Of a stretch of DNA of 64,000 nucleotides, positions 1 through 64,000 are shown piece after piece. The first letter of the stretch is position 1. Each line of letters opens with the position of its first letter. The translations under genes and the position numbers were made by a program. Source of the DNA: an uncultured Candidatus Poseidoniales archaeon (lineage in GTDB: Archaea > Thermoplasmatota > Poseidoniia > Poseidoniales > Poseidoniaceae); NCBI GenBank assembly GCA_902520595.1, contig CABYOM010000002.1, positions 434-64,433 on the forward strand, read 5' to 3'. The notes beneath the pieces were generated by a model that saw only the letters and a program-made list of their open reading frames with translations, was not told the DNA's origin and did no database searches.

Positions 1-28
1 CAGAGCAAATGGGACAGCAGTCAGAATT

Positions 29-505
29 ATGAAAAAACGAGGCGCTGATCAATCAATAATCGGGACTCTGAAGGTCGTTTCTGCAGTCGTTTTCTTTCCT
101 TTGTGGTGGATTGTGGCCTCTTCGGCATTGACCTGGATGCTGCTCTCCAGTGCAAGTCCCGTGAATGAATTTCTACAATTGCACTGGCTTTTGGCAATGC
201 TGACGGAATTGCCATTTGTGTTGGTTTTTGCGCTCCTCTTTATTTGGTGGCCCACTTCCGCGAAACTTCACTTGCGATTATACGCTCGCCTGATTGTAAA
301 ATCACGCCAACTACAGCGCTGGAAGGCTTGGAAAGATGATGAGCATAACTGGGATGAATTGGTTCAACGGCAACGTTTGCTCGCAGGTCGATTGGTTGGA
401 CTTGGCGGGGATCTGATTTTACCCGGTGATCCAGATTGGATCGACCCTCCAGCAGGTAAAGATGATGTTGAATCGGTCAAAAAACGGCAAGTGTCGACTG
501 TTTGA
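29..505 (+). CDS. hypothetical small membrane protein with 2-3 predicted TM helices
   Basis: Open frame with hydrophobic stretches (VVSAVVFFPLWWIVASSALTWMLL; LPFVLVFALLFIWW). No recognisable catalytic motif. It lies upstream of the xdh-family cluster. Confidence 0.35.
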   Translation: MKKRGADQSIIGTLKVVSAVVFFPLWWIVASSALTWMLLSSASPVNEFLQLHWLLAMLTELPFVLVFALLFIWWPTSAKLHLRLYARLIVKSRQLQRWKAWKDDEHNWDELVQRQRLLAGRLVGLGGDLILPGDPDWIDPPAGKDDVESVKKRQVSTV

Positions 506-590
506 TTCATTCGAGAGGCGCATTCCAGCTTCAACAAGAATACCCTATGTTGATATGCAGGCATCAACACGTCGCCTACGGCGACCGGTC

Positions 591-1193
591 ATGGTAGGCA
601 AAGAACACATCGAAATGATACCTGCTCCAGACAATCAAATCTGGTCTGCAGAAGTGAATGGAACACCCGTTGAAGTGTTGGCTCCATCTAATGCAATTCT
701 TCTCGATGTTTTACGTGATAAAGTAGGCACTCTTGGTGTTAAACGAGGGTGCGATCTCGGCACATGCGGATGTTGTACAGTTATGATTGATGGGCAACCT
801 CGCCTTTCTTGCTTATGCCTTGCAGGCCAAGTTGATGGGACCGATATCACAACTGTTGAAGGATTGGCAAATGGTGCGCACCTCGCCCCTATACAGGCTT
901 GCTTTGGAGAATATGGTGGCTCACAATGCGGTTTCTGCACCCCGGGGTTTCTCATTAGCGCTCAAGCATTATTGAATGAAAACGACTCGCCAACCGATCA
1001 AGATATCGCTTGTGCTATCGACGGAAATCTTTGCCGTTGCACTGGCTATCAGCAAATTATTGATTCTATACAAGGTGCTGCGGCAATCCATCGCGGAGAA
1101 GTCGAAGCCCGTGCACCTGCTAGCGACCCACATCCAGACCCTCATCCAGAAGGTCCCGAAGAACCCAATATGCCTCCAGGTCATGCACGGTGA
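591..1193 (+). CDS. [2Fe-2S]-binding small subunit of a xanthine dehydrogenase / CO dehydrogenase family molybdoenzyme (CoxS/CutS-like)
   Basis: Plant-ferredoxin-like cluster motif CDLGTCGCCTV and second-cluster motif GFCTPGF...CRCTGY. The N-terminal pattern vNG..v.v...LLDVLRD..GL.G.K.GC is typical of CoxS. The start is uncertain: ATG codons at 555, 591 and 614 are all in frame, and the ORF-track start at 426 is probably too far upstream. Confidence 0.8.
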   Translation: MVGKEHIEMIPAPDNQIWSAEVNGTPVEVLAPSNAILLDVLRDKVGTLGVKRGCDLGTCGCCTVMIDGQPRLSCLCLAGQVDGTDITTVEGLANGAHLAPIQACFGEYGGSQCGFCTPGFLISAQALLNENDSPTDQDIACAIDGNLCRCTGYQQIIDSIQGAAAIHRGEVEARAPASDPHPDPHPEGPEEPNMPPGHAR

Positions 1194-1197
1194 TCAC

Positions 1198-4002
1198 ATG
1201 TCTGGAGGATATCGTCAACAACCGGGTGGTGCGGGTGGCACGACGCGTAAAGACGGTAAGCGCGTTGCTGGTAAGCAAGCATTCCCTCCACCAGGTTCAG
1301 GTGGCTCACGGCCAAATATGGAACCCAGAGATCTCGATTATATCCCTGAATCTGTCGGTGGAAAAGAACCACAACCAGCCGGTTCACACATTCACGACCG
1401 TGCTCGAACAGGAACCACCGTCGGTAAAGAAATGCCACTGGTTGATTCCAATGCCAAAGTGACTGGCCAAGCATGGTATGGAGACGATGTCCGCTTGCCG
1501 AACGAAGTCATCGGCAAGATTTTACGTTCCCCACATCACTATGCTCGAATCAAATCCATTGATACATCTCGAGTAGAAGCACTTCCTGGTGTTCTGGCAG
1601 TTGCAACAGGTGCAGATTCTCCGCATCGATTCGGTGTATTGCCCGTTACCAAAGACGAGCATGCGATGGCAGTTGAGAAAGTGCGCCACGTCGGCGATTT
1701 AGTGGCATGTGTTGCAGCTATCGATGAATCAACAGCACTGGAAGCTCTCAATTTATTTGACGTTGAATGGGAAATACTTGAACCTGTATTTGACCCTAAA
1801 AAAGGCCTGGAAGACTCTGACGAACCAATTCACTGGAGAGGCAAGTATCACTTGGCAAGGACCAATGTTCAAAAGCGAGTTTTCCAAGAATTTGGAGACC
1901 GCTCACTGGTCGAAAAACCGCATGCTGAATCGCATGGCAAATGGAAGATGGCTGGCGTTCATCACGGATTTACAGAACCGCATGCAGTTGTTGCACACTG
2001 GGACCCAAATGGTCGTTTACAACTGTATACTCCTCAACAAGTCCCTCATTACACCCATCGTGCTCTATCGACAGTACTCGATGTTCCAATGCACCAAATC
2101 AACGTTATTCGTACCTTCGTCGGCGGAGGTTTTGGTGGCAAATCTGACCCGTTCCCCCATGAAATGTGTGCTGCCATACTCTCAAGAAAATCTGGAAAAC
2201 CTGTCCGTATTACCTTTGACAGAGAAGAAGTGTACTGGATTAATCGTGGAAGACATCCAAGCCATATCGAAGTCAAAATGACCGCTGATGAAGATGCTCG
2301 GATTTCAGGATTTGATATCGATGCGCTCATCGATGGTGGAGGATTTGCATCTTTTGGACACGTCACTTCGTATTACAACGGAGTTTTGGCTACTGCTCCT
2401 TACGAATTGGGCTCGTTCCACTATACAGGTGCTCGAGTTTGGACCAATAAACCTGCATCGGGAGCCATGCGTGGTCATGGTGCAGTCAATACCAGGTGTG
2501 CTGTTGAAGTTGGTTTAGATGAAATGGCAGAAACAATGCAAGTTGATCCGATTGATTTGCGTCTCGCCAATCTGCTTCCTCCACACAGCAGGACCATCAG
2601 TGGTTTTAGAATCACTTCAAACGGAATGCGAGAAGCCCTCGAGAAAGTCCGAGAAGGTTCAAACTGGGACGAGAAATTCCGTCAGTTGCCACTCGGCAAA
2701 GGCATTGGTATCGGTTGTGGATTCTTCATCTCAGGCTCAGGATTGCCGATTCACTGGGACCCAAATCGATTCCCTCATGCAACGGTACATATGCAAGTGG
2801 ACATGGATGGCGGAGTGACTGTACATACCGGTGCCGCTGATATCGGACAAGGATCGACAACTGCAGTTGCGCAAGTCGTTTCAGAAGTACTTGCCCTCCC
2901 CATAGAAATGATTCATGTCCGCAGCCATGAAAGCGACACTTCCCCCGTCGACTTGGGCTCTTACTCAAGTCGTGTAACATTCATGAATGCAAATGCTGCC
3001 ATTCGTGCCGCTTTGGAAATACGTGAACGACTGCTCAATGCTGCATGGGACATTCTTGGTTATCACCCAGATAACTTGGTATTAAATGACCGTCGTATTT
3101 ACTACAAGCACGATCCTGCCATCGGAGTCTCTTATCTTAAGGCACTTCACAAAGCGCAAGAAGACAAGGGTGCATTGATTTCGAGCGGTGCTTATCGTTC
3201 TCCACCAATGGGTGGCGTTCACAAAGGTGCTGCGGCCGGATTAGCTCCGGCATACTCGTTTTCTTCATATGTGGCCGAAGTCGATGTTGATGTCGAAACT
3301 GGAATGATTAAGTGTACCAATGTTTGGGCAGCCCACGATTGTGGAAAAGCACTCAATCCTTTGGCAGTCAAAGGTCAAATTATTGGTTCTTGTCACATGG
3401 GGCTGGGTCAAGTTTTGTCTGAAAAGATGGTCTACGGCCGTACTGGACATTTGCAAAATCCAAACCTTCTCGAATACAAAATACCTTCAGTGTACGAAAT
3501 GCCAAATGTTGAACCTATCATTATTGAATCGTGTGATCCAGAGGGTCCATTCGGTGCAAAGGAAGCAGGTGAGGGACCCTTGCTCCCGATTCTTCCAGCA
3601 GTGGTTAATGCTGTTTATGATGCGATTGGAATCCGATTAAGAGACCTACCTCTCACTCCAGATGTTGTTTTCAAAGGAATTGAAAAGACCCTCAAGCGGT
3701 CTGATTTCGATGACCCAACCGATCTCCCTTCGCCACGCCTTACGCACAGTGCATTACAATCGAAGTTGGTCGCACGTGCTAAGGAACATAAAATCCGAGA
3801 TAAAGCACGTCAACGAACGGAAGATACCAGCCCTTATGTCAACGGCGTATTGTTTGGCTTCGATCCAAATCTACCTCTTGAAGACCAAGTTGAAGGTTGG
3901 CGCACTGCAACTGAACCGGATCCAGAACAACTTGCTGAACTCGGACTCGCTGGTCGTGCTTGGTTGAAGAAAGAACAACGACAAATGGGAGGTGAACAGT
4001 GA
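1198..4002 (+). CDS. molybdopterin-binding large subunit of a xanthine dehydrogenase family enzyme (CoxL/aldehyde oxidoreductase-like)
   Basis: About 930 aa with the family signature GGGFGGK and long colinear similarity to aldehyde oxidase / XDH Mo-binding domains. The ATG at 1198 lies 5 nt past the small-subunit stop, whereas the ORF-track start at 976 would overlap the small subunit. The last roughly 120 aa form a charged, low-complexity C-terminal extension. Confidence 0.85.
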   Translation: MSGGYRQQPGGAGGTTRKDGKRVAGKQAFPPPGSGGSRPNMEPRDLDYIPESVGGKEPQPAGSHIHDRARTGTTVGKEMPLVDSNAKVTGQAWYGDDVRLPNEVIGKILRSPHHYARIKSIDTSRVEALPGVLAVATGADSPHRFGVLPVTKDEHAMAVEKVRHVGDLVACVAAIDESTALEALNLFDVEWEILEPVFDPKKGLEDSDEPIHWRGKYHLARTNVQKRVFQEFGDRSLVEKPHAESHGKWKMAGVHHGFTEPHAVVAHWDPNGRLQLYTPQQVPHYTHRALSTVLDVPMHQINVIRTFVGGGFGGKSDPFPHEMCAAILSRKSGKPVRITFDREEVYWINRGRHPSHIEVKMTADEDARISGFDIDALIDGGGFASFGHVTSYYNGVLATAPYELGSFHYTGARVWTNKPASGAMRGHGAVNTRCAVEVGLDEMAETMQVDPIDLRLANLLPPHSRTISGFRITSNGMREALEKVREGSNWDEKFRQLPLGKGIGIGCGFFISGSGLPIHWDPNRFPHATVHMQVDMDGGVTVHTGAADIGQGSTTAVAQVVSEVLALPIEMIHVRSHESDTSPVDLGSYSSRVTFMNANAAIRAALEIRERLLNAAWDILGYHPDNLVLNDRRIYYKHDPAIGVSYLKALHKAQEDKGALISSGAYRSPPMGGVHKGAAAGLAPAYSFSSYVAEVDVDVETGMIKCTNVWAAHDCGKALNPLAVKGQIIGSCHMGLGQVLSEKMVYGRTGHLQNPNLLEYKIPSVYEMPNVEPIIIESCDPEGPFGAKEAGEGPLLPILPAVVNAVYDAIGIRLRDLPLTPDVVFKGIEKTLKRSDFDDPTDLPSPRLTHSALQSKLVARAKEHKIRDKARQRTEDTSPYVNGVLFGFDPNLPLEDQVEGWRTATEPDPEQLAELGLAGRAWLKKEQRQMGGEQ

Positions 4003-4979
4003 TGCTCATGCCTCCATTTACACTCCATAATCCGAAAACGGTGGAAGAAGCCTGTGAACTTGCTGGCATGTTGCTGGAAAAAGGTGAAGAATTTGATTGG
4101 GTCGCCGGAGGAACAGACTTACTTCCAAATTACAAGTGGCACATCAATCCAAAACCGCATGTTATTTCACTTGCCAAAATCGATGGCACCGATACCCTTT
4201 CGATGCACGAGATTGGATGTATGGCTCGTCTTGTTGACTTAACAGCAGAGAATGGCATCCATCCGTTAATAGTTGAGGCTGCGAGTAAAGTGGCCTCCTC
4301 ACTCGTTCGAAGGAATGCGACAATAGGAGGTAATCTCTGCCTCGATACTCGCTGCTTCTGGTATAACCAAGGTGAAGACTGGCGCCGTTCTATAGATTGG
4401 TGCCACAAGGCAGACTGTGGAACTGGTGCAGATTGCCGAGTAATTCCAAATCAGAACACATTGTGTGTAGCAACGTATCAAGGCGATATTGCTCCAACAT
4501 TGATGGTTCTTGATGCAGAGGTTCATCTCATCGGGCCACAAGGGTTGCGGATTCTCCCCCTTTCAGAGTTTTACCAACTTGATGGGATGACGAAGAATGT
4601 TCTACAAAAAGGAGAATTCCTTCTCAAAATCACTCTTTCTAAAGAAAGCGCAAAGCGAACAGGCTCCTATCAGAAACTGCGTGTTCGTGACTCTTGGGAT
4701 TTCCCAGAGGCGGGTGTTGCAGCCTCTTGGATAGAAGGTGATATATCAACGCTTCAAATCGCAACGACTGCGCTCGAATCAATTCCTCGATGCCACCCCG
4801 AGGAAGTCGCTGCTATACTTGAACATGGCTGGAATGGAATGGATTCTGTCAAAGCCCTTGCTTTGAGTGTTCGTAAGGTCATCAAACCAGTTAACAATAC
4901 GTCTCTCCCTCCAAGATATCGTAAATCAATGGTCCGTGTTCTCACGAAGAGAGCGGTCGAAAAAATACTCGAGAAGTGA
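4002..4979 (+). CDS. FAD-binding medium subunit of a xanthine dehydrogenase family enzyme (CoxM-like), carrying a Cys-rich insert
   Basis: FAD-binding motif AGGTDLLP near the N-terminus. The start ATG overlaps the large-subunit stop (TGATG) and is preceded by GGGAGGTGA. A Cys-rich segment CLDTRCFWYNQGEDWRRSIDWCHKADCGTGADC lies at nt 4338-4436. Confidence 0.8.
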   Translation: MLMPPFTLHNPKTVEEACELAGMLLEKGEEFDWVAGGTDLLPNYKWHINPKPHVISLAKIDGTDTLSMHEIGCMARLVDLTAENGIHPLIVEAASKVASSLVRRNATIGGNLCLDTRCFWYNQGEDWRRSIDWCHKADCGTGADCRVIPNQNTLCVATYQGDIAPTLMVLDAEVHLIGPQGLRILPLSEFYQLDGMTKNVLQKGEFLLKITLSKESAKRTGSYQKLRVRDSWDFPEAGVAASWIEGDISTLQIATTALESIPRCHPEEVAAILEHGWNGMDSVKALALSVRKVIKPVNNTSLPPRYRKSMVRVLTKRAVEKILEK

Positions 4980-4983
4980 TCCT

Positions 4984-5949
4984 ATGAAGCAGAATAAACT
5001 GGTTTTTGTGTTGACATTCCTCTTGACTGCATCTGTTTTGAGTACAATTCCTGTAGATGCTCAAACTCCTATTGATGGTCAATCCTGGACTCTTGGATGG
5101 GCGACTGATATGGATTCAACATATATTGTGGAAATGGATCTCGACTGGGATGCGGAAGGAGAAATTATTGCTTATGTCGAAAATAATCGAATGGCCCAAC
5201 TTGAATTAGATTTGTCGTATGAGTTCGACAGTTGGGTACCGTTCTCGTTCAGTGGACCTGAGACCATCACTGTTTCTGGTAGTGGTAACGACACATTCAC
5301 TGTTAAATTCTCATCAATTGACGATGATGATACTCGAGAATACAGTCCTGATAACTCTTCTACATTGACGATAACAGCTGAAGAGAAGGTCGGTGATACA
5401 TCTGCGAGTACGCAAGAAATCGAAGGTGATGTTAGCGTTCCTCGAGTTTTTGATTTACGCCCATCGGTAACACTTCCTGATGAAAACCTTCACGCAGGTT
5501 CGTGGATTGATCTGTCAACACAATTGGTCAACAACGGCAATGCACGCGATGCTGTGAAGGAGGCCAGCGTACAATTTCGTAGTTGCCCTCACCTCTCGAT
5601 GACCGGTCTGGATGAACTGACCAATACTCTGGTCGATACAACGGATGCTCAAAATGGCAAAGATGTCTATGCTACGCTTCGACTCGAGGCCTCTGATAGC
5701 CAACCAAATCGTGTCTGTGAGGTCACCATCTCACTCACATCAGAAGGCGATGATGCTTCTCGAAGCGTGACTTTTGAACTTGAAGTCATGGCAGTAGAAG
5801 CCAGTGATTCACCACAAGATTCACCTCAAACAAATGATGATGAAGGTAGCAGCAGCCTTTCAGAAGAATCAAACTCCTTGCCATGGGTTGGCGGCATTGA
5901 ACTTCTCATGCTTATTGGCCTTGCTTCGCTTCGAAAACATTTCAATTGA
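4984..5949 (+). CDS. secreted acidic protein with Sec signal peptide and C-terminal TM anchor (sorting-signal-like)
   Basis: The N-terminus MKQNKLVFVLTFLLTASVLSTIPVDAQ is a typical signal peptide. The body is rich in D, E, S and T. The C-terminus LPWVGGIELLMLIGLASLRKHFN is a hydrophobic helix followed by basic residues, resembling archaeosortase-type tripartite signals but without a PGF motif. Confidence 0.5.
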   Translation: MKQNKLVFVLTFLLTASVLSTIPVDAQTPIDGQSWTLGWATDMDSTYIVEMDLDWDAEGEIIAYVENNRMAQLELDLSYEFDSWVPFSFSGPETITVSGSGNDTFTVKFSSIDDDDTREYSPDNSSTLTITAEEKVGDTSASTQEIEGDVSVPRVFDLRPSVTLPDENLHAGSWIDLSTQLVNNGNARDAVKEASVQFRSCPHLSMTGLDELTNTLVDTTDAQNGKDVYATLRLEASDSQPNRVCEVTISLTSEGDDASRSVTFELEVMAVEASDSPQDSPQTNDDEGSSSLSEESNSLPWVGGIELLMLIGLASLRKHFN

Positions 5950-6077
5950 AAGAACCTCATTTTTTTGTTATTTTCGGTGTTTTCCGGCCATAATGCAGTT
6001 ATCGAATAGTTTTGTAGATTTTCAATTTTCGTCTCTTATTAACCTGCGTCTCCAAATCATGCATGAACAAGCATTAA

Positions 6078-7727
6078 GTGTGGAGCGAGGTTCCGACGGT
6101 TGTTATACTGTTCAAGAGTACGGCAAGCGAACTAGGGGTGAGATATTTGGCAGACGAGGAATCGACAAAAATATCCGTCGAAACTTGGCTTAAAGTTGGC
6201 CTCGTATCTTCTCTCTTTCTCTCAGTAATCGTCATCAGTATCGTCAGTTGGGACAAGACAACTGTTCTTTCCCCCTACAACAATGCTGCTGATGAATATT
6301 CAATGCAGCAATTAACCGAGATGCGGAATGTGGTCGAAGCAAGTGACTACAGTATTGCGAACACCATGTCAACTCCTATGCTTGTCAACGACTGGAACGA
6401 TCCTCACCGAACAATGCTCATTATTGCCGGTCCTGAGAAACCATTCGATGCGGCTGAAGCATCCGCACTTCACGACTTTGTTACCAAAAAAGGCGGTAAG
6501 GTCATTCTTGCAGCAAGTTCAACCAATGCACAATTAGTTGCATCAGAATTTGGAGTCAAATATTTTGACGCACCTGTCTATGACGACCAACGCTACTACG
6601 AAGTTGAAGATGACCTTGGCGTGCTTCAACCTGCAGACTATCGTCGATTGTGGTCTGCTGCGAGTGTTAGCGAAAACATCAGCGAAATGGGAGATGAGAG
6701 ACTGATTCCATGTTCTCAAGCCAATATCGCTATCGCCCAGGTAGAAAACTGTCGAATGCCAGTTCTTTTCCACCGACCAACTGCAATTCAAGTTCTCGAT
6801 GAACAATCTGATTCTGACCGCGACATCAGCATTCTCGCTGCAGCATCAACATCTGCCCGTGTTGCCAAGTTCCCTGATAACATCGACAGCGACCAAAACC
6901 CAACATTGGGGGAGGGCATGACAGGACTCATTATTCGAATTGATTATCCAGTTTCAGACGTGTTGGACAGAAAACCAAACAACGATTATGGCGAAATTGA
7001 TGTGACTGGCTCAATCGTGTTTGTATCAGACCACTCCGTTCTTGCGAACCACTTGTGGGATGCGGACCTTGCTGAAGAAAACGGTTACCTTCAATGCACA
7101 TCACCTGCTTATGTTGAAAATGGCCACAACTGTTGGGATACTGACCCAGATGGACTTTCTGCAGCTCAGGGTGATACAACTTGGAACGGTAACAGTCAAT
7201 ACTTCTCTGCGCTAATGTATGACATGATGGAATTTGACAATCAAGAATTGTCCACAACCATTACCCGTTCTCCTTCTGAGTTTTACATCGTATTCGACGA
7301 AAGTCGTCACGTTTCCAGTGCACTGACCTCTCCATTCACTGAAGCAATGGGCGCTATCGTTCTACTTACCAGCGACGTCGTTCTCAAGTGGCTTATCATC
7401 TTGAATCTCTTCGCCCTTCTTGCTATTGCAATCATGGTCGTGCCTGAAAAAGAGAATTGGCGGCACGTCTTTGATTTGACTCGATTTAGAGAACGTCCAT
7501 CGAAGTTAGACCCTTCCCAATACCAACTGCGAACCCGTGAAGCATTGCTTTCCAAGGTTCGACAGTTCAATGACCTTACGCGTGATGAGTTCATGCGTAA
7601 ATCCCCAGCGGAGATCATGCAAATGGTCCGAGATCCGCGCTTGGTTGAGCTGATTAGTTCAACCCGTTCCTACTCCAACGAAGAACTACGGGAGATAATC
7701 CCGCAAATTCGACGTTGGGGAAATTGA
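6078..7727 (+). CDS. DUF4350-like membrane protein (N- and C-terminal TM helices flanking a large extracytoplasmic domain)
   Basis: The only available in-frame start is GTG at 6078. It has an N-terminal TM (VGLVSSLFLSVIVISIV) and a C-terminal TM (IILNLFALLAIAIMVV). The central segment HRTMLIIAGPEKPFDAAEASALHDFVTKKGGKVILAA matches the DUF4350 consensus (lvi.gP...s..E..aL..fv..GG.lv). It lies immediately upstream of the MoxR and DUF58 genes. Confidence 0.45.
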   Translation: MWSEVPTVVILFKSTASELGVRYLADEESTKISVETWLKVGLVSSLFLSVIVISIVSWDKTTVLSPYNNAADEYSMQQLTEMRNVVEASDYSIANTMSTPMLVNDWNDPHRTMLIIAGPEKPFDAAEASALHDFVTKKGGKVILAASSTNAQLVASEFGVKYFDAPVYDDQRYYEVEDDLGVLQPADYRRLWSAASVSENISEMGDERLIPCSQANIAIAQVENCRMPVLFHRPTAIQVLDEQSDSDRDISILAAASTSARVAKFPDNIDSDQNPTLGEGMTGLIIRIDYPVSDVLDRKPNNDYGEIDVTGSIVFVSDHSVLANHLWDADLAEENGYLQCTSPAYVENGHNCWDTDPDGLSAAQGDTTWNGNSQYFSALMYDMMEFDNQELSTTITRSPSEFYIVFDESRHVSSALTSPFTEAMGAIVLLTSDVVLKWLIILNLFALLAIAIMVVPEKENWRHVFDLTRFRERPSKLDPSQYQLRTREALLSKVRQFNDLTRDEFMRKSPAEIMQMVRDPRLVELISSTRSYSNEELREIIPQIRRWGN

Positions 7728-7746
7728 TAATTGGAGGAAAATAGAC

Positions 7747-8922
7747 ATGCAACCCCCCGCCCCACCAGCAGCCCCGCCCGCGCCAGCGCCAGCAGCGCCT
7801 GTGGCCCCAGCAGCACCTGCAATGCCTGCACCAGCAGCGCCAATGCCTGCGGCACCTATGCCAGCAGCACCAGCGCCTATGCCAGCAGCACCTGCAATGC
7901 CAGCACCGGCCCCAGCACCTGTAGCACCGGCCGCTCCGGCCCAGCCGAAGCACCAGACCAGCCCAGAAAACAAAGAGAAGTTGAAGGCCGTCGGTTCGAT
8001 TGCAAGCGCAATCAGTGCCGAAGTCCAGAAAGTAATTATTGGTAAAGCACACGTTATCGATAATGTTCTTATCAACATCCTTTCCAACGGTAACCTTCTG
8101 TTCGAAGATTACCCAGGTCTGGCGAAGACATTGATGACCAACACCTTTGCCGATGCACTCGGTTGTGATTTCAAGCGTGTACAATTTACGCCTGACTTGC
8201 TCCCTGCTGACATCACAGGTACCAACATCTATGACGCTAAGAAAGGTGAATTTACGTTCAAGCCAGGACCTTTGTTCTGTAACCTTCTTCTTGCTGACGA
8301 AATTAACCGTGCTCCTCCGAAGACCCAAGCAGCTTTGCTTGAGGCTATGCAAGAGAAGCAAGTTACCATCGGTACTGTGACGCACAAACTCCCTGCACCG
8401 TTTATCGTTATGGCAACTCAAAACCCTGTCGAACAAGAAGGTACTTACCCACTACCAGAAGCACAACTTGACCGTTTCATGTTCAAGATGTCCGTCGGAT
8501 ATCCTGACCGTGCTGATGAAGACGAGATTCTCTCCCGTCGTATTTCTCGTGGAAAAGACGCAGTCGAAGTCGAAGTCATCACCAGCCCTGAAATGGTGAT
8601 CAACATGCAACAAGCATGTGAATTCGTTTACGTTGACCCTGCTCTACGAATGTATATGGTCGAAGTTGTTTCCCGAACTCGAGAAGATCCTCGTGTTTTG
8701 GTCGGCGCTTCTCCTCGTGGTTCCCAAGCATTGCTCAAGACCTCCCGTGCAGCAGCAGCTCTGCGTGGTCGTGATTTCGTCACACCTGATGACATCAAAG
8801 CAATCGCTGAACTGGCACTTGCTCACCGAATTATTCTCAAGCCTGAACATCAAATTAAGGGCCTTGAGGCTGGTGAAGTTATCCAGACTATTCTTCGAGA
8901 AGTTCCAGTACCTACAGTTTGA
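7747..8922 (+). CDS. MoxR-family AAA+ ATPase with N-terminal Pro/Ala-repeat extension
   Basis: GGAGGA Shine-Dalgarno sequence 9 nt upstream. MoxR signatures are present: PGLAKT (Walker A variant), LLLADEINRAPPKTQAALLEAMQE (Walker B / sensor) and a C-terminal lid domain. The first roughly 70 aa are a PAAP/MPAAP low-complexity repeat. Confidence 0.85.
   Translation: MQPPAPPAAPPAPAPAAPVAPAAPAMPAPAAPMPAAPMPAAPAPMPAAPAMPAPAPAPVAPAAPAQPKHQTSPENKEKLKAVGSIASAISAEVQKVIIGKAHVIDNVLINILSNGNLLFEDYPGLAKTLMTNTFADALGCDFKRVQFTPDLLPADITGTNIYDAKKGEFTFKPGPLFCNLLLADEINRAPPKTQAALLEAMQEKQVTIGTVTHKLPAPFIVMATQNPVEQEGTYPLPEAQLDRFMFKMSVGYPDRADEDEILSRRISRGKDAVEVEVITSPEMVINMQQACEFVYVDPALRMYMVEVVSRTREDPRVLVGASPRGSQALLKTSRAAAALRGRDFVTPDDIKAIAELALAHRIILKPEHQIKGLEAGEVIQTILREVPVPTV
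7760..7960 (+). repeat. GC-rich imperfect tandem repeat encoding a (P-A-A-P-M/A-P)n linker in the MoxR N-terminus
   Basis: Reiterated units gcaccagcagc / cctgcaatgcc / ccagcagcacc are visible directly in the DNA. The repeat generates spurious long antisense ORFs. Confidence 0.7.
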
Positions 8923-8952
8923 TTGTAATACATTACTGATTTTGAGGTGAGT

Positions 8953-10269
8953 ATGATGTGGAGTCGCAAATCTGCAATGTTAGGAAGCTTGGCTATTGCC
9001 ATGTATTTGCTGGGTTTAACCTTGCGAAATTCCCAACTGGTTACGATTGCGGTTGTTATCTTCGTGTTCCTCACTTGGGCTGCCTTGTTTGGCGGTCATG
9101 CTGACGTTGCCGCAACAGGCCGTCGTGCAGATGAGTGGACGGGAGAAGAAGGTGCGGCATTGAACAGTGTAAGCGCAATGCGTAAACTGTCCAGTGCTCG
9201 AATTTTCGAAGATGGAGAACTCAACATCACGCTGAGGATGCAAAACCATTCCTCTCTTGCCAAAATTCTTGAAGTTCGAGACCGTGTTCCAGAAGTTATG
9301 CGTATCAAGGATGGTGCGAATTACATTCTAATGGAATTGGGTCCACGCCGTGAAACATTCATCGAATATACCGTTGAATGCCCTCTACGAGGATTTTACA
9401 GCGTTGGTCCAGTAGCAGTCAGAATTCAAGACCCATTCGGATTGTTTCACAAGGAAAAAGAATTGCATGTCTACAACGATTTCCTTGTGTTCCCGAAAAT
9501 GGAAGACCTCAAAGAGACCTTCGTCAAATCCCGTGTTCCTAAGATTTTCACGGGTGCAGTCAACATTCGACAACCAGGGCCAGGTTCAGAATTTTATTCC
9601 CTTCGTGAATATTTCGAAGGGGATTCATTCCGAGCCATTAACTGGTCTGCTTATGCTCGTTCTGGAAGACTCATGGTGAACGAACGCGAACGTGATGCTG
9701 TTTCAGACATCATCATTATTGTTGACTCTCGCTCAGTAGCTGAGACAGGACCTGTTTCCAGAAATGCATTGGTCTATTCCACACGTGCTGCCGCTTCATT
9801 AGCGAAATATTTCCTTGGCCGCAGAGATTCTGTTGGTGTCATTGTCTATGGCGATGAAGTTGTCAGTGTCGACCGAGATACTGGCAAGAAGCAACTCTAT
9901 GTGATTTTAACGAAACTCGCTGGTGCAGTTGCTCGTGGTAACATTCCATTGCAAGTTGTCGTCAACCGTATTTTGCCGCACATCAACAAAGGTAGCCCAA
10001 TCATCTTCTTGTCGAATCTTGAAGACGATCCAACGATTGTCAATGCTTTGCGTGATTTCAGAGCTCGAAATTTCGATGTTACGGTTCTTACGCCTTCATC
10101 ACTTGAGTTTGAATTCGATGCCCGTCGTATCGACCGTACTGGCTATGAAGTCATGAAGACTGAGCGAGATGTTCTCATCAGCGAACTTCGTGGACTTGGT
10201 GTCAATATCATGGATTGGGAGCCGGATATGTTGCTCTCTACTGCACTTGCTGGGGCAAGAGGATTTTGA
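8953..10269 (+). CDS. DUF58 domain protein (vWA-like, MoxR partner) with N-terminal TM helices
   Basis: DUF58 hallmark SEFYSLREYFEGDSFRAINWSAYARSGRLMVNERE (the D.R.Y..GD..R.I.W...AR pattern). N-terminal hydrophobic helices. It lies immediately downstream of MoxR, with GAGGTGA upstream. The start could be GTG 8947, ATG 8953 or ATG 8956. Confidence 0.75.
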   Translation: MMWSRKSAMLGSLAIAMYLLGLTLRNSQLVTIAVVIFVFLTWAALFGGHADVAATGRRADEWTGEEGAALNSVSAMRKLSSARIFEDGELNITLRMQNHSSLAKILEVRDRVPEVMRIKDGANYILMELGPRRETFIEYTVECPLRGFYSVGPVAVRIQDPFGLFHKEKELHVYNDFLVFPKMEDLKETFVKSRVPKIFTGAVNIRQPGPGSEFYSLREYFEGDSFRAINWSAYARSGRLMVNERERDAVSDIIIIVDSRSVAETGPVSRNALVYSTRAAASLAKYFLGRRDSVGVIVYGDEVVSVDRDTGKKQLYVILTKLAGAVARGNIPLQVVVNRILPHINKGSPIIFLSNLEDDPTIVNALRDFRARNFDVTVLTPSSLEFEFDARRIDRTGYEVMKTERDVLISELRGLGVNIMDWEPDMLLSTALAGARGF

Positions 10270-10278
10270 GGTGAGAAT

Positions 10279-11205
10279 ATGACTGTATCACGACCATCAA
10301 GCGACACTGCCCACTTGTATGACGGTAAGACGGTTCGTTCAGCTGCACCTTCTCGAAAGAAGATTGCCGGACAAATCGGTTCAGGAAGTGAAATTCCCAA
10401 GGACGCTATTCCTGAAGTTGAAATTCCATCATTTATTGAAAGCCTTCTCGGCGGACCATTGGTGCCAAAGACCAAGTTCTTACCACCTGCTAAGATGGTT
10501 CAAAATCTTCAACTCGGCGTCTATGGTATTCTTGTTGCACTCGCCTTACTCACCTACATGATCTCTCCAGCCGAGGGAACTATTTGGTACATGATTACGG
10601 GAAGTCTAGGTGTTGCTACCGTGCTTCAATTGATTCTTATCGCCGGTGCAACTGGCACTGGCTTTTGGGGGACATTCCAGCGTGATGGTCGTTTTACACT
10701 CGCGAGCAATTTGATGTTCATACTTGCAATTCTGCGCTTTGCATCATCGAAAGTCACTCTTTCCAATGACCTCTTTGGTCTTCAAGATAAACCGTTTTTA
10801 CTCTCCGCACTTGTTGTTATCTATGCTGTGCTCTTAATCATGTATTTCGAACTCACGAACGGTGTCCTTCGCTATTCGATGCTTGACACGAGTATTCGAA
10901 CAAACGAGGTTTACGTTATGAACCCTCAGAAAATTGTTGGGAAATACCATCGTTCACTTCTCATCAACCCTATTATCGCAACTCTCCTTGCAACAGTCGT
11001 TCTTTCAGCAAATACAATTCTCCCGTTCTTCGTTGGTATCCTCTCTCAGGATACAGCTCTGCGTATGGAAGAGTCTGTTGAGTTGATTTCAGTGTATGGT
11101 GTTGCACTTGGGACTTTCTTCGTGTTCTGTGTCGTTGGCGGCCTGTTCGCACTGAATCTGCCTACACATTTGCAAAGCTTCCGAGAAAAGCGGGCAGAAG
11201 ACTAA
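10279..11205 (+). CDS. polytopic membrane protein (about 6 TM), last gene of the MoxR module
   Basis: GAGGTGA Shine-Dalgarno sequence and an ATG 10 nt after the DUF58 stop. An 80-aa soluble N-terminus is followed by repeated hydrophobic helices. No catalytic motif was recognised. Confidence 0.5.
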   Translation: MTVSRPSSDTAHLYDGKTVRSAAPSRKKIAGQIGSGSEIPKDAIPEVEIPSFIESLLGGPLVPKTKFLPPAKMVQNLQLGVYGILVALALLTYMISPAEGTIWYMITGSLGVATVLQLILIAGATGTGFWGTFQRDGRFTLASNLMFILAILRFASSKVTLSNDLFGLQDKPFLLSALVVIYAVLLIMYFELTNGVLRYSMLDTSIRTNEVYVMNPQKIVGKYHRSLLINPIIATLLATVVLSANTILPFFVGILSQDTALRMEESVELISVYGVALGTFFVFCVVGGLFALNLPTHLQSFREKRAED

Positions 11206-12524
11206 ACTTCTACTGCGAGTTGTAAATAATTCGCTAGCGTTTTGAGCATTGAGTGTATTTCGTTGTTTTTGGAAATTAACCTGATTGCATGATCGTTAAC
11301 GGATAAGAGCTCAACATCAAGAATTTGTTTTATTTTGTCGGTGAGCATAACTTCCGAATCTTCTGGTAGCTTATTCCCAACCAATGAAAACATGACTCCA
11401 TATTCAAAGGTAGAGGCTTTGTCAAAGTAAGTAGAAACAATACTCTTTGCTATCTTAAGGTCATGTTGAGAAACAATCCAGGAGATACTACCGGGGTTTG
11501 ATTCCAAGTCCCAGCAAGGAATGTTCTCTTCCGCAAACTCAACCAAAACACGACCCAAGTTTTCACTTTGGACTTCAAGAGAAGGCGACTGAACGGTTAT
11601 TCTGACAACGTTTGGTAAACATCCAATCGCTTTTACCCTCCGAGTTTGATGTAAGTCAGGCCCGATAATTGTCGAGGCTTTTTCCTTTACCACTCCACGT
11701 AAGTCGCGAATTTCCAGCGGGATACCTATACTTCGTAGAGGTTCAACGGTTGCAGGATGCAAAACAGGTGTATCCAACCGAGACAGTTCAACAGCTTCTC
11801 CATATCCAAGATAAGGGATAGGTTGTGATGAAATCCCCCAACGAGGATTCAAGGGTAATACTCCGTCAACATCTTTCCATAAAATGACCTTATCTGCATC
11901 GATGAGGCGGGCTATTGAAGTTGCAGTGTGATCGCTCCCTCCACGTCCAAGTAATGCCAACTCTCCATCAGAGCCTTCACCAAACCAGCCGGTAATTACC
12001 GGTGTTCCAAAAAGAGCACTGCGATCTAATTGCTTCATAGAAGTCTCAATATCAACCATTGGTGCTCTGTTCACTCCCTTGAGTTTTAATCCAATATCTT
12101 CAGCACCAACTGGATGTGCTTGAATGCCTAACTTCTGTAAATGGTGAGCGACAACCAATGCGGAAAGGCGTTCTCCGGCTGCTAGCAACCGGTTGATTGC
12201 ACTCCATTCTTGTGGATCTCGAGATAATTCATCAAGTGAACGTTCTATCCCTCTCAATACCGCTTTGAACAACTCTGCATTTTCGCCTTCGATTAATCCC
12301 GGTGCAAAGCGAAGATGCTGACGTGAAAGGTCATTCACCAATCGACTCGCATATCGCGGCTCTTTACTCGCCCGCATCAATCGGTCAGTCGTTCCCCAAA
12401 GTGCTGAGACGACAAGGACTGATTTTCCAGGCCAATGTTGAATCACTTCTGCAATGCGATTCAAATCTGAAATATCTCGTAGGCAAGAGCCTCCAAACTT
12501 GTGAACAGTCATTGATTTAATCAT
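11202..12524 (-). CDS. aspartate kinase
   Basis: Amino-acid-kinase N-terminus MTVHKFGGSCL with the KFGGS motif, and a C-terminal regulatory (ACT-like) region, about 440 aa in total. GGAGGT lies 7 nt upstream of the ATG at 12524. The ORF-track start at 12563 is probably too long. Confidence 0.75.
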   Translation of the reverse strand: MIKSMTVHKFGGSCLRDISDLNRIAEVIQHWPGKSVLVVSALWGTTDRLMRASKEPRYASRLVNDLSRQHLRFAPGLIEGENAELFKAVLRGIERSLDELSRDPQEWSAINRLLAAGERLSALVVAHHLQKLGIQAHPVGAEDIGLKLKGVNRAPMVDIETSMKQLDRSALFGTPVITGWFGEGSDGELALLGRGGSDHTATSIARLIDADKVILWKDVDGVLPLNPRWGISSQPIPYLGYGEAVELSRLDTPVLHPATVEPLRSIGIPLEIRDLRGVVKEKASTIIGPDLHQTRRVKAIGCLPNVVRITVQSPSLEVQSENLGRVLVEFAEENIPCWDLESNPGSISWIVSQHDLKIAKSIVSTYFDKASTFEYGVMFSLVGNKLPEDSEVMLTDKIKQILDVELLSVNDHAIRLISKNNEIHSMLKTLANYLQLAVEV

Positions 12525-13593
12525 CGAGAAAACCTCCACGTAAAGCAAGGTCACAAAGAACAAGTTTGGCCATTGATTCGACCACTGCTACTGCTCGAGG
12601 CCCTAACACAGGGTCATGACGCCCTCCAACAACCAACGGTTCAATGGTGTTTTTTTCGAGATTTAGCGTGTTTTGTTTTGCAGCAATACTTGATGGCGGC
12701 TTGAAAGCAACAGAAACATGAATCGGTGAACCCGTCGCCAGACCGGCAATTACCCCATCAGGCTTCTCGCCAGTTAATATTGGGTTTTCTGCCGTTCCAC
12801 CCCACGGGTCGTTGTGTTCTAAACCGGTCATTTTCACCACTCCAAAACCACGCCCAAACGTCACTCCACGAGCGGCAGGAATCGCAATCATCGCACGAGC
12901 CAGAGCCGGCTCAAGACCGTCAAACCATGGTTCGCCCAACCCGAGCGGTAAGCCAGATATTTGCAGGTCGACGCGACTGCCAATTGAATTTCTCTGCATT
13001 CGATGTTGTTCAACAGTTTCGACCATAGCAAGGGCTGCAACAGGGTCTCGACAGCGCATTTCCTTACTGGCTTCATTTCCCCATCGAGGAGGGCATTGGT
13101 TCATTTCTTTGGCTTCTATTTGTCCAATGGCGCCTACATGCGCTTCACATACGACATTTAGCTTGTTGAGCAGAGGTGAAAGCAGCGCTGCAGAAGCAAC
13201 CAATGCTGCTGTTAATCGGGCGGAGGAACTCCCTCCTCCACGCAAGTCTGCATCTCCGTTCGTACGCTTGTGCATGACCATATCTTGGTGACCCGGGCGT
13301 GGATGTGCTGGTAAGAAACTGTAGTCTCGTGTTCTTGCATCTTTGTTGGCTATTGAGATTTCAATTTCCTCACCAGTCGTTTTTCCATCAGCAACACCGG
13401 TCCGAAATTCAACAACATCAGGTTCCCTGCGCTTACTCGCATATCGCCCACCGGGTCGGCGTGAAGCCATAGCCAGTTCGATGGCATCAGAGTCAATTTC
13501 AATACCTGCAGGGACACCATTGAGCAGTGCACCGACACGAGGCCCGTGACTTGTCCCAAAAAGGGTGAGTCGAATCCTTTCTCCGAGGTGCAT
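12517..13593 (-). CDS. aroC: chorismate synthase
   Basis: The N-terminal motif RLTLFGTSHGP corresponds to the FGESHG signature. Later conserved blocks are GRSSARLTA(ALVA) and RHDPV. The start is either M at 13593 or M at 13599. Confidence 0.8.
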   Translation of the reverse strand: MHLGERIRLTLFGTSHGPRVGALLNGVPAGIEIDSDAIELAMASRRPGGRYASKRREPDVVEFRTGVADGKTTGEEIEISIANKDARTRDYSFLPAHPRPGHQDMVMHKRTNGDADLRGGGSSSARLTAALVASAALLSPLLNKLNVVCEAHVGAIGQIEAKEMNQCPPRWGNEASKEMRCRDPVAALAMVETVEQHRMQRNSIGSRVDLQISGLPLGLGEPWFDGLEPALARAMIAIPAARGVTFGRGFGVVKMTGLEHNDPWGGTAENPILTGEKPDGVIAGLATGSPIHVSVAFKPPSSIAAKQNTLNLEKNTIEPLVVGGRHDPVLGPRAVAVVESMAKLVLCDLALRGGFLDD

Positions 13594-13628
13594 ATGCATT
13601 GGACTCATCCATTCGAGCCACCCTCCCT

Positions 13629-14570
13629 TCAAGAAGGTGCGTCTTCACTCTCTTCTTCATTGCTCAGAAAAGATGTTTGAATCACTTTGGTCACTTCTTT
13701 GTTCGATTCGAACAAGTGAAGAAGCCTTTCACAAGTTGGTTTACTGACTTTTGGAGCGATGACTACAATGGCGTTCCCTGAACCACTCATACCTGCTGCA
13801 CGTGCCCCATTTAGAATCGCATCATTGGTAATTTTACGGCCCTGAACATCGTTCATCACCGCTACAGTACCTCGCCCATTCCAAGTTAAGGCAACCAACT
13901 CGTTCATTTCTTGTAATGCTTCAAGTGCATTTTGATAGGCGCTTGTGTGAGGTACAAAATCTTCCAGTGTCGGCCGTTTTTTTCGCTCTTCTCGGCATAC
14001 GATCATAACAACCCAATCCTCTGTGTTTGGACCATTTCCTTCAAACAAAACCCCTTCAGAAATACTTTCCGCTTGCGGATCAATCAGTTTCCATCCAGTG
14101 GTTAAACACGCCCAAGCATCATCTATTGAACCGGTAATCGATACATTAGATTCGATTTGCGCTTGTGCAGCCATAGCAACATATTCTTCATCGCTCACTT
14201 CAGTTTGTGTGGCATCCGCGAGAGCTCGAAGTGCAGCAATGGATAATGCAGCGCTTGATTTGAGTCCTTGACGAGGGGGGATTTGACTCATAACAGCCCA
14301 ATGTAAATCTTCTTTTTCCAGTTCATTTGGAAACTTAAAACCTCCAGCAATCCAAGCATCAAGGATTGCGGGGAGTAATTCATCGGGGTCCTTGACATCT
14401 CGTTTACTGGGTTTGTCGAGTAGACGTACGGCCAACGGTAAATCGACACCTATACTTGCTCCATACCCTAGGCCGGCGGCATGGAGTAAACTGCAACCTC
14501 CATGAGCATTTCCAGAACCGAGTATCGCCATGCTATCATCTCTCAGCAACAGCACTTGAGATTGGAGCAC
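13629..14570 (-). CDS. aroK: shikimate kinase, archaeal GHMP-kinase type
   Basis: GHMP kinase motif GLKSSAALSIAA (the PxGSGLGSSAA pattern). About 300 aa, as in the archaeal enzymes. It sits between aroB' and aroC. The start may be the internal M at 14531. Confidence 0.65.
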   Translation of the reverse strand: MLQSQVLLLRDDSMAILGSGNAHGGCSLLHAAGLGYGASIGVDLPLAVRLLDKPSKRDVKDPDELLPAILDAWIAGGFKFPNELEKEDLHWAVMSQIPPRQGLKSSAALSIAALRALADATQTEVSDEEYVAMAAQAQIESNVSITGSIDDAWACLTTGWKLIDPQAESISEGVLFEGNGPNTEDWVVMIVCREERKKRPTLEDFVPHTSAYQNALEALQEMNELVALTWNGRGTVAVMNDVQGRKITNDAILNGARAAGMSGSGNAIVVIAPKVSKPTCERLLHLFESNKEVTKVIQTSFLSNEEESEDAPS

Positions 14571-15564
14571 CTATGTGCCTCGATCCCGTGTCGCTCCAGC
14601 CGATGACAATATCTCCAGTTTTCAATGCAGTAATTGACTTGGTTTTCTTGTCGAGCCCGACGACGCGTACCGTCTCTGCTTGTTGTAAGAACATGTTCCC
14701 TTCTTTATTATTTTCATCAATCCATTTCACTAGAATCATTGGCCTCAATTCGATTTTCAAGCGACCAACAGTTGCACTACGTTGCCTACCCTCTGTATTT
14801 ACCACATGAATTTCATCACCTGAACGCAGTTCAGATAGGTATTTTGTCATTCCATTCGCCATTCGAATGTAGGCATGGGGAGGGCCTGCGTTAACGCGGA
14901 ACGGGCGCGTTGGAACAAACTCTGAATCGAGTGTTTCACCGTGAACAAAAAGAAAACTCGAAGCACTTGAACCGAGTAAAAGACCTTCACCATCTTCAAG
15001 TAAACTCGTCATGTCAATGCAATAACGTTCTGCAGTTCCACCGGACTCTATTGAAGTAATTCTTAAACTCCCTAAACCGACATGCCCAGATTGTAATTCA
15101 ACCTCGGATTCAATGTTGTCTTTTCTCTCCAATCGTTGAGACTTGATAATTAAGGCAGCCTCAATCATTTCCGTTGAGGATGGTATCACCAATGCGTCAA
15201 CACCTTTTTGCAGTGCAAAACCGGCACCTTGAGCCTGTTCAGGTGTGGAAAGAACGGCTGCTATTTTAGTAGGCGTTCCTTCACAAGCAGCAATTATATT
15301 TTCAATTGGAATCATCGACCAGTCGGAGAAATCAATCACGAGCCACTCGACACTGCCTACCAAAGAGCGAGCATAGTCCTGTGTTATTTCAGAGTTTATT
15401 GTTACTAAGGCGCCAACGACTTTTTCATTTGACATAATTCGATTTCCATCGCAGTAAAAATCGTCTGGATTTTTAATACTTTGAGCAAAAAGGCGGCGGT
15501 CTATTCCTTCCTTGACATCGTTTGAGGATTCTATAGAATTGCGGCAGTCAGTCCACACTTCCAT
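14536..15564 (-). CDS. 3-dehydroquinate synthase II (archaeal AroB')
   Basis: The block FLFVHGETLDSEFVPTRPFRVNAGPPHAYIRMANGMTKYLSELRSGDEIHVV matches the conserved VATRPFRVNAGPVHAY...TKYLSEL.AGD region of the archaeal DHQ synthase II family (MJ1249 type). Confidence 0.75.
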   Translation of the reverse strand: MEVWTDCRNSIESSNDVKEGIDRRLFAQSIKNPDDFYCDGNRIMSNEKVVGALVTINSEITQDYARSLVGSVEWLVIDFSDWSMIPIENIIAACEGTPTKIAAVLSTPEQAQGAGFALQKGVDALVIPSSTEMIEAALIIKSQRLERKDNIESEVELQSGHVGLGSLRITSIESGGTAERYCIDMTSLLEDGEGLLLGSSASSFLFVHGETLDSEFVPTRPFRVNAGPPHAYIRMANGMTKYLSELRSGDEIHVVNTEGRQRSATVGRLKIELRPMILVKWIDENNKEGNMFLQQAETVRVVGLDKKTKSITALKTGDIVIGWSDTGSRHIGAPISSAVAER

Positions 15565-15573
15565 GCCAACACC

Positions 15574-16371
15574 TCACAGTCCACAACTTACCATTGCGTT
15601 TTGAACGGTGGAATCTTCATGAACGAGCATGACTAAAGCTCTGGCAATTGCCTCAACGTTTGGATGAGCAAAAACCTGTCTTCCCATGCAAATTCCTGAT
15701 GCGCCAGCATCAAGTGCTTGACGGACCATCGTCAATATTTCAAGCGAATTGCCGGTTGCAGGACCTCCTGCTACAAGGACCGGAATTGGGGCTGCAGAAG
15801 ATATTTTTCGAAAACTGTCTTGACTTCCAGTCCACGTCGTTTTCGCAGCATCACAGCCCAGTTCAAAAGCAAGACGAACAGCATGTGCATTGGCGTTTGT
15901 ATCATCGCCTTCCATGATGGAAAGGTGTTCACCACGTGCATAAACCATACCGAACATGGGTAAGTCGTGGTGCAATGCATCCCTGCTCATCTTCCCCATA
16001 CGTTCAACCATCGATGCTTCATTTGGGCTACCCATGTTTACTTGACAAGAGACACCAATTCCTCCCCTTTTGAGGACTTCATCAGCATTTCCAACGATGA
16101 CTTTGTTTGCAGCGTCTGGACCTGCATGACGTGTTGATACTGAGAAATGGACGACCATGTCGGTTGTTGAGCCTTCGCACAGGTGGCTGTAATGACTTAC
16201 AACTCCCTTTTGTGCTACGATTGCATCTACTCCTGCACGGACTAAGGCACTGATTACATGCTCGGTATCAGTCAGGCCTTCCACAGGAAAATCCGACGCA
16301 CCGTGATCGATTGGGATCCAAACTCCCCGTCCATTTGGGAGCAGGGAATTCAATCGCGTGGCCTTGTCCAT
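15574..16371 (-). CDS. 2-amino-3,7-dideoxy-D-threo-hept-6-ulosonate synthase (AroA', class I aldolase DhnA/FbaB family)
   Basis: Class I aldolase family N-terminus (GRGVWIPIDHG... DAIVAQKG), 265 aa. It lies directly upstream of aroB' in the same operon. Assignment as AroA' rather than a generic fructose-bisphosphate aldolase rests on this context. Confidence 0.65.
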   Translation of the reverse strand: MDKATRLNSLLPNGRGVWIPIDHGASDFPVEGLTDTEHVISALVRAGVDAIVAQKGVVSHYSHLCEGSTTDMVVHFSVSTRHAGPDAANKVIVGNADEVLKRGGIGVSCQVNMGSPNEASMVERMGKMSRDALHHDLPMFGMVYARGEHLSIMEGDDTNANAHAVRLAFELGCDAAKTTWTGSQDSFRKISSAAPIPVLVAGGPATGNSLEILTMVRQALDAGASGICMGRQVFAHPNVEAIARALVMLVHEDSTVQNAMVSCGL

Positions 16372-16412
16372 GGTTCCGGGAAAACACGCTGGTTCTCAAG
16401 GTTTCGCACACA

Positions 16413-17054
16413 TTATTCGTTATCCATTTGCTCGCTGGACCACTTCATCATTGCTAATTCAGCACGATTAAGGTGTTCTTGAAGGGTCGAGCGAGGTATT
16501 TTCATCAATTCAGAGAGTTCTCGCAATTTGATTTGCTTCGGGTGGTCGTAATATCCAGAAGAGGCAGCTACTTTGACACATTCTATCTGGCGGGGAGTCA
16601 AAATACCTTCAATTATAGTTTTATTATCGCCCATTTCTACAACCTTGACCACATCTGGGGGAAGTAGTTGGCGACAGATTTTCAAAAAGTTTGAGACGCC
16701 GGCAGGCACACCACGAACAGTAAGGGTTATTCCATCTCCACCATAGGTATAGGGTGGCATGATGTGAATATCTGAAAAATGGATGGCTGCAATAGAAAGA
16801 GGATGTGAATTCCATACCACCAAATAACCACTTTGACCGCCTCCGAGTTCTGATTCAACAGTCAAAAATGGAACCTCATCCAAATCCTGTACTCCTTTCC
16901 CTTCACAGAAGTCTGGCAAAATTAATTGGCGAATGCCCTTTTCCCCAATGTCAAGGTGGCCAACAACCTCCAAAGAATGCGCAATTTTAGCAATTGGGGC
17001 GTATTCTGAGTTCGCCACAGTCTCCGCAGTCCACTTTAAGTGAATTTCTCGCAT
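16413..17054 (-). CDS. transcriptional regulator with C-terminal HTH_10 (Bat-like) DNA-binding domain
   Basis: The C-terminus GYYDHPKQIKLRELSELMKIPRSTLQEHLNRAE matches the HTH_10 signature (GYfD.PR...L.ela..lgis.stl.ehLrrAE). It is the first gene of the minus-strand aro cluster. Confidence 0.6.
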   Translation of the reverse strand: MREIHLKWTAETVANSEYAPIAKIAHSLEVVGHLDIGEKGIRQLILPDFCEGKGVQDLDEVPFLTVESELGGGQSGYLVVWNSHPLSIAAIHFSDIHIMPPYTYGGDGITLTVRGVPAGVSNFLKICRQLLPPDVVKVVEMGDNKTIIEGILTPRQIECVKVAASSGYYDHPKQIKLRELSELMKIPRSTLQEHLNRAELAMMKWSSEQMDNE

Positions 17055-17196
17055 AAACGACCCTCCCGTAGCAGAGATATAAAATCAAAGGCAGTAAAAT
17101 CAAACCATCTCATACACTTAATGTCGTTAAAATTTCACTTCTTTGATAAAAATACCAACCGATGTTACAAAAGACTAGCACCTCCTGCGAGTATCA

Positions 17197-18441
17197 ATGG
17201 CAGTTGAGACCATCGTAACTTCGATAGCCTTAGTAGGGGGTTTTGTTGTTGGTTTATGGTATATTTTCACGCGTAAAGACGTGGCAATATCTGCCCGTCA
17301 AGGTTTGAATCCTGAAGGACTGCGATATGGCTCTGGCGCTCCGGGTTTTGGAAGTGCAAAGAAAGAAATCGATCGTAAACTTGCACTCGTTGAGAACCGT
17401 CGTCGTCGCCAGGAAGCAATTTCCAGCAGGATGGCGGCTGAAAATGCCGAAAGACTTGCACGTGAACAACTTCAACAATCTCGAGCCCAACAAGAAGCTG
17501 AACGGCTACAGATGATGGAAGATGCACGTATTGCAGCTCAAGAAGAAGCCCGCTTAGCCTCTGAAGCTGCCCAGAAAGTTCGTGACCAGCAAGATGAGGC
17601 TCGCCGACGTGAAGAAGAAGAAGCTCGCCTTGCAATTGAACGTGAGAATCAACGACAAGCAGACTTCTTGGCTTCTGAAGAATCCCGACTTGCTGAAATT
17701 GCTGCCGCTCAACAACAGCAGGTTGCTTCATCCACTTCGAATTCCAAAGCAATCAAAGAACTGCAAGCACGTTTAGCCCGTGAAGGAGCTAAATCTTCCG
17801 ATGTTCAAGTCTCTTTGATGTGGAATAATTACAATGATCTTGATCTACACATCGTTTGCCCTTCCGGTGAACGTATTCACGGAGGAAACAAAATCTCTGC
17901 ATGCGGTGGAGAACTCGATGTTGATGCCAATGTGCGTGCAGAGACCCGTAAACCGGTCGAGAACGTCTTTTGGCCTGAAGGAACTGCTCCGAGTGGCCAA
18001 TACCATGTTTATGTTCACTATTACAAGAAACACAAGAAGCGACGTTCAAAAGACCCGACGAAGTTCCAAATCATGCTCAATAACGGTGGAGAAACGACCG
18101 AATATTCTGCTGAACTCAGTAAGGGTGACCCGATCATGCAAGTTTGCTCTTTTGATGTCTCATCTAATGAAGAACGCGAACTCTTGAAGAGAGAACTTGA
18201 AACAGAATTGGATGCACTGAAAAACAGATTTATCGATGCAGATATTGATGGTAGTGCTCGACTCTCTGTTGAAGAACTGGCTGAGGCCACAGGTATGTCT
18301 CTTGAGGAAGCAGAAATTATTCACAAGAAGGCTGACAAAGACGGCGATGGCACAATCTCGCTTGATGAATACCTTTCAGCATCACAAGTTCCGAGTGCTC
18401 CTGACTTAGAATCACTGAGCACTGATGAATCCTCAGAATGA
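17197..18441 (+). CDS. membrane-anchored coiled-coil protein with PPC-like beta domain and a C-terminal EF-hand pair
   Basis: An N-terminal TM (IVTSIALVGGFVVGLWYIF) is followed by a roughly 150-aa E/R/Q/A-rich predicted coiled coil. A domain with NDLDLHIV (pre-peptidase-C-terminal-like) follows, and then EF-hand loops DADIDGSARLSVEE and the canonical DKDGDGTISLDE. Confidence 0.55.
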   Translation: MAVETIVTSIALVGGFVVGLWYIFTRKDVAISARQGLNPEGLRYGSGAPGFGSAKKEIDRKLALVENRRRRQEAISSRMAAENAERLAREQLQQSRAQQEAERLQMMEDARIAAQEEARLASEAAQKVRDQQDEARRREEEEARLAIERENQRQADFLASEESRLAEIAAAQQQQVASSTSNSKAIKELQARLAREGAKSSDVQVSLMWNNYNDLDLHIVCPSGERIHGGNKISACGGELDVDANVRAETRKPVENVFWPEGTAPSGQYHVYVHYYKKHKKRRSKDPTKFQIMLNNGGETTEYSAELSKGDPIMQVCSFDVSSNEERELLKRELETELDALKNRFIDADIDGSARLSVEELAEATGMSLEEAEIIHKKADKDGDGTISLDEYLSASQVPSAPDLESLSTDESSE

Positions 18442-18492
18442 GGAAGAGTTCGTTGCCTAAAGATTCGTTCTCGACAGATGCAACAGTTTGTT

Positions 18493-19605
18493 CTAAGAAA
18501 GGATATCTTCAAGTTGATTGATTTGAATCGCCTTACGTATTGAGCGAGCAATTCGACGGCCGGTTGACATTCGTTCTTCGTTAATATCGGAGTAAGGTGA
18601 GCCTCCTACAAAGGGATTCGAACCCGCAACAATTCGCGCACTTATTTCAAACACTTTGAACTCCAATGCGTCTGTCACAATGGTTTCCAGGCAGAATGGG
18701 CCAATCATTCCTCGAGCGCCTTCTTCCAATTCAAACGATTCTGCAACAGTCCCTTCAGCCATTTCAAACGCTCGAGGGAGCAAGGATTCACGTATAACGA
18801 CCGGCTGATTACCGGTGACTACAAAAGACGGTTCGAGAGACATTTCTCGCAAATCTCTCAACGAGCCCAATTTGTAGAACTCATCGACGTTTGACTCGTC
18901 TCTTCGGTCCATTGAAAGCAATTCGAGACGTCCGAGATTTTTGCCTGCATTTGACCCCTTTCCTTGAACTTGAAAACCATCGGTAGCAGTCGGGTCAAAG
19001 AAAAAGTGGAGATAATATCGACATCCAAGCACGTATTCTTGAATCGTAAATTCTTCTTCAATATCTACATTTCTTCGAAAATCACGATAATTGCGCGCAA
19101 CGAAATAACCTCTTCCACCCTTGGCTCCAGCATACTTTACAATCACCGGTCCATCGATATCGTGGGGGTCTTCTAGTACTTTCGGCATCGTGCACCCCCC
19201 AGCTTCGAGCCACTTACGCTGCCGCTCACGACTGCTTTCCCAATGGAGAATCCCTCGGTTGCCAAAGGTTGGCACTTGTAATTCTCTAAAGTTTGAAGAG
19301 CCGAGGTATTCGACCAACGAGCCATGAGGAATGATTACTACATTTCGTTCACGGAACCATTCAGCATGTTCCATCATTTCCAGATAATTATCGAGCATTA
19401 ACCACTCATCAGGCTCAGCGCCAGGGAATGCTTGGTAGAAACGTCTTCGATTTTCTCCAACAGCAATTCCAAGTGTTCTGAAACCTTCACTGCGTGCGCC
19501 GTGTAATATTTGAAGAGAGGAATGAGAAGCAACCACACCAATCGTGATGTTGTCTCGGTCGTAGTTAGCCAGCCATCTTGCTAGTGTTTCGGAGTCTACG
19601 CCCAT
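18493..19605 (-). CDS. purP: 5-formaminoimidazole-4-carboxamide ribonucleotide synthetase (PurP, ATP-grasp)
   Basis: Colinear similarity to archaeal PurP: HSSLQILHGARSEGF, IPHGS, FGNR.ILHWES, VKYAGAKGGRGYF, IQEYV.G, NQPVVIRESLLP and IGPFCLE. Confidence 0.85.
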   Translation of the reverse strand: MGVDSETLARWLANYDRDNITIGVVASHSSLQILHGARSEGFRTLGIAVGENRRRFYQAFPGAEPDEWLMLDNYLEMMEHAEWFRERNVVIIPHGSLVEYLGSSNFRELQVPTFGNRGILHWESSRERQRKWLEAGGCTMPKVLEDPHDIDGPVIVKYAGAKGGRGYFVARNYRDFRRNVDIEEEFTIQEYVLGCRYYLHFFFDPTATDGFQVQGKGSNAGKNLGRLELLSMDRRDESNVDEFYKLGSLRDLREMSLEPSFVVTGNQPVVIRESLLPRAFEMAEGTVAESFELEEGARGMIGPFCLETIVTDALEFKVFEISARIVAGSNPFVGGSPYSDINEERMSTGRRIARSIRKAIQINQLEDILS

Positions 19606-19752
19606 GTCGAGGGGTTCAGTATTTGCGATATGAGTGTTCTTATTAGAATCAGTGAGAGTGAAGATATTTGAGGATTTTTTCTTTCTTCCAATTCAACATG
19701 CTAACCCTCAATCTGCCGCAAGAACGACAAACCCTCTGCCCAACTCACCATC

Positions 19753-20103
19753 ATGGCCCTAATACAACTCTCGATTCGACTTCTTCTCTCCGGAGGACTC
19801 ATTGTTGCTGCCAGTGAAATCGCAAAGAAGAACGATGTTTACGGCGCATTGATCGCTTCACTACCCCTTATCTCTATTTTCGCGATGATTTGGTTATACA
19901 ATGACACGGGGGATTCTGAACAGATTGCATCTTTTAGCAAGAACATTTTTTGGCTTGTCATCCCTTCTCTTGTATTGTTTCTAACTCTTCCAATGTTTCT
20001 TCAGAGGGGCGTTGAATTCTGGCCAGCATTAGTTGGTTCAATCGTTCTTACACTCGTTACTTATGTTGCAGGATTAAAGGTTGCAACTGGCTCAATCTCT
20101 TAA
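19753..20103 (+). CDS. small membrane protein (3-4 TM), hypothetical
   Basis: 116 aa, strongly hydrophobic. It lies immediately upstream of the TDO gene and overlaps its annotated upstream region. Confidence 0.4.
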   Translation: MALIQLSIRLLLSGGLIVAASEIAKKNDVYGALIASLPLISIFAMIWLYNDTGDSEQIASFSKNIFWLVIPSLVLFLTLPMFLQRGVEFWPALVGSIVLTLVTYVAGLKVATGSIS

Positions 20104-20173
20104 TGTTCAAAGTAGACACAAAAACTTCTCCCGTCGAGTGAAGAGTTCAAGGGCTTGGCACCGATGCAAAACC

Positions 20174-21268
20174 ATGAGCGACCACGCACCAGCGCATCGC
20201 ATGACATATGCAGGATACTTGCAGTTAGATGAGTTATTGGCTCTTCAAGATGGTCCACAAGGTTACAGTCCTGCCCCATCCAATGACGAGCAGCATTTCA
20301 TTATCGTTCATCAAGCGTTTGAACTTTGGTTCAAATTGATTTTACGGGAATTAAAAGAAACACATGCACTCCTAAATCAGCAACATGTTCCAGAAGAACA
20401 CTTACCTCAGATGGTTCATCATTTAGATCGAGTCACTGAAATTTTCCGATTACTTTCAAATCAGTGGAAAGTAATGGAAACCCTCACCCCTCAAGGATTC
20501 TTAGCATTCCGAGATAAACTTGGGACATCTTCAGGCTTTGAATCATGGCAAATGAGAGAATTAGAGGTGTTAATGGGACTAGAAAATTCACAACGTATGG
20601 GTGGAATGGACCCTTTGCTTCACATGAAAAAGTTAGCTAAGGAAGGTAAAATCACCGATGCCGTTCTTGCAGATTTTGAGACCACTTCGAATCAACCATC
20701 ATTGAGAGAAGCGCTCTCTGCTTGGCTTGCTCGCACACCAATAAATGGTTCACTTGCAGGTTCAGATGGTGATGATGAAATCATTGAAGCATTCGTGGAC
20801 GGGCATGTTGCTGCCATGAGAGCGCATGGTGAAGACGTTATCGCTCATATTGTGGCTATTGGGCATGGTGAAGAAGCACCAGTTCGCTCTCGTATTGAGG
20901 CCGCAAATCAACAAGCAGCCGATTTCCTCCGTCCAGATGGTCAAGTTTCTCGTTCGAGGGCTGGTTTGCTCTTCATCGAATCCTACCGTGAATTGCCTCT
21001 TCTCTCTTGGCCGCGTAAATTAATCGATTCGTTTGTTGGTTTAGAACAATCGATGTTGCTTTTCCGTTCTGCTCATGCACGTATGGTTGAACGGATGATT
21101 GGTCGTAGAATGGGAACTGGAGGTTCAAGTGGTGTAGATTACCTCGATGCCACTACCAAATACAGAGTATTTGTTGATTTATGGGCAGTTCGAACAATGC
21201 TCGTGAAACGTGAGGTCTTGCCTGATGTAGAGCACGCCGGATTCTACGGCTTTTCCGCAAGTGAGTGA
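20174..21268 (+). CDS. kynA: tryptophan 2,3-dioxygenase (heme-dependent)
   Basis: Conserved blocks of the TDO family: YAGYLQLDELL, HFIIVHQAFELWFKLILRELKE, WKVMETLTPQGFLAFRDKLGTSSGFES, FRSAHARMVERMIGRRMGTGGSSGVDYL. The ATG at 20174 reads MSDHAPAHRMTY. The ORF-track start at 20081 overlaps the upstream gene. Confidence 0.8.
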   Translation: MSDHAPAHRMTYAGYLQLDELLALQDGPQGYSPAPSNDEQHFIIVHQAFELWFKLILRELKETHALLNQQHVPEEHLPQMVHHLDRVTEIFRLLSNQWKVMETLTPQGFLAFRDKLGTSSGFESWQMRELEVLMGLENSQRMGGMDPLLHMKKLAKEGKITDAVLADFETTSNQPSLREALSAWLARTPINGSLAGSDGDDEIIEAFVDGHVAAMRAHGEDVIAHIVAIGHGEEAPVRSRIEAANQQAADFLRPDGQVSRSRAGLLFIESYRELPLLSWPRKLIDSFVGLEQSMLLFRSAHARMVERMIGRRMGTGGSSGVDYLDATTKYRVFVDLWAVRTMLVKREVLPDVEHAGFYGFSASE

Positions 21269-21270
21269 AA

Positions 21271-21525
21271 TCACTCGAGATGTGGGTCGATATCGATTGG
21301 TATGAGTTCGTGTTCATACTCATACAATGCGATTTTAAGAGGGTCTAAAACGAAACGAACCGATGCTTCTTCAAGACCGTAAAGAGATATCAATTCTTCT
21401 CTAAACGCTTCACGAAGGACTTCTTCGTTTGCATAAAGGGGGGCACCCATTCCAATTTGGAGTGCGCGTGCACCAATTATTCGAGCTCGTTCAAATCGTG
21501 TGTGGAGTCGTGCTGGCTTAACCAT
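21271..21525 (-). CDS. rpoK: DNA-directed RNA polymerase subunit K (Rpb6/omega homologue)
   Basis: TRFERARIIGARALQIGMGAP is the Rpb6/RpoK signature, and the C-terminus DPLKIALYEYEHELIPI matches the conserved tail. The true start is an internal Met at about 21525 or 21552. The long upstream extension in the ORF track would overlap the neighbouring gene. Confidence 0.75.
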   Translation of the reverse strand: MVKPARLHTRFERARIIGARALQIGMGAPLYANEEVLREAFREELISLYGLEEASVRFVLDPLKIALYEYEHELIPIDIDPHLE

Positions 21526-21610
21526 TTGATACACCTGCGAGTACACCCGCATTTGGGCGACCTGTCTACTGTTCTTGAACCTAACCCCTAACACAATCGC
21601 TTCAACGGCG

Positions 21611-22504
21611 CTATTCTTCTTCATCAAATTCTTTTCTGGATAGGTTCCAACGCATGTATAGAGCAGGGCCCAAACACAGAATGAGAACAACCGTCCACAG
21701 GCTCGCATTTTGACCGGGCGACAGGCCAAAATTGGTATTTGATGTCTCAAGTCCAATCTCTTGGTTGAGTTCAAAGCCACCGACTGGATTTGAGGAATCA
21801 CTCACCAGTTGGTAGACGCCAGTTTGTTCCAAAATCACAACGATGTGGCCACTTAAATTTTCTACCAATTCCGAAATATTCGCAGAATTGTTTGACGCGT
21901 TGAACTGCATCAAACCAGTCGCAAGATGGGGGTGGGTTCGATTTCGGCTTTGGTGGTCGATGGCTTCAGTTCGCCAGATACTCACCATGTCTCCCTGGGA
22001 GGCTTGCCATGTGAGCGTGCCGTTGTCGAACTGGAGATCAGAAAGCCCTCCAAAATCTGTCGAGCGCTTGGAGAGAGCGTTTGAAAGTTCAAGTGCTTGA
22101 CTGGAGCCAGTGAGTAGTCCTTCGCTGTTTAACACTAAGCTGGGCAGAAATAACAATCGGTGTTCATTAGAAAAACGCATTTTAGAGGCACTCAAGAAAG
22201 AATCATCCTGTGTAGATGGGTGATGTTGCAACACAAACGTATCGCTTCGGTTTAATTGGTCAATCTCACCTTCAATCAGTTCGCAAGGTTCGCACCAATC
22301 AGCACCGTAATACTCGACCAAGTGTTCGATTCGCTCACCTTCACAATTCGTTGATTGAAGGCAGTTGGAATCGAAAAGAACTACATCATGCATTGTTGCA
22401 AATATCGGTTCTTGAGCCGAGACATGTTGCGATGGAGGCAGTGATGAGGTAAGCATAACACAGATGGCCAGTACTGCCATAACCCGTGAATGAGTTCTCG
22501 CCAT
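21611..22504 (-). CDS. exported thioredoxin-like protein (WCxPC motif) with signal peptide and C-terminal TM anchor
   Basis: N-terminal signal MARTHSRVMAVLAICVMLTSSLPPSQHVSAQ. Redox motif YYGADWCEPCE (TlpA/ResA-like WCxPC). C-terminal hydrophobic helix LWTVVLILCLGPALYM. Confidence 0.55.
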   Translation of the reverse strand: MARTHSRVMAVLAICVMLTSSLPPSQHVSAQEPIFATMHDVVLFDSNCLQSTNCEGERIEHLVEYYGADWCEPCELIEGEIDQLNRSDTFVLQHHPSTQDDSFLSASKMRFSNEHRLLFLPSLVLNSEGLLTGSSQALELSNALSKRSTDFGGLSDLQFDNGTLTWQASQGDMVSIWRTEAIDHQSRNRTHPHLATGLMQFNASNNSANISELVENLSGHIVVILEQTGVYQLVSDSSNPVGGFELNQEIGLETSNTNFGLSPGQNASLWTVVLILCLGPALYMRWNLSRKEFDEEE

Positions 22505-22518
22505 CAGTCCATGGGTAA

Positions 22519-23616
22519 ATGAATGTGTTCAAAAGGGGTCTGCTCCCACCATTACACATGGGGCAGGCTTGGTGGAGGCGTCCGTCTACCCTTCCAGTTG
22601 TGCTTGTCATAATGGCGCTTTGTATCATCATAGCGGGTGGAACCATTCGGATAAACGACGCAGGAGAATCATGCCCTGATTGGCCTCAATGTTTTGGAAC
22701 GTGGGGTTTTGACATCTCTGTTGAAGAGCAGGGAGCCTATTGGGATGAAAATCCAGATGAAATTGACTCAAGAGGTGCAGATTATCGGTACACTACTTTT
22801 GAGATTTTTTCCGAATGGTTTCATCGGATGCTGGTTGGCGTCATTGCAGTACCCGTCTTGTTGAATGCATTGATGGCGCGCAAAATGATTGATGTGTATG
22901 GTAAAACAGTCTATCGTTCAACACTTGTATCGGGCGTGTTGTTGATTGTTCAAGCATTGGTCGGCGCACTGACTGTTGCGATGGACAATGTCGATTGGTC
23001 GGTTGCATTACATCTCTCTCTTGCAAGCATATTCACTTCAACGTTCATTTTTCAGCATTTTGCGATGAGGAAATCGGAGGGCTCAACTTGGGAAATATTC
23101 TCCATGAATCCTGATTTCATTACTGCGAACAAAACCCGAGTCGATGCGATGGTCGGCTCTGTTTTCACGCTGTTAATTCTAGGGGCGTGGGTGTCTTCTA
23201 CTGCAGGCGGCCAGTATAACCAAGCTTGTTCAGTCGGTTTTCCAAACGGATGGCCGAAATGTAACGGCTCATTCCTTCCTTCATTCGACGGTCCAGGAGT
23301 ATTTGTCCAGATGATTCATCGATTTGGGGCTTTACTTGTCGGTTTGGTTTTACTCTTAGGTTCCGCTCGACTCCGTAGCGAAGCAAGAATTCACGAATCC
23401 ACTCCAATGTTTGGTCGTATCACTGAAACGGCGACTGGATTATGGATCCTGAATGTCATGGTTGGAGGCTCATACATCATTCTTGCGAAGATGGATGATT
23501 TCCCAGAATGGATTTCTTTACTCCATTTGATCTTCGGAATCAGTTGTTTCCTCGTTGCTGTTACAGCCTCGTTCTTTTTACGCCTCTCGTCCTCCCACCA
23601 ACCTGAGGAGGAGTGA
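22519..23616 (+). CDS. ctaA: heme A synthase (CtaA/COX15 family)
   Basis: The N-terminal loop GGTIRINDAGESCPDWPQCFG matches the conserved (V/I)R.T.SGLSCPDWP.C segment of CtaA/COX15. Polytopic, with conserved His in TM helices. The start may be the internal Met at 22558. Confidence 0.7.
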   Translation: MNVFKRGLLPPLHMGQAWWRRPSTLPVVLVIMALCIIIAGGTIRINDAGESCPDWPQCFGTWGFDISVEEQGAYWDENPDEIDSRGADYRYTTFEIFSEWFHRMLVGVIAVPVLLNALMARKMIDVYGKTVYRSTLVSGVLLIVQALVGALTVAMDNVDWSVALHLSLASIFTSTFIFQHFAMRKSEGSTWEIFSMNPDFITANKTRVDAMVGSVFTLLILGAWVSSTAGGQYNQACSVGFPNGWPKCNGSFLPSFDGPGVFVQMIHRFGALLVGLVLLLGSARLRSEARIHESTPMFGRITETATGLWILNVMVGGSYIILAKMDDFPEWISLLHLIFGISCFLVAVTASFFLRLSSSHQPEEE

Positions 23617-24635
23617 ACTTGTCTGAATTGGGGCCCGTTGATTCACCTCCTCATCCTGGTTGGTTCAAAGTATTCACTCAACTCATGAAACTTCGAGTAA
23701 TTGTCTTGCTTCAAGTGACTGCTGTTTGCGCTATTTTGGTCCACGATCTTCTTGCTCGGCACGGTCTTATTGACCTTGACCGATCTTGGGCTGATACGAC
23801 ATATACCGTTGCGCTAACTGTCGTTGCTGGCACCCTTTCTGCAGGTGGTTCAAATGCGATTAACATGTGGTATGATGCTGATATCGATCCACACATGCGT
23901 CGAACGATGAACCGCCCCATACCTGCAGGGCATATTTCTGCTCGAGGTGCCCTTCTCTTCGGTTTGTTTCTGGCTATCTTAGGCTCCTCTATGTTTTTCC
24001 TCGTTCATTGGAAAGCAGCCTTTTGGTCCTTTTTCTCGGTAGCGTTTTACGTTCTCGTCTATTCGATTTGGCTAAAGCGTCGTACGCCTCAAAACATTGT
24101 AATTGGCGGCATTGCGGGTGCAACTCCTCCGTTGATTGGTTGGGCTGCTGCTGCCGCTTCTTCTCTTGATTCGAGTAATCCTTTTGATTTGGGATCACCT
24201 ATTCCATGGATGCTTTTTATGTTGATTTTCCTGTGGACTCCCCCTCATTTTTGGGCTTTAGCGCTGTATCGTTCAGGCGAATATGGAAATGTGAATATTC
24301 CTATGATGAACGAAGTAAAAGGCCCAGAGCACACTGTTTTCCAATCCAAAATATATTGTATTCTTCTTTTCATGCTCGGTTCTGTGCCCTGTTTTTGGCC
24401 GGAATGTGGCCTTCCTCTCCTTTGGGCTTTCCTCGCCGGAGCCTTGACCCTATGGTATTCGAAATCGGTATGGGACATCGATCCGCTCGAGGAACTCGAT
24501 GAAAATGGACGAATGCCCAAAGCAGCTCGCTCTTTCTATAGCTCGATATACTATCTAGGTTGGATGCATGTTGCCTTAGTGGTCGTATGTATCATTCCAC
24601 CAGAATGGCTTGGATTCTTTGGACCCTTGGGCTGA
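23613..24635 (+). CDS. ctaB: protoheme IX farnesyltransferase (heme O synthase, UbiA family)
   Basis: UbiA-family motifs NMWYDADIDPHMRRTMNRPIPAG and a later D-rich block. There are 8-9 TM helices. The start is GTG or TTG overlapping the ctaA stop and is preceded by GAGGAGGAG. Confidence 0.75.
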   Translation: MNLSELGPVDSPPHPGWFKVFTQLMKLRVIVLLQVTAVCAILVHDLLARHGLIDLDRSWADTTYTVALTVVAGTLSAGGSNAINMWYDADIDPHMRRTMNRPIPAGHISARGALLFGLFLAILGSSMFFLVHWKAAFWSFFSVAFYVLVYSIWLKRRTPQNIVIGGIAGATPPLIGWAAAAASSLDSSNPFDLGSPIPWMLFMLIFLWTPPHFWALALYRSGEYGNVNIPMMNEVKGPEHTVFQSKIYCILLFMLGSVPCFWPECGLPLLWAFLAGALTLWYSKSVWDIDPLEELDENGRMPKAARSFYSSIYYLGWMHVALVVVCIIPPEWLGFFGPLG

Positions 24636-24712
24636 GTGTCTCGGTTTTGTCTCAATTCTGTGTGCGGCGTCAACCGTCATGTTCATCACTGCCTCGACGG
24701 TCGCCGGGTTAC

Positions 24713-24799
24713 TGCGGCAGTCGCATAGCCTGGCCATTGCGCTGGATTGCTAATCCAGTGGTGTTTCACCTCGGGAGTTCAAATCTCCCCTGCCGCGCC
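24713..24799 (+). tRNA. tRNA-Ser (anticodon GCU), type II with long variable arm, CCA encoded
   Basis: Hand-folded cloverleaf. The acceptor stem GCGGCAG pairs with CTGCCGC. The D-loop contains GG. The anticodon stem CTGGA/TCCAG closes the loop TTGCTAA, giving anticodon GCT. The variable arm is GGTG-TTT-CACC. The T arm is GGGAG-TTCAAAT-CTCCC. The discriminator is G, followed by CCA. Confidence 0.85.
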
Positions 24800-24802
24800 A
24801 AC

Positions 24803-27754
24803 TCAGTCGAAGAAATCTTCGAATTCATCAGCGGTAATCCGCGCTCCAGATTGCCGATTTCGTGCCTTCATAATTCGAGACAATCGCTTTCTCTTTTTGA
24901 TAAGAATTGGCAGAGAAATCATGCTCATAACGAGCGTGATTAGGGCGATCATTCCTGTAGTTTTGAATTCATCAACTTCCATATAATCGCTTAGAGTACC
25001 AAGCCATTCAACGCCAAGCGGTGGCTCAGGTTCTGGAGGAGGGATTGGGATGAGGTGTTGATTATAGTCCCACCATTGGTCCTTAATGACGATTCTGACA
25101 GTGTTTACTGGATAGTCAACTTCAAGCAACTGGTTGCCGACTGAATCGACAGGTGCTAGGACATAGTACAACGTCCTCCATGGTCGAATGTTATCATCTT
25201 GGATGCCACTTTGATTGTAGTAACCGGTTTCACCAACTGCTCCTGTCAGACCGGATTCAACCGGTGTAAGGAAACTCAAGTCAATCCCATCAGGTTGTTG
25301 ATCGGTTTGATAGAGGTTCCAAGTTACATCACCCGATGCTTCTTGTTCTGGCCAAACCCAACTCATGTTCAAATCATAACACATTGACCAATCGTTTTCA
25401 ATTTTGTAACATTCGCTGTCATTGGTGAATGTGACGGAATACTGGAGATTCGAGACTGCTTTTTCTGGTGGGATTGCATCACCGCAGAATGCAGCAGGTT
25501 GTCCAAAATCATCTCTTGAGACTTCAATGTGAAGGAAATCAGGAGTGCCTTCGCGATTTGCAGGCATGATGGCATATGATGCACAGATATTGGTCTCAAG
25601 TGGCGTAGGGTCAATCCACGAATTTGTGCTCGTATCCAAAGATACAGCCAGTGTGTTAACGGTCAACGTTTCCCAAATAATTTCGTTGAAGTCAGGATAA
25701 GGTGATGGGAAAATAGTACCGGCGTTATTTAGGATAGTGAGTTTGTAAATTTTCCACGAGCCGATGTATGGATTATCAGTATCTCCAGTCGGATTCCATT
25801 GAAGTTCAATGCTACCGCCCTTAAGTTGTTCAAATTCAATTTCACCGATACTGATATTTGCAGGAGGTGAATTACCGATAATGAGAATCACACCGTTTTG
25901 ATAAAGTGTTACGTCAAAGGAATAGTCATCATTCTTCGTATATTCGTTGAACGTAGTCCACAAGTGATCTTGAAGAGAGGGGAGGTATCGAATTTCTACA
26001 CTCTCAAGAGGAATGTTTGATGGTAGGAGTGCAGATGTATTGAGGTGGATGTCCATATGGTCCATTCCGGTGTTGTTTGAGTCGTCTTCAGTCGACAGCA
26101 CTTCAAAAGAAAGGAGAAGCAAAGGTTCTCTTCCTTCTCCAATTCCATATTGTGTCCCTAGGACAGGTAATATGGATTCATAGTTGAGGTAAGAAAGCGA
26201 ACGTGTTACCGCTTGACCGGTGAAGTAAGGTTCATTATCAAGGTCAACATAATTGTAAAGCGTAATCTCTTTGTGAACCGATTCAAGCACACCGAAGTTA
26301 TCAGTGACTCTCAACGTAATAGTATGGTCGCCAAGTCCAAGAACGGAACCAGAGATGTTGAGTAATTGCCCATACCCGAGACTGATGATTCCAGAAACCC
26401 ACCATGAATAGTTTAGCGGCGCAGCGGCAGTTGTGCCTGTTCGAGCAACCATTTCGATGTATTCTCCGGTGGTGTATGTGCCAAGCGGGTTGCTTTGAAC
26501 AATAACAGCGTTGATGTCACCTGCGATAACATCAGTGAGTTCACTGAGGCTGTTATCTCCCATCTTAGCATCCGTTCCCTCTGTGAATGTCACTGGAACA
26601 CTGATGGTCAGTGTTCGTCCAGCACCGACGATGCTGAGGTTGAACATACATACTTCAGTTTCCCCAGGCATGAAATCGCTCAAAACGCATTGTGTTTCAT
26701 CTTCAACATCGCCGATCGGGTCATAGACTTGGAAAGAGATGATTACATTGGCAATCGTCAAGTTTCCTTTGTTTGAAATTGTTGAATGCACCATATTTTC
26801 TCCGAAGTAATAATCGCTCGATGACGAATCATGGCCGGGGACCATTGATGTTGCTTGTATGTCGATTGTATCGTCAAAAATAACGGTAATTTGCGAGAGG
26901 TCATTTTCAGCATTTAGATCTGCATATGGGGTGCCAGTGCTGCTGAACATGCCCCAAATTAGTGTAAAGGTACCTTGAGATGAGTGTGTGAATGAAGGCA
27001 TAGCGCGTGAGAATGAGGAAACTCCACCCCATGATGGTAGATTCGATACATTGGTGTACGATTCTGCCAGCAACATTGTTTCTCCTTCATTCCAAAGCTG
27101 CCATCCGAGTTCGGCAACAAAGTTACATGTGCCACAAGCAGTGACTGAACCAACGATTTGCATATCGTAATCGAAGTTTGTGTTGAGGATTGAATTACCT
27201 TCGTAAACTGCGAGGTTTGAGAGGGTGCTGGTCGGGTCATAGGTTGAGTCTATGGCGAGGTCGACAAAGGACCTTGTTAGGTTAACTTGGAATGTGAGCG
27301 AGTCGTCACTTGGATCTTGGTCTTGCAAATCAAAAGCATAAACAATGGTGAATGTACCTTCATCGCCTGAAGGATTCCAAGAAGTTGATGATGTGAAGTC
27401 GCTCACAGTTCCCGGATAAATAATTGGCAAAGAGAAACTTCCCCGTTCATCGAAATTTGATTTACAGATGGCAGTATCAATCACGCCTTCACAAGCATAC
27501 CACCACAAAACGCGGTTAGAAATGGATTGAAGCCCTTCATTTTCTAGGGTTACGTTGAATGAAATAGGGTCCCATGAAGACAGCCAAGCATCCTCAAGTG
27601 GAGAATTCGAGGATTTTAGGGATAAATCCCCGGATTCTGCTGCAGCGACGCTTGGCAGTGTCAAAAGCCCTGTGAAAGATGCGATAAGGAGCAGAAAAAC
27701 CAGAGAAATACTTCCGCATTTCCGCCTTGAATCACGTGGAGCATAGCGCGACAT
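24803..27754 (-). CDS. large cell-surface protein (983 aa): signal peptide, multiple beta-rich ectodomains with many N-glycosylation sequons, C-terminal TM and basic cytoplasmic tail
   Basis: N-terminal signal (ISLVFLLLIASFTGLLTLPSVAAAESG). Many N-x-S/T sequons (NVTLEN, NLTRS, NYSW, NISG, NVSN). C-terminal TM IALITLVMSMISLPILI followed by KKRKRLSRIMKARNRQ. Confidence 0.6.
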   Translation of the reverse strand: MSRYAPRDSRRKCGSISLVFLLLIASFTGLLTLPSVAAAESGDLSLKSSNSPLEDAWLSSWDPISFNVTLENEGLQSISNRVLWWYACEGVIDTAICKSNFDERGSFSLPIIYPGTVSDFTSSTSWNPSGDEGTFTIVYAFDLQDQDPSDDSLTFQVNLTRSFVDLAIDSTYDPTSTLSNLAVYEGNSILNTNFDYDMQIVGSVTACGTCNFVAELGWQLWNEGETMLLAESYTNVSNLPSWGGVSSFSRAMPSFTHSSQGTFTLIWGMFSSTGTPYADLNAENDLSQITVIFDDTIDIQATSMVPGHDSSSSDYYFGENMVHSTISNKGNLTIANVIISFQVYDPIGDVEDETQCVLSDFMPGETEVCMFNLSIVGAGRTLTISVPVTFTEGTDAKMGDNSLSELTDVIAGDINAVIVQSNPLGTYTTGEYIEMVARTGTTAAAPLNYSWWVSGIISLGYGQLLNISGSVLGLGDHTITLRVTDNFGVLESVHKEITLYNYVDLDNEPYFTGQAVTRSLSYLNYESILPVLGTQYGIGEGREPLLLLSFEVLSTEDDSNNTGMDHMDIHLNTSALLPSNIPLESVEIRYLPSLQDHLWTTFNEYTKNDDYSFDVTLYQNGVILIIGNSPPANISIGEIEFEQLKGGSIELQWNPTGDTDNPYIGSWKIYKLTILNNAGTIFPSPYPDFNEIIWETLTVNTLAVSLDTSTNSWIDPTPLETNICASYAIMPANREGTPDFLHIEVSRDDFGQPAAFCGDAIPPEKAVSNLQYSVTFTNDSECYKIENDWSMCYDLNMSWVWPEQEASGDVTWNLYQTDQQPDGIDLSFLTPVESGLTGAVGETGYYNQSGIQDDNIRPWRTLYYVLAPVDSVGNQLLEVDYPVNTVRIVIKDQWWDYNQHLIPIPPPEPEPPLGVEWLGTLSDYMEVDEFKTTGMIALITLVMSMISLPILIKKRKRLSRIMKARNRQSGARITADEFEDFFD

Positions 27755-27875
27755 TAGCAGGTGCCTCTCATCGGGGCTTCAAAGACTCATCGCCCCCGAA
27801 GGGGGCATTGTTGCGATAATTTGATGATTTACACCACCTCCATGCGGCAACCTCTTGAATCGTCGAACATTACCG

Positions 27876-28964
27876 ATGTTCATGCGCGATGGGAGGTTTT
27901 GTTCTCTAAAAAGAGACGATAACGCTCTAACGGCAGTGATTGAATTCCTTTCAGCATTTACTTTATTCCTCATGATTCTCACTGCGTTTTTGTCGCTTGC
28001 TCAACTGCAAATGGGTTCCAATGACCCGAATGTCGACCGGATTGACCGTTCTGCAGTTCAGGGGCTCGATCGTTTGACTTCTGATGGGGGATGGTTTGTC
28101 CCGATGGGTTCTGAAGGACTTGATTATGCAAATTCGACCTCAGAATGGCATCTTCACGATGCTGTCGAACTTGATGATGGAAGGGTTCAAACTGGCTTGG
28201 TAAAAGATGGAATTCTTGACCACCAACGGATTGCTGCTTTGCATAATGTTTCCGAAGAAAACATGGCCTTAGGTCTTGGGCTTGATGAGGGATACACCCT
28301 GTTCTTGTCCATTGAAGTCATCGAATCGCAGAATACCTCACGGATAGGTGTCGAACTCTTTTCTGGCGGCACAGAGCGCTCTACAGCACCAGCATCTTCA
28401 AACGCTCATAGACAATTTTCCCAAGAGGGTGAAATTCTTCAAGTAATTTTTGAAGTCCACAAAGGTGGAAAGAAAAACAACGACCTACATTTGACAGAGA
28501 TTATGGTTCGTCCGAGTTCCTCAGGACCCGAATGGATTGAAATCTATAATCCGAATGACTTCGCTCTTTCATTGCGCGGATGGTCGCTCAACCACTCCTC
28601 TTCTTCAAGTGCAAATAATCTCCTTTTGAAAGAGGGAGTAATCTCTGGCCATTCGACGATCCTCTTATCAGGGGACTCACTCTCTCAAGACACAGGCAAT
28701 GCTTCACAAGTCATCGACTTATCTCAAGAGTCTTTCCTTGGTGTTGGTTCTATCAATCTTCTTGCGGATGGCAGAGGCACCCTTTCTTTGCGTTATACGC
28801 AAGTTTACGAAGCACAGCCGTATGATGTAATGGTCGTCGAATGGGGTGGTGATACTGGTTTATTCATGTCCTTGGGTCAATCGCTGAGTGCGACTCGTAC
28901 TCTTGATGGTGTTGGAGCGAATTGGGACGTGAATGCAAACCCCACACCAGGCGATTATCTTTGA
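27876..28964 (+). CDS. membrane-anchored protein with lamin-tail-domain (LTD)-like C-terminal domain
   Basis: N-terminal hydrophobic anchor NALTAVIEFLSAFTLFLMILTAFLS, resembling archaeal pilin-like N-termini. The segment LHLTEIMVRPSSSGPEWIEIYNPNDFALSLRGWSLNH matches the LTD core (i.EI.y.P.....EWIEiyN......L.GW.L.d). The start may be TTG 27855, ATG 27876 or ATG 27882. Confidence 0.5.
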   Translation: MFMRDGRFCSLKRDDNALTAVIEFLSAFTLFLMILTAFLSLAQLQMGSNDPNVDRIDRSAVQGLDRLTSDGGWFVPMGSEGLDYANSTSEWHLHDAVELDDGRVQTGLVKDGILDHQRIAALHNVSEENMALGLGLDEGYTLFLSIEVIESQNTSRIGVELFSGGTERSTAPASSNAHRQFSQEGEILQVIFEVHKGGKKNNDLHLTEIMVRPSSSGPEWIEIYNPNDFALSLRGWSLNHSSSSSANNLLLKEGVISGHSTILLSGDSLSQDTGNASQVIDLSQESFLGVGSINLLADGRGTLSLRYTQVYEAQPYDVMVVEWGGDTGLFMSLGQSLSATRTLDGVGANWDVNANPTPGDYL

Positions 28965-29040
28965 AGACCTCTTCAATAAATCCGACCTCCATTTAGCGGA
29001 TGCTTCATGAACCACTGGCCACTGGTCTGTACAGATTCCC

Positions 29041-29829
29041 ATGCAGTCGACTTCAGTTTACACCCGTGACCGCTGTATAACCGGCATTCATGGATTGGAT
29101 GAAATCCTTCGTGGAGGCATACCTCATGGTTCCACCGTGCTCGCTGCAGGAACCTGTGGATCTGGTAAGACAACCCTCGCCATGGAGTTTCTCGTTCGTG
29201 GAGCATTGGCAAAATTACCCGAATCATGCGCACACTTTACCGCTACCGAGCCTTCCATCAAATTACTTGAAAACATCCGTCAGTATGCTTTTTTCGATAT
29301 GAAAATGGTTGATTCTGGTAAAATCAACGTGTTTGACATGGACGTTTTGTATTCATGGCTCGGTTTAGACAAAGCATCTTTTGACCTTGATGATGTTCAC
29401 GCATTGATTAAAGCGATTATCAATATCGTTCATGAAATTGGAGCAACTCGCTTAGTGATTGACTCGGTCACGACCCTATGTTACAAGATTAAGTCTGAAC
29501 AATTAATCCGTGATTTCCTCTTCACGCTAGGAAAGAAATTGGCTTCGCTAGGATGTACAACCATCTTGATTTCGGAAATCACGTCAGCTACAGAGAATGC
29601 ACACTGGTCTTCCTTCGGTGTTGAAGAAGCAATTGCTGATGGCATTATTGTAATGGGGGATGTAGAGCGAATGGGCCACTTGTTGCGATTCCTCCAAGTG
29701 GTCAAGATGCGAGGAACTGCTCACAGCCGAGCCAAGCACGCCATTGAACTGACGCCATTAGGAGTCATGCTCACGCCAATGCTCAAGTGGGGCGCTCAGC
29801 ATGATAAAACCAACAAAGTAGGTGCTTGA
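29041..29829 (+). CDS. KaiC-like RecA-superfamily ATPase (single KaiC domain, intact P-loop)
   Basis: TGIHGLDEILRGGIPHGSTVLAAGTCGSGKTTLAMEF matches the KaiC/RadA-type GxPGLDe.LgGG.p.gs..l..G.pGtGKT signature. The Walker B-like segment is RLVIDSVTTL. Confidence 0.75.
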   Translation: MQSTSVYTRDRCITGIHGLDEILRGGIPHGSTVLAAGTCGSGKTTLAMEFLVRGALAKLPESCAHFTATEPSIKLLENIRQYAFFDMKMVDSGKINVFDMDVLYSWLGLDKASFDLDDVHALIKAIINIVHEIGATRLVIDSVTTLCYKIKSEQLIRDFLFTLGKKLASLGCTTILISEITSATENAHWSSFGVEEAIADGIIVMGDVERMGHLLRFLQVVKMRGTAHSRAKHAIELTPLGVMLTPMLKWGAQHDKTNKVGA

Positions 29830-29830
29830 C

Positions 29831-30436
29831 ATGTATTCAAACCTCACTCTTGATGACCGAATTGCTGAACAATTGGCAATCGATGTCAGCCTCAGCAGTG
29901 CGATTCAGGTTCGCTTTGGCAATTCGAATGCCTTCAATGTCACTGCCAGTACCTTGGTTCCTCTAATGAGGGACCATGAGATGGGTGGCGTTTACATCTG
30001 TGCAAGTGTAGGTGCTGCAGAACGGATTGAGGAATTCAAATCCATCGGACTTTCAGACGAATATATTTCTCGAATTCAGTTTATTGATTTGGTTTCTTCA
30101 GGTATTCTCGGCGGAACCGACGTAGAATATTCGAATATTCATTTCGTCGATAGCCCAATTATGCTTGAATCGGTACTTCTTCGCACCTTGTATATCCTAC
30201 GCATGACAACGTCCGTTCGTAATTTCGTATTCTTGGACAGCGTTAATGCATTGGCTATCTATAACGATGAGCGAATGCTTGCTGAATATCTTCACACGTT
30301 CATCAATACATTCCGTCAAAGAGAAGTTCTATCGGTCATTCTCAATGTTCCAGATCAGACTCCACCGTTGGTTCTTGCGAATCTTGACTTGTATTGCACG
30401 GACTTGATTGATAGAGGTCAAGTTTTGATTAATTGA
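29831..30436 (+). CDS. KaiC-like domain protein lacking a P-loop (degenerate paralogue)
   Basis: Its ATG lies 2 nt after the stop of the preceding KaiC-like gene, with AGGTG 9 nt upstream. It retains KaiC C-terminal-half features (VFLDSVNALAIY, Walker-B-like), but the region where the P-loop should be reads GGVYICASVGAAE. Confidence 0.45.
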   Translation: MYSNLTLDDRIAEQLAIDVSLSSAIQVRFGNSNAFNVTASTLVPLMRDHEMGGVYICASVGAAERIEEFKSIGLSDEYISRIQFIDLVSSGILGGTDVEYSNIHFVDSPIMLESVLLRTLYILRMTTSVRNFVFLDSVNALAIYNDERMLAEYLHTFINTFRQREVLSVILNVPDQTPPLVLANLDLYCTDLIDRGQVLIN

Positions 30437-30446
30437 GGTGTTCTAA

Positions 30447-31250
30447 ATGGCTCGTAAAATTGAATTTGACCCTGAAGATGAAGAGTTCTTCGGGAAAGTA
30501 GGCTCTTTCGGCGTTCCGAAATTCGATAATGAAATGCATGGAGGCGTTCCTCGTGGGTTCATGATGGTGGCTTTTACCGACACGGGTTCAGGAAGCGAAT
30601 TATTTGCCAAGCAATTCACTTCACCTGCCGAAGAGGCTGAAAACACATTATACATTTCTACGAATGAAGGCCAGCAAGAAATTATTCGCATTTTTCAGAA
30701 ATACAGTTGGCCTCTTGATATTAGCGTTCGAACGATTGGAGAAGAATACAACTCGACTGTGCTTGAACGAGAACTTCTCGCTAGCCGTTATCGACTCGAA
30801 GGTTTCCGCCTAGACGACATCCGTCGCCTCGCTCAAACTCGATTTGTAGACGATAATACTCAAGATTATTTGACAGAAGTCACCAACGAAGTAATGGCAC
30901 TCGGGCCTTACTTTAGAGCAGTCATCGACAGTCTGGATTTTTTCTTGCAACGTGAAGACCCTTCCCGTGTCGTCGCCATGGTTCGTATGCTCCAAGCACA
31001 TGCACAACTCAATCGAGGTCTTTTGCTTGTTTCAGTTTCTACCAACGGTCTTGACCCTATTGTTAAGCAAGAATTAGCATCTATTGCAGACATGGTTCTT
31101 TCATTCCAGGTCCGAACTATAGGTACTGATTTTGAAACTTCTATGATCGTTTCGAAATTCCGTAACGCTCCTGAAAATTTGAAAATCCTCGTCTTCCGAG
31201 TTACTCCTGAAGAAGGAATCACACCAGAAACCGTCGAACGTATCGCTTGA
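30447..31250 (+). CDS. KaiC-like pseudo-ATPase (P-loop Lys lost)
   Basis: GVPKFDNEMHGGVPRGFMMVAFTDTGSGSELFAKQF aligns with the KaiC N-terminal signature, but GTGKT is replaced by GSGSE. The Walker-B-like segment RAVIDSLDFF is retained. The Shine-Dalgarno sequence is AGGTG. Confidence 0.55.
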   Translation: MARKIEFDPEDEEFFGKVGSFGVPKFDNEMHGGVPRGFMMVAFTDTGSGSELFAKQFTSPAEEAENTLYISTNEGQQEIIRIFQKYSWPLDISVRTIGEEYNSTVLERELLASRYRLEGFRLDDIRRLAQTRFVDDNTQDYLTEVTNEVMALGPYFRAVIDSLDFFLQREDPSRVVAMVRMLQAHAQLNRGLLLVSVSTNGLDPIVKQELASIADMVLSFQVRTIGTDFETSMIVSKFRNAPENLKILVFRVTPEEGITPETVERIA

Positions 31251-31337
31251 TACGCTTGTTGCGAGTGCGAGGATGCGCCTAATATAGCGATGAAATTTTG
31301 GCGACATATCCAAAGAGGTCGGGTGTGACGAAGCCTC

Positions 31338-32087
31338 ATGGGCGACCGAGCAGCAACTGGCGGTTACGACCCTTCAGGTATCGATATCGATGCGTGGGAG
31401 AAACTGGAGTTGCAACTTGAAGAAACGATTCCGAACTACGACCGCGTAAATCGTTTGATGACTTTTGGCCAGGATAAGCGTTGGCGACGAAACGTTCGAA
31501 ACCACGCTACTCCTGGAATGAAAGTTCTTGAAGTTGGCTGCGGTCCTGGTTCATTTGCCGAAGACCTTGTGGGATTGGACGTCACCTGCCTTGATCCTTC
31601 CTCAGAGATGTTGAAGGTAGCGAAAAAGCGAGTTGATGCTGCGCGAGCCAGTCGTGGTGAGCAACCAGCACATTACATCGAGGCCATTGCCGAATCAATA
31701 CCCTGTGAAGAGAATACTTTTGACATGGTTTTCTGTCTTTTTTCATTCCGTGATTTTCAAGATAAGAGAAAAGGATTGACCGAGATTCTGCGCGTTCTAA
31801 AACCCGGTGGCCGACTGGTAATTTGTGATGCAGGAAAAGCGAATTGGTTTCACGGTCTTGGTGGGCGAATTTGGATGGCAACGGCCGTTCAATGGATTGC
31901 ACGCTACGTCACCAAAGAGAAGAACCACCCGTGGAAAGGCCTTGCCAATACGTATACTCAGTATGGGACAAATGGGTATTATCGAAAGATGATGAAAGAA
32001 GTCGGATTTGATGATGTTCAAGGGCGACTTTTGATGCCTTTTATGATGTCAAGTCGGTTCAGAGGCACCAAGCCAAAAAAGAAGTAA
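31338..32087 (+). CDS. class I SAM-dependent methyltransferase, UbiE/MenG-like
   Basis: YDRVNRLMTFGQDKRWRRNV resembles the UbiE N-terminal block. Motif I is VLEVGCGPGSF, and motif post-I is LDVTCLD. Confidence 0.65.
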   Translation: MGDRAATGGYDPSGIDIDAWEKLELQLEETIPNYDRVNRLMTFGQDKRWRRNVRNHATPGMKVLEVGCGPGSFAEDLVGLDVTCLDPSSEMLKVAKKRVDAARASRGEQPAHYIEAIAESIPCEENTFDMVFCLFSFRDFQDKRKGLTEILRVLKPGGRLVICDAGKANWFHGLGGRIWMATAVQWIARYVTKEKNHPWKGLANTYTQYGTNGYYRKMMKEVGFDDVQGRLLMPFMMSSRFRGTKPKKK

Positions 32088-32181
32088 AATCAATGCATTG
32101 CGCTTAATCAGCCCATTCTTTTGCCCCATTAGCCTCATAAACCTCTTGCCAGTGCGAAGAATATTGGTGATTTACTTGGGT

Positions 32182-32493
32182 ATGAAAGATGTCCTCCGAA
32201 AAATCAAAGAAGCCGAGCAGTCTGCTGAAAAGCGACTTTCCTCTGCTCAAACAGAATCCGGAAAAATTACTGCAGATGCTCGAAAAGAGGCTGCAGCACT
32301 TGTAAGCGGCGCTACAGAAGAATCAGTTGCTGAGACACAAGCTACGCTTGATGCCGCACGCACAAAAGCCGGTAAAGAGGCGGACGCTGTTCTCAAAGAA
32401 GGTGCTTCTGAGATCGAATCAATAGAATCATCTGCATCCAGTCGAAAAGAAAAGGCAGTCAAGAATTTACTTGACGCAGTATCATCACAGTGA
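32182..32493 (+). CDS. atpH: A-type ATP synthase subunit H
   Basis: 104-aa alanine/lysine/glutamate-rich helical protein (MKDVLRKIKEAEQSAEKRL...) at the first position of the canonical ahaHIKECFABD order. Confidence 0.7.
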   Translation: MKDVLRKIKEAEQSAEKRLSSAQTESGKITADARKEAAALVSGATEESVAETQATLDAARTKAGKEADAVLKEGASEIESIESSASSRKEKAVKNLLDAVSSQ

Positions 32494-32503
32494 GGTGTTT
32501 TCC

Positions 32504-34849
32504 ATGTTTGCTACTTCTGAGATGTCCCGTCTTACAGTAGCAGGCTCTGTCGAAAAAATGGAAGAAGTTCTTCGACTATGCACCGAACTTTCCTGCGTCC
32601 ACATTCAAGAATACGGACGATTTGAAGACGGAATTAACGTCGGCAAATCAATGGATTCTGATGAGGCAAATGCAATCAGTAACTTGCTTGTTAAAGTTCA
32701 AGCAGTTTCTTCTTCGGTTCTAGCAGTCAACACTGATGGTGCTATGTCGCACGCCGAAGTTTCAAAACTCGTTGAAGGATTTGAAGAAAAAATAACCACT
32801 GCTCTGTCCTACATCGATACTATCCGTGATGCAGAGTCAACAATTTCCTCCTCCCAAGAACAACATCATGTCCTCAGCCGACTCGCACCTCTCGACCTCC
32901 CTCTTGAACTGATGAGCGGATACGGTGGTGTCGAAGTATTCGTTGGAGAAACTCGAAGAGCCTCGAAAGCAAACGAAGTCTTCTCTGAAATCCGCTCGGA
33001 AATCGAACTTCACGCTGCTGGAGGTCTAATTGCAGTTGCATGCCGCCCTGAGCACTCTGCTGAAGTTCAAATCGGCATGGCAGAACTTGGCTCAAAGCCT
33101 GTTCAAATCCCTGCTGGAGAAGGCTCACCCGCTGAAAAAGCAGAAGCACTGTCTCAAGAAATTACTCGCTTGGAATCAAAGATTGCCGAAACCCAGGATG
33201 ATCTTGACGCCTGGGCAGTTGAACACGGCCGAAATTTAGTTGCAGTCGAGGAATATCTCGTTCGCGAGGCAGCAATTTTTACTGCTCCAACATTAATGGC
33301 AGTGAGTAACCAGGCATTCGCATTGGATGGTTGGGTTCCTACCGACCAAGCAGATGCGGTCCAATCTCGATTGTCAAAGGTCGCCTCTCACGTTAGCATC
33401 GAAGCCTACGAAGGTGGACATCACCATCATGAAGAGCATGCAGACGATGGTCATTCTGACCCTGAAGAACTGGTTATGCTTTCCAACTATCTTCATAAAT
33501 CGAATCAATCGATTTTCCAGTTTTTCAAAGCAATCGATTTGGATGATTCAGGCCTCATTGACTGTTACGAATTCCAAAAGGCACTCAAGAACGCAGACAT
33601 TGCCAATCTCCCTCCATGGGAAATGGGTAAACTCGTTTCCGCAGTCGATCTCGACGGCGATGGTAAGATCAACCTTCCCGAACTTGACATTTCGCTTACT
33701 CGAATTCGTAATGCTCCTTCACACGACGATCATCCCGAGCCAGAGCCTCCGATTCAATACACGAACGGGTCTACCTCTGAACCGTTTGAACTGATGGTTG
33801 ACTTGGTTGGCCGTCCAAAATACGGAACTTTCGATCCGACCATGCTCATGATGATGACATTCCCATTCATCTACGGCATGATTTTGGGAGACTGGGGCTA
33901 CGGTATCGTCCTCTTGCTTTTGGCAGGATGGCTTGGTAGCAAAGCCTTCGCTGTTGACCCGATGGCCCAAAAAGGACTTACTATCCTGCGATGGATGGGC
34001 GTTTGGTGTATCATCTGGGGTATTGTTTTCGCTGAAGGATTTGGCTTTGTATGGGATAATACCGGTCAAATGGGTACTGATTCACCGTTCAACGGTTTTT
34101 ATGAATGGACATATGCAAACGTCCATGTCCCTGAAGTTCTGGCTGACTTACTGAATCTTGGAGGCCTTCACATGCCTTTCCACCGAGCATCTGCTGGACA
34201 CGGACTACAGGAATATGTTGTTCTCTCTGTTTACCTCGGAGCCATCCACATCTTCTTGGGCTACATTCTCGGCTTGGTCAATGTATTCAGAGCACATGGC
34301 GCAGCAGCAGCATACTTCGAAAAAGGCTCTTGGATTCTCATTCTCATAGGTGGATTTATGCAGTGCAGAAACATGGTCTCAGGCTACAATGATTTGTTTG
34401 AATTCCAAATTTGGACGGTCCTGCTTATCGTTGGTATAATCAGTCTCATAATCGGATTGGCCATCTTTGAAAAGTTTGGCTGGGCTGGAGGTCTCATCAT
34501 GGGTCCAATCGAAACTTTCGGACTGCTTGCGAACACTCTCTCCTACCTACGTATCATGGCCGTTGGCGTTGCCGGTGTCAAGATTGCAGAAGTATCCATC
34601 ACTATGGGCTTCGAGCCAATGATGGACGCTTTCACCAGCGGAGAAGCCACAGGTATTCTTGTTGGCTTGCTCTGCTTGGTTCTGTTCCTCTTCATCCAAG
34701 TCTTCGCAATCGCTTTGGGAATCCTTTCCCCTACAATTCACGCAGCCCGTCTCCACTTTGTGGAATGGATGGGCAAATTCTACGACGGGTCTGGCAGTGC
34801 ATTTGCACCGCTTGGTGGCCGTAATCTCCATGTGGAGAGTAAATCATAG
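32504..34849 (+). CDS. atpI: A-type ATP synthase subunit I (a-subunit) with EF-hand/His-rich insertion
   Basis: Start MFATSEMSRLTVAG, 10 nt after the atpH stop, with GAGGTG upstream. The conserved block PKYGTFDPTMLMMMTFPFIYGMILGDWGYG and the C-terminal TM helices are present. An extra segment of roughly 130 aa (nt about 33400-33790) contains GGHHHHEEHADDGH and two EF-hand loops. Confidence 0.85.
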   Translation: MFATSEMSRLTVAGSVEKMEEVLRLCTELSCVHIQEYGRFEDGINVGKSMDSDEANAISNLLVKVQAVSSSVLAVNTDGAMSHAEVSKLVEGFEEKITTALSYIDTIRDAESTISSSQEQHHVLSRLAPLDLPLELMSGYGGVEVFVGETRRASKANEVFSEIRSEIELHAAGGLIAVACRPEHSAEVQIGMAELGSKPVQIPAGEGSPAEKAEALSQEITRLESKIAETQDDLDAWAVEHGRNLVAVEEYLVREAAIFTAPTLMAVSNQAFALDGWVPTDQADAVQSRLSKVASHVSIEAYEGGHHHHEEHADDGHSDPEELVMLSNYLHKSNQSIFQFFKAIDLDDSGLIDCYEFQKALKNADIANLPPWEMGKLVSAVDLDGDGKINLPELDISLTRIRNAPSHDDHPEPEPPIQYTNGSTSEPFELMVDLVGRPKYGTFDPTMLMMMTFPFIYGMILGDWGYGIVLLLLAGWLGSKAFAVDPMAQKGLTILRWMGVWCIIWGIVFAEGFGFVWDNTGQMGTDSPFNGFYEWTYANVHVPEVLADLLNLGGLHMPFHRASAGHGLQEYVVLSVYLGAIHIFLGYILGLVNVFRAHGAAAAYFEKGSWILILIGGFMQCRNMVSGYNDLFEFQIWTVLLIVGIISLIIGLAIFEKFGWAGGLIMGPIETFGLLANTLSYLRIMAVGVAGVKIAEVSITMGFEPMMDAFTSGEATGILVGLLCLVLFLFIQVFAIALGILSPTIHAARLHFVEWMGKFYDGSGSAFAPLGGRNLHVESKS

Positions 34850-34879
34850 TCCAACGGACAAAAAACGGAGGTAGTAAAT

Positions 34880-35191
34880 ATGAACGTAAATACCCTAAAA
34901 ATGAGCCTAAGAACACTGATCCTATTGGCAGCCATTACCATGGTTGCTCAAGGGGTCGCAGCAGCCGAAGCAGACGAACTATCGCAATCAGATGGTTCCG
35001 GATATGCAGCAATCGGTGCTGGAATTGCCCTGGGACTTGCAGCAATTGGTGCAGGTCTTTCTCAAGCAGCCATTGGCAGCGCAGCTGTCGGTATGCTTGC
35101 TGAAGACGGAAGCAAATTCGGTGTTGCACTCATTTTCACTGCGTTGCCAGAATCAATTGTGATTCTCGGTGCTTTGCCACTTTTCCTCTGA
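34880..35191 (+). CDS. atpK: A-type ATP synthase subunit K (proteolipid c-subunit, single hairpin) with N-terminal extension
   Basis: GGAGGT Shine-Dalgarno sequence. Gly/Ala-rich helix 1 (AIGAGIALGLAAIGAGLSQAAIGSAAVG). Helix 2 carries the conserved carboxylate in LPESIVILGALPLFL. A presequence of about 35 aa precedes the hairpin. Confidence 0.8.
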   Translation: MNVNTLKMSLRTLILLAAITMVAQGVAAAEADELSQSDGSGYAAIGAGIALGLAAIGAGLSQAAIGSAAVGMLAEDGSKFGVALIFTALPESIVILGALPLFL

Positions 35192-35255
35192 GGAAGAAGG
35201 CAAGAACTCTGGGGCGACCCAGAACGTGAAAAAAATAAACACATGAGGAATATAT

Positions 35256-35819
35256 ATGACGCTTGAAACACTCGCAAAAGATATCGCAAAATCCGCTGAG
35301 GCAGAGGCCTCTGCAATGCTCAAATCCGCCAAGGAAGATGCAAAGGCAATTCTTGCTGATGCAAAATCAAAGGCAGATGGCATTCGCTCGGAAGCATCGG
35401 CTCGCACTGAACGAGAGGCAAATCAAATTGCCCGTGAAGTTGTGGCCAGTGCTCGCCAAGCGAACCAAAAAGAAATTCTCGTTGCTCGACGAAAGGTTCT
35501 CGATGAGACCCTTGAATCTGCGAGCAGTGAACTTGGTAGCCCGAAACTGTCAGGAAGAGCAAGTCTGCTCAAGTCCCTGATGGCGAAAGCTGACAAGATT
35601 GGTGGCAATGATTACTCGATTCGACCAGTCGAACTTGACCGAAAAGCACTTTCTGAATTAGCCGGAAAGCGCAAGGTTGGTGAAGCAATAGACGGCCTTG
35701 GTGGTTTTGTTCTTGAATCACCAGATGGTTCAGTTTCTTACGACATGCGCTTTGACACACTGCTTGAAAGTTCTTGGAATGCACAACTCGCTGAAATTAA
35801 TTCAATACTTTTTGACTGA
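35256..35819 (+). CDS. atpE: A-type ATP synthase subunit E
   Basis: The A/K/E-rich helical N-terminus and globular C-terminus are typical of subunit E. Its position follows K. Confidence 0.75.
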   Translation: MTLETLAKDIAKSAEAEASAMLKSAKEDAKAILADAKSKADGIRSEASARTEREANQIAREVVASARQANQKEILVARRKVLDETLESASSELGSPKLSGRASLLKSLMAKADKIGGNDYSIRPVELDRKALSELAGKRKVGEAIDGLGGFVLESPDGSVSYDMRFDTLLESSWNAQLAEINSILFD

Positions 35820-35825
35820 GGGATA

Positions 35826-36869
35826 ATGATGGTAATGCTTGGAAACACACCTTACGTTGCTGCCCGTGCCAAAGCACGTCGGCAGAAACTTGCGGACCGT
35901 GCTAGGCTACGCCAACTGATTAACCAATCACCTGAACAACTGACCGTTGCGGTCGGTGAAATTGGGTACCGCTCAGAGATTGACATCTATGCGGGCCAGT
36001 TAACCGGTGGAGATTTGGTCGAAGCAGCATTAACCCACAACTTGGAACACGAACTCGAGAACATGCTCTCAATGTGCAACGGAAAAATCCGTAAAATCGT
36101 TGAAACATACACTTCTCGATTCGAGTATTACAATGCTAAAGTGGTTCTACGGGCTGTTGTCAATGAAGTCGACCTCGAGAAGGTATCTCATTCGATTCTT
36201 CCTGAACTGAATGATATCAATACCCCTTGGTTGAAGATCATCGAAAGTGCTGACGATTTGCGCTCTGCTGTCGTTCAGATGCGTCGCAAGTCGTTCGGCC
36301 CTGCTCTTGTTGCAGTTTCCGAAGACGCTCGCCTTTCTGATTATGAAGACGCTCTTGATGTCCATTATTTCAAGAGCGCTTTGGATTCACTGAAAGGTAA
36401 GGGAGCAGATATTCGTTTCCTGAAAGATCTTCTCGGTGCTGAAATTGACCATCGTAACCTCTTGAACATTCTCGAGGCTGAAGCGGTGGGTATTTCTTTT
36501 GATGAAATTGTATCTATGCTTGTCCCTGGCGGACGTATCCTACCTGCTCGTGCTTTCTCTTCGATTGCTGCAGGTGGCAAAGATGCCGCTATGGACCTCT
36601 TGCGTGGCTCAAGCCGTTTTGATTTCCCTGCGTTTGAAGGTGCACTTTCCGCATCAAAAGAGATGAACAGCCTTGACCCTGTTGTGACATGGTTCAAGGA
36701 ACGAGAACATGCTATTATGAAGCGAATGAGCTTCCTCCATCCAGTATCAGCACTACCGGTTGTTCACTATGTGGCCATGAAGGTCCAAGAAGTGAACGAT
36801 CTCCGCTTTATCGTTCGTGGGCGGCTTGCTGGATTGTCTGTTGAAGTGCTTGAAGCGCATATTTTGTGA
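35826..36869 (+). CDS. atpC: A-type ATP synthase subunit C
   Basis: About 345-aa helical protein between E and F. The N-terminus NTPYVAARAKARRQKL is typical of subunit C (d-subunit homologue). Confidence 0.75.
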   Translation: MMVMLGNTPYVAARAKARRQKLADRARLRQLINQSPEQLTVAVGEIGYRSEIDIYAGQLTGGDLVEAALTHNLEHELENMLSMCNGKIRKIVETYTSRFEYYNAKVVLRAVVNEVDLEKVSHSILPELNDINTPWLKIIESADDLRSAVVQMRRKSFGPALVAVSEDARLSDYEDALDVHYFKSALDSLKGKGADIRFLKDLLGAEIDHRNLLNILEAEAVGISFDEIVSMLVPGGRILPARAFSSIAAGGKDAAMDLLRGSSRFDFPAFEGALSASKEMNSLDPVVTWFKEREHAIMKRMSFLHPVSALPVVHYVAMKVQEVNDLRFIVRGRLAGLSVEVLEAHIL

Positions 36870-36880
36870 GGTGAAGAAGT

Positions 36881-37180
36881 ATGGACATAGCAGTTGTTGG
36901 AACTCCAGAATTCACCCTTGGATTCCAACTTGCAGGTATTGATAATCTGCATAACCCAGAAGGCGAAGACGCAACCGTCTCGACCTTCAAAAAACTACTC
37001 AACAATAAGAGCGTAGGGATTGTCGTGGTTGACTCCTCAATCCTAACTACGCTGCCAGAGCGTCTTCGTGACCAACTCTCGGCATCCGTCTCTCCGACCG
37101 TGCTTGGCATTGGAACGGAAGAAGACACTACCTTACGAGACACAATTCGTAAGGCTATAGGAGTCGACCTGTGGAAGTAA
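36881..37180 (+). CDS. atpF: A-type ATP synthase subunit F
   Basis: 99-aa protein ([20 protein letters not shown]...) with the conserved subunit-F fold signature. Its position lies between C and A. Confidence 0.75.
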
Positions 37181-37208
37181 TGTTCCAAACTATATGGAGG
37201 AAATAAAA

Positions 37209-38948
37209 ATGAGCAATGAAGGAGTAATTTACCGAATATCGGGACCTGTTGTAACCGCAACTGGCATGAAAGCTGCAATGTATGACGTGGTTCGTGTTGG
37301 TGACGAAGGTTTGATGGGCGAAGTAATTGAACTGCACGGCGATAAAGCCGTTATCCAAGTGTACGAAGATACCTCTGGTATTCGTCCTGGTGAACCAGTA
37401 TTGAATACCCAAGAAACGTTATCCGTCTCTTTAGGCCCAGGTCTCTTGACTCAAATTTACGATGGAATTCAGCGCCCTCTTCCAACTTTGGAAGAAGAAA
37501 TGGGCGTTTTCATTACTCGAGGTGTTGATGCAGATGCTTTCGACCTCGAAAAGATTTGGACGTTCGAGCCTCAAGTCGCTGTAGGCGATTCTGTGGTTGG
37601 CGGTCAAGTCATCGGTCACGTTCAAGAAACTGAAACAATCATTCACAAAATCATGGTACCTCCTACCGTCACTGGTGTTGTGAAATCGATTGAATCAGGT
37701 GATTACAACGTCACACAAACCGTGTGTGTTCTTGAAGACGGCACTGAGATGCAAATGATGCAGAAGTGGCCTGTTCGAACACCTCGTCCATTCCAGCAAA
37801 AGTATGCTCCGGATACTCCACTGATTACCGGTATGCGAATTCTGGATTTCTTGTTCCCACTTGCTAAGGGTGGAGCAGCAGGTATCCCTGGTCCTTTTGG
37901 TTCAGGAAAAACTGTTACTCAACAATCTCTCGCAAAGTATTCTGACGCTCAGCTGGTTGTCTATATCGGATGCGGAGAACGTGGAAACGAGATGACTGAA
38001 GTGTTGGACGAATTCCCTCACTTGATTGATCCAAACACCGGTAAGCCTTTGATGAACAGAACCGTCATGATTGCGAACACCTCCAACATGCCTGTTGCAG
38101 CACGTGAAGCATCTGTATATACTGGAATTACCATTGCAGAATACTTCCGTGATATGGGCTATGATGTCGCATTGATGGCAGACTCAACCTCTCGTTGGGC
38201 TGAAGCAATGCGTGAAATCTCCTCTCGTCTGGAAGAAATGCCAGGTGAAGAAGGATATCCTGCTTACTTGTCTTCTCGAATTGCTGAGTTCTATGAACGT
38301 GCTGGCCGTGTTGAAACCCTCAGTGGCGAAGACGGTTCAGTCACAGTCATTGGTGCAGTTTCACCTCCTGGTGGAGACATTTCCGAACCGGTTTCCCAAG
38401 GAACACTTCGTATTGTCAAGGTTTTCTGGGGACTGGATGCAGGTCTTGCCCGACAACGTCACTTCCCAGCGATTAACTGGCTAAACTCGTATTCCTTATA
38501 TCCGCAAAGTCTCGACCAGTGGTTCCGCGACAACATCGCTCAAGATTTCCCAGAAATTCGAACACAAGTCAGCGGTCTACTTCAAGTTGAAGCTGAATTG
38601 CAAGAAATCGTTCAATTGGTTGGTTCTGACGCACTTCCTGTTGACCAACAGTTGACTCTTGAAGTTGCTCGAATGATTCGAGAGTTCTTTTTGCAACAGA
38701 ACGGATTCCACGATGTTGATGCTTACTGTGACATCCACTTGCAATATCAAATGGCAAAGGCAATCCTTTCCTTCCAAGAATCTGCAAAGTCTGCTATGGC
38801 TGGCGGTGCACAACTCAATGATGTCGTCAACGTACCATCTCGTTCAGACCTTATGCGTGGTCGTTTCGAAAAGGGATACATCGACATCATCAACGACATG
38901 GTCAAGAAAATGACCGATGAAATCGCCGATACGGTGGAGGATAACTAA
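37209..38948 (+). CDS. atpA: A-type ATP synthase catalytic subunit A
   Basis: GGAGG lies 8 nt upstream of the ATG. The P-loop is [12 protein letters not shown]. The insertion characteristic of A subunits (the non-homologous region) is present. About 580 aa. Confidence 0.9.
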
Positions 38949-38961
38949 GGAGAGGAATATC

Positions 38962-40341
38962 ATGACTGGAAAAGAATACCGAACCATTACTGACGTGAAA
39001 GGCCCACTGGTCTTTTTGAACAAAACTGAACCTGTTGCTTTTGGTGAAATCGTAACTCTACGACTCTCCAATGGAACCATCAAGAACGGACAAGTTCTCG
39101 ATACTTCTGACGATCTTGTTATCGTTCAAGTTTTCGAAGGGACATCCAAGATTGACCGAGAATCAGGTGTCACCTTCATGGGAGATGTTTTCAAACTCCC
39201 AGTGAGTACTGACCTTGTCGGTCGTATTCTGGATGGAGCAGGACGACCACGTGACGGCGGTCCTGAAATCGTAGCTGAAAAGAAAGCCGATATTATTGGT
39301 GCTGCAATTAACCCATACAGCCGACAGAGTCCAAATGATTTCATTCAAACCGGTGTCTCTGCAATCGACCTGTGTACAAGTCTTGTTCGTGGACAAAAGT
39401 TGCCGATTTTCTCAGCATCTGGTCTTCCACACAACGATATTGCTTTGCAAATTGCTCGTCAAGCGAAACTCAAGGATTCTGATGAAGAGTTCGTTGTTGT
39501 ATTCTGCGCAATGGGAATCACTGCTGAAGAATACAATTTCTTCCGTTCCGACTTAGAGCGCACAGGCGCTCTTGAAAATGCTGTATTGTTCGTCAATCTT
39601 GCTGACGACCCTGCTGTCGAGCGAATTATTACCCCTCGTCTGGCATTGACCGCAGCAGAATATCTTGCGTTTGAGAAAGATTACCACGTCTTGGTTATCT
39701 ATACAGACATGACCAATTATTGTGACGCTCTGCGACAAATTGGTGCTGCTCGTGAAGAAGTACCTGGACGACGTGGATACCCGGGATACATGTATACCGA
39801 TTTGGCAATGCTCTACGAACGTGCAGGTATTATCAAGAACAAGAAGGGTTCAATCACTCAATTCCCAATTCTGACCATGCCTGGTGACGATATTACGCAC
39901 CCAATTCCTGATTTGTCTGGTTATATTACTGAAGGACAAATCGTTATTTCACGTGAATTGCACCAACAAGGTATCTATCCGCCAATCAACGTTCTGCCAT
40001 CACTCTCTCGTTTGATGGGTTCATGTATCGGTGAGAAGACGACACGTGAAGACCACAAGTCCGTTTCAGACCAGATGTATGCTGCATATGCTCAGGGACG
40101 TGAGTTGCGTGGATTAGTCGCTATTGTTGGTGAGGATGCACTGAATGAGCGTGACAAGCAATTGCTTGACTTCTCGGGCGTTTTCGAAGACAAGTTCCTC
40201 CGCCAAACCCGTGATGAAGACCGTTCAATTGAGGAGACTCTTGATTTGTGCTGGAATTTGATGTCGTCAATCGACACCAAGTATCTTGTCCGTCTTGACC
40301 AAAAGTGGATCGATAAGTATCATCCAGATAACAAGGCTTGA
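38962..40341 (+). CDS. atpB: A-type ATP synthase subunit B (non-catalytic)
   Basis: AAGGAGAGG Shine-Dalgarno sequence. Conserved alpha/beta-family blocks ([24 protein letters not shown]), without a canonical P-loop Lys. Confidence 0.9.
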
Positions 40342-40376
40342 GACCAATTATTGGATGCAAGAGGAGGTGAAAGAAC

Positions 40377-40994
40377 ATGGCACTCGACATCAAACCAACC
40401 CGCAGTGAGTTGATTAAACTCAAGGGACGGATTAAGCAAACCAAAAACGGTTACAAGTTGCTTAAGATGAAGCGAGACGGTTTGTTTCACGAGTTCCGAA
40501 CACTTCTTTCCGACATGATTGCTGCAAAGCGTGACCTCACCGATACGTACCGTATGGCTAAACAGCGAATTGACCTTGCAAATGCGATTGAAGGAGGATT
40601 GGCTGTCCGTGCTGCTGCGATTGCAAACACCGGTCATCCAGAAGTTGAAGTTGAACGCCGAAACATCATGGGTGTCGTTGTTCCAAGTGTGAGTGGGACC
40701 AATTTGAAATCCACCTTTGAAGAGCGAGGCGTCGGATACATTGGTTCATCACCGTATATCGATGAAGCTGGAGAATCATTTGGTAACTTGATTGAAAAGA
40801 TTGTCAAAGCCTCGGAAATGGAAGCTACGCTCAAGCGTCTCCTTCAAGAAATCGAGGCGACCAAGCGACGTGTCAATGCTTTGGAGTTCAAGGTAATCCC
40901 TGAACTTGAAGAAGCACGAGTCTTCATTCAACTCCGTCTTGAAGAAATGGAACGAGAAGAAACGTTCCGTCTCAAGCGTTTCAAGAACAAGTGA
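40377..40994 (+). CDS. atpD: A-type ATP synthase subunit D (central stalk)
   Basis: GAGGAGGTGA Shine-Dalgarno sequence. The N-terminus MALDIKPTRSELIKLKGRIKQTKNGYKLLK is the subunit-D signature coiled coil. Confidence 0.85.
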   Translation: MALDIKPTRSELIKLKGRIKQTKNGYKLLKMKRDGLFHEFRTLLSDMIAAKRDLTDTYRMAKQRIDLANAIEGGLAVRAAAIANTGHPEVEVERRNIMGVVVPSVSGTNLKSTFEERGVGYIGSSPYIDEAGESFGNLIEKIVKASEMEATLKRLLQEIEATKRRVNALEFKVIPELEEARVFIQLRLEEMEREETFRLKRFKNK

Positions 40995-41069
40995 TTTCGC
41001 TCAACCCATTAGCAGGTTGAGGGATTCCTTCAAAGGGGAAGCAGAATTACAAAGATTTGAGGAGATAGT

Positions 41070-43628
41070 ATGCCTGACAACTTTGATGACTCTTTGGCTG
41101 AAGATTCTCCTCAAGAATCGATGCCTGCTCATCGTTCAGAATGGAAGCAACAGGATTTGCTAGCATCAATACTGAGTCGCTTTTTTTATCTCTCAAACAA
41201 CATGTCGGGAGGAATTCTTCCGGCATGGGCGGTATCACCTAAAGACGACAAGGAAATCGACGATTGTCTCGATGAAGCGAACGCCCACCTCAAGAAACTC
41301 GGTTGGGCTGCAAAATTATCCCAAAACGAAGGTTGGATAGTCCAACTGTTCCCTCTTCCTGAACGACAATTCCCATCACGGAATGTCACGCTGATGATGT
41401 GGACTTTTTCGGCACTAACCCTCACACTTGCAGGCGCTTATTGGATGGATGGTTCACGTCCATCTGGTGGCTGGTTTTCAGATTCTACCTTTACAGATTC
41501 TGTACTTGGATACACGCTTCCAGTTCTTGGAAGCCTTTTTGTTGCTTCACACATTCAAAAGAGGGTTGCTTCTCACTTCAATCACCGTGTTGGACACATT
41601 ACTCCAATACCTGAACCAACCATCTCTCTGTGGAGTTTGGGTTTACTTTCCCAAGCCTCTTTGGTTTGGCCATTTGGTCTCTTCCTCATACCGACCTTGC
41701 CTCGCATGGATGCTCGATTATGGGACGATCGCAAAGTCTTGGGATGGGTTGCTGTATCTGTCCCTGCCACATTGATAACTCTCGGTATGCTGTTGTGGGG
41801 ACTCGGGTTATGGCTTACCCCCGAATATGTTGCGGTTACTGGTTCGCAAAATGTGGCTCAAGCCCCCTTCTTAATCGAAATTTTAGGTCAATGGCAAATC
41901 GACGGTTATCTCAACCGGTTAATTTGGTCTCATCCATTTGTCAAAGCCGGTGCCCTGTTGACTTTTTTTGGTTGGATATCTCTTCTTCCGATACCAACCT
42001 TCCCTGGCGGCCGAATAATGATTGCTCGTGCTGGTCCATCTGAAGCCCGAAGCAGCAATAATCAAATTTTCATATTCCTCCTCATACTTGCTTTCGCCTG
42101 GATGTTTGATGCCTTCAATGGCTTTACAATTTGGATTTTTGTCCTGACATTAATTTTGCCTTTATTGCTTTTCATGGGTACGGACAGAAGTTCCCCACTT
42201 ATTCTCAACGAACCGAAGGGGCTCGACTTACCGGCGATGAAAAATATCGGATTTGTCATGCTTATCGCGGTATTATTCGCTTTACCAAGTCAGGTTCCAT
42301 TCCAAATTGATACAGAATGGAATTCTGAAGCTGAATATGATATTGATACGAATTATACTGCACTACAGATAGACGGTCAGTGGAATGCTTTGGTCTCAGT
42401 TCACGTGATGAACCCCTCTTCAGTCAACCGTGATTGGGCAGTTGACTTTGACAACCATAATCCGCATTTAGACGCTTGGGAGAGTTCGTGGGACTGTGAT
42501 GGTGAAGATTCACTCAATGTCAACGGAGGAGGTTGTGGAAGCACCTTACCGCCTCATACGCACACGACTGTCGTCCTTAACCTCACATGGAGCGAACAAT
42601 CGTTCGAACCTACGACGTTAGATTTTTCTTTGATTTCTCTCACTGAAGGTGAATATGATAGCCATGCTATTTCCATTCGCCCTGACCTTCCAGTTCATCC
42701 TGAAACTCCTTGGCAGATGTATTTTGATGAAGGCGAAATGAAACGGTGCATGGACCTTCAATCGTCTACGGATGATGTTCTGAATGTTACTTTCCCGAAT
42801 GCTGGACAAGTTTCCAATCTTCAATCTCGATTGCAGTGGATTGAAGGGTATAGCAACCTCTCGGCTAGTTTCGAACAGACTCCAGATCGCCTTTGTATAC
42901 GTGGTTTAGACCCTGTTGTATTGCGCACTTCTGAATTGGATCATGTTCAACTCAACAACTATACTTTCGATGGTGGTTTGCCTGAACTACCTTTAGTCGC
43001 TGTTGTTCCAGAAACTGGATGGAATATTACCAGTGACCCATCGCTAGGTTGGGGATTTATGCTCAATTCAAGTGGTCTTTTGAGTTCAATTGACGATCTG
43101 TGCCCACTTAACCCGTCCCTCTCAATACCTCCTTCCCCTTCAGAGGGTCAGTGGATTTGGGACCTCGATGTTCGAAAGATTTCCAATATCCCTGCTGTGG
43201 ACAACGCAAATGAATCACTCGTCGTTCAAATGTCAGACGACTCGAGTATGCATGTGTGCTCACCCGAACTTTCTGTTGAGCCGAAATTCAATTTCACTGT
43301 TGAGCAAGGTCCTGAACTGATTTTCCAACGCTACAACACCTCTCATCGAATCTGGTCGAACATGTGGATGGCCGCCCACAATGACTCCCTCATACAACCC
43401 GGAGGCGCCACATTTTCGGTCTATAGTTCAAGCAACGTATCGGTTCCTGTACAGTTGAACTATCAAGGAAATGGAGAGCAATGGACAACAGTTCTCTCAA
43501 CCAATACACTGCAATTTGGATGGAACTCATTTGAATTTGAACCATCGACGAGTAATTCTACTCTTTCGACGCTTTGGTTTGATCACCAAGATGGGGCCCT
43601 TGTCATCCATCTGTCAAGTTATGTATGA
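41070..43628 (+). CDS. polytopic membrane protein with site-2-protease (M50)-like transmembrane core lacking catalytic motifs, fused to about 450-aa N-glycosylated C-terminal ectodomain
   Basis: The C-terminal TM block GWISLLPIPTFPGGRIMIARAG...IFIFLLILAFAWMFDAF parallels the RseP/S2P NLLPIPVLDGGHLL...LFNDF region, but LDG is replaced by FPG. The N-terminal region where HExxH is expected reads VASHIQKRVASHFNHRVGH. The ectodomain is rich in N-x-S/T sequons. Confidence 0.5.
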   Translation: MPDNFDDSLAEDSPQESMPAHRSEWKQQDLLASILSRFFYLSNNMSGGILPAWAVSPKDDKEIDDCLDEANAHLKKLGWAAKLSQNEGWIVQLFPLPERQFPSRNVTLMMWTFSALTLTLAGAYWMDGSRPSGGWFSDSTFTDSVLGYTLPVLGSLFVASHIQKRVASHFNHRVGHITPIPEPTISLWSLGLLSQASLVWPFGLFLIPTLPRMDARLWDDRKVLGWVAVSVPATLITLGMLLWGLGLWLTPEYVAVTGSQNVAQAPFLIEILGQWQIDGYLNRLIWSHPFVKAGALLTFFGWISLLPIPTFPGGRIMIARAGPSEARSSNNQIFIFLLILAFAWMFDAFNGFTIWIFVLTLILPLLLFMGTDRSSPLILNEPKGLDLPAMKNIGFVMLIAVLFALPSQVPFQIDTEWNSEAEYDIDTNYTALQIDGQWNALVSVHVMNPSSVNRDWAVDFDNHNPHLDAWESSWDCDGEDSLNVNGGGCGSTLPPHTHTTVVLNLTWSEQSFEPTTLDFSLISLTEGEYDSHAISIRPDLPVHPETPWQMYFDEGEMKRCMDLQSSTDDVLNVTFPNAGQVSNLQSRLQWIEGYSNLSASFEQTPDRLCIRGLDPVVLRTSELDHVQLNNYTFDGGLPELPLVAVVPETGWNITSDPSLGWGFMLNSSGLLSSIDDLCPLNPSLSIPPSPSEGQWIWDLDVRKISNIPAVDNANESLVVQMSDDSSMHVCSPELSVEPKFNFTVEQGPELIFQRYNTSHRIWSNMWMAAHNDSLIQPGGATFSVYSSSNVSVPVQLNYQGNGEQWTTVLSTNTLQFGWNSFEFEPSTSNSTLSTLWFDHQDGALVIHLSSYV

Positions 43629-43637
43629 GGTGTCAAC

Positions 43638-44573
43638 ATGCGTATTGCAATCTTAGGAGCAGGTTCGCTTGGCTCCCTGTATGCGGCACTCCTCTCACGC
43701 GTTCACGGTGTTGAACTTCTTGTTCACGGTCAAGGACCTCATGGCGCTCACATGACTGCACATGGTTTGCAATTAGACGGAGAAGATACCCATTTCGTGT
43801 CGAACAGTGACGTCTTTTTCTCTCTTGAAGAGGTTGGTCTCCCAGAACAATCATTTGGAACAATCGACTTTGCTCTACTTACAGGTAAAGCGGAGCAGAC
43901 CTCCGCTCTGGCGCTCTTAGCCCACCGTTTGCTGAGTGAGAATGGAATGGCGCTCTGTTTGAGTAATGGTTTAGGCCATGCCGAGAAATGCATCGAAATT
44001 CTCGGTCCTCAGCGTGTTTTTGCTGCGACTTCTACTCATGGAGCTTGGCGTCCATCTGCGGGCGTTGTTCAATGGGCAGGTAAAGGACAGACCGTTCTCG
44101 GCTCATTACCGGGTGGTCCAGGAGAGACTGAAGCCAAACCCTTGCTGGATGCACTCTCATCTGCTGGTTTAGAACCAGTTTGGTCATCCGATGGTTTGGC
44201 TGCTATTTGGAAGAAGGTACTTCTCAATATTGCGATCAATCCTCTTGCTGCTTTGGCGGGGGCTGAAAACGGTACTTTATTGGAACCTGATTTATTTTCC
44301 TCTGCTTTTTCAACAATGCTCGAAGGTGCTGCAGTTGCTCGAATTGAGCGAGTAAACATTCCAGATGATGCTGAACTTGAGAATCTCTTACGACATGTCC
44401 TTACTGCGACCTCGTCTAACGTTTGCAGTATGCTTCAAGACATCAGGGCTGGCAGGAATACGGAAATTGCAGTGTTAAATCAAGCGATTTCTTTGCGTGG
44501 CGAACGTGCTGGAATTGCCACTCCACTCAATCAAATGCTGACTTCAATGGTCAAAGCCCTTCATCCTCGATAA
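43638..44573 (+). CDS. panE: 2-dehydropantoate 2-reductase (ApbA/PanE family)
   Basis: Rossmann motif MRIAILGAGSLGSLYAALL at the N-terminus, followed by the ketopantoate-reductase C-terminal helical domain. 311 aa. Confidence 0.7.
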   Translation: MRIAILGAGSLGSLYAALLSRVHGVELLVHGQGPHGAHMTAHGLQLDGEDTHFVSNSDVFFSLEEVGLPEQSFGTIDFALLTGKAEQTSALALLAHRLLSENGMALCLSNGLGHAEKCIEILGPQRVFAATSTHGAWRPSAGVVQWAGKGQTVLGSLPGGPGETEAKPLLDALSSAGLEPVWSSDGLAAIWKKVLLNIAINPLAALAGAENGTLLEPDLFSSAFSTMLEGAAVARIERVNIPDDAELENLLRHVLTATSSNVCSMLQDIRAGRNTEIAVLNQAISLRGERAGIATPLNQMLTSMVKALHPR

Positions 44574-46182
44574 GGTCTTTATTGTAATGCAGTCCTCTGT
44601 TTTCTGTGCGATTTAACGCATCTTCAGTGACCAATTGACCAACTAAAACCAGGTTTCTTAACTCTACAATTTGTCTTGAAGGAAGAGCCTTTCGCCAGAT
44701 GAAGTCTACTTCTTTTGATAGCAGTTCTAGGCGGCGAGAAGCGCGATGAAGCCGTGTAAATCTTCGAACAATACCAACTTCTCTGGACATTGTATTGCAC
44801 AGAGATTCTCTATCGTGGCTTAATGATACATGTTCAGTTAAGTTCTCCAACCCATCTGCACGCCAATCAGGTAACTTGCAATCTTTGGTTTGAGGTTTTG
44901 ATTCAATGATGTGATTGGCAGCACGCGCAGCATAAACGACCGCTTCAAGCAAACTGTTCGAAGCCAATCTATTGGCTCCATGCATTCCAGTACAGGCAAC
45001 TTCCCCAATAGCATACAATGACGGTAAAACCCCCCCCGTATCTCGACAATGCGGTCTACCAACATCGTCAACAGCCAATCCTCCAACGATATAGTGGGCA
45101 GCAGGTGAAACTGGCAACGGGTCCCTACCAAGGACCAAGTTATGTCTCTTGAGGCGATTTTGAATATTGGGGAAGTGGTCTTGCAGGTGTTCCTGATTGA
45201 GATGGGACGTGATAAGATGAACATGCTTGTCTCCAGTTTCCTTCAACTGTTGGTCAATAGCGCGTGCGACGATGTCGCGAGTTGCCATTGAACCGAGAGG
45301 AGAGTGGTTGAGTGTGAATGAAAAAGGACCGGGCAAGACTTCAACACCTTTTTCTTTCGCCAATTTGACTTCAGCCTGCCAGTTACGAAGCCCTTCACCG
45401 TCAAGGATGACTCCACCTTCCCCTCTCATTGCTTCGGTGATTAAGAATGGTCGATCAGAATTGACGGCCAAGGCTGTCGGGTGGAACTGAATAAAGGCCA
45501 TGTCTTTGACTGCTGCTCCAGCTCTGTAAGCCATTGCTAATCCATCACCAGTTGCCACCGGCGGGTTCGTCGTTTGAGACCATAATTGTCCGACACCTCC
45601 AGTCGCTAGCATCAATACATCAGCAGGTTCGGTAAAGACCGTATCGTTTTCTTGATTTAAGCACCAGACACCAGCAATACCTTTTGACGGATTTTTATGT
45701 TCTGTTTGAATCAAATCTATCGCTAATGTATTGGGTTTGAGTATGATGTTGGGATGAGCGCTTGCAGCATCATTTAATGCACGTTCAATCTCTTTTCCAG
45801 TGGCATCTTTAGCGTGTAAAATCCGCCGTTCGGAATGCCCTCCTTCCTTTACAAAGTGAAATTCACCATCGGCATCGGTTTCAAATCGAACGCCAATGTT
45901 CAGTAAATCGTGGATTCTCGCTCCAGATTCTTCAATGACGCTACGAACGACTTTTTCATCGCACATACCGTCGCCGCTGACCAGTGTGTCGCTGATGTGT
46001 GAATTAAGGCCTAAACCATCGGTTTTATCGAGAATAGCAGCAATACCGCCTTGAGCCCAATTTGTTGAGGAATCTACTGGCCGTTGCTTAGTTATGACGG
46101 TTACGTCGTGCCCAGCATCTGCAAGCCGTAAAGCGGCAAATAAGCCTGCAATTCCACTTCCAATGATGACGATACGTGCCAT
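44551..46182 (-). CDS. nadB: L-aspartate oxidase (NadB; fumarate reductase/succinate dehydrogenase flavoprotein family)
   Basis: FAD-binding motif MARIVIIGSGIAGLFAALRLA. Conserved blocks GGIAA, ATGGVGQLW, and RPHCRDTGG...LYAIGEVACTGMHGANRLASNSLLE. It lacks the long C-terminal domain of SdhA. Confidence 0.75.
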   Translation of the reverse strand: MARIVIIGSGIAGLFAALRLADAGHDVTVITKQRPVDSSTNWAQGGIAAILDKTDGLGLNSHISDTLVSGDGMCDEKVVRSVIEESGARIHDLLNIGVRFETDADGEFHFVKEGGHSERRILHAKDATGKEIERALNDAASAHPNIILKPNTLAIDLIQTEHKNPSKGIAGVWCLNQENDTVFTEPADVLMLATGGVGQLWSQTTNPPVATGDGLAMAYRAGAAVKDMAFIQFHPTALAVNSDRPFLITEAMRGEGGVILDGEGLRNWQAEVKLAKEKGVEVLPGPFSFTLNHSPLGSMATRDIVARAIDQQLKETGDKHVHLITSHLNQEHLQDHFPNIQNRLKRHNLVLGRDPLPVSPAAHYIVGGLAVDDVGRPHCRDTGGVLPSLYAIGEVACTGMHGANRLASNSLLEAVVYAARAANHIIESKPQTKDCKLPDWRADGLENLTEHVSLSHDRESLCNTMSREVGIVRRFTRLHRASRRLELLSKEVDFIWRKALPSRQIVELRNLVLVGQLVTEDALNRTENRGLHYNKDLIEDEGL

Positions 46183-46248
46183 GAGTATCCCGCCTACATT
46201 GAGGGGTGCATGCTGCCCCATTTCACCTCATCGGAAAGCGAAACCGCT

Positions 46249-47055
46249 ATGTTCGGCCCACGATTACATCCTCATATGGCGAGCATTCGTGATGTTCTCG
46301 GAATCCTTTTTGGAACATTCCTCGTCGGTTTCTCTATCGGTAATGCTGGTCTTGGAAAAGTTGCTCCTTACTTCATTAACGGAGCCGAAAATACGAAGAT
46401 GATAATCACCAGAATGTTTGAGCCGCATTGCAGTATATCCATCATCGAAGAAGAATTAGCGAATGGTGATCAACCCTACTGTCTTGATGCAGTTGGCGTT
46501 TGGGATGGCGTTGATTTCTTGTTTCTCGGACTCGGATTGTTTGTCTTGCTGTATGGGCGTGTTGGTTTTACCCGAGTAGGAAGGCGCTCTCAGCGCCTCT
46601 ATCACGTTCTTTTCGCTACCGGTGCTGCATTGTTTAGCATCGCTATCCTTGACCGACTCAACTTTTTGCCGCGTGCTGCAAGTTCAGAAGGAATTTCAGA
46701 ACTCATCCCTTTCTATGTTCATCCTTTCTTGGTTCAGTGCATCATTGCTGCAATTGGGGCTTTCCTAATGGCTGGGCCAAAATATTGGGAAGCTGAAGCA
46801 ATTGAACAATCAAGGGAGCGATTAACCAAGCAAAGAGATGTTGCTGATGCTTTTAGAGGTACTTTTGGTTCGGTTAAAATGTCTCTCTCATCTCGAAGTG
46901 GTACGACGAAACGAATCGCTCGCAGTCGGATTCTCAAAAAGGATTCTCACTTGCACATGACTCGAATGCCGTCAAAAAGTATCAAAGTTCTTGCAACTTG
47001 TCCATATTGTAAGGGCGGCGGATGTAAGGAATGTGGCAATACAGGGACACTGTGA
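46249..47055 (+). CDS. membrane protein (4 TM) with C-terminal CxxC...CxxC zinc-ribbon
   Basis: Hydrophobic helices are followed by a charged linker and a terminal CPYCKGGGCKECGNTG zinc ribbon. Start uncertain (ATG at 46249 or 46276). Confidence 0.45.
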   Translation: MFGPRLHPHMASIRDVLGILFGTFLVGFSIGNAGLGKVAPYFINGAENTKMIITRMFEPHCSISIIEEELANGDQPYCLDAVGVWDGVDFLFLGLGLFVLLYGRVGFTRVGRRSQRLYHVLFATGAALFSIAILDRLNFLPRAASSEGISELIPFYVHPFLVQCIIAAIGAFLMAGPKYWEAEAIEQSRERLTKQRDVADAFRGTFGSVKMSLSSRSGTTKRIARSRILKKDSHLHMTRMPSKSIKVLATCPYCKGGGCKECGNTGTL

Positions 47056-47222
47056 AGCATTCCTTTGTTTTGATATCTTTTGATTTGCAAGCCTTTCGGC
47101 TCGTTCAATTACATGGCCAAAACCACTGCACTGCCCCTCTCTGACTCGCATTGTTTAAGACCTGTGGGAGATGGGTGTCGAGAATAAGGTCGAAGGAAAC
47201 AACTTCGATTAGAGGGATAGGG

Positions 47223-50200
47223 ATGTATCTTCAAGCACTCGAAATATCAAACTTCAAATCGTTCAAAGGCGAAATCACCGTTCCGCTCGACCGAGGATTC
47301 ACTGCCATTACTGGGCCGAATGGTTCAGGAAAATCAAATTGTGGCGACGCGATTCAATTTGTTCTTGGCCCTCGAAGTAACAAAGTAATACGTGCTCAAA
47401 ATGCGAAAGACCTTATTTTCAACGGAGGCAAGAATTCCAAACCTGCACGTTCATGCGAAGTAACCCTTGTCTTTGCGAATCCATTACTCGCCAGCGGCCG
47501 TCGGCGCCTACCCTTAGATCAAGACGAAGTCCGTATGACCCGTGCAGTTCGACTATCGAAATCCAACAATACCATCACGACCTATTTGCTTGATGGCGAA
47601 GAAAGTACTCAAAAGACATTCCATCGACTTCTTGGCGCAGCGAACGCTCGACCAGATGGCTACAATATCGTCCTTCAAGGTGACGTTACGAAGTTGGCTA
47701 AAATGACCGCTAAAGAACGCAGAAAGGTTCTCGACGGTGTTGCTGGCGTCACATCTTATGACGATGAAATTCGAAAGGCAGACCGTCAAAAAGAGATGGT
47801 TGAAGGATACATTGAACGCATAGGGTTGCTTGAAGATGAACAAAAAGCACGTCTAAAAGACCTTACCAAAGAGAAGAACTTGGCACTCAAGGTTCAGGAT
47901 TTAGTCGCTGAACTTCAACTGGCACGAATTGTGTCTGCTCAATCGAAATTAGCAAGTCAACAATCCGAACGAGCCTACATGGTTGAAGAGCGCGTTCGAA
48001 TAGACGGCGAGGCATCCCAACTGGAAGGAGAAGTCAAAGAAGGCGCAAAAGTACTTTTAGAACTTGAAGATAAAATTGGCATCCTGCAAAAGCAAATCGA
48101 AGACCTCATGGGTGGTGATTCGAATGGATTACTAGCCGCCATTAATCAACTCCAAATTTCGATTGCCACAAGTAATGACCGCATTAGTGAAGCGGAGGAT
48201 AAAGACCTTGAGGATAAAGAAGAATTAGTTGATCTTGCTGAATCACTGCTGCAAGCACAGAATTCACTTGGAGAATTTAAACAGGAATTGAGCAGCGCTG
48301 GAACCGATTTGAAAAATGCAGTGGCTGCACTCAAAGAAGCCAAGACAGAAGAGTCTGAAGTTCAATCCCTTCTCGAGTCTTCTGGCACGGCAAATGCAGA
48401 ACTTTCACGAGCTCTTTCCATAGCGATTGCTAATGTAGAAACTGCAACAGAGACGTTGCAATTAGCACAGAATGAAGTCAACCGAGTTGCTACGCAAGCA
48501 GAAATGCTGGATGAGCAATTAACTACGGCACAAGAAGCCGCTGAAAGTGCCCGACTTGCACTGGGAGAATCACAGTTGATCGGTGAGGAACTTGGCGCGG
48601 ATTCCCCAGACCAAGATCGTCGTAAACTCGGCGACCAATTACTCACTGCACAGCGTTCTGAAGCCAAACTGGCCGAAGAGTCACAAGCCGTTGAAACTCG
48701 CTTGCGAGAGACAGAGCGAAAACTGAATACTGCGAAGAATGAACTCGAGAACCGAAGCGGTGCTAAAGGCATGGCTGGCGGTGCTGCTGCTATTATTGCC
48801 GCACGAGATCGTGGGGAATTATCTGGTGTAATCGGAACTGTTGCTGAACTTTGTCAACCACGAGACCCCGCTCACACCGACGCACTTGCAACCGCCATTG
48901 GTGGAGGTATGACTTCCGTTGTTGTCGACAACGACGAAGTCGCAGCAAAAGCCATTCAATGGCTGGCTCAAAACAAAGCAGGAAGGGCTACTTTCCTTCC
49001 TCTCAATAAACTCACTCAATCCCGTGCTGCCGGAAAGGCAATGATGGTTGCCAAAAAACCAGGTGTTATCGGTTTTGCCAATGAATTACTGGATTACGAC
49101 CCACGTATCGATGTCGCAGTTCGTTTCGTTCTACGAAACACGCTCATTGTCGATAACATGTCCACTGCACGAATGAACATGGGTGGCGTTCGATTAGTCA
49201 CTCTTCGAGGCGATGTTACGGAAGCAGGGGGTGCAATGGTCGGTGGTTCAAAGCGAAGATTGACCGTTACGTTTGGAGGAAATATTCAGGGAGCAAGTGA
49301 AGTTGAAGCCCTTGCCGCTGATGTCGAACGGTTCCGTTTGATGGCAGACACGGTCAACGGTGCGCTCGCTGATGCTCGCAGCCTTCAAACACAATTGAGG
49401 GTCAAAATCAACGCTCTTTCCGAAGGCGACCATGCCGTACGATTCCAAGAGTGGCGTGCTGAACATAAGCAAGCGCAAACAAATCACAACAATGCTCTTG
49501 GAGAAGTTGCTACCATTGAGAAGCGTTTGGTTGAACTCAAACTTGAAGGGACCAATAAAATCCGTGAACATGACCAAGCTCATCAGGGACTGTCAACTGC
49601 GAATGAACAACGCTCTGTTGCTCAAACGGCCTTAGAAGATGCAAGTCCTGAACACCTCAAAGATCGATTACATGCTGCTGAAGTAAAGCGAGTTGAAGCT
49701 GAAGGCCTCAAAGCACAAGCAGAGATTTCTCTGAATGGTGATTCAAGCCATCAAGAACTTTTGAGCAGTCGAGTTGATGAAATTACACAACGAATTACTT
49801 TGCTCGAAGGGAACGCAATTGCCCGAAGTGAAAAAATTGATTCGTTGCAAGCAAGCATAGCAACTGATTCTATAGAGCTCAAGAAAAAAGAAGACGAACG
49901 CTTCCAATTCCTAGAAGAGAACCAAGGCCTTGAGGAAGAGCGTGTTGAATTAATCGAAGAGCGAAGCGGTTTACACGTCACACTTCAGCAAAAAGCAACC
50001 GATGCACGTTCACGACGTGTCATGGTTGAAGAAATGGGCCGTGCTCTGATATTGAAAGATGCATCCATTCAAGAAACGCTGCAGGAAATGGCAGAAAACA
50101 ACATTGAGGCGGCTGGTGAAGATGTCGTATTACCGAGTGTAGGCGACGCTGAACGTACTGAGCGTACATTGCAACGTAGACTTGATTCACACGGCCCAGT

Positions 50201-51137
50201 CAATATGCTGGCTATTGAACAATATGATGCATGCGAAGCCCGTCTCTCTGAAATGAAAGGCGATTTCAAAACGCTTCAAGACCGACGCAAGCATCTTATC
50301 GATGTCACCGAGAAACTTGAAAGTCAACGAAAGTCACGTCTTCTCAATGTTCTTGAAAAGGTCAATGAGAATTTCAAAGTTGCCTACAAGTCTCTCAGTG
50401 ACGGTGGAAGAGGTGAATTGTTCCTTGAAAATAAGGATGAACCGTTCAAAGGCGGACTGGAGTTATGGGCGCAACCTCGAGGCAAGTCAGCGAAAGTTAC
50501 TCGCCATCAACTTTCAGGGGGCGAGCAATCCATGGCTGCTCTTGCGCTTATTTTCGCAATTCAAGATTATGACCCGAGTCCATTCTACTACTTTGACGAA
50601 GTTGATCAGAATTTGGACGGTTACAATGCCGAGCGAATCGCACTGATGTGCAGAGAGCGCAGCAAGAGAGCACAATTCATCATGGTGACACTGCGAAAGG
50701 TTTCCTTGCGTCTGGCTGACCATCACATTGGAATTACTCACGGTGGCGATGGATGCAGCCGAAGAATCGTTGACTTCGACCGTGATCAAGCGATTGCTCT
50801 TGGTGAACAAGCCCTTGCGGAGGCTGAGAAGGCAGAGAAGATGGTTCGTTCACGAATTGAAGAAGCCTCAGCAGCAGCGTACGATATGCCCGAGGTCCCA
50901 GAACCATTACCAACGCCGAATAGCCTTGGTGGATTGCTTAACCACATGCTGGCTGCCGAAGCCGAACAAGCTCCAGAACCAGAGGCAAGTATTGGGTTAA
51001 CTGCGCTTTCAGAGCGAACAGCCGACATGACAGAAGATATCGAAGAATACGCTGAAGTAGCCCAAGCTATTCAAGCGGTAGAAGCCGAAGAACAAACGGT
51101 TGAAGAGACTACAGAAGCCGAGGAAGAAACAGTTTGA
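47223..51137 (+). CDS. smc: chromosome segregation protein SMC
   Basis: N-terminal Walker A ITGPNGSGKSN with the start MYLQALEISNFKSFKG. Long coiled coils. A hinge with G-rich motifs. C-terminal signature motif LSGGEQS and Walker B FYYFDEVD. An acidic tail of about 90 aa follows. Confidence 0.9.
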   Translation: MYLQALEISNFKSFKGEITVPLDRGFTAITGPNGSGKSNCGDAIQFVLGPRSNKVIRAQNAKDLIFNGGKNSKPARSCEVTLVFANPLLASGRRRLPLDQDEVRMTRAVRLSKSNNTITTYLLDGEESTQKTFHRLLGAANARPDGYNIVLQGDVTKLAKMTAKERRKVLDGVAGVTSYDDEIRKADRQKEMVEGYIERIGLLEDEQKARLKDLTKEKNLALKVQDLVAELQLARIVSAQSKLASQQSERAYMVEERVRIDGEASQLEGEVKEGAKVLLELEDKIGILQKQIEDLMGGDSNGLLAAINQLQISIATSNDRISEAEDKDLEDKEELVDLAESLLQAQNSLGEFKQELSSAGTDLKNAVAALKEAKTEESEVQSLLESSGTANAELSRALSIAIANVETATETLQLAQNEVNRVATQAEMLDEQLTTAQEAAESARLALGESQLIGEELGADSPDQDRRKLGDQLLTAQRSEAKLAEESQAVETRLRETERKLNTAKNELENRSGAKGMAGGAAAIIAARDRGELSGVIGTVAELCQPRDPAHTDALATAIGGGMTSVVVDNDEVAAKAIQWLAQNKAGRATFLPLNKLTQSRAAGKAMMVAKKPGVIGFANELLDYDPRIDVAVRFVLRNTLIVDNMSTARMNMGGVRLVTLRGDVTEAGGAMVGGSKRRLTVTFGGNIQGASEVEALAADVERFRLMADTVNGALADARSLQTQLRVKINALSEGDHAVRFQEWRAEHKQAQTNHNNALGEVATIEKRLVELKLEGTNKIREHDQAHQGLSTANEQRSVAQTALEDASPEHLKDRLHAAEVKRVEAEGLKAQAEISLNGDSSHQELLSSRVDEITQRITLLEGNAIARSEKIDSLQASIATDSIELKKKEDERFQFLEENQGLEEERVELIEERSGLHVTLQQKATDARSRRVMVEEMGRALILKDASIQETLQEMAENNIEAAGEDVVLPSVGDAERTERTLQRRLDSHGPVNMLAIEQYDACEARLSEMKGDFKTLQDRRKHLIDVTEKLESQRKSRLLNVLEKVNENFKVAYKSLSDGGRGELFLENKDEPFKGGLELWAQPRGKSAKVTRHQLSGGEQSMAALALIFAIQDYDPSPFYYFDEVDQNLDGYNAERIALMCRERSKRAQFIMVTLRKVSLRLADHHIGITHGGDGCSRRIVDFDRDQAIALGEQALAEAEKAEKMVRSRIEEASAAAYDMPEVPEPLPTPNSLGGLLNHMLAAEAEQAPEPEASIGLTALSERTADMTEDIEEYAEVAQAIQAVEAEEQTVEETTEAEEETV

Positions 51138-51147
51138 GGTGATTTTC

Positions 51148-52359
51148 ATGACTGAGCAACAATCGGGTCTCGACAAATGGTTCCTTCGCCAGGACGTCAT
51201 AGACCAACTGTTGGCATCCGGTGAAGAATCACAGGAAGCGGCTTTGTTTGGTGACAAGATTATGGCTATTGCAGAAACGGAAGAAGCGGAACATCAAACC
51301 CTCATTGACCCCTTTGACCGTTCTGTAGCACTCGTACTCTCTTTGGTGAGAGAAGAAGGTCTTGATGCATGGAATATCGATCTCTCGAGCTTCTTGAAAG
51401 TATTCACTGCGAGGGTGAAATCAGAAGCAGCTAATCTTGATTTGCCTGCATGCGGGCGGTTGATTCGACTTTCATGGGAAGTGCTTCACCAACAGGCTGA
51501 GGACCTTTTTGACCGAGTTCAATACGTTGATGAAGATGATTGGGACGATGGTCTTGGTTTTGGTTGGGAAGCGGATTACAACGATGAAGACTTCTTCTTT
51601 ACCAATTCGATTCTCCAAGGGAGCGCTGACGAGATACTTCCTGACCTTTTAGAAAATCGAGTTCGCAGAGATGAAGGCCGTCCAGTGACTTTGGTTGAAC
51701 TGCTTTCAGCATTCAAAGATGCTTCCGACGACGCTGAAACGCTTCGTTTGCGTGAGGAAAACAGGTTGGCTCATGAAGAAGAGTTGAAAGAATATCTTGC
51801 AGATGTTGGAGGTAGAATGCACAATGAAGATCTTGAAGGCGACATCAAGCGTTGCTGGCAAGCACTTCGCACTTCGTGCCTTGAAGAAGGGCAGACTAAA
51901 GTTCCCGTTTTGAAAGTGATGAATGAGCTTAAACCAATACTTGAGCAAGCATTCGGTTCAATTCCAGAAGGATATGACGATGAAGCGAAGGTCGCATCTT
52001 TCATCGCCGGGCTTTTCCTAACACATCGAGGCTTTGCCTCAATAACCCAAGACAGTGTTCCGGATGGTGAGATTTTCCTTGAAGATTCATGGCCTCAAAT
52101 AGAGACTTTTGAAGAGATTAAAGAGTTGATAGAGAGCCAACAAGCGGCAGAAAATGAGCGAATTCAAGAACAGGATTCCGGTTCAGTTCGTCACGCCAAA
52201 CTTCGTGCTGAAAAGGCCCGCCTTGCAGAAGAGTCGGCTTTGCGCAAAGAGGAACGTGCTCTTGCCAAAAGGGCAAAAGAACAGCCAGTTGTAGAAGTTT
52301 CAGAACCCAAGGACATTGAAGAACAGTCGTATGACAACCATGAATGGTTGGTTGAATGA
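51148..52359 (+). CDS. scpA: segregation and condensation protein A (kleisin ScpA)
   Basis: GGTGA Shine-Dalgarno sequence. The N-terminal ScpA block FDRSVALVLSLVREEGLDAWNIDLSSFLKVF. It lies immediately after smc and has a long acidic central region. Confidence 0.75.
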   Translation: MTEQQSGLDKWFLRQDVIDQLLASGEESQEAALFGDKIMAIAETEEAEHQTLIDPFDRSVALVLSLVREEGLDAWNIDLSSFLKVFTARVKSEAANLDLPACGRLIRLSWEVLHQQAEDLFDRVQYVDEDDWDDGLGFGWEADYNDEDFFFTNSILQGSADEILPDLLENRVRRDEGRPVTLVELLSAFKDASDDAETLRLREENRLAHEEELKEYLADVGGRMHNEDLEGDIKRCWQALRTSCLEEGQTKVPVLKVMNELKPILEQAFGSIPEGYDDEAKVASFIAGLFLTHRGFASITQDSVPDGEIFLEDSWPQIETFEEIKELIESQQAAENERIQEQDSGSVRHAKLRAEKARLAEESALRKEERALAKRAKEQPVVEVSEPKDIEEQSYDNHEWLVE

Positions 52360-52370
52360 GAGGGAAAGAA

Positions 52371-52979
52371 ATGTCAGAAGTTCCTGTAGATACGCTGTTA
52401 GAAGCCACTTTGTTTGGTGCTGGTCGCTCGATGAGTGTCGCCGAACTTTCGACTGCTCTAGGATACGATGAAGATGAGATGCTCGATTCCTTGTATTCAC
52501 TCCGTTCAACGCTCAAACGTCGCCGTGGTGGAGCTTTACAAGTTGCCGAGGTCGGTGATAGGTGGGCCATTGAAGTCAAACCCGATGTTGCGAGCCATTT
52601 ACCTAAGGGAACCAAAACAGAAATTCCGCAGAAACTGCTCAAAGCAGCAGCGCTCATCGCTTATCACCAACCCATGCCTCAATCTCGATTGGTCGAATTG
52701 TTGGGGCAGAAAGCCTACGATTATGTTCGAGAACTGGCTCAATTGGGGATGGTGGACCGCCGAAAAGATGGAAATACCCGACGTCTTTCGACAACTCGAA
52801 GGTTTTCTGAAATATTTGGATGTCCTTACACCGACCGCAAGAAAGTCAAGAAATGGTTCCGCGAACAGGTCAAAACCACTGGCCTATTCGACGGTATGGA
52901 AGATGCAGCAGTCCTTCAAGAAGAATCTGAAATCGACGGTTTGATCCAATCGACGTTACCGATTGGTGAAGAAGAGTGA
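52371..52979 (+). CDS. scpB: segregation and condensation protein B (ScpB, tandem winged helix)
   Basis: LEATLFGAGRSMSVAELSTALG is the first winged helix. KAAALIAYHQPMPQSRLVELLG is the second. It is translationally coupled to scpA. Confidence 0.75.
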   Translation: MSEVPVDTLLEATLFGAGRSMSVAELSTALGYDEDEMLDSLYSLRSTLKRRRGGALQVAEVGDRWAIEVKPDVASHLPKGTKTEIPQKLLKAAALIAYHQPMPQSRLVELLGQKAYDYVRELAQLGMVDRRKDGNTRRLSTTRRFSEIFGCPYTDRKKVKKWFREQVKTTGLFDGMEDAAVLQEESEIDGLIQSTLPIGEEE

Positions 52980-52982
52980 TTC

Positions 52983-54281
52983 TTACTCTTTTCGCAATTG
53001 TTCCAACAGTTCACCAACAAGAGTTTGTGTTTTAGGACCAGATGCTTGCTGTAAGCGTGCGGCTACAATTTCAATTTCTTCACCGACTGCGCCAGCAGAA
53101 ACCGCCATGTTACGTGAATGTAATTTCATGTGCCCTGCCTGAATACCTTTCGTTGAAAGGGCTCGAAGAGCTCCTAAGTTCTGAGATAATCCTGCTGCAG
53201 CGATGATTCCAGCCAATTCCTGGGCCGATTCAACCCCGAGTATGGCAAGATTCGCTTGAGCGACAGGATGGACCTTGGAGGCGCCTCCAACAGTGCCTAC
53301 AGCCATGGGCGTCTCGATAGAGCCAACGAGGTTTCCTTCAGCATCCTTTTCCCACATGGTCATTGAACCATACTGTTCGTTGCTGTGAGCAGCCCATGCA
53401 TGGCATCCTGCCTCGATAGCACGCCAATCTTGTCCACAAGCCACTGCAACGCTGCTAATCGCATTCATGACGCCTTTATTGTGCGTAGCCGCTCGAAATG
53501 GGTCTGCCATGGCAAAGTGTTGCGCTTCAAGGATGCCCTCAATGACAGTAAGGCCGTTTTCACGTGTTCCATCCTCTGAAATTTCTTCAGGGGTAAAGAC
53601 GGCACGAACACGAGCCAAACGGTATGCTGCGAGGTTGGAGAGAATTCGCAGATGAACTCTTCCACCGGTGATATCTTCCAGGCGTGGTGCAATCAATTCC
53701 GCCATCGTGTTAACGGCATTCGCCCCCATCGCATCTCGACAATCAACCACGATGTGGGCGATAAGCATCGGACCGCTAAGAGAATCAAGAAGACGGGTTT
53801 CGATACGCTTACATCCACCACCGAGTCGAATCATGGTTGAAGGAAGGCTGTTACACAAATCCATCAATTCTTTCGCACTCGAAAGCACAGCCTGCTCGGC
53901 CTTTTTCCAGTCACTGCACTCCAATATCTGCAATTGTGCAATCATCATTGGGGCGTCTGAATTCGTATGAAATCCACCGTTTTTCAAGCAACGTTTGGCC
54001 ATATTTGAGGCTGCAGCGACCACACTTGACTCTTCCAAGCAGAAAGGAATGAGGTAGTGCTTTCCATCGATGACGAAGTTGGTTGCAACGCCGACAGGAA
54101 GTGACATTGTTCCAATTACATTCTCTATCATGCGATCTGCGGCCTCTTCACTTAACGCGCCACAGGCTTCCAGTGCAGCGATTTGCTGATCAGTAAGATC
54201 GGCCATATCCGCAACGATTTGTCGGCGTTCAGCAACGCTGTGTCGGAAAAATCCACTCAAGCGACTGTTTTCGACCGGCAT
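52983..54281 (-). CDS. hmgA: hydroxymethylglutaryl-CoA reductase (NAD(P)H), class II-like
   Basis: SRLSGFFRHSVAERR N-terminal block, ENVIGTMSLPVGVA, DAMGANAVNTMAE, and the C-terminal GTVGG/His region. About 430 aa, consistent with class II. The start is probably the internal Met MPVENS. Confidence 0.75.
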   Translation of the reverse strand: MPVENSRLSGFFRHSVAERRQIVADMADLTDQQIAALEACGALSEEAADRMIENVIGTMSLPVGVATNFVIDGKHYLIPFCLEESSVVAAASNMAKRCLKNGGFHTNSDAPMMIAQLQILECSDWKKAEQAVLSSAKELMDLCNSLPSTMIRLGGGCKRIETRLLDSLSGPMLIAHIVVDCRDAMGANAVNTMAELIAPRLEDITGGRVHLRILSNLAAYRLARVRAVFTPEEISEDGTRENGLTVIEGILEAQHFAMADPFRAATHNKGVMNAISSVAVACGQDWRAIEAGCHAWAAHSNEQYGSMTMWEKDAEGNLVGSIETPMAVGTVGGASKVHPVAQANLAILGVESAQELAGIIAAAGLSQNLGALRALSTKGIQAGHMKLHSRNMAVSAGAVGEEIEIVAARLQQASGPKTQTLVGELLEQLRKE

Positions 54282-54379
54282 ACGTCCACGTCCAGTTGTC
54301 CCACGTGGCTGTAGACCATCAAGCAATCGGCATTAAGGCCATTGAAAACGTCGCTTTCCATTTTTCTGAGTGAAGTGCG

Positions 54380-54430
54380 AATGTTGAGGTTAATAACGCG
54401 TTTAACGCTTTTATTAACGCGTTAAGAATG
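54380..54430. promoter_or_regulatory. cluster of AACGCGTT-core palindromes (TTAATAACGCGTTTAACGC / TTATTAACGCGTTAAG) in a divergent intergenic region
   Basis: A perfect 12-bp palindrome TTAACGCGTTAA at about 54413-54424 and an imperfect copy at about 54391-54404. Additional GTTAAC, TAACGC and GAATG repeats are present through 54340-54500. Confidence 0.35.
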
Positions 54431-54524
54431 CGGTAATTGAATGTTAACGACTGTTTCCCAACAGAGGTGGCAATGAGATTAACATGTCCTAACGCATCTC
54501 TAAGGCCTGCTTTCATGCTCAAAG

Positions 54525-56399
54525 ATGAAATACCCAAAGGCGATTGCTCGAATCATGCGAGTTGTTGGAAAAGATATGACCCTACCTCCTCTTGATGCGA
54601 ATCCATTCTCAGCTTTAGCCCTCGAAGCGAGTGATTCTAACCTCTTAGTCGGGCGTCAGCACACGCTTCGAGTGCTTTCCCAATACATACAGTTCCGATC
54701 ACCTCGCAGGATTTTATTGGTTGGCGAACATGGTTCAGGAAGGACCTCACTGCTTCGCTGTGTCTCGAAGATGTCACCAATCGCAGTCCATATTGACCAT
54801 ATTCCACCTAGAGATGCAGGGCTTAGTTTGTTGAAAGATATCTATTCTCGATTTGTGAATTCTATTGTCCCTGAAAATCGGAATGAATTAACAAAGAAGA
54901 TACTGGATGCATCACAGAGTTATACCAATGCTTTGCCTCTCATCGTCATCGATGCATCAACGGTTGAAATTTCTGCGCTCAATGTGGCTCTGCGAGACAC
55001 TTTACCTACTCTTGAGCGAATTCAAGCAGTGATTGTTATCGTTCTTGAGACCAAGGATAAAACCATGCTCCACGAATCAATTTTACAGAAATTAGACCAG
55101 ATGAAACCCCTGGCGAACCTCAATTTAGAGGAGGTTCAACTTTTGGTAGAGCGACGTATTGAACAGTCAACGGGTCAACAGTTTCAGTTCAATCAAGAAG
55201 ATGCTCAACACCTTCTGGAACAGACTTTAGGTCTGCCTTCCGATGTAATCCGGGTCATGCGTGACGCAATTGACCATGCGAAAATGTCTCAATATACCTA
55301 TGTTGAACCGCAATACACGTCCACCAAACCCGTATCAGAGCCACTTTTCGATGCTTCATTGTTTGAATCACCTCCGCATTCATCGTTTGAATCAGTGCTT
55401 TCAGAGCCTGCCAAGGCACTGGATACGGTTGAGGAAGAACCAGAAGTTGATGAAGCAGCACTGCAGATGGAGCAGGATACCAAAATTATGGAAAGTCTTG
55501 AAGATATGAATTTTGATCTTAACCTTGACCAGTTGAATGAAGACCAAGATAATCAAGAAGAACTGAAAATATTAGAGTCTGTTGAAGACCTTCAGGAAGG
55601 TTACGGTGCGGCACCTGCGATTGCCAAACCCGATGTCCATGAACGCCCACCCCTCGACGAACTTACGCCCGCAGGGATGACTGGCCTTTTCTCACGTAGT
55701 CGCTCTTTCCTTGACTTGGAACAGGATGATGCACCACAAGCGAACCTGGTCGAACAGGCAGGCGGTGTTGAACTCTGGGAAGATCCTTCTTTACAGCCGG
55801 CTGAAGAAGTCGTTGAAGAGATCAGTGAAGAGGAATCTGCCTACATGCTTCACAATGAAGTGGGGTTCATCGAGGAAGAACCTGTGGAAGTTGAATTCGA
55901 GGAGCTGCAGACTGATATGGAGGCAGTTGAAGACGATTTCGAACTTGATTTCGACACTCCCTCCATCGGTAATGGACTGTTGAGTGAATTAGCAGGTATG
56001 GTACCGGTAATGAAAGCGCTGCAATTAGCTATCATGACTCCAGATGAGAACGGAACTGCGATTCAGAGAAGAAAATTGGTTGAAGCACTTGAAGCATTTC
56101 AACGAAAACCAAGCGGTAAAAAGCAAGATTATGCGCTCAATGCAGCGGTTCTGTCTGCCTTAACCGGTCATGAAATCGCCATAATATCAATTGCTCATTA
56201 CCGAAGATATTCACCATCAGATGAAGAATTGCTCCAACAATTGAACATCAAGCGAGCAAGGCTTTCTCAAATCAGCAACCGATTACTGAAAGCAGGTGTT
56301 TTGAGTGTTCGAACACTCGGACGTAACAGATACTACGAATTAACCCAAGCAGCTCGAGCCCAATTGATTGCTTGGAATGTGATAGGAGGTGAAAACTGA
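54525..56399 (+). CDS. divergent Orc1/Cdc6-like AAA+ protein with Walker-A Lys replaced by Arg, long acidic insert and C-terminal winged helix
   Basis: LLVGEHGSGRTSLL (GSGRT instead of GSGKT). Walker B-like LIVIDAS. The order of blocks parallels Orc1/Cdc6 (AVHID, IQAVIVIVLE, LNLEEVQLLVERRIEQ, SDVIRVMRDAIDHA). A D/E-rich low-complexity region of about 230 aa follows. The C-terminal RYYELTQAARAQLIAW is wHTH-like. Confidence 0.5.
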   Translation: MKYPKAIARIMRVVGKDMTLPPLDANPFSALALEASDSNLLVGRQHTLRVLSQYIQFRSPRRILLVGEHGSGRTSLLRCVSKMSPIAVHIDHIPPRDAGLSLLKDIYSRFVNSIVPENRNELTKKILDASQSYTNALPLIVIDASTVEISALNVALRDTLPTLERIQAVIVIVLETKDKTMLHESILQKLDQMKPLANLNLEEVQLLVERRIEQSTGQQFQFNQEDAQHLLEQTLGLPSDVIRVMRDAIDHAKMSQYTYVEPQYTSTKPVSEPLFDASLFESPPHSSFESVLSEPAKALDTVEEEPEVDEAALQMEQDTKIMESLEDMNFDLNLDQLNEDQDNQEELKILESVEDLQEGYGAAPAIAKPDVHERPPLDELTPAGMTGLFSRSRSFLDLEQDDAPQANLVEQAGGVELWEDPSLQPAEEVVEEISEEESAYMLHNEVGFIEEEPVEVEFEELQTDMEAVEDDFELDFDTPSIGNGLLSELAGMVPVMKALQLAIMTPDENGTAIQRRKLVEALEAFQRKPSGKKQDYALNAAVLSALTGHEIAIISIAHYRRYSPSDEELLQQLNIKRARLSQISNRLLKAGVLSVRTLGRNRYYELTQAARAQLIAWNVIGGEN

Positions 56400-57448
56400 T
56401 GTCATGGTCGATTACTTGGTCTTGGCAAGCACCTCGCCGTATTGCTGCCCTCGCACCAGTCGAGGGTGGAATGGTTGTGAGCAGTGGTCTGGATTTGTTG
56501 ATGATTGAAGCGGATGGAAGTATTCGCTGGAAGGTAGAATTACCGTTCAAAGCACACTGCGCTCAAGCCAATAACGGCGTATTAGGTATTCTCGCGGCTC
56601 ATGGATTCTACGTTCTTTCGACTTTAGACGGGACAATGTTACACGAAGGTCGTTCGACTACAGGCGGCTTTACTGAGATTCTAGCACGCCCTGGAGGCGG
56701 TTGGATACTCTCTGGGCGCCAAGGGCACCTTCACTTGTTTACACACGAAGGAACAGGCCTTCGTAGGCTCGACAGCGGAAAAGTGCGACGTTTGCTGGGT
56801 TGGCTTGACCGTGAACACATGATGTGGCAGGATTCAGACGGCAAACTTTGGTGTGCTCGACTTGCACAAAGCGATCAAAAGCGAATCTTAGAAGACCGCG
56901 TTTGGAGTTGGGTTACACCTTTGATGAATGGACGGATTCTCATGCAGTCAAGTGATGGCGGGATTTGGGAGGGCGTTCCTCATCCATTTGGCTGGGATTC
57001 TTTGGAACGAATCGAATATGAATCACTCGAACCAATGGAAGGTGTTCGAAGCGCTGATGGCTGGTGGGTTTTGGGTATTGAAGGCCACTTGCACCACCTT
57101 TCGGCTCATGCAGAAAGCGAAACGCCAACTTTGTTAGGCGAATCGATGAATCTTGGTGACTTGCTGATTGGTTTGACGCCGGACACGATGGTTACGGCAA
57201 CTCGAGAAGGATTGATTCGCCGCTGGTCTGCTCCTCATCTGGCTCAGGCCGAACGTCAAGGACGCTATCAAGCGGCTGCAGAGGCAGCATTAGCGAAGAA
57301 TTGGGAAGAGCGAAAGGCCTTGTTTGTCCGTGCACAAACCGCTGAAGATGAAGGACGATTGTCTAGGGCGGTGGAACTGTATGGTGCACTTGGCCGCTCA
57401 GAAGATGTCCGTCGTTTGTTGAAGCGCCAAAAGGAGGGAGGAGAGTGA
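56399..57448 (+). CDS. beta-propeller-like repeat protein (PQQ/WD-like), hypothetical
   Basis: Its ATG overlaps the stop of the preceding gene (TGATG). It has repeated G/W-containing strand motifs (DGSIRWKVEL, DGKLWCARL, DGGIWEGV, DGWWVLGIEGHLHHL). Confidence 0.35.
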   Translation: MSWSITWSWQAPRRIAALAPVEGGMVVSSGLDLLMIEADGSIRWKVELPFKAHCAQANNGVLGILAAHGFYVLSTLDGTMLHEGRSTTGGFTEILARPGGGWILSGRQGHLHLFTHEGTGLRRLDSGKVRRLLGWLDREHMMWQDSDGKLWCARLAQSDQKRILEDRVWSWVTPLMNGRILMQSSDGGIWEGVPHPFGWDSLERIEYESLEPMEGVRSADGWWVLGIEGHLHHLSAHAESETPTLLGESMNLGDLLIGLTPDTMVTATREGLIRRWSAPHLAQAERQGRYQAAAEAALAKNWEERKALFVRAQTAEDEGRLSRAVELYGALGRSEDVRRLLKRQKEGGE

Positions 57449-57456
57449 GTGAAGAT

Positions 57457-57744
57457 ATGGAGCACGTCACCCGTGAAAGGGTTGAGAAATACTTGGACAT
57501 TACTCGCCGGGCTCGTAAAAAGGCCACTCCATTAACTCAAGAGGGATCTGAACAAGCACAACACTTGGCGACCATGATGCGAATGGCAGATGATTACGCT
57601 TCTGACGCTGCCCATTTTCTCTCAATAGGTGACCATGTTCGAGCTTTTGGCGCCATCAACTATGCACATGCATGGATTGATGCTGGCGTAAAAATAGGTC
57701 TTTTAGACGGTCACGGGGATGATGTTCTTTTTACTCTGCCGTAA
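57457..57744 (+). CDS. small conserved archaeal protein, DUF357-like
   Basis: About 95 aa with ...DDYASDAAHFLSIGDHVRAFGAINYAHAWIDAG... (the GD...A...YAH.W.DAG pattern). Its start overlaps the previous stop. Confidence 0.4.
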   Translation: MEHVTRERVEKYLDITRRARKKATPLTQEGSEQAQHLATMMRMADDYASDAAHFLSIGDHVRAFGAINYAHAWIDAGVKIGLLDGHGDDVLFTLP

Positions 57745-57767
57745 TTCTAGACCCGCTAGTATCTTTT

Positions 57768-58151
57768 CTATAGAGGTTCAACCAGTTCAAGACGCTGATT
57801 TTTACTGACTTCAAGTATTGGCAGACCCTGCTGGTAAAATCGGCGTTTCAGTTCAACATCCACAGTAAGCACAGGCAGTGATTGCTCGACTGCTAACTCA
57901 AATATTTGATCATCTGGATGATCTGAATTATCTGTGAGAGGTCGAACAGGTTGTGATTTTTGCTCCAGAAGCGACAGCAAGAGATTCTTGCTTCTCGGTC
58001 GTTGTTGATTGAGACTTTCTAATTCATCCCGAACACTGTCAAGCAAGAGCATTTGAGCAGGTCCATACACTCGTGAAAGTTCAGTATCGATATTCATGCC
58101 TGAATCAATGATTGCAACCCATCCACAGGCGTCAATCAGTATTTGTTGCAC
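57768..58151 (-). CDS. PIN-domain protein (putative ribonuclease) adjacent to aIF2-gamma
   Basis: N-terminal ILIDACGWVAI with an acidic residue in the canonical PIN position, and further conserved acidic residues (DSVRDE, DD). About 127 aa, typical PIN size. Confidence 0.4.
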   Translation of the reverse strand: MQQILIDACGWVAIIDSGMNIDTELSRVYGPAQMLLLDSVRDELESLNQQRPRSKNLLLSLLEQKSQPVRPLTDNSDHPDDQIFELAVEQSLPVLTVDVELKRRFYQQGLPILEVSKNQRLELVEPL

Positions 58152-58178
58152 TCCACATCACCTTGAATGGCTCGATGT

Positions 58179-59417
58179 TCACTGAATTGTTCCGTAGCCA
58201 ATGAGTCGCCATCGTGAGCCAACTCGTCGAGAAAGAGAGACCCGCTGGCCAGTGTCTGCACAGATAGGGAGTCGCAAATCGAGTGTAGCTCTGCCTTTCT
58301 CTGAGTTCTTTGTAACGCCAACAGAGGTTGCAGTAGCCACGTTAATCATCAACATCTCATTGTTTCGCAAAGGATAGATTTTCTCAGGTTCTTCACCTTC
58401 TCCGGCAACCATGTTCTCCATCAGTTTGACTTCAACAGAAACAGAATGTCTGACTTCTGGCAAATCGCCTTTTCGAGCGACGACTTGACCTGAGAGATTG
58501 TCTGCAGTCGTGATTGATGGGTCCAGCATTGTAGCCATTCCACACAATCCGCCTGAATGCATTGATTCAAGATCGAGGCCACCACCTTTCATGCTGCTAA
58601 CTGTTGCTTCAATCGGCTCCCATATTGCCTTTGAGCCCTTTTCGATTTTTCTTCCAGGGCCAATAATGATTTCATCACCAACATCGAAGTTCCCTTCAAT
58701 GATGCTTCCACCGATAACGCCTCCACGTAATTTTGCTGGGCGTGTCCCTGGACGATTGATGTCGAACGAACGAGCAACGTGCATAATTGAACGCTTATCC
58801 TTTGAGCGGTCAGGTGTTGGAATTGTTTTCTCAATAGCATCGATGAGGATGTCCAAATTAACATCGTGATGTGCTGAGACTGGAATAATCGGCGCTTTGT
58901 CTGCAATTGTTCCTTCGAGGAATGTCTTGATTTCAGCATGAGATTCAAGCGCACGTTCTTTCGTGACCAGATCTATTTTGTTCTGAACGATAACGATGTT
59001 TTCGATACCAGCAATTTCCAGTGCCATAAGGTGTTCACGAGTTTGGGGTTGCGGGCAAGTTTCGTTCGCTGCTACCATGAGCATAGCGCCGTCCATAATC
59101 GAAGCACCCGTGATCATAATTGCCATCAGTGTTTCGTGACCGGGAGCATCAACAAATGAAATGACTCTTTCCAGTTCCTTTGGTTCGTCGTCTTTGCCGT
59201 CAGGATGACGTCCAGTGGCGTAGTATTGACCTTTTTTTGTCTTGTAGAAAGCGGTGTCGGCGTATCCAAGTTTGATAGAAATACCACGCTTTCTTTCTTC
59301 AGAGTGTGTGTCGGTCCAAACTCCAGAAAGAGCCTGAGTGAGTGTTGTTTTACCGTGGTCGACGTGACCAACTAAACCGATGTTGATTTCAGGTTGTGCC
59401 GGAAGCTTTCGTGCCAT
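58179..59417 (-). CDS. eif2g: translation initiation factor 2 subunit gamma (aIF2-gamma)
   Basis: GTPase motifs GHVDHGKTTL, DAPGH and NKID, a zinc-knuckle Cys pair, and EF-Tu-like domains II and III. 412 aa. Confidence 0.9.
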   Translation of the reverse strand: MARKLPAQPEINIGLVGHVDHGKTTLTQALSGVWTDTHSEERKRGISIKLGYADTAFYKTKKGQYYATGRHPDGKDDEPKELERVISFVDAPGHETLMAIMITGASIMDGAMLMVAANETCPQPQTREHLMALEIAGIENIVIVQNKIDLVTKERALESHAEIKTFLEGTIADKAPIIPVSAHHDVNLDILIDAIEKTIPTPDRSKDKRSIMHVARSFDINRPGTRPAKLRGGVIGGSIIEGNFDVGDEIIIGPGRKIEKGSKAIWEPIEATVSSMKGGGLDLESMHSGGLCGMATMLDPSITTADNLSGQVVARKGDLPEVRHSVSVEVKLMENMVAGEGEEPEKIYPLRNNEMLMINVATATSVGVTKNSEKGRATLDLRLPICADTGQRVSLSRRVGSRWRLIGYGTIQ

Positions 59418-59455
59418 GCTTCCTCACTCCTTTACTACGAAAACCCTCTCGGGAT

Positions 59456-59947
59456 TCACTCCGACGATTCCTCGCTTCCTGATGCAAGGAGGTCACCGAG
59501 AGACTTTTTGCCAGCCTCGATAACCTTGAGATTGATTTGCCGTGTGTCTTGACTGATGGTGTTTCCACGGAAGTAACGTCGCTTTCGTAGGCCATCAGGC
59601 TTGTAACGGAAGCGCTTCTTTTCTCCACCCTTGTTCTTGAACACGAGACTGTGTCCTTTGAATCCAGTTGAACGAGTGACCAAAATGGCTTGTCGGCGGC
59701 CACCTTCAAGGTCTCGGCGAAGAGGTGTTCCTGTTTTGTCGGAGCCACCGGTGATTTCGAGTTTGAAACCAGAGAGTGTTTGTTCACCCTCACCAACAAA
59801 GATTCCATCGACGGTATCGCCGATTTTCTTACCCAATAATTGAGCGTGATTGTTTCCACTAATTTTGAGTGAATATGACTTACCGCCGTTTTTCGGGTCG
59901 GTATCATTCACTACAGCGACGAATTCTCCTTGTTGTCCAACAGCCAT
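59456..59947 (-). CDS. rps6e: 30S ribosomal protein S6e
   Basis: The blocks SGGNDKQGFPMKQGVLT-like region (GEGEQTLSGFKLEITGGSDKTGTPLRRDLEGGRRQAIL) and KKRFRYKPDGLRKRR match S6e. The start is the internal Met MAVGQQGEF, and the longer ORF-track frame is probably an over-extension. Confidence 0.8.
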   Translation of the reverse strand: MAVGQQGEFVAVVNDTDPKNGGKSYSLKISGNNHAQLLGKKIGDTVDGIFVGEGEQTLSGFKLEITGGSDKTGTPLRRDLEGGRRQAILVTRSTGFKGHSLVFKNKGGEKKRFRYKPDGLRKRRYFRGNTISQDTRQINLKVIEAGKKSLGDLLASGSEESSE

Positions 59948-60023
59948 GATATCACTTCTAGAACGACCTTCCGACCATCGTCGTCTATTTAGCCCCACCG
60001 TTTGTTCCGAAACGAGAAATCAG

Positions 60024-61259
60024 TCAGTGAAACTTCTTTTTCAGCAACATTTCAAGCCGACTTGCGAGGTCTTTTGGAAGATAATGTGGCATACTCAGGT
60101 GTGTTGTCCTTCCTCTTCCGCCGGTAATTGTAGCGACTCTTGAGGCGATAATTTGGCGTTCTTCAAATTCTTTTAGATATTTCCAAACCGTTGTATGGCT
60201 CTTCATTTTCTGCTCATATTCTTCACAGACAACGGCATAAAGTTGCTCGACATCTCCGGTGGTCATCGATTCCTGCTTTGACAATCTCCGGCATAAGCAG
60301 AGCAACACCAACATCGCGTTTGGGTTGAGGTCATCAATGTGTTCAAGGTTGCTTCCTGCTGTTGTTGGGGAGTTTTCCAGCGGGACATGAATATCTTCAA
60401 CGGTGAGCCTGCGTTCACTGTGGTCATCTTGCCGAAATTCACAACGTTCAACAGCGGCGTTCAGCAATTCAATCACTCTTCGTGCATCGCCTGTTGGGGC
60501 GGCTTTTTCTGAGAGTAGACGGATGATTTCTGGCGTCCACGTTCCTGGGACCAAACCATCGATTGCTCGTTGCGTAGCAATGGCCTCAAGTCCTTCGGTT
60601 GTGTATGGTGGTATGCGAAGGTGATTTGTACTTCCCATTCGAGATATAACGGCTGTTTCAAGAACATCCAGAACTTGTTCTTGGCTGATGAGAATAAGCG
60701 ACAGCGTTCCTTTACCGCTTTGGTCTTCATCAATACGAAGCAATTGGTAAAGCAAGTCATCACCCGAACGACGGAGCATGTGATCAACCTCGTCAAGAAC
60801 GACAATCAGGTGAGATGTTTCCTTTCGTAGGATCCGCCTCAGGCTCATCAATAATTCACCCATCGACAGTCCCCGGTCTGGATGTCCCGGTGCTAATTCA
60901 TGCAAAATACGCTGAACAACTCGCATACTTGTTGAAGCATTACGGCAGTTGACGTGGACTGAACGAATGTTACGCTTCTTTGCCAAGTGGCGTTCAATGT
61001 CACGGCAGAAGGTTCGTGCAAGCACCGTTTTACCAGAACCAACGGGCCCAGTAATGACGACTCTTCCAGCTCCTTCAGGCAAGTGTAAGGTCGTGAATTT
61101 AGCCGCTAATTCGTTTTGTACCTCTTCACGTCCAACAATTTCTTTTGGGATGTAATCAAAATTGAACACATCTGGATTTGCAAGAACCCATCCAGCGCCA
61201 ATTCGGTCGAGGTAGTTACTCATAACATCGGAAGGCTTACGCCAACCGTTATTGAACAT
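60024..61259 (-). CDS. cdc6: Orc1/Cdc6 replication initiator (canonical)
   Basis: Walker A ITGPVGSGKT, Walker B LIVVLDEVDHM, sensor regions, and a C-terminal winged helix. The start may be an internal Met (MSNYLDRI). Confidence 0.85.
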   Translation of the reverse strand: MFNNGWRKPSDVMSNYLDRIGAGWVLANPDVFNFDYIPKEIVGREEVQNELAAKFTTLHLPEGAGRVVITGPVGSGKTVLARTFCRDIERHLAKKRNIRSVHVNCRNASTSMRVVQRILHELAPGHPDRGLSMGELLMSLRRILRKETSHLIVVLDEVDHMLRRSGDDLLYQLLRIDEDQSGKGTLSLILISQEQVLDVLETAVISRMGSTNHLRIPPYTTEGLEAIATQRAIDGLVPGTWTPEIIRLLSEKAAPTGDARRVIELLNAAVERCEFRQDDHSERRLTVEDIHVPLENSPTTAGSNLEHIDDLNPNAMLVLLCLCRRLSKQESMTTGDVEQLYAVVCEEYEQKMKSHTTVWKYLKEFEERQIIASRVATITGGRGRTTHLSMPHYLPKDLASRLEMLLKKKFH

Positions 61260-61311
61260 ACGGTTTCATCAAGGTCAAAATAACGCAAATTTTGAGGGAA
61301 CGAAAGTCATC

Positions 61312-62421
61312 TCAAGGGATTTCATCAAATTGATATCCTGTTTCCCATTTCTTTTCACCAAGAGCGACTTCAAGCTCGAACGGCGTGATGAGAGGTTTTT
61401 GATAGCGAACCGCATCGTCAATCGCAATACGAGGACACGCCGTATTGACAAACGCATCAACGGGGTAGAAGTCAATCAATTCAGGACCGACGTGTTCCAA
61501 TGCGAGCAAGTAGCCTTTTTTGCCATGCTTTTCGAGAATCCTCTTCATTCGTAGTGCGAGGCTGCGTCGCATTTGTCCTGGCTTTTCTCCAATCAGTATG
61601 CCAAAGCGTTCTGCTTCCCCGCATGCCATGATCAAGCCAAATCGCTGTCGTAGAATGCGCTCAATACGTTCAAGTGACATCTCTTCAGCATCTCCTGTAT
61701 AAGGGTCAAGCATGGCCAGTGGCTTCCCAGTATGAAGTACTAAGCCAATCGGATGGAAATCACCAGAACCGAGGAATAAGTAGTGGCCAATAGAGTCATC
61801 ATCACCAGAATAATTGCAACCGAGCACTTGTCCTGGGAACGATAGTCGAGCGCCGCCAATCGGGATTTCGACTTCATATCCAGCCGCTTCTAAGCGGTCA
61901 TGGAATTCAGGGAGGAGGTGCAGGTGCTGAATTGAACCAACTAACCCGAGTTTTGTGCCTGTCAAAGGTGCAAGACGGCCAACTGCATCCATAAATCGGT
62001 CTTGTGCTTCTTCTTCTGAAAGTTCTTCAGCCGCCGGTTGATTTTCCATTCTTTGTCGAGCCATGGCTCTGTGTTTTTGTAAAAAGGGAAGAATCGGTTT
62101 TAATTGAGGGTCCCCATCATAAGTCACGTCAATGAATTGTGTCGGCATACCGGAATCGATGTTCATCTGTGAGTGACCCATGTGAGCGACCAATTCGACA
62201 CCCATCATTCCCATTTTGTCATGAACCAAATCACATGCCCCATAACACGGGTCTGCAGCTAAGATGACTTTCGCACTTGTCTCAGTTTCAATAACATCCA
62301 TCATTTCAAGGGCTTGCATCTTCAAACCTTCAGGGACTTGAAGGGCAACTAAGCGGTTATCATTGGCTTGAATCCGCTCCATTAACTCCGCGAGTTGGAA
62401 GTCGTGACGGGTTAAGTCCAT
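61312..62421 (-). CDS. dph2: 2-(3-amino-3-carboxypropyl)histidine synthase Dph2 (diphthamide biosynthesis, radical SAM-like 4Fe-4S)
   Basis: VALQVPEGLK ... ILAADPCYGACD and later conserved Cys-containing blocks, as in archaeal Dph2. About 370 aa. Confidence 0.75.
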   Translation of the reverse strand: MDLTRHDFQLAELMERIQANDNRLVALQVPEGLKMQALEMMDVIETETSAKVILAADPCYGACDLVHDKMGMMGVELVAHMGHSQMNIDSGMPTQFIDVTYDGDPQLKPILPFLQKHRAMARQRMENQPAAEELSEEEAQDRFMDAVGRLAPLTGTKLGLVGSIQHLHLLPEFHDRLEAAGYEVEIPIGGARLSFPGQVLGCNYSGDDDSIGHYLFLGSGDFHPIGLVLHTGKPLAMLDPYTGDAEEMSLERIERILRQRFGLIMACGEAERFGILIGEKPGQMRRSLALRMKRILEKHGKKGYLLALEHVGPELIDFYPVDAFVNTACPRIAIDDAVRYQKPLITPFELEVALGEKKWETGYQFDEIP

Positions 62422-62480
62422 GGTAGTCCCCGAGTAGAGGGGGTACGCCCCCCCCTCATCAATCCACCCTTTCGAGAAAT

Positions 62481-63059
62481 CTATTCTTTATCGAGTAAAA
62501 TGATGCGGTCGCCATCCATTTCCAAGCGAACAAGTGATTCAATAATCACGTCAGGATATTCAGTTTGTAATTTTGCTAATCCTGGTCCTTTTTCGACCAC
62601 TGCGATGATGTGGGTGACTTCAGCATCGGTCCTGCGGACGCCTTCAATCACGGCTTTGAGCGTCCCTCCAGTCGAGAGGACATCATCGACAATCACGACT
62701 TTTTCACCGGGTTTGATGTCATTGAGATACATTTCTCCTTTAGAGTATCCAGTTTCCTGCCCAATGATAACTTCCCCTTCAAGGCCATAGGATCGCTTTC
62801 GGGCGATGATCAATGGAATTCCTACTCGAACACTCAAGGGTGCGGTGAGTGGCAACCCCATCGCTTCTATTCCGAGTATGAGGTCAACATTTTCCCAGTC
62901 AATTGCCGTTTGGCACAAATCGGTTACGGATTTGAGCACCAGGGGGTCAAGACGAGGGACGCCATCGGTGATTGGGTGGATGAAATAGGGATAATCACCC
63001 TTCCAAATCACAGGAGCATTACGCAGGCTCTCTCGAAGTCGATGCATGGCATCCGTCAT
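62481..63059 (-). CDS. type I phosphoribosyltransferase (archaeal purine/orotate PRTase-like)
   Basis: PRPP-binding motif VVIVDDVLSTGGTL. 192 aa, single domain. Confidence 0.55.
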   Translation of the reverse strand: MTDAMHRLRESLRNAPVIWKGDYPYFIHPITDGVPRLDPLVLKSVTDLCQTAIDWENVDLILGIEAMGLPLTAPLSVRVGIPLIIARKRSYGLEGEVIIGQETGYSKGEMYLNDIKPGEKVVIVDDVLSTGGTLKAVIEGVRRTDAEVTHIIAVVEKGPGLAKLQTEYPDVIIESLVRLEMDGDRIILLDKE

Positions 63060-63095
63060 AGCAAAGCGTCGAGGGTGACGGAGTATGACCTTTGC

Positions 63096-63497
63096 TCAAA
63101 GTTCAGCAAGGAATTCGACATACTCATCAGGGTCCAGGAGGTTCTCAAGGTCCATTTCATGAGGTTCGATAATGATAATCCATCCATGGTCATAGGCGGA
63201 ATCGTTGACCAAATCAGGGTTGATTTCAACTTCACCGTTGACTTCGGCGATGATACCTGAGTATTGTGAAGGGAAAGCAACTTTTTCTTGTGCAGTCCAG
63301 ATCGAGAACATGTCTCGTCCTTCATCGATTTCATATTCTGCTTGAGGTAGGATGACTCGTAATACTTCGCCAATTTCAACAGCAAGATATTCACTCACTC
63401 CAATCATCAATCGTTCATCTTTCTCTTGATACCACAGGTGGTCACGAGAATATTTCCTGTTATGGGCTATGCTGAATTCTACCACTTCTTCGTCCAT
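63096..63497 (-). CDS. gcvH: glycine cleavage system H-like lipoyl-carrier family protein
   Basis: YSRDHLWY...IGVSEYLAVEIGEVLRVILPQ...SIWTAQEKVAFPSQYSGIIAEVN...DHGWIIII matches GcvH block order, with a candidate lipoyl-Lys in EKVA. Confidence 0.55.
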   Translation of the reverse strand: MDEEVVEFSIAHNRKYSRDHLWYQEKDERLMIGVSEYLAVEIGEVLRVILPQAEYEIDEGRDMFSIWTAQEKVAFPSQYSGIIAEVNGEVEINPDLVNDSAYDHGWIIIIEPHEMDLENLLDPDEYVEFLAEL

Positions 63498-63619
63498 GGT
63501 TTGACTCCCTTAAACCGCCCCAAACACCATTGTATATCAAATTGAGGCAGAATCAACCTCCAATTAAAAACGACAAACGGGTTAAGTGAGTCGGCGTTTT
63601 AGCACCCTTTGGTCGCCTA

Positions 63620-64000
63620 TGGATTATGCCGAAACCGATGAACAGCAAATGATTCGAGAACTCGTCCGCGATTTTGCTGAAAGTGTCTTGGCACCGACCG
63701 TTGAGCATCGTGACGAAAACCAAATCGCCCCTTCCGCTGAATGGGAACAATTCCTCGAATACGGGCTTCAAGGAGTCACGATTCCTGAACAATATGGAGG
63801 TTCTCCAATCGATGATGTTTCTGAATCGATTATCGTGGAAGAATTAGCACGAGTTGACCCATCGTTTGCCGTTATGTATTGCGTTCATGTAGGACTGTGT
63901 GCTAAAACGATTGCACTGCACGGAAATGACTCACAAAAAGAACAGTATTTGACGCGTCTTGCAGCTGGCGAAGTTGGCGCTTATTCACTTTCAGAAGCCG
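63620..64000 (+). CDS. acyl-CoA dehydrogenase (N-terminal part; gene continues beyond window end)
   Basis: MDYAETDEQQMIRELVRDFAESVLAPTVEHRDENQ...IPEQYGGSPID...YSLSEA is the typical ACAD N-terminal alpha-domain. Not in the ORF track because it runs off the window. Confidence 0.7.

Follow-up and report, generated by a model that had tools for sequence, protein, structure and literature searches.

The atpI gene encodes a subunit I of the A-type ATP synthase (the stator a-subunit) and lies in a complete operon with the Pfam-based order atpH-I-K-E-C-F-A-B-D (Table 1). The window, i.e., the whole stretch of 64 kb that was analyzed, also contains the remainder of this operon, in which Pfam recognizes vATP-synt_E, vATP-synt_AC39, ATP-synt_F, ATP-synt_ab (twice), and ATP-synt_D from atpE to atpD. 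The true start codon of atpI is the ATG at position 32504 and the resulting N-terminus (MFATSEMSRLTV) is identical to that of the homologues, which sets the length at 781 aa and agrees with the roughly 780 aa given in a preliminary description of this DNA. Subunit I matches V_ATPase_I (PF01496) with 104.8 bits against a cut-off of 30.7 (E 4.5e-30), with the membrane domain covered. In NCBIfam, models for subunit I of V-type ATP synthases give the top matches (E 2.5e-114), yet they remain under the equivalog cut-offs. E. hirae NtpI and T. thermophilus subunit I are found as PDB matches.

Table 1. Features of the atp operon and of subunit I, with positions in the window and the evidence used for each assignment.
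Feature	Position	Strand	Evidence
atpH, peripheral-stalk subunit, G-like	32182..32493	+	Pfam V-ATPase_G (E 3.5e-5, under the gathering score); operon position
atpI, A-type ATP synthase subunit I, 781 aa	32504..34849	+	Pfam V_ATPase_I; NCBIfam; PDB matches
Soluble N-terminal domain, aa 1-303	32504..33412	+	AlphaFold secondary structure; dN/dS 0.092
His/acidic linker 1, aa 304-320, GGHHHHEEHADDGHSDP	33413..33463	+	pLDDT <50; dN/dS 0.23
Inserted EF-hand module, aa 321-402	33464..33709	+	Pfam, PDB phmmer, AlphaFold, Foldseek; dN/dS 0.062
EF-hand loop 1, aa 345-356, DLDDSGLIDCYE	33536..33571	+	Loop pattern, homologue conservation
EF-hand loop 2, aa 382-393, DLDGDGKINLPE	33647..33682	+	Loop pattern, homologue conservation
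Linker 2, aa 403-414, RNAPSHDDHPEPE	33710..33745	+	pLDDT <50; dN/dS 0.26
Membrane domain, aa 415-781	33746..34846	+	Alignment to E. hirae NtpI and T. thermophilus subunit I; dN/dS 0.045
atpK, c subunit, single hairpin, Q ... LPESIVI	34880..35191	+	Pfam ATP-synt_C
atpE, atpC, atpF, atpA, atpB, atpD	35256..40994	+	Pfam (operon remainder)

The two ends of the soluble N-terminal domain together form a proximal lobe around a long helical hairpin and a distal lobe in the AlphaFold model, and strand 296-301 is the final element of this domain. A His-rich tract (GGHHHHEEHADDGHSDPEE) spans residues 304-322, and linker 2 is the downstream half of a His/acidic linker that is split by the EF-hand module. 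The membrane domain begins with PPIQYTNG...RPKYGTFDPT, with PKYGTFDPT at residue 438. We located the insertion site by alignment with the solved structures of E. hirae and T. thermophilus subunit I, in which residues 408-515 align with residues 329-435 of NtpI and residues 407-526 with residues 309-441 of the T. thermophilus protein. By this alignment the module sits at the junction of the proximal lobe and the membrane domain, and not within the collar domain, where it had been placed before. Arg683 (in LSYLRIM) is invariant across 34 homologues. The segment LSYLRIMAVG aligns to VSYTRLMALG of NtpI with Arg683 opposite the NtpI Arg, which identifies it, by homology, as the conserved Arg of the long tilted membrane helix on the side of the c-ring. 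Judging from the complete operon and the invariant Arg683, the enzyme is otherwise intact.

The top PDB match of the atpK product is T. thermophilus subunit K (E 2.4e-16), which belongs to an H+-coupled A/V-type enzyme and has the residues Q ... LPETLVI, i.e., Q and E-T at the same aligned positions. Because this H+-coupled enzyme has a similar motif, the Q/E-S motif of atpK does not discriminate between coupling ions. The residues looked for in a Na+-binding c-ring (Gln in helix 1, Glu-Ser/Thr in helix 2) are present as first described (Q and LPESIVI) but they are not new, since an ‘LPESxxI’ c-subunit motif was already reported for MGIIa (PMC6336850).

Residues 321-402 of subunit I are a canonical EF-hand pair. 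With the whole protein as query, Pfam recognizes EF-hand_7 (PF13499) with 36.4 bits (gathering score 30), EF-hand_1 with 30.6 bits (cut-off 25.4), and EF-hand_6 with 27.6 bits (cut-off 25). The excised segment yields higher EF-hand scores than the whole protein, and phmmer against the PDB retrieves calmodulin (C-lobe), centrin, and RSP7 at E-values of 1e-9 to 9e-12. The pair was initially read from the open reading frame and its peptide strings, both of which were given correctly, and profile HMMs recognize it above the curated Pfam cut-offs. The module consists of a conserved leading helix (residues 321-332, ELxMLxxYL), EF-hand 1, a linker with an invariant PP, and EF-hand 2. Both loops are 12 residues long, with oxygen ligands at positions 1, 3, 5, and 12, a Gly at position 6, and a hydrophobic residue at position 8. 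When the strict EF loop pattern was applied to all six frames of the window, only these two loops and one loop elsewhere were found. This third match lies in another protein of the window, which is also an EF-hand protein by Pfam.

The AlphaFold model shows two helix-loop-helix units (helices 337-343, 354-363, 374-381, and 391-402) with a short beta bridge between the loops (residues 351-353 and 388-390) and a pLDDT of 75-89 across the module. Every top Foldseek match of the module is an EF-hand pair, with a best rmsd of 2.8-2.9 Å over 78 columns. The two units expected in the preliminary description are thus predicted, whereas the expected packing onto the collar is not. In the AlphaFold models the module touches no other part of subunit I with confidence (linkers with pLDDT <50), and the full-length pTM of 0.34 is too low for positioning it against the arm or the membrane domain. 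The module is predicted to be tethered flexibly by two disordered linkers.

Both loops are retained in 120 of 120 homologues among the matches listed, which have 60-100% identity and derive from many independent assemblies. The liganding positions 1, 3, 5, 6, 9, and 12 are conserved in all of these homologues. In loop 1, D1, D3, S5, G6, and E12 never change, position 9 is occupied by D or E and position 8 by L, I, or V, while positions 4, 7, 10, and 11 are free to vary. Loop 2 has invariant D1, D5, G6, N9, and E12, with D or N at position 3 and I or L at position 8. The earlier statement that both loops fit the coordination pattern is confirmed, and both loops very likely bind Ca2+. The amphipathic residues of the leading helix (E322, L323, L326, Y329, L330) are as conserved as the loops. 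Overall, the dN/dS ratios (Table 1) indicate that the module is kept under strong purifying selection. The GC3 of the module equals that of the gene (both 0.44), which argues against a recent import.

All 120 of the clusters listed at 90% identity (NCBI, ENA, JGI, TARA, and Logan assemblies) share this architecture, and 18 GTDB species-representative MAGs contain module-bearing orthologues, so the insert recurs in related MAGs, a check that had been suggested before. The possibility of an assembly chimera or annotation artefact, raised at the outset as a refutation, is excluded by these counts together with the intact frame, the purifying selection, and the typical composition, and its probability is practically negligible.

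The closest orthologues without the insert are encoded by the Poseidoniaceae loci L019-L023. They are 680-687 aa long, have the same flanking genes, and contain V_ATPase_I as their only Pfam domain. Subunit I with the module is about 100-130 aa longer than typical relatives but only about 95-100 aa longer than the nearest of these orthologues (682-687 aa), which corrects the initial estimate of 110-130 aa. Of 6017 cluster representatives (50% identity), the best 150 were inspected, and among these EF loops are found only in the query’s own cluster and in one fragment. The module is absent from all more distant relatives examined. In a neighbor-joining tree with the insert masked, the carriers are monophyletic with a bootstrap of 86%, and carriers plus sister clade are joined with a bootstrap of 100%. 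Since the carriers form one clade, the module was most likely gained once within the Poseidoniaceae (Marine Group IIa). The organisms that carry it are uncultured. A search for its source with a module HMM against six-frame translations of the window and 24 loci matched subunit I alone, and the other EF-hand protein of the window (17197-18441) was rejected as a source as it is not closely related.

Alignment confirms the EF-hand pair as a clean, lineage-specific insertion, whereas the His tract, which was originally taken as part of the insert, does not belong to it. L019 and L021, which lack the insert, also have His tracts, as do many subunit I proteins of more distant relatives, which rules out that the tracts arrived with the module. 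From this distribution, the His/acidic linker is older than the module and widespread, and the EF-hand module was inserted in the middle of it. This history bears on an alternative in which the His/Asp/Glu linkers and the EF loops act jointly as a site responsive to divalent metals (Zn2+, Ni2+) or pH. Such a site might, for instance, buffer metal ions or collect protons close to the cytoplasmic half-channel. The presence of His tracts on both flanks of the module, with H306 invariant and H307, H309, and H312 at least 90% conserved, would fit such a site, as would the recurrence of similar His-rich linkers in many related subunit I proteins. However, a linker that is older than the module and exists without it fails to explain the gain of the EF-hand pair. 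The linkers also evolve about four times faster than the module by dN/dS, and canonical all-oxygen EF loops favor Ca2+ over transition metals. We regard a joint metal or pH site as very unlikely.

The EF-hand pair might instead be a docking module that recruits another protein or links neighboring complexes, comparable to calmodulin-like light chains or dockerins. Conservation of the leading amphipathic helix at the level of the loops is consistent with a docking role, and the long flexible tethers would give reach to partners. The window encodes a second EF-hand protein, and Ca-binding domains have been reported in families that are specific to Poseidoniales (PMC9258230). Against a docking role, the operon has no linked gene that would be a candidate partner, and its flanks are alike in the insert-less genomes. 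Dockerin type I was rejected as an identity for the module, with the Dockerin_1 profile reaching 17.0 bits against a cut-off of 22.9 and on a single loop only, and this result also speaks against a dockerin-like function. We consider docking to a partner distinctly unlikely.

A third alternative is a structural calcium site, in which the EF-hand pair is permanently loaded with Ca2+ or Mg2+ and only makes the junction of arm and membrane domain stiffer or sets its spacing, with no role in signaling. The ligand conservation and the low dN/dS agree with this alternative just as well as with a sensor. EF-hand pairs can serve structure alone, and many prokaryotic EF-hand domains are structural. In addition, no docking target emerged from the AlphaFold models or from the comparison of the partner subunits. 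In this comparison, subunits H, E, C, and F have no clade-specific indels and identical lengths in carriers and sister clade. Their diagnostic substitutions amount to 7-13% and follow the overall divergence of each subunit, and the excess of such substitutions is uninformative. On the other hand, the sister clade and every other relative examined make the same enzyme without the module, and flexible tethers as predicted on both sides would be a poor rigid brace. Moreover, both loops have a Glu at position 12, as is typical of sites that select Ca2+ and react when its level changes. In our view, a purely structural role is unlikely.

The reading that we favor is that of a calcium sensor. An EF-hand pair of about 85 residues, resembling one calmodulin lobe, was most likely inserted once, in the ancestor of a large clade of Poseidoniaceae (Marine Group IIa), into the His/acidic linker that subunit I already had. 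The module faces the cytoplasm at the stator hinge, on two linkers of about 15-20 residues each that are predicted to be flexible. This position would bring it close to the surface of the c-ring, to subunit C at the base of the central stalk, and to one peripheral stalk at its foot. Binding of Ca2+ in both loops would change the conformation of the module, either by opening a hydrophobic cleft or by releasing or capturing the leading helix 321-332, after which the module would dock onto, or leave, a surface of the stator or rotor in its vicinity. Cytoplasmic Ca2+ may thus modulate the A1AO enzyme in ATP synthesis or hydrolysis, and one option is a brake on wasteful ATP hydrolysis upon a leak of Ca2+ from seawater.

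As a whole, a singly gained, calmodulin-lobe-like EF-hand pair at the stator hinge that makes the A1AO enzyme Ca2+-responsive is an explanation to which we give a little less than even confidence. We tentatively put forward that the enzyme would be the first rotary ATPase to contain its own Ca2+ sensor, in which the hinge module switches ATP synthesis or hydrolysis by cytoplasmic Ca2+, in a clade that is dominant among surface-ocean archaea. A regulatory consequence of Ca2+ binding is in any case speculative but favored. The conserved module in a stator subunit suggests that this Poseidoniaceae clade may couple its main energy enzyme to cytoplasmic calcium.

The fusion was proposed as undescribed, and we found no description of EF-hands in subunit I in the literature on Marine Group II, Poseidoniales, and A1AO ATP synthase. 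The two main MGII genome papers (including PMC6336850) do not mention EF-hands or calcium. The carriers belong to the most abundant archaea of the surface ocean, and the module offers a testable handle both on how A1AO enzymes are regulated and on how archaea sense Ca2+, for which the insert-less orthologue of the sister clade is a natural control that differs chiefly by the module. To our knowledge, it is poorly understood how archaea avoid hydrolyzing ATP wastefully, and Ca2+ signaling in archaea has thin evidence behind it. If the sensor reading is true, the core bioenergetics of an archaeon would be under the direct control of Ca2+ as a second messenger; if the module is purely structural, it would be a neat example of domain insertion with limited wider interest.

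Among known systems, the insert-less Poseidoniaceae subunits have the flanking genes and the His/acidic linker in common with the query and are 71-73% identical to it over the segment that aligns best, but they lack the EF-hand module. The solved E. hirae NtpI (8wci) and T. thermophilus subunit I (5gar, 6qum) belong to the same family (Pfam V_ATPase_I) with the same operon context. As in the query, a soluble hairpin domain at the N-terminus is combined with a membrane domain at the C-terminus that contains the essential Arg. Their soluble domain passes directly into the membrane domain, whereas the query has about 100 extra residues (EF-hand pair and linkers) at this point. The C-lobe of calmodulin, centrin, and other lobes with two EF-hands resemble the module in the canonical 12-residue loops and the predicted fold. 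Unlike calmodulin, the query has a single lobe, placed in the linker of a membrane protein and preceded by an extra conserved helix, and the likeness is one of sequence and predicted fold.

Fusions of EF-hands to bioenergetic proteins are known from the SCaMC/APC and aralar/citrin mitochondrial carriers and from the external NAD(P)H dehydrogenases of plants and fungi, all of which are Ca2+-responsive. In SCaMC the EF domain captures an internal amphipathic helix, which may be paralleled by helix 321-332 of the query. All these hosts are eukaryotic and unrelated, with modules that are N-terminal or otherwise placed, and the parallel lies in the logic of the fusion. The N-terminal domain of the eukaryotic V-ATPase a-subunit is a regulatory hub, and movement of its arm relative to the membrane part controls activity. 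The module of the query is found in the same subunit and region, by position at the hinge of which the movement regulates these related enzymes. We know of no A-type ATP synthase that disassembles or that has a dedicated regulatory domain. V-ATPases are regulated by reversible disassembly, lipids, and partner proteins, whereas the query instead has a built-in domain that is predicted to bind Ca2+.

Residues 321-402 of subunit I, the atpI product of the A-type ATP synthase, form a real, canonical two-EF-hand lobe. The mechanical open reading frame of atpI begins at a TTG (32471), and the ATG at 32504 yields the N-terminus common to all homologues (MFATSEMSRLTV...), which gives a subunit of 781 aa. 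The peptides quoted in the preliminary description are all found in this translation, including EF loop 1 (DLDDSGLIDCYE) and EF loop 2 (DLDGDGKINLPE). The operon is complete in the window, with every gene on the same strand. The longest atpB frame encodes 474 aa and shares 32 nt with the end of atpA; the orthologous B-subunit matches are 459-460 aa long, so the true start probably lies about 15 codons downstream. Pfam gives no match at E <= 0.001 for the 852-aa frame immediately 3' of atpD. Upstream of atpH lie genes for a 204-aa protein without assigned function, a KaiC-like ATPase (267 aa) and a UbiE/COQ5-type methyltransferase (249 aa).

Features of the ATP synthase region and of a second EF-hand gene in the window
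Feature	Position	Strand	Basis
Second EF-hand gene (414 aa)	17197-18441	+	
Three genes upstream of atpH	29822-32087	+	
atpH	32182-32493	+	Pfam
atpI (subunit I, 781 aa)	32504-34849	+	Pfam
His/acidic tract (linker 1)	residues 304-320	+	translation
His/Asp/Glu-rich linkers	33413-33463, 33710-33745		
EF loop 1	residues 345-356, nt 33536-33571	+	translation
EF loop 2	residues 382-393, nt 33647-33682	+	translation
PKYGTFDPT	from residue 438	+	translation
atpK (c subunit)	34880-35191	+	Pfam
atpE	35256-35819	+	Pfam
atpC	35826-36869	+	Pfam
atpF	36881-37180	+	Pfam
atpA	37194-38948	+	Pfam
atpA/atpB overlap region	38917-38958	+	
atpB	end at 40341	+	Pfam
atpD	40377-40994	+	Pfam
852-aa frame	41070-43628	+	

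Scored as a whole, subunit I matches V_ATPase_I (104.8 bits), EF-hand_7 (36.4 bits, cut-off 30), EF-hand_1 (30.6, cut-off 25.4) and EF-hand_6 (27.6, cut-off 25), and the EF-hand scores rise when 130 residues are excised and scored alone. Against all PDB sequences, the 90-residue core retrieves radial spoke protein 7, calmodulin and centrin (E 9e-12 to 1e-9), the alignment with the calmodulin C-lobe spanning both loops. AlphaFold was run on full-length subunit I with 34 homologues and on residues 296-436 with 25 homologues. Both runs gave a leading helix (321-332), EF helices at 337-343, 354-363, 374-381 and 391-402, and two short strands (351-353 and 388-390) that pair the loops, with a pLDDT of 75-89 for the module. 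Of the PDB entries that Foldseek listed for the local model, all 50 are EF-hand proteins or complexes that include one; the best is the EF1-EF2 pair of ACF7 (probability 1.0, rmsd 2.8-2.9 A over 78 columns). The E-values are modest, in keeping with the small size of the domain and its disordered tails. The EF-hand pair proposed from sequence is thus borne out by profile, PDB and structural evidence. A strict loop pattern applied to all six frames of the window matched only the two atpI loops and one loop in another protein, itself an EF-hand protein by Pfam, which rules out chance for the loops.

A search of 5.8 billion proteins yielded 622 relatives, of which the best 120 (60-100% identity, 770-802 aa; NCBI, ENA, JGI, TARA and Logan) are all annotated with EF-hand domains in precomputed Pfam assignments. 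With the same architecture in 120 of 120 across several sources, an assembly or annotation artefact is excluded. Among GTDB species representatives, 24 MAGs from uncultured organisms have the gene, under the labels Poseidoniaceae, Poseidoniales or ‘Euryarchaeota’ (i.e., Marine Group II), and 18 species-representative MAGs carry the insert. At five of these loci (L019-L023) the orthologue is 680-687 aa long, without the module but with the His/acidic linker; translation of two, L019 and L021, gives ...HVEDHHHHDEEDGHHQVNPPIALDNG... and ...HVDDHHHAEDEGHHHSSPPIALDNG... there, respectively, and Pfam detects V_ATPase_I alone in L021. The flanks of the insert-less loci are those of the window (KaiC-like, methyltransferase and atpH upstream; atpK-E-C-F-A-B downstream), and in L021 (3206-5542) atpH likewise follows three frames in corresponding order and of corresponding size (200, 270 and 247 aa). 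When 1.84 billion cluster representatives (50% identity) were scanned in full with HMMER, 6017 matched; in the top 150, EF loops occur only in P0077, the query's own cluster representative, and in the fragment P0134; the other full-length relatives, mostly 600-760 aa, align in at least two stretches and leave the insert unmatched. Within these relatives, the insertion is lineage-specific. In a neighbour-joining (distance-based) tree with the insert masked, all 40 EF-bearing sequences fall in one clade (bootstrap 86%), sister to L019-L023 (100% for both together), with the insert-less sequences outside. The most parsimonious history is a single gain on the branch leading to the EF clade.

A module profile search found no donor in the window or the 24 GTDB loci. 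In the second EF-hand protein of the window, a hydrophobic helix lies at the N-terminus and an EF-hand pair (EF-hand_7, 35.9 bits; loop DKDGDGTISLDE) at the C-terminus; the protein also has a long coiled-coil-like stretch rich in Glu, Arg and Gln, and matches DUF2135 weakly. It is no close relative of the atpI module. The module matches the gene in base composition (GC3 0.44 for both), so the insertion is old and fully assimilated.

Linkers rich in His, Asp and Glu occupy the same position in the sister clade, which lacks the insert, and in many remoter subunit I proteins, so the His-rich tract and the EF-hand pair, first described as one feature, are separate. The module was inserted mid-linker, leaving His-rich remnants on either side (HHHHEEHADDGH ... 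SHDDHPEPE). Such linkers recur in many related archaeal subunit I sequences without EF-hands (also P0121-P0233), and about 20 of 127 representatives have at least five His within 70 residues upstream of the PxYxxxDP anchor. Metal binding, pH sensing and a proton antenna are candidate roles for them. That module and linkers together form a broader metal or pH patch seems very unlikely.

In the best 120 relatives, neither loop varies at positions 1, 5, 6 or 12. Position 3 is D in loop 1 and D/N in loop 2, position 9 is D/E and N, respectively, and position 8 is hydrophobic; the non-liganding positions 4, 7, 10 and 11 of loop 1 vary. E322, L323, L326 and L330 of the leading helix are invariant, Y329 is at least 90% conserved, and the PP of the inter-EF linker is also conserved. 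Nei-Gojobori dN/dS over 13 orthologues is 0.062 for the module, 0.092 for the soluble N-domain, 0.045 for the membrane domain, and 0.23 and 0.26 for linkers 1 and 2. The constraint on the module equals that on the catalytically essential parts of the subunit.

Residues 408-515 align with E. hirae NtpI 329-435 and residues 407-526 with T. thermophilus subunit I 309-441, both at the very start of the membrane domain, and the soluble domain ends with strand 296-301 in the AlphaFold model. The module consequently sits where the cytoplasmic arm's proximal lobe meets the membrane domain. In A/V-ATPases this junction is cytoplasmic, next to the surface of the c-ring, the central-stalk base and one peripheral-stalk foot. 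The flanking linkers (303-317 and 405-427) have a pLDDT below 50, and the full-length model is globally poor (pTM 0.34). The module is cytoplasmic and predicted to be flexibly tethered at the stator hinge. The collar placement in the preliminary description was roughly right, but the module lies at the hinge, outside the collar domain, and no packing on that domain is predicted.

The c subunit has the ion-site pattern Q ... LPESIVI. Its best PDB match is T. thermophilus subunit K (E 2.4e-16), with Q ... LPETLVI at the aligned positions and, in the precursor, a similar N-terminal extension (about 38 aa here, including a hydrophobic, signal-like segment). Since the T. thermophilus enzyme couples to H+, the motif does not settle the coupling ion. 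The residues remarked on earlier are present and not new: ‘LPESxxI’ is known from MGIIa, where it was read as possible Na+ coupling (PMC6336850).

In full-text searches of the literature on EF-hands in Marine Group II, Poseidoniales or A1AO ATP synthases, we found no description of the fusion. Lineage-specific families with calcium-binding domains are noted for Poseidoniales in general terms (PMC9258230), the main MGII genome papers (including PMC6336850) mention neither EF-hands nor calcium, and ATP synthase goes unmentioned in a survey of how Ca2+ signalling proteins originated in prokaryotes. Being visible in precomputed Pfam annotations, the architecture is present in databases yet apparently undescribed. 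The protein is an otherwise standard A-type subunit I to which a well-known sensor domain has been added at a site of mechanistic sensitivity.

Both loops very probably bind Ca2+, as predicted from the invariance of all liganding residues and the Glu at position 12. A constitutive structural Ca2+ site is rather unlikely. We tentatively favor, at somewhat less than an even chance, a conformational role: Ca2+ binding would alter the conformation of the module, which would then dock on, or free, an adjacent surface (the proximal lobe, subunit C, the c-ring loops, the stalk feet or its own leading helix) and so modulate rotation or coupling. Neither the full-length AlphaFold model nor the partner-subunit comparison revealed a docking target, and subunits H, E, C and F of carriers and sister clade show no clade-specific indels. 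A docking module for another protein is distinctly unlikely. For the proposed Ca2+-dependent modulation, the closest functional analogy may be found in other bioenergetic proteins, the mitochondrial carriers and external NAD(P)H dehydrogenases, in which fused EF-hand modules confer Ca2+ dependence. A further analogy may be the eukaryotic V-ATPases, where the counterpart of the subunit I arm has a regulatory role.

What the first reader, a model, noticed from the sequence alone, without database searches (positions are those of the whole stretch)
54525..57744. Translationally coupled operon headed by a degenerate Orc1/Cdc6-like AAA+ (Walker A K->R, 230-aa acidic insert, wHTH), then a beta-propeller and a DUF357-like protein
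The 624-aa protein follows the Orc1/Cdc6 block order but has GSGRT instead of GSGKT, a huge D/E-rich low-complexity insertion and a C-terminal winged helix. A canonical Orc1/Cdc6 with intact motifs lies 3.6 kb away at 60024-61259. The two downstream genes overlap stop and start codons (TGATG at 56397-56401; TGAGTGA... at 57445), which argues that the three function as a unit. This could be an origin-associated or transcription-regulatory Orc paralogue that has lost ATP hydrolysis, analogous to the WhiP/Orc1-3-type divergent initiators. Alternatively it could be a new ATPase-wHTH regulator family.
Basis: partly seen in the sequence, partly recalled or inferred. Interest (0 to 1): 0.6.

Follow-up and report, generated by a model that had tools for sequence, protein, structure and literature searches.

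The report
Hydrolysis-dead Orc-like DNA-binding ATPase with iterons
Marine Group II archaea all carry an uncharacterised DNA-binding protein, distantly related to replication-initiator ATPases but with a crippled ATPase site, whose gene is always preceded by a conserved array of short DNA repeats that it most likely binds.

Summary
There are three tightly packed + strand genes: a 624-aa P-loop/winged-helix protein with GSGRT, a 349-aa beta-propeller and a DUF357 protein. A canonical Orc1/Cdc6 gene lies 3.6 kb away.

The N-terminal module is homologous to the Orc1/Cdc6 AAA+ base and lid (hhalign 95%; best fold matches 2qby and 1fnn). It fails every curated Orc1/Cdc6 test. Its winged helix is ArsR/SmtB-like. 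Its closest intact relatives are about 360-aa ExeA-like AAA+/winged-helix proteins of DPANN archaea.

The family is found across Poseidoniales. The Walker A residue is R in 47 of 54 cluster representatives and K in 7. Walker B never has the catalytic Glu. I therefore infer that nucleotide is bound but not hydrolysed.

Only the ATPase-to-DUF357 adjacency is conserved across the order. The propeller lies between them in MGIIa-type lineages and is absent from that position in all 80 MGIIb loci.

New finding: the intergenic region upstream (54390-54498) holds an array of GCGTTAA/TTAACGC repeats with an 11-bp period. All 67 related loci examined have it, and it is essentially confined to that spot. 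The DPANN relatives have analogous TTCACGTGAA arrays upstream of their genes.

Best reading: a non-hydrolysing protein that binds its own iteron array and acts as a regulator. An origin-type role is not excluded.

The parts
54390..54498 (.). Array of GCGTTAA / TTAACGC repeats (consensus AAWGCGTTAAT, 11-bp period). It includes the perfect palindrome TTAACGCGTTAA at 54414-54425 and distal copies at 54481-54486 and 54490-54496.
   Evidence: Five core copies fall in this 200-bp intergenic region, against 0.08 expected per 200 bp from the window's own density. This is the densest spot in the 64 kb. The equivalent region has 5-9 copies in each of 67 related loci. In 49 MGIIb loci, 239 of 270 occurrences of the 7-mer lie within 400 bp upstream of the gene.
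54520..54534 (+). Conserved promoter-like box (C/G)AAA(G/C)A(T/A)NA(A/T)ATAC. It ends about 21 nt before ATG 54555, which suggests a TATA/BRE-type element for a leaderless or short-leader transcript.
   Evidence: Alignment of 11 MGIIa intergenic regions. The promoter function is inferred.
54525..56399 (+). Gene for the AAA+-like / acidic linker / winged-helix protein. The longest ORF gives 624 aa. The probable true start is 54555, giving 614 aa.
54639..55298 (+). AAA+ base and lid module (residues ~39-258). The P-loop GEHGSGRTS is residues 67-75 (nt 54723-54749) and the Walker B LPLIVID-A is residues 137-144 (nt 54933-54956). The sequence LEEVQLLVERR and the lid motif GLPSDVIRVMRDAID parallel the Orc1 sequence GDARRVIELLNAAVE.
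55299..55994 (+). Acidic, predicted disordered linker (residues ~259-490). Its length varies between homologues. It has conserved islands at FDLNLDQL (330-337), GMTGLFSRSRSF (383-394, R391 invariant) and GVELWED (414-420, W418).
56142..56372 (+). C-terminal winged helix-turn-helix (residues ~540-616) of ArsR/SmtB type. It is the most conserved part of the protein (SPSD...R.RLSQI.N.L...G.L..R..GR.R).
56399..57448 (+). Gene for a beta-propeller (residues 1-277, about 27 strands) with a C-terminal helical, TPR-like tail (279-346). In the context look-ups it was found only in Poseidoniales contigs, always between the ATPase gene and the DUF357 gene.
57445..57744 (+). DUF357 (arCOG01224) gene. It is the last gene of the operon and lies immediately downstream of the ATPase gene in MGIIb.
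52983..54326 (-). HMG-CoA reductase gene, transcribed divergently from the other side of the repeat array. Included as context and as a possible co-regulated neighbour.
60024..61259 (-). Canonical Orc1/Cdc6 gene (context). It sits inside a Dph2-Orc1-S6e-aIF2gamma-PIN gene string with almost no flanking non-coding DNA.

Best explanation
The first gene encodes a member of an undescribed, Poseidoniales-wide protein family. It has an initiator-type AAA+ module (base plus lid, related to ExeA-like and Orc1/Cdc6 ATPases), a variable acidic disordered linker with a few conserved short motifs, and an ArsR/SmtB-like winged helix.

The P-loop glycines, a positive residue (R, rarely K), the Ser/Thr and the Walker B Asp are all strictly conserved. 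The Walker B Glu is absent throughout the family. I therefore infer that the module still binds a nucleotide but hydrolyses it poorly or not at all. It would then act as a static or slow oligomerisation switch rather than a motor.

I further infer that the winged helices of an oligomer bind the 11-bp-phased GCGTTAA/TTAACGC array just upstream of the gene's own promoter. This would set expression of its operon (itself and DUF357, plus the propeller in MGIIa) and possibly of the divergent HMG-CoA reductase gene. The acidic linker would recruit partners, the co-encoded propeller being one candidate, or would auto-inhibit DNA binding.

Shown here: homology, motif conservation, the operon layout, and the existence, specificity and conservation of the array. 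Inferred: nucleotide binding without hydrolysis, binding of the protein to the array, and the regulatory outcome.
For: Family and conservation.
- All context hits are Poseidoniales: 178 protein hits and 178 GTDB loci.
- GSGRTSLLRC is invariant in MGIIa.
- Walker A is R in 47 and K in 7 of 54 cluster representatives. The K forms sit in small clades nested among R forms, so a positive charge is required at that position.
- D143 is invariant and is never followed by E.

Homology.
- Against a Poseidoniales Orc1 profile, hhalign gives 95.3%, E 2.4e-8, covering base and lid.
- Against DPANN ExeA-like/winged-helix proteins with intact GxGKT and DEAHE, it gives 99.4%, E 3.7e-21.
- The top Foldseek hits are Orc1/Cdc6 and ORC. 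The C-terminus matches ArsR/SmtB repressors with TM 0.65-0.73.

The array.
- It is unique within the window and is present in 67 of 67 loci examined, from both MGIIa-type (window, L001, L002) and MGIIb genomes.
- Spacing of 11 bp occurs 118 times, with a distal copy in phase at 77 bp.
- It is confined to the 400 bp upstream of this gene across 49 loci of about 14 kb each.
- It lies just upstream of a conserved promoter-like box.

Independent parallel. The DPANN relatives carry TTCACGTGAA palindromes directly upstream of their genes. There are 7 to 10 copies in L203, L206 and L207, where every copy in the locus lies in that region (0.35 copies per locus expected by chance in L203). One of the L203 copies is a TTCACGTTAA hybrid site.
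Against: - There is no experimental or covariation evidence that this protein, rather than another factor, binds the array. Both the recognition helix and the motif are invariant, so co-evolution cannot be tested.
- The whole 12-kb block is syntenic across the order, so adjacency alone is weak evidence of a functional link.
- The AF2 model of the ATPase is mediocre (pLDDT 59, with the P-loop itself below 50).
- Nucleotide binding is inferred only from conservation.
- Sites upstream of a TATA box could equally belong to the HMG-CoA reductase promoter.
- The DPANN arrays are far larger (about 500 bp, next to RadA, RPA and RNR genes) and look more like origins than operators.
Confidence: 0.45

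Rival explanations
1. Origin-type module. The repeat array would be an ORB-like element of a chromosomal replication origin, or a relic of one. The protein would be a non-hydrolysing initiator-like factor that marks or regulates it, alongside the canonical Orc1/Cdc6 encoded 5.5 kb away.
For: - An initiator-clade AAA+ plus winged helix encoded next to arrays of a dyad repeat is the classic archaeal origin layout (established knowledge).
- The canonical orc1 gene has no adjacent non-coding DNA, and this is the largest intergenic region in the conserved block.
- The DPANN relatives sit beside 500-585-bp non-coding regions packed with 7-10 palindromes, flanked by RadA, RPA, NrdR/RNR and histone genes.
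- In MGIIb loci this intergenic region averages 12 GC points below the locus.
Against: - The motif does not resemble known ORB or mini-ORB consensus sequences (my own knowledge).
- There is no consistent AT-rich unwinding stretch. The 77-bp spacer is AT-rich in L043 but not in L013 or in the window.
- Gene orientation in the window switches convergently at 57.75 kb, not divergently here, and the changes in skew sign follow gene strand.
- The array is short (about 110 bp).
- Raymann et al. 2014 place an MGII sequence in the canonical Cdc6/Orc1-2 cluster (PMC3914693), and a canonical Orc1/Cdc6 gene lies in this window.
Confidence: 0.2
2. The array is the operator of a different transcription factor, for example one controlling HMG-CoA reductase and isoprenoid lipid synthesis. 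The AAA+/winged-helix protein would act elsewhere, as a chromatin, segregation or scaffold hub using its acidic linker.
For: - The array lies between two divergent genes.
- The locus is next to SMC-ScpA-ScpB in all loci.
- The linker carries conserved short motifs typical of partner binding.
Against: - The DPANN relatives, which have no HMG-CoA reductase neighbour, also carry a related dyad array upstream of the homologous gene.
- The array copies extend to within about 25 bp of the gene's own promoter-like box.
Confidence: 0.15
3. Split STAND-like signalling NTPase. The ATPase/winged-helix protein would be the nucleotide-binding oligomerisation module, and the propeller with its TPR-like tail would be its separately encoded sensor.
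For: - Ten of 19 members give weak nSTAND1 Pfam hits.
- Apaf-1 appears among the Foldseek hits (rank 36).
- A propeller plus helical repeats is the typical STAND sensor (established knowledge).
- The stop and start codons of the two genes overlap.
Against: - The propeller is absent from the locus in all 80 MGIIb genomes, while the ATPase is retained.
- Orc1/Cdc6 and ORC matches rank well above STAND proteins.
- The winged helix is separated from the lid by about 230 disordered residues.
- There are no PADLOC hits.
- The locus is a single-copy gene in a housekeeping synteny block.
Confidence: 0.07
4. Artefact or decaying gene. The K->R change would be a sequencing error, or the ORF would be a degenerating Orc1/Cdc6 pseudogene.
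For: None beyond the degenerate Walker motifs.
Against: - R is present in 47 of 54 cluster representatives.
- The reading frame is intact and conserved across an entire order at 23-96% identity.
- The P-loop and winged helix are strongly conserved.
Confidence: 0.01

Closest known systems
Archaeal Orc1/Cdc6 initiators (PDB 2qby, 1fnn; TIGR02928)
   Same: The domain order is AAA+ base, lid, then winged helix. The base and lid are homologous at profile level. These proteins are the best structural matches. Two helices lie between beta2 and beta3, as in the initiator-specific motif. The gene sits next to a repeat array.
   Different: No curated Orc1 model is hit. Walker A has R, Walker B has no Glu, and the GDAR sensor-2 Arg is not conserved in MGIIa. 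A 230-aa acidic linker is inserted. The winged helix is of ArsR type, not Cdc6_C. The repeat motif is unlike ORB.
ExeA/GspA-like AAA_22 ATPases (COG3267, TIGR03015), specifically the ~360-aa DPANN 'AAA family ATPase' with a C-terminal winged helix
   Same: These are the closest sequence relatives (hhalign 99.4%, E 3.7e-21). They share the N-terminal NPF...VG(R/Y) motif, the lid motif G.PR..I and a C-terminal winged helix. Dyad-repeat arrays lie directly upstream of the gene.
   Different: The DPANN proteins keep GxGKT and DEAHE, have no acidic linker, use a different repeat (TTCACGTGAA) and have different neighbours (LigT, RNR, RadA, RPA). No member of this archaeal group has been characterised, as far as my literature searches show.
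ArsR/SmtB-family winged-helix repressors (BigR 3pqj, HlyU, NolR, SqrR, CzrA)
   Same: The C-terminal ~85 residues have the same fold (TM 0.65-0.73, probability 1.0). There is weak sequence similarity. Palindromic operators are typical of this family.
   Different: The match is below curated cut-offs. Here the winged helix is fused to an AAA+ module. Metal- or thiol-sensing residues were not examined.
Orc1-2 of Sulfolobales acting as a DNA-damage transcription regulator (recalled from the literature, not checked here)
   Same: It is a precedent for an Orc1/Cdc6-type protein used as a transcription factor rather than an initiator.
   Different: Orc1-2 is a canonical Orc1/Cdc6 paralogue with intact motifs.
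BamB / WD40-type beta-propellers
   Same: The 349-aa protein has this fold.
   Different: It hits no WD40 or PQQ sequence family. It is cytoplasmic and archaeal, and it carries a C-terminal helical tail.
DUF357 / arCOG01224 (PDB 2oo2, 2pmr)
   Same: The 99-aa protein is a clear member.
   Different: In archaea generally this family is linked to DUF555 and TagD (PMC6393860). The linkage to the ATPase gene is specific to Poseidoniales.

Membership tests
Orc1/Cdc6 (archaeal initiator) | Scores above the curated family model (TIGR02928 / PRK00411) | tested here: not met
   No Orc1 model appears at E<=1. The neighbouring true Orc1 scores 206 bits.
Orc1/Cdc6 (archaeal initiator) | AAA+ base and lid homologous to Orc1/Cdc6 | tested here: met
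   hhalign 95.3%, E 2.4e-8, 212 columns. The top Foldseek hits are 2qby_A, 1fnn_A and 2qby_B. The module is nevertheless closer to the ExeA-like group.
Orc1/Cdc6 (archaeal initiator) | Intact Walker A (GKT/S) and Walker B (DE) | tested here: not met
   The motifs are GSGRT and IVIDA. Glu is absent in all 31 diverse members.
Orc1/Cdc6 (archaeal initiator) | C-terminal Cdc6_C winged helix (PF09079) | tested here: not met
   There is no Pfam hit. hhalign of the C-terminus against the Orc1 WH gives 1.3% probability.
Orc1/Cdc6 (archaeal initiator) | Initiator-specific helical insertion between beta2 and beta3 | tested here: inconclusive
   The AF2 model has two helices (98-110 and 119-131) between strands 86-90 and 138-143. 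This rests on a predicted model of only moderate confidence.
Orc1/Cdc6 (archaeal initiator) | Binds ORB elements at an origin | not testable with these tools
   A repeat array is adjacent, but neither binding nor origin activity can be computed. GC skew over 64 kb is uninformative.
ExeA-like AAA_22 + winged helix (DPANN group) | Profile-level homology over the ATPase, including the N-terminal NPF motif | tested here: met
   hhalign 99.4%, E 3.7e-21, 223 columns. These proteins are the first out-family hits of the HMM search.
ExeA-like AAA_22 + winged helix (DPANN group) | Pfam AAA_22 above the gathering score, with intact GKT and DExx | tested here: not met
   AAA_22 scores 21.9 bits against a cut-off of 27. 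The motifs are degenerate.
ArsR/SmtB winged helix | wHTH fold of ArsR/SmtB type | tested here: met
   Foldseek probability 1.0, TM 0.65-0.73 to HlyU, NolR, SqrR and CzrA.
ArsR/SmtB winged helix | Curated sequence model (NF033788) | tested here: not met
   17.6 bits against a cut-off of 55.
STAND NTPases | NACHT/NB-ARC-type NTPase with a contiguous helical/WH module and fused repeats | tested here: not met
   There are only sub-threshold nSTAND1 hits. Apaf-1 ranks 36th. The repeats are on a separate gene that MGIIb lacks at this locus.
Beta-propeller (349-aa protein) | Propeller fold | tested here: met
   pLDDT 87.5 with about 27 strands. Foldseek E 6e-13 to BamB.
DUF357 (99-aa protein) | Pfam PF04010 above the gathering score | tested here: met
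   75.2 bits against a cut-off of 29.4. PDB 2pmr and 2oo2 match at E about 7e-7.

The most novel reading that the evidence does not exclude
The GCGTTAA array together with the R-P-loop AAA+/winged-helix protein would be an origin-type, initiator-and-iteron module. The same would hold for the larger TTCACGTGAA arrays next to the intact DPANN homologues, which are flanked by RadA, RPA and RNR genes. This would mean a second, ExeA-related lineage of archaeal origin-binding proteins distinct from Orc1/Cdc6. In Poseidoniales it would be frozen in a nucleotide-bound, non-hydrolysing state, acting as an origin marker or regulator.
Probability: 0.18. Interest if true: 0.8.

Novelty: new variant of a known kind. 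Interest (0 to 1): 0.55.

Why it matters
Marine Group II archaea are among the most abundant planktonic archaea and remain uncultured, and almost nothing is known of how they control DNA transactions. This locus supplies three concrete, testable things.

1. An order-wide, single-locus protein family that is absent from Pfam and NCBIfam. It is a natural example of an initiator-type AAA+ fixed with Arg in Walker A and without the catalytic Glu.
2. A sharply defined cis-element, an 11-bp-phased array of AAWGCGTTAAT. It is conserved even though the neighbouring protein has diverged to about 25% identity.
3. A link to an uncharacterised DPANN family with an even larger dyad array in a neighbourhood of replication and repair genes.

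If the protein binds the array, it would be, to my knowledge, the first defined regulator-and-operator pair for MGII. If the array is an origin, it would point to a non-Orc1 origin-binding lineage in archaea.

Tried and rejected
- A profile search of the whole family against PDB sequences gave nothing significant. The best hits were a designed LRR protein and BigR at E about 0.01.
A narrower MGIIb alignment, A5, worked.
- GC skew and a gene-orientation map of the 64-kb window were uninformative. The changes in skew sign follow gene strand. The cumulative minimum near 20 kb coincides with a 476-bp intergenic region that has no repeat structure. I rejected this as evidence for or against an origin.
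- A metagenome scan for three tandem GCGTTAA(N4) units returned 120 hits. Eighteen were this Poseidoniales locus. The remainder that I inspected (33 of 102) were unrelated 11-bp microsatellites and a repeat from a eukaryote-like contig. The scan therefore says nothing about other Poseidoniales sites.
- PADLOC gave no defence-system match and Rfam gave no RNA family in 54000-58200.
- Literature searches for Poseidoniales with Cdc6, and for archaeal ExeA winged-helix proteins, returned nothing.
- Sequencing error as the cause of K->R was rejected on conservation.


Full report
**1. The observation**

The region holds three co-oriented ORFs: 54525-56399 (624 aa), 56399-57448 (349 aa) and 57445-57744 (99 aa). 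The stop and start codons overlap as described. TGATG lies at 56397-56401 and is preceded by GGAGGTGA. GTGA lies at 57445-57448 and is preceded by AAAGGAGGGAGGAG, and an alternative in-frame ATG lies at 57457.

The neighbours are:
- ScpA and ScpB upstream (the 1328-aa ORF at 47151-51137 just before them was not scanned; in L001 and L002 the corresponding gene carries SMC_N and SMC_hinge domains);
- a divergent HMG-CoA reductase gene;
- downstream on the other strand, PIN, aIF2-gamma, S6e, a canonical Orc1/Cdc6 (TIGR02928 206 bits against a cut-off of 181; Cdc6_C and Cdc6_lid present) and Dph2.

The organism is a Marine Group II archaeon (Poseidoniales). On protein identities to L001 it is of the Poseidoniaceae/MGIIa type.

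**2. The 624-aa protein**

Pfam gives only sub-threshold AAA_16 (28.7 bits) and AAA_22 (21.9 bits) hits. NCBIfam gives weak ArsR/BigR hits at residues 563-616 and no Orc1 model at all. A family profile finds nothing significant among PDB sequences.

The AF2 model is mediocre overall (pLDDT 59), but its parts are clear:
- a P-loop alpha/beta domain and helical lid (residues ~39-258), with two helices between beta2 and beta3;
- a disordered stretch (259-~490);
- a winged helix (540-616).

Foldseek against the PDB ranks archaeal Orc1/Cdc6 first (2qby_A at E 3e-4, then 1fnn_A and 2qby_B), followed by ORC2 and ORC5. Apaf-1 and RuvB come far lower. The C-terminus matches ArsR/SmtB repressors with TM 0.65-0.73.

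Profile-profile comparison gives the following results.

| Query | Target | Probability | E-value |
|---|---|---|---|
| N-terminal module | Poseidoniales Orc1 profile (212 columns, base and lid) | 95.3% | 2.4e-8 |
| N-terminal module | ~360-aa archaeal AAA_22/ATPase_2 + winged-helix proteins | 99.4% | 3.7e-21 |
| Orc1 profile | the same ~360-aa group | 98.9% | 3.2e-17 |
| C-terminal domain | Orc1 winged helix | 1.3% | 0.041 |

The alignment to Orc1 includes the stretch that pairs GLPSDVIRVMRDAID with the Orc1 sequence GDARRVIELLNAAVE.

The ~360-aa relatives are annotated as ExeA-like or 'AAA family ATPase' in Aenigmarchaeota, Nanoarchaeota and other DPANN. They best match TIGR03015 rather than Orc1. 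They keep GxGKT and DEAHE, and they share the N-terminal NPF...VG(R/Y) motif.

So the protein belongs to the broad initiator-like AAA+ assemblage. It is not an Orc1/Cdc6 family member, and its winged helix is of a different type.

**3. The degenerate ATPase site is a family trait**

An exhaustive HMM search finds 152 cluster representatives at E<=1e-3. Eighty-three of them score E<=1e-10. The full-length ones are 507-1012 aa long.

Among 54 full-length representatives, the Walker A residue is R in 47 and K in 7. In a rough NJ tree the K forms sit in three or four small clades nested among R forms. This suggests that R is ancestral and K was regained, and that a positive charge is required at this position.

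G67, G70, G72, S75 and D143 are invariant in 31 diverse members; S71 and the Arg/Lys and Ser/Thr that follow G72 are kept in nearly all. The residue after D143 is never Glu.

From the conserved phosphate-binding and Mg-binding residues and the missing catalytic Glu, I infer nucleotide binding without efficient hydrolysis.

The linker is 28% D+E and varies greatly in length. It keeps conserved islands at FDLxLD, GxFxGLxxRxR (R391 invariant) and ELW (W418). These look like partner-binding motifs (inference).

**4. Is the operon a unit?**

Within Poseidoniaceae-type contigs the order ATPase, propeller, DUF357, with overlapping junctions, is conserved down to 35-39% identity of the ATPase.

In all 80 Thalassarchaeaceae/MGIIb loci from GTDB genomes, the ATPase gene is followed directly by DUF357 and no propeller is present at the locus. 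The surrounding block (ScpA-ScpB, HMGR, PIN-aIF2gamma-S6e-Orc1-Dph2) is unchanged.

The propeller is confidently modelled (pLDDT 87.5), with best matches to BamB and WD40 proteins and a helical tail at 279-346. It is more conserved than the ATPase. It is a lineage-restricted insertion or loss.

DUF357 is one of the archaeal core single-copy genes (PMC12680538). Across archaea it is linked to DUF555 and TagD (arCOG01224; PMC6393860). Its pairing with the ATPase is therefore specific to Poseidoniales.

Because the whole block is syntenic across the order, adjacency alone is weak evidence of a joint function. The overlapping stop and start codons do argue for co-transcription.

**5. A new element: the upstream repeat array**

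The 198-bp intergenic region contains TTAATAACGCGTT, TTAACGC, the palindrome TTAACGCGTTAA (54414-54425), degenerate copies and two distal copies.

- The core CGTTA(A/G) occurs 25 times in the 64-kb window, and five of these are here. This is the densest 200 bp in the window.
- The equivalent region of all 67 related loci examined has 5-9 copies.
- The consensus is AAWGCGTTAAT. Same-orientation spacing is 11 bp in 118 cases. A distal copy lies in phase at 77 bp (seven units of 11) in 28 cases. The orientation pattern (> < < > > ... >) is stereotyped.
- In 49 MGIIb loci of about 14 kb, 239 of 270 occurrences of GCGTTA(A/G) lie within 400 bp upstream of the ATPase gene. No other position, including the orc1 flanks, is enriched.
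- In MGIIa the array is followed by a conserved box (C/G)AAA(G/C)A(T/A)NA(A/T)ATAC that ends about 21 nt before ATG 54555. This suggests that 54555 is the true start and that the transcript is leaderless (inference). The ATG at 54525 lies inside the box and is not conserved.

**6. An independent parallel in DPANN**

In six loci carrying the intact DPANN relatives, TTCACGTGAA palindromes (one mismatch allowed) sit directly upstream of the gene.

- In L203, L206 and L207 there are 7, 10 and 7 copies. All copies in each locus fall inside a 500-585-bp non-coding region. In L203, 0.35 copies per locus are expected by chance.
- L204 has two copies upstream, L205 one and L208 five; in each, one lies 25-36 bp before the start.
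- L204 also has GGCGTGAAA repeated at an 11-bp spacing.
- MGIIb loci carry a GCGTGAATATT variant next to the start codon.
- Hybrid TTCACGTTAA sites occur in DPANN.
- The DPANN neighbourhood is conserved: NrdR/RNR, LigT and an OB-fold protein upstream, and PRC, RadA and RPA downstream.

Two distant lineages of the same protein clade therefore each have a dyad-repeat array in front of the gene. This is the strongest, though still indirect, evidence that these proteins bind their own upstream DNA.

**7. Mechanism**

The most likely mechanism is as follows. The protein binds nucleotide but does not hydrolyse it. It oligomerises through its AAA+ module. It places its ArsR-like winged helices on the phased array, and this controls its own operon and possibly the divergent HMG-CoA reductase gene. 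The acidic linker recruits partners or modulates DNA binding. I put confidence in this at about 0.45.

The main rival is an origin-type role (about 0.2). It is favoured by the initiator-like architecture, by the lack of non-coding DNA around the canonical orc1 gene, and by the origin-like look of the DPANN regions. It is weakened by four points:
- the array is short;
- the motif is unlike ORB;
- there is no consistent unwinding element;
- the skew and gene orientation in the window are uninformative or unfavourable.

Lesser rivals are that another factor binds the array, that the system is a split STAND-like one, or that the gene is an artefact.

**8. Novelty**

No curated family covers the protein, sources call it hypothetical, and literature searches found nothing on it. 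In kind it is an AAA+/winged-helix DNA-binding protein of the initiator-like group. It has a distinctive combination of features: Arg in the P-loop, no catalytic Glu, a long acidic linker with conserved motifs, an ArsR-type winged helix and a conserved iteron array. I rate it a new variant of a known kind, of moderate interest. The interest would be higher if the origin reading proved true.

Noticed in passing
window 32471-34849 (+): The A/V-type ATPase subunit I (PF01496) carries an inserted EF-hand pair at residues 347-404 (PF13499, 36 bits, above the gathering score). A calcium-binding insert in an archaeal A-ATPase stator subunit seems unusual.
   Followed up: no
window 24803-27754 (-) and 41070-43628 (+): Two large ORFs (983 aa and 852 aa) have no Pfam hit at 1e-5.
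   Followed up: no
L203 4415-5001; L206 2487-3001; L207 2460-3001 (DPANN contigs): These 500-585-bp non-coding regions are packed with 7-10 TTCACGTGAA palindromes and many CTTCAC half-sites. They lie upstream of an ExeA-like AAA+/winged-helix gene and are flanked by NrdR/RNR, LigT, RadA and RPA genes. They are candidate replication origins or heavy operators in Aenigmarchaeota-type genomes.
   Followed up: partly
window 54525-54557: The annotated longest-ORF start (ATG 54525) lies inside a conserved promoter-like box and is not conserved in L001 or L002. ATG 54555 is the likely start, giving a 614-aa protein.
   Followed up: yes
L100, L118, L127 versus L095, L187 (metagenome contigs): In L100, L118 and L127 a propeller only 38-42% identical to the window's lies between the ATPase gene and the DUF357 gene (or downstream of the ATPase gene where the contig ends). 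L095 and L187, whose ATPase is about equally similar to the window's, lack it. The propeller has therefore been gained or lost more than once, or very early.
   Followed up: partly
L083, L085, L088, L089, L093, L094, L096, L113, L163: A recurrent, unrelated repeat also contains GCGTTAAT direct copies followed by TTAACGC inverted copies. It occurs on contigs that look eukaryotic; L113, the one contig checked, has WD40 exon-like ORFs. The motif resemblance to the Poseidoniales array is probably coincidental.
   Followed up: partly
window 14888-14897: An isolated palindrome GCGTTAACGC lies here. By the ORF map it falls inside the long ORF at 14536-15564 (-). It is made of the same half-site as the array.
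   Followed up: no
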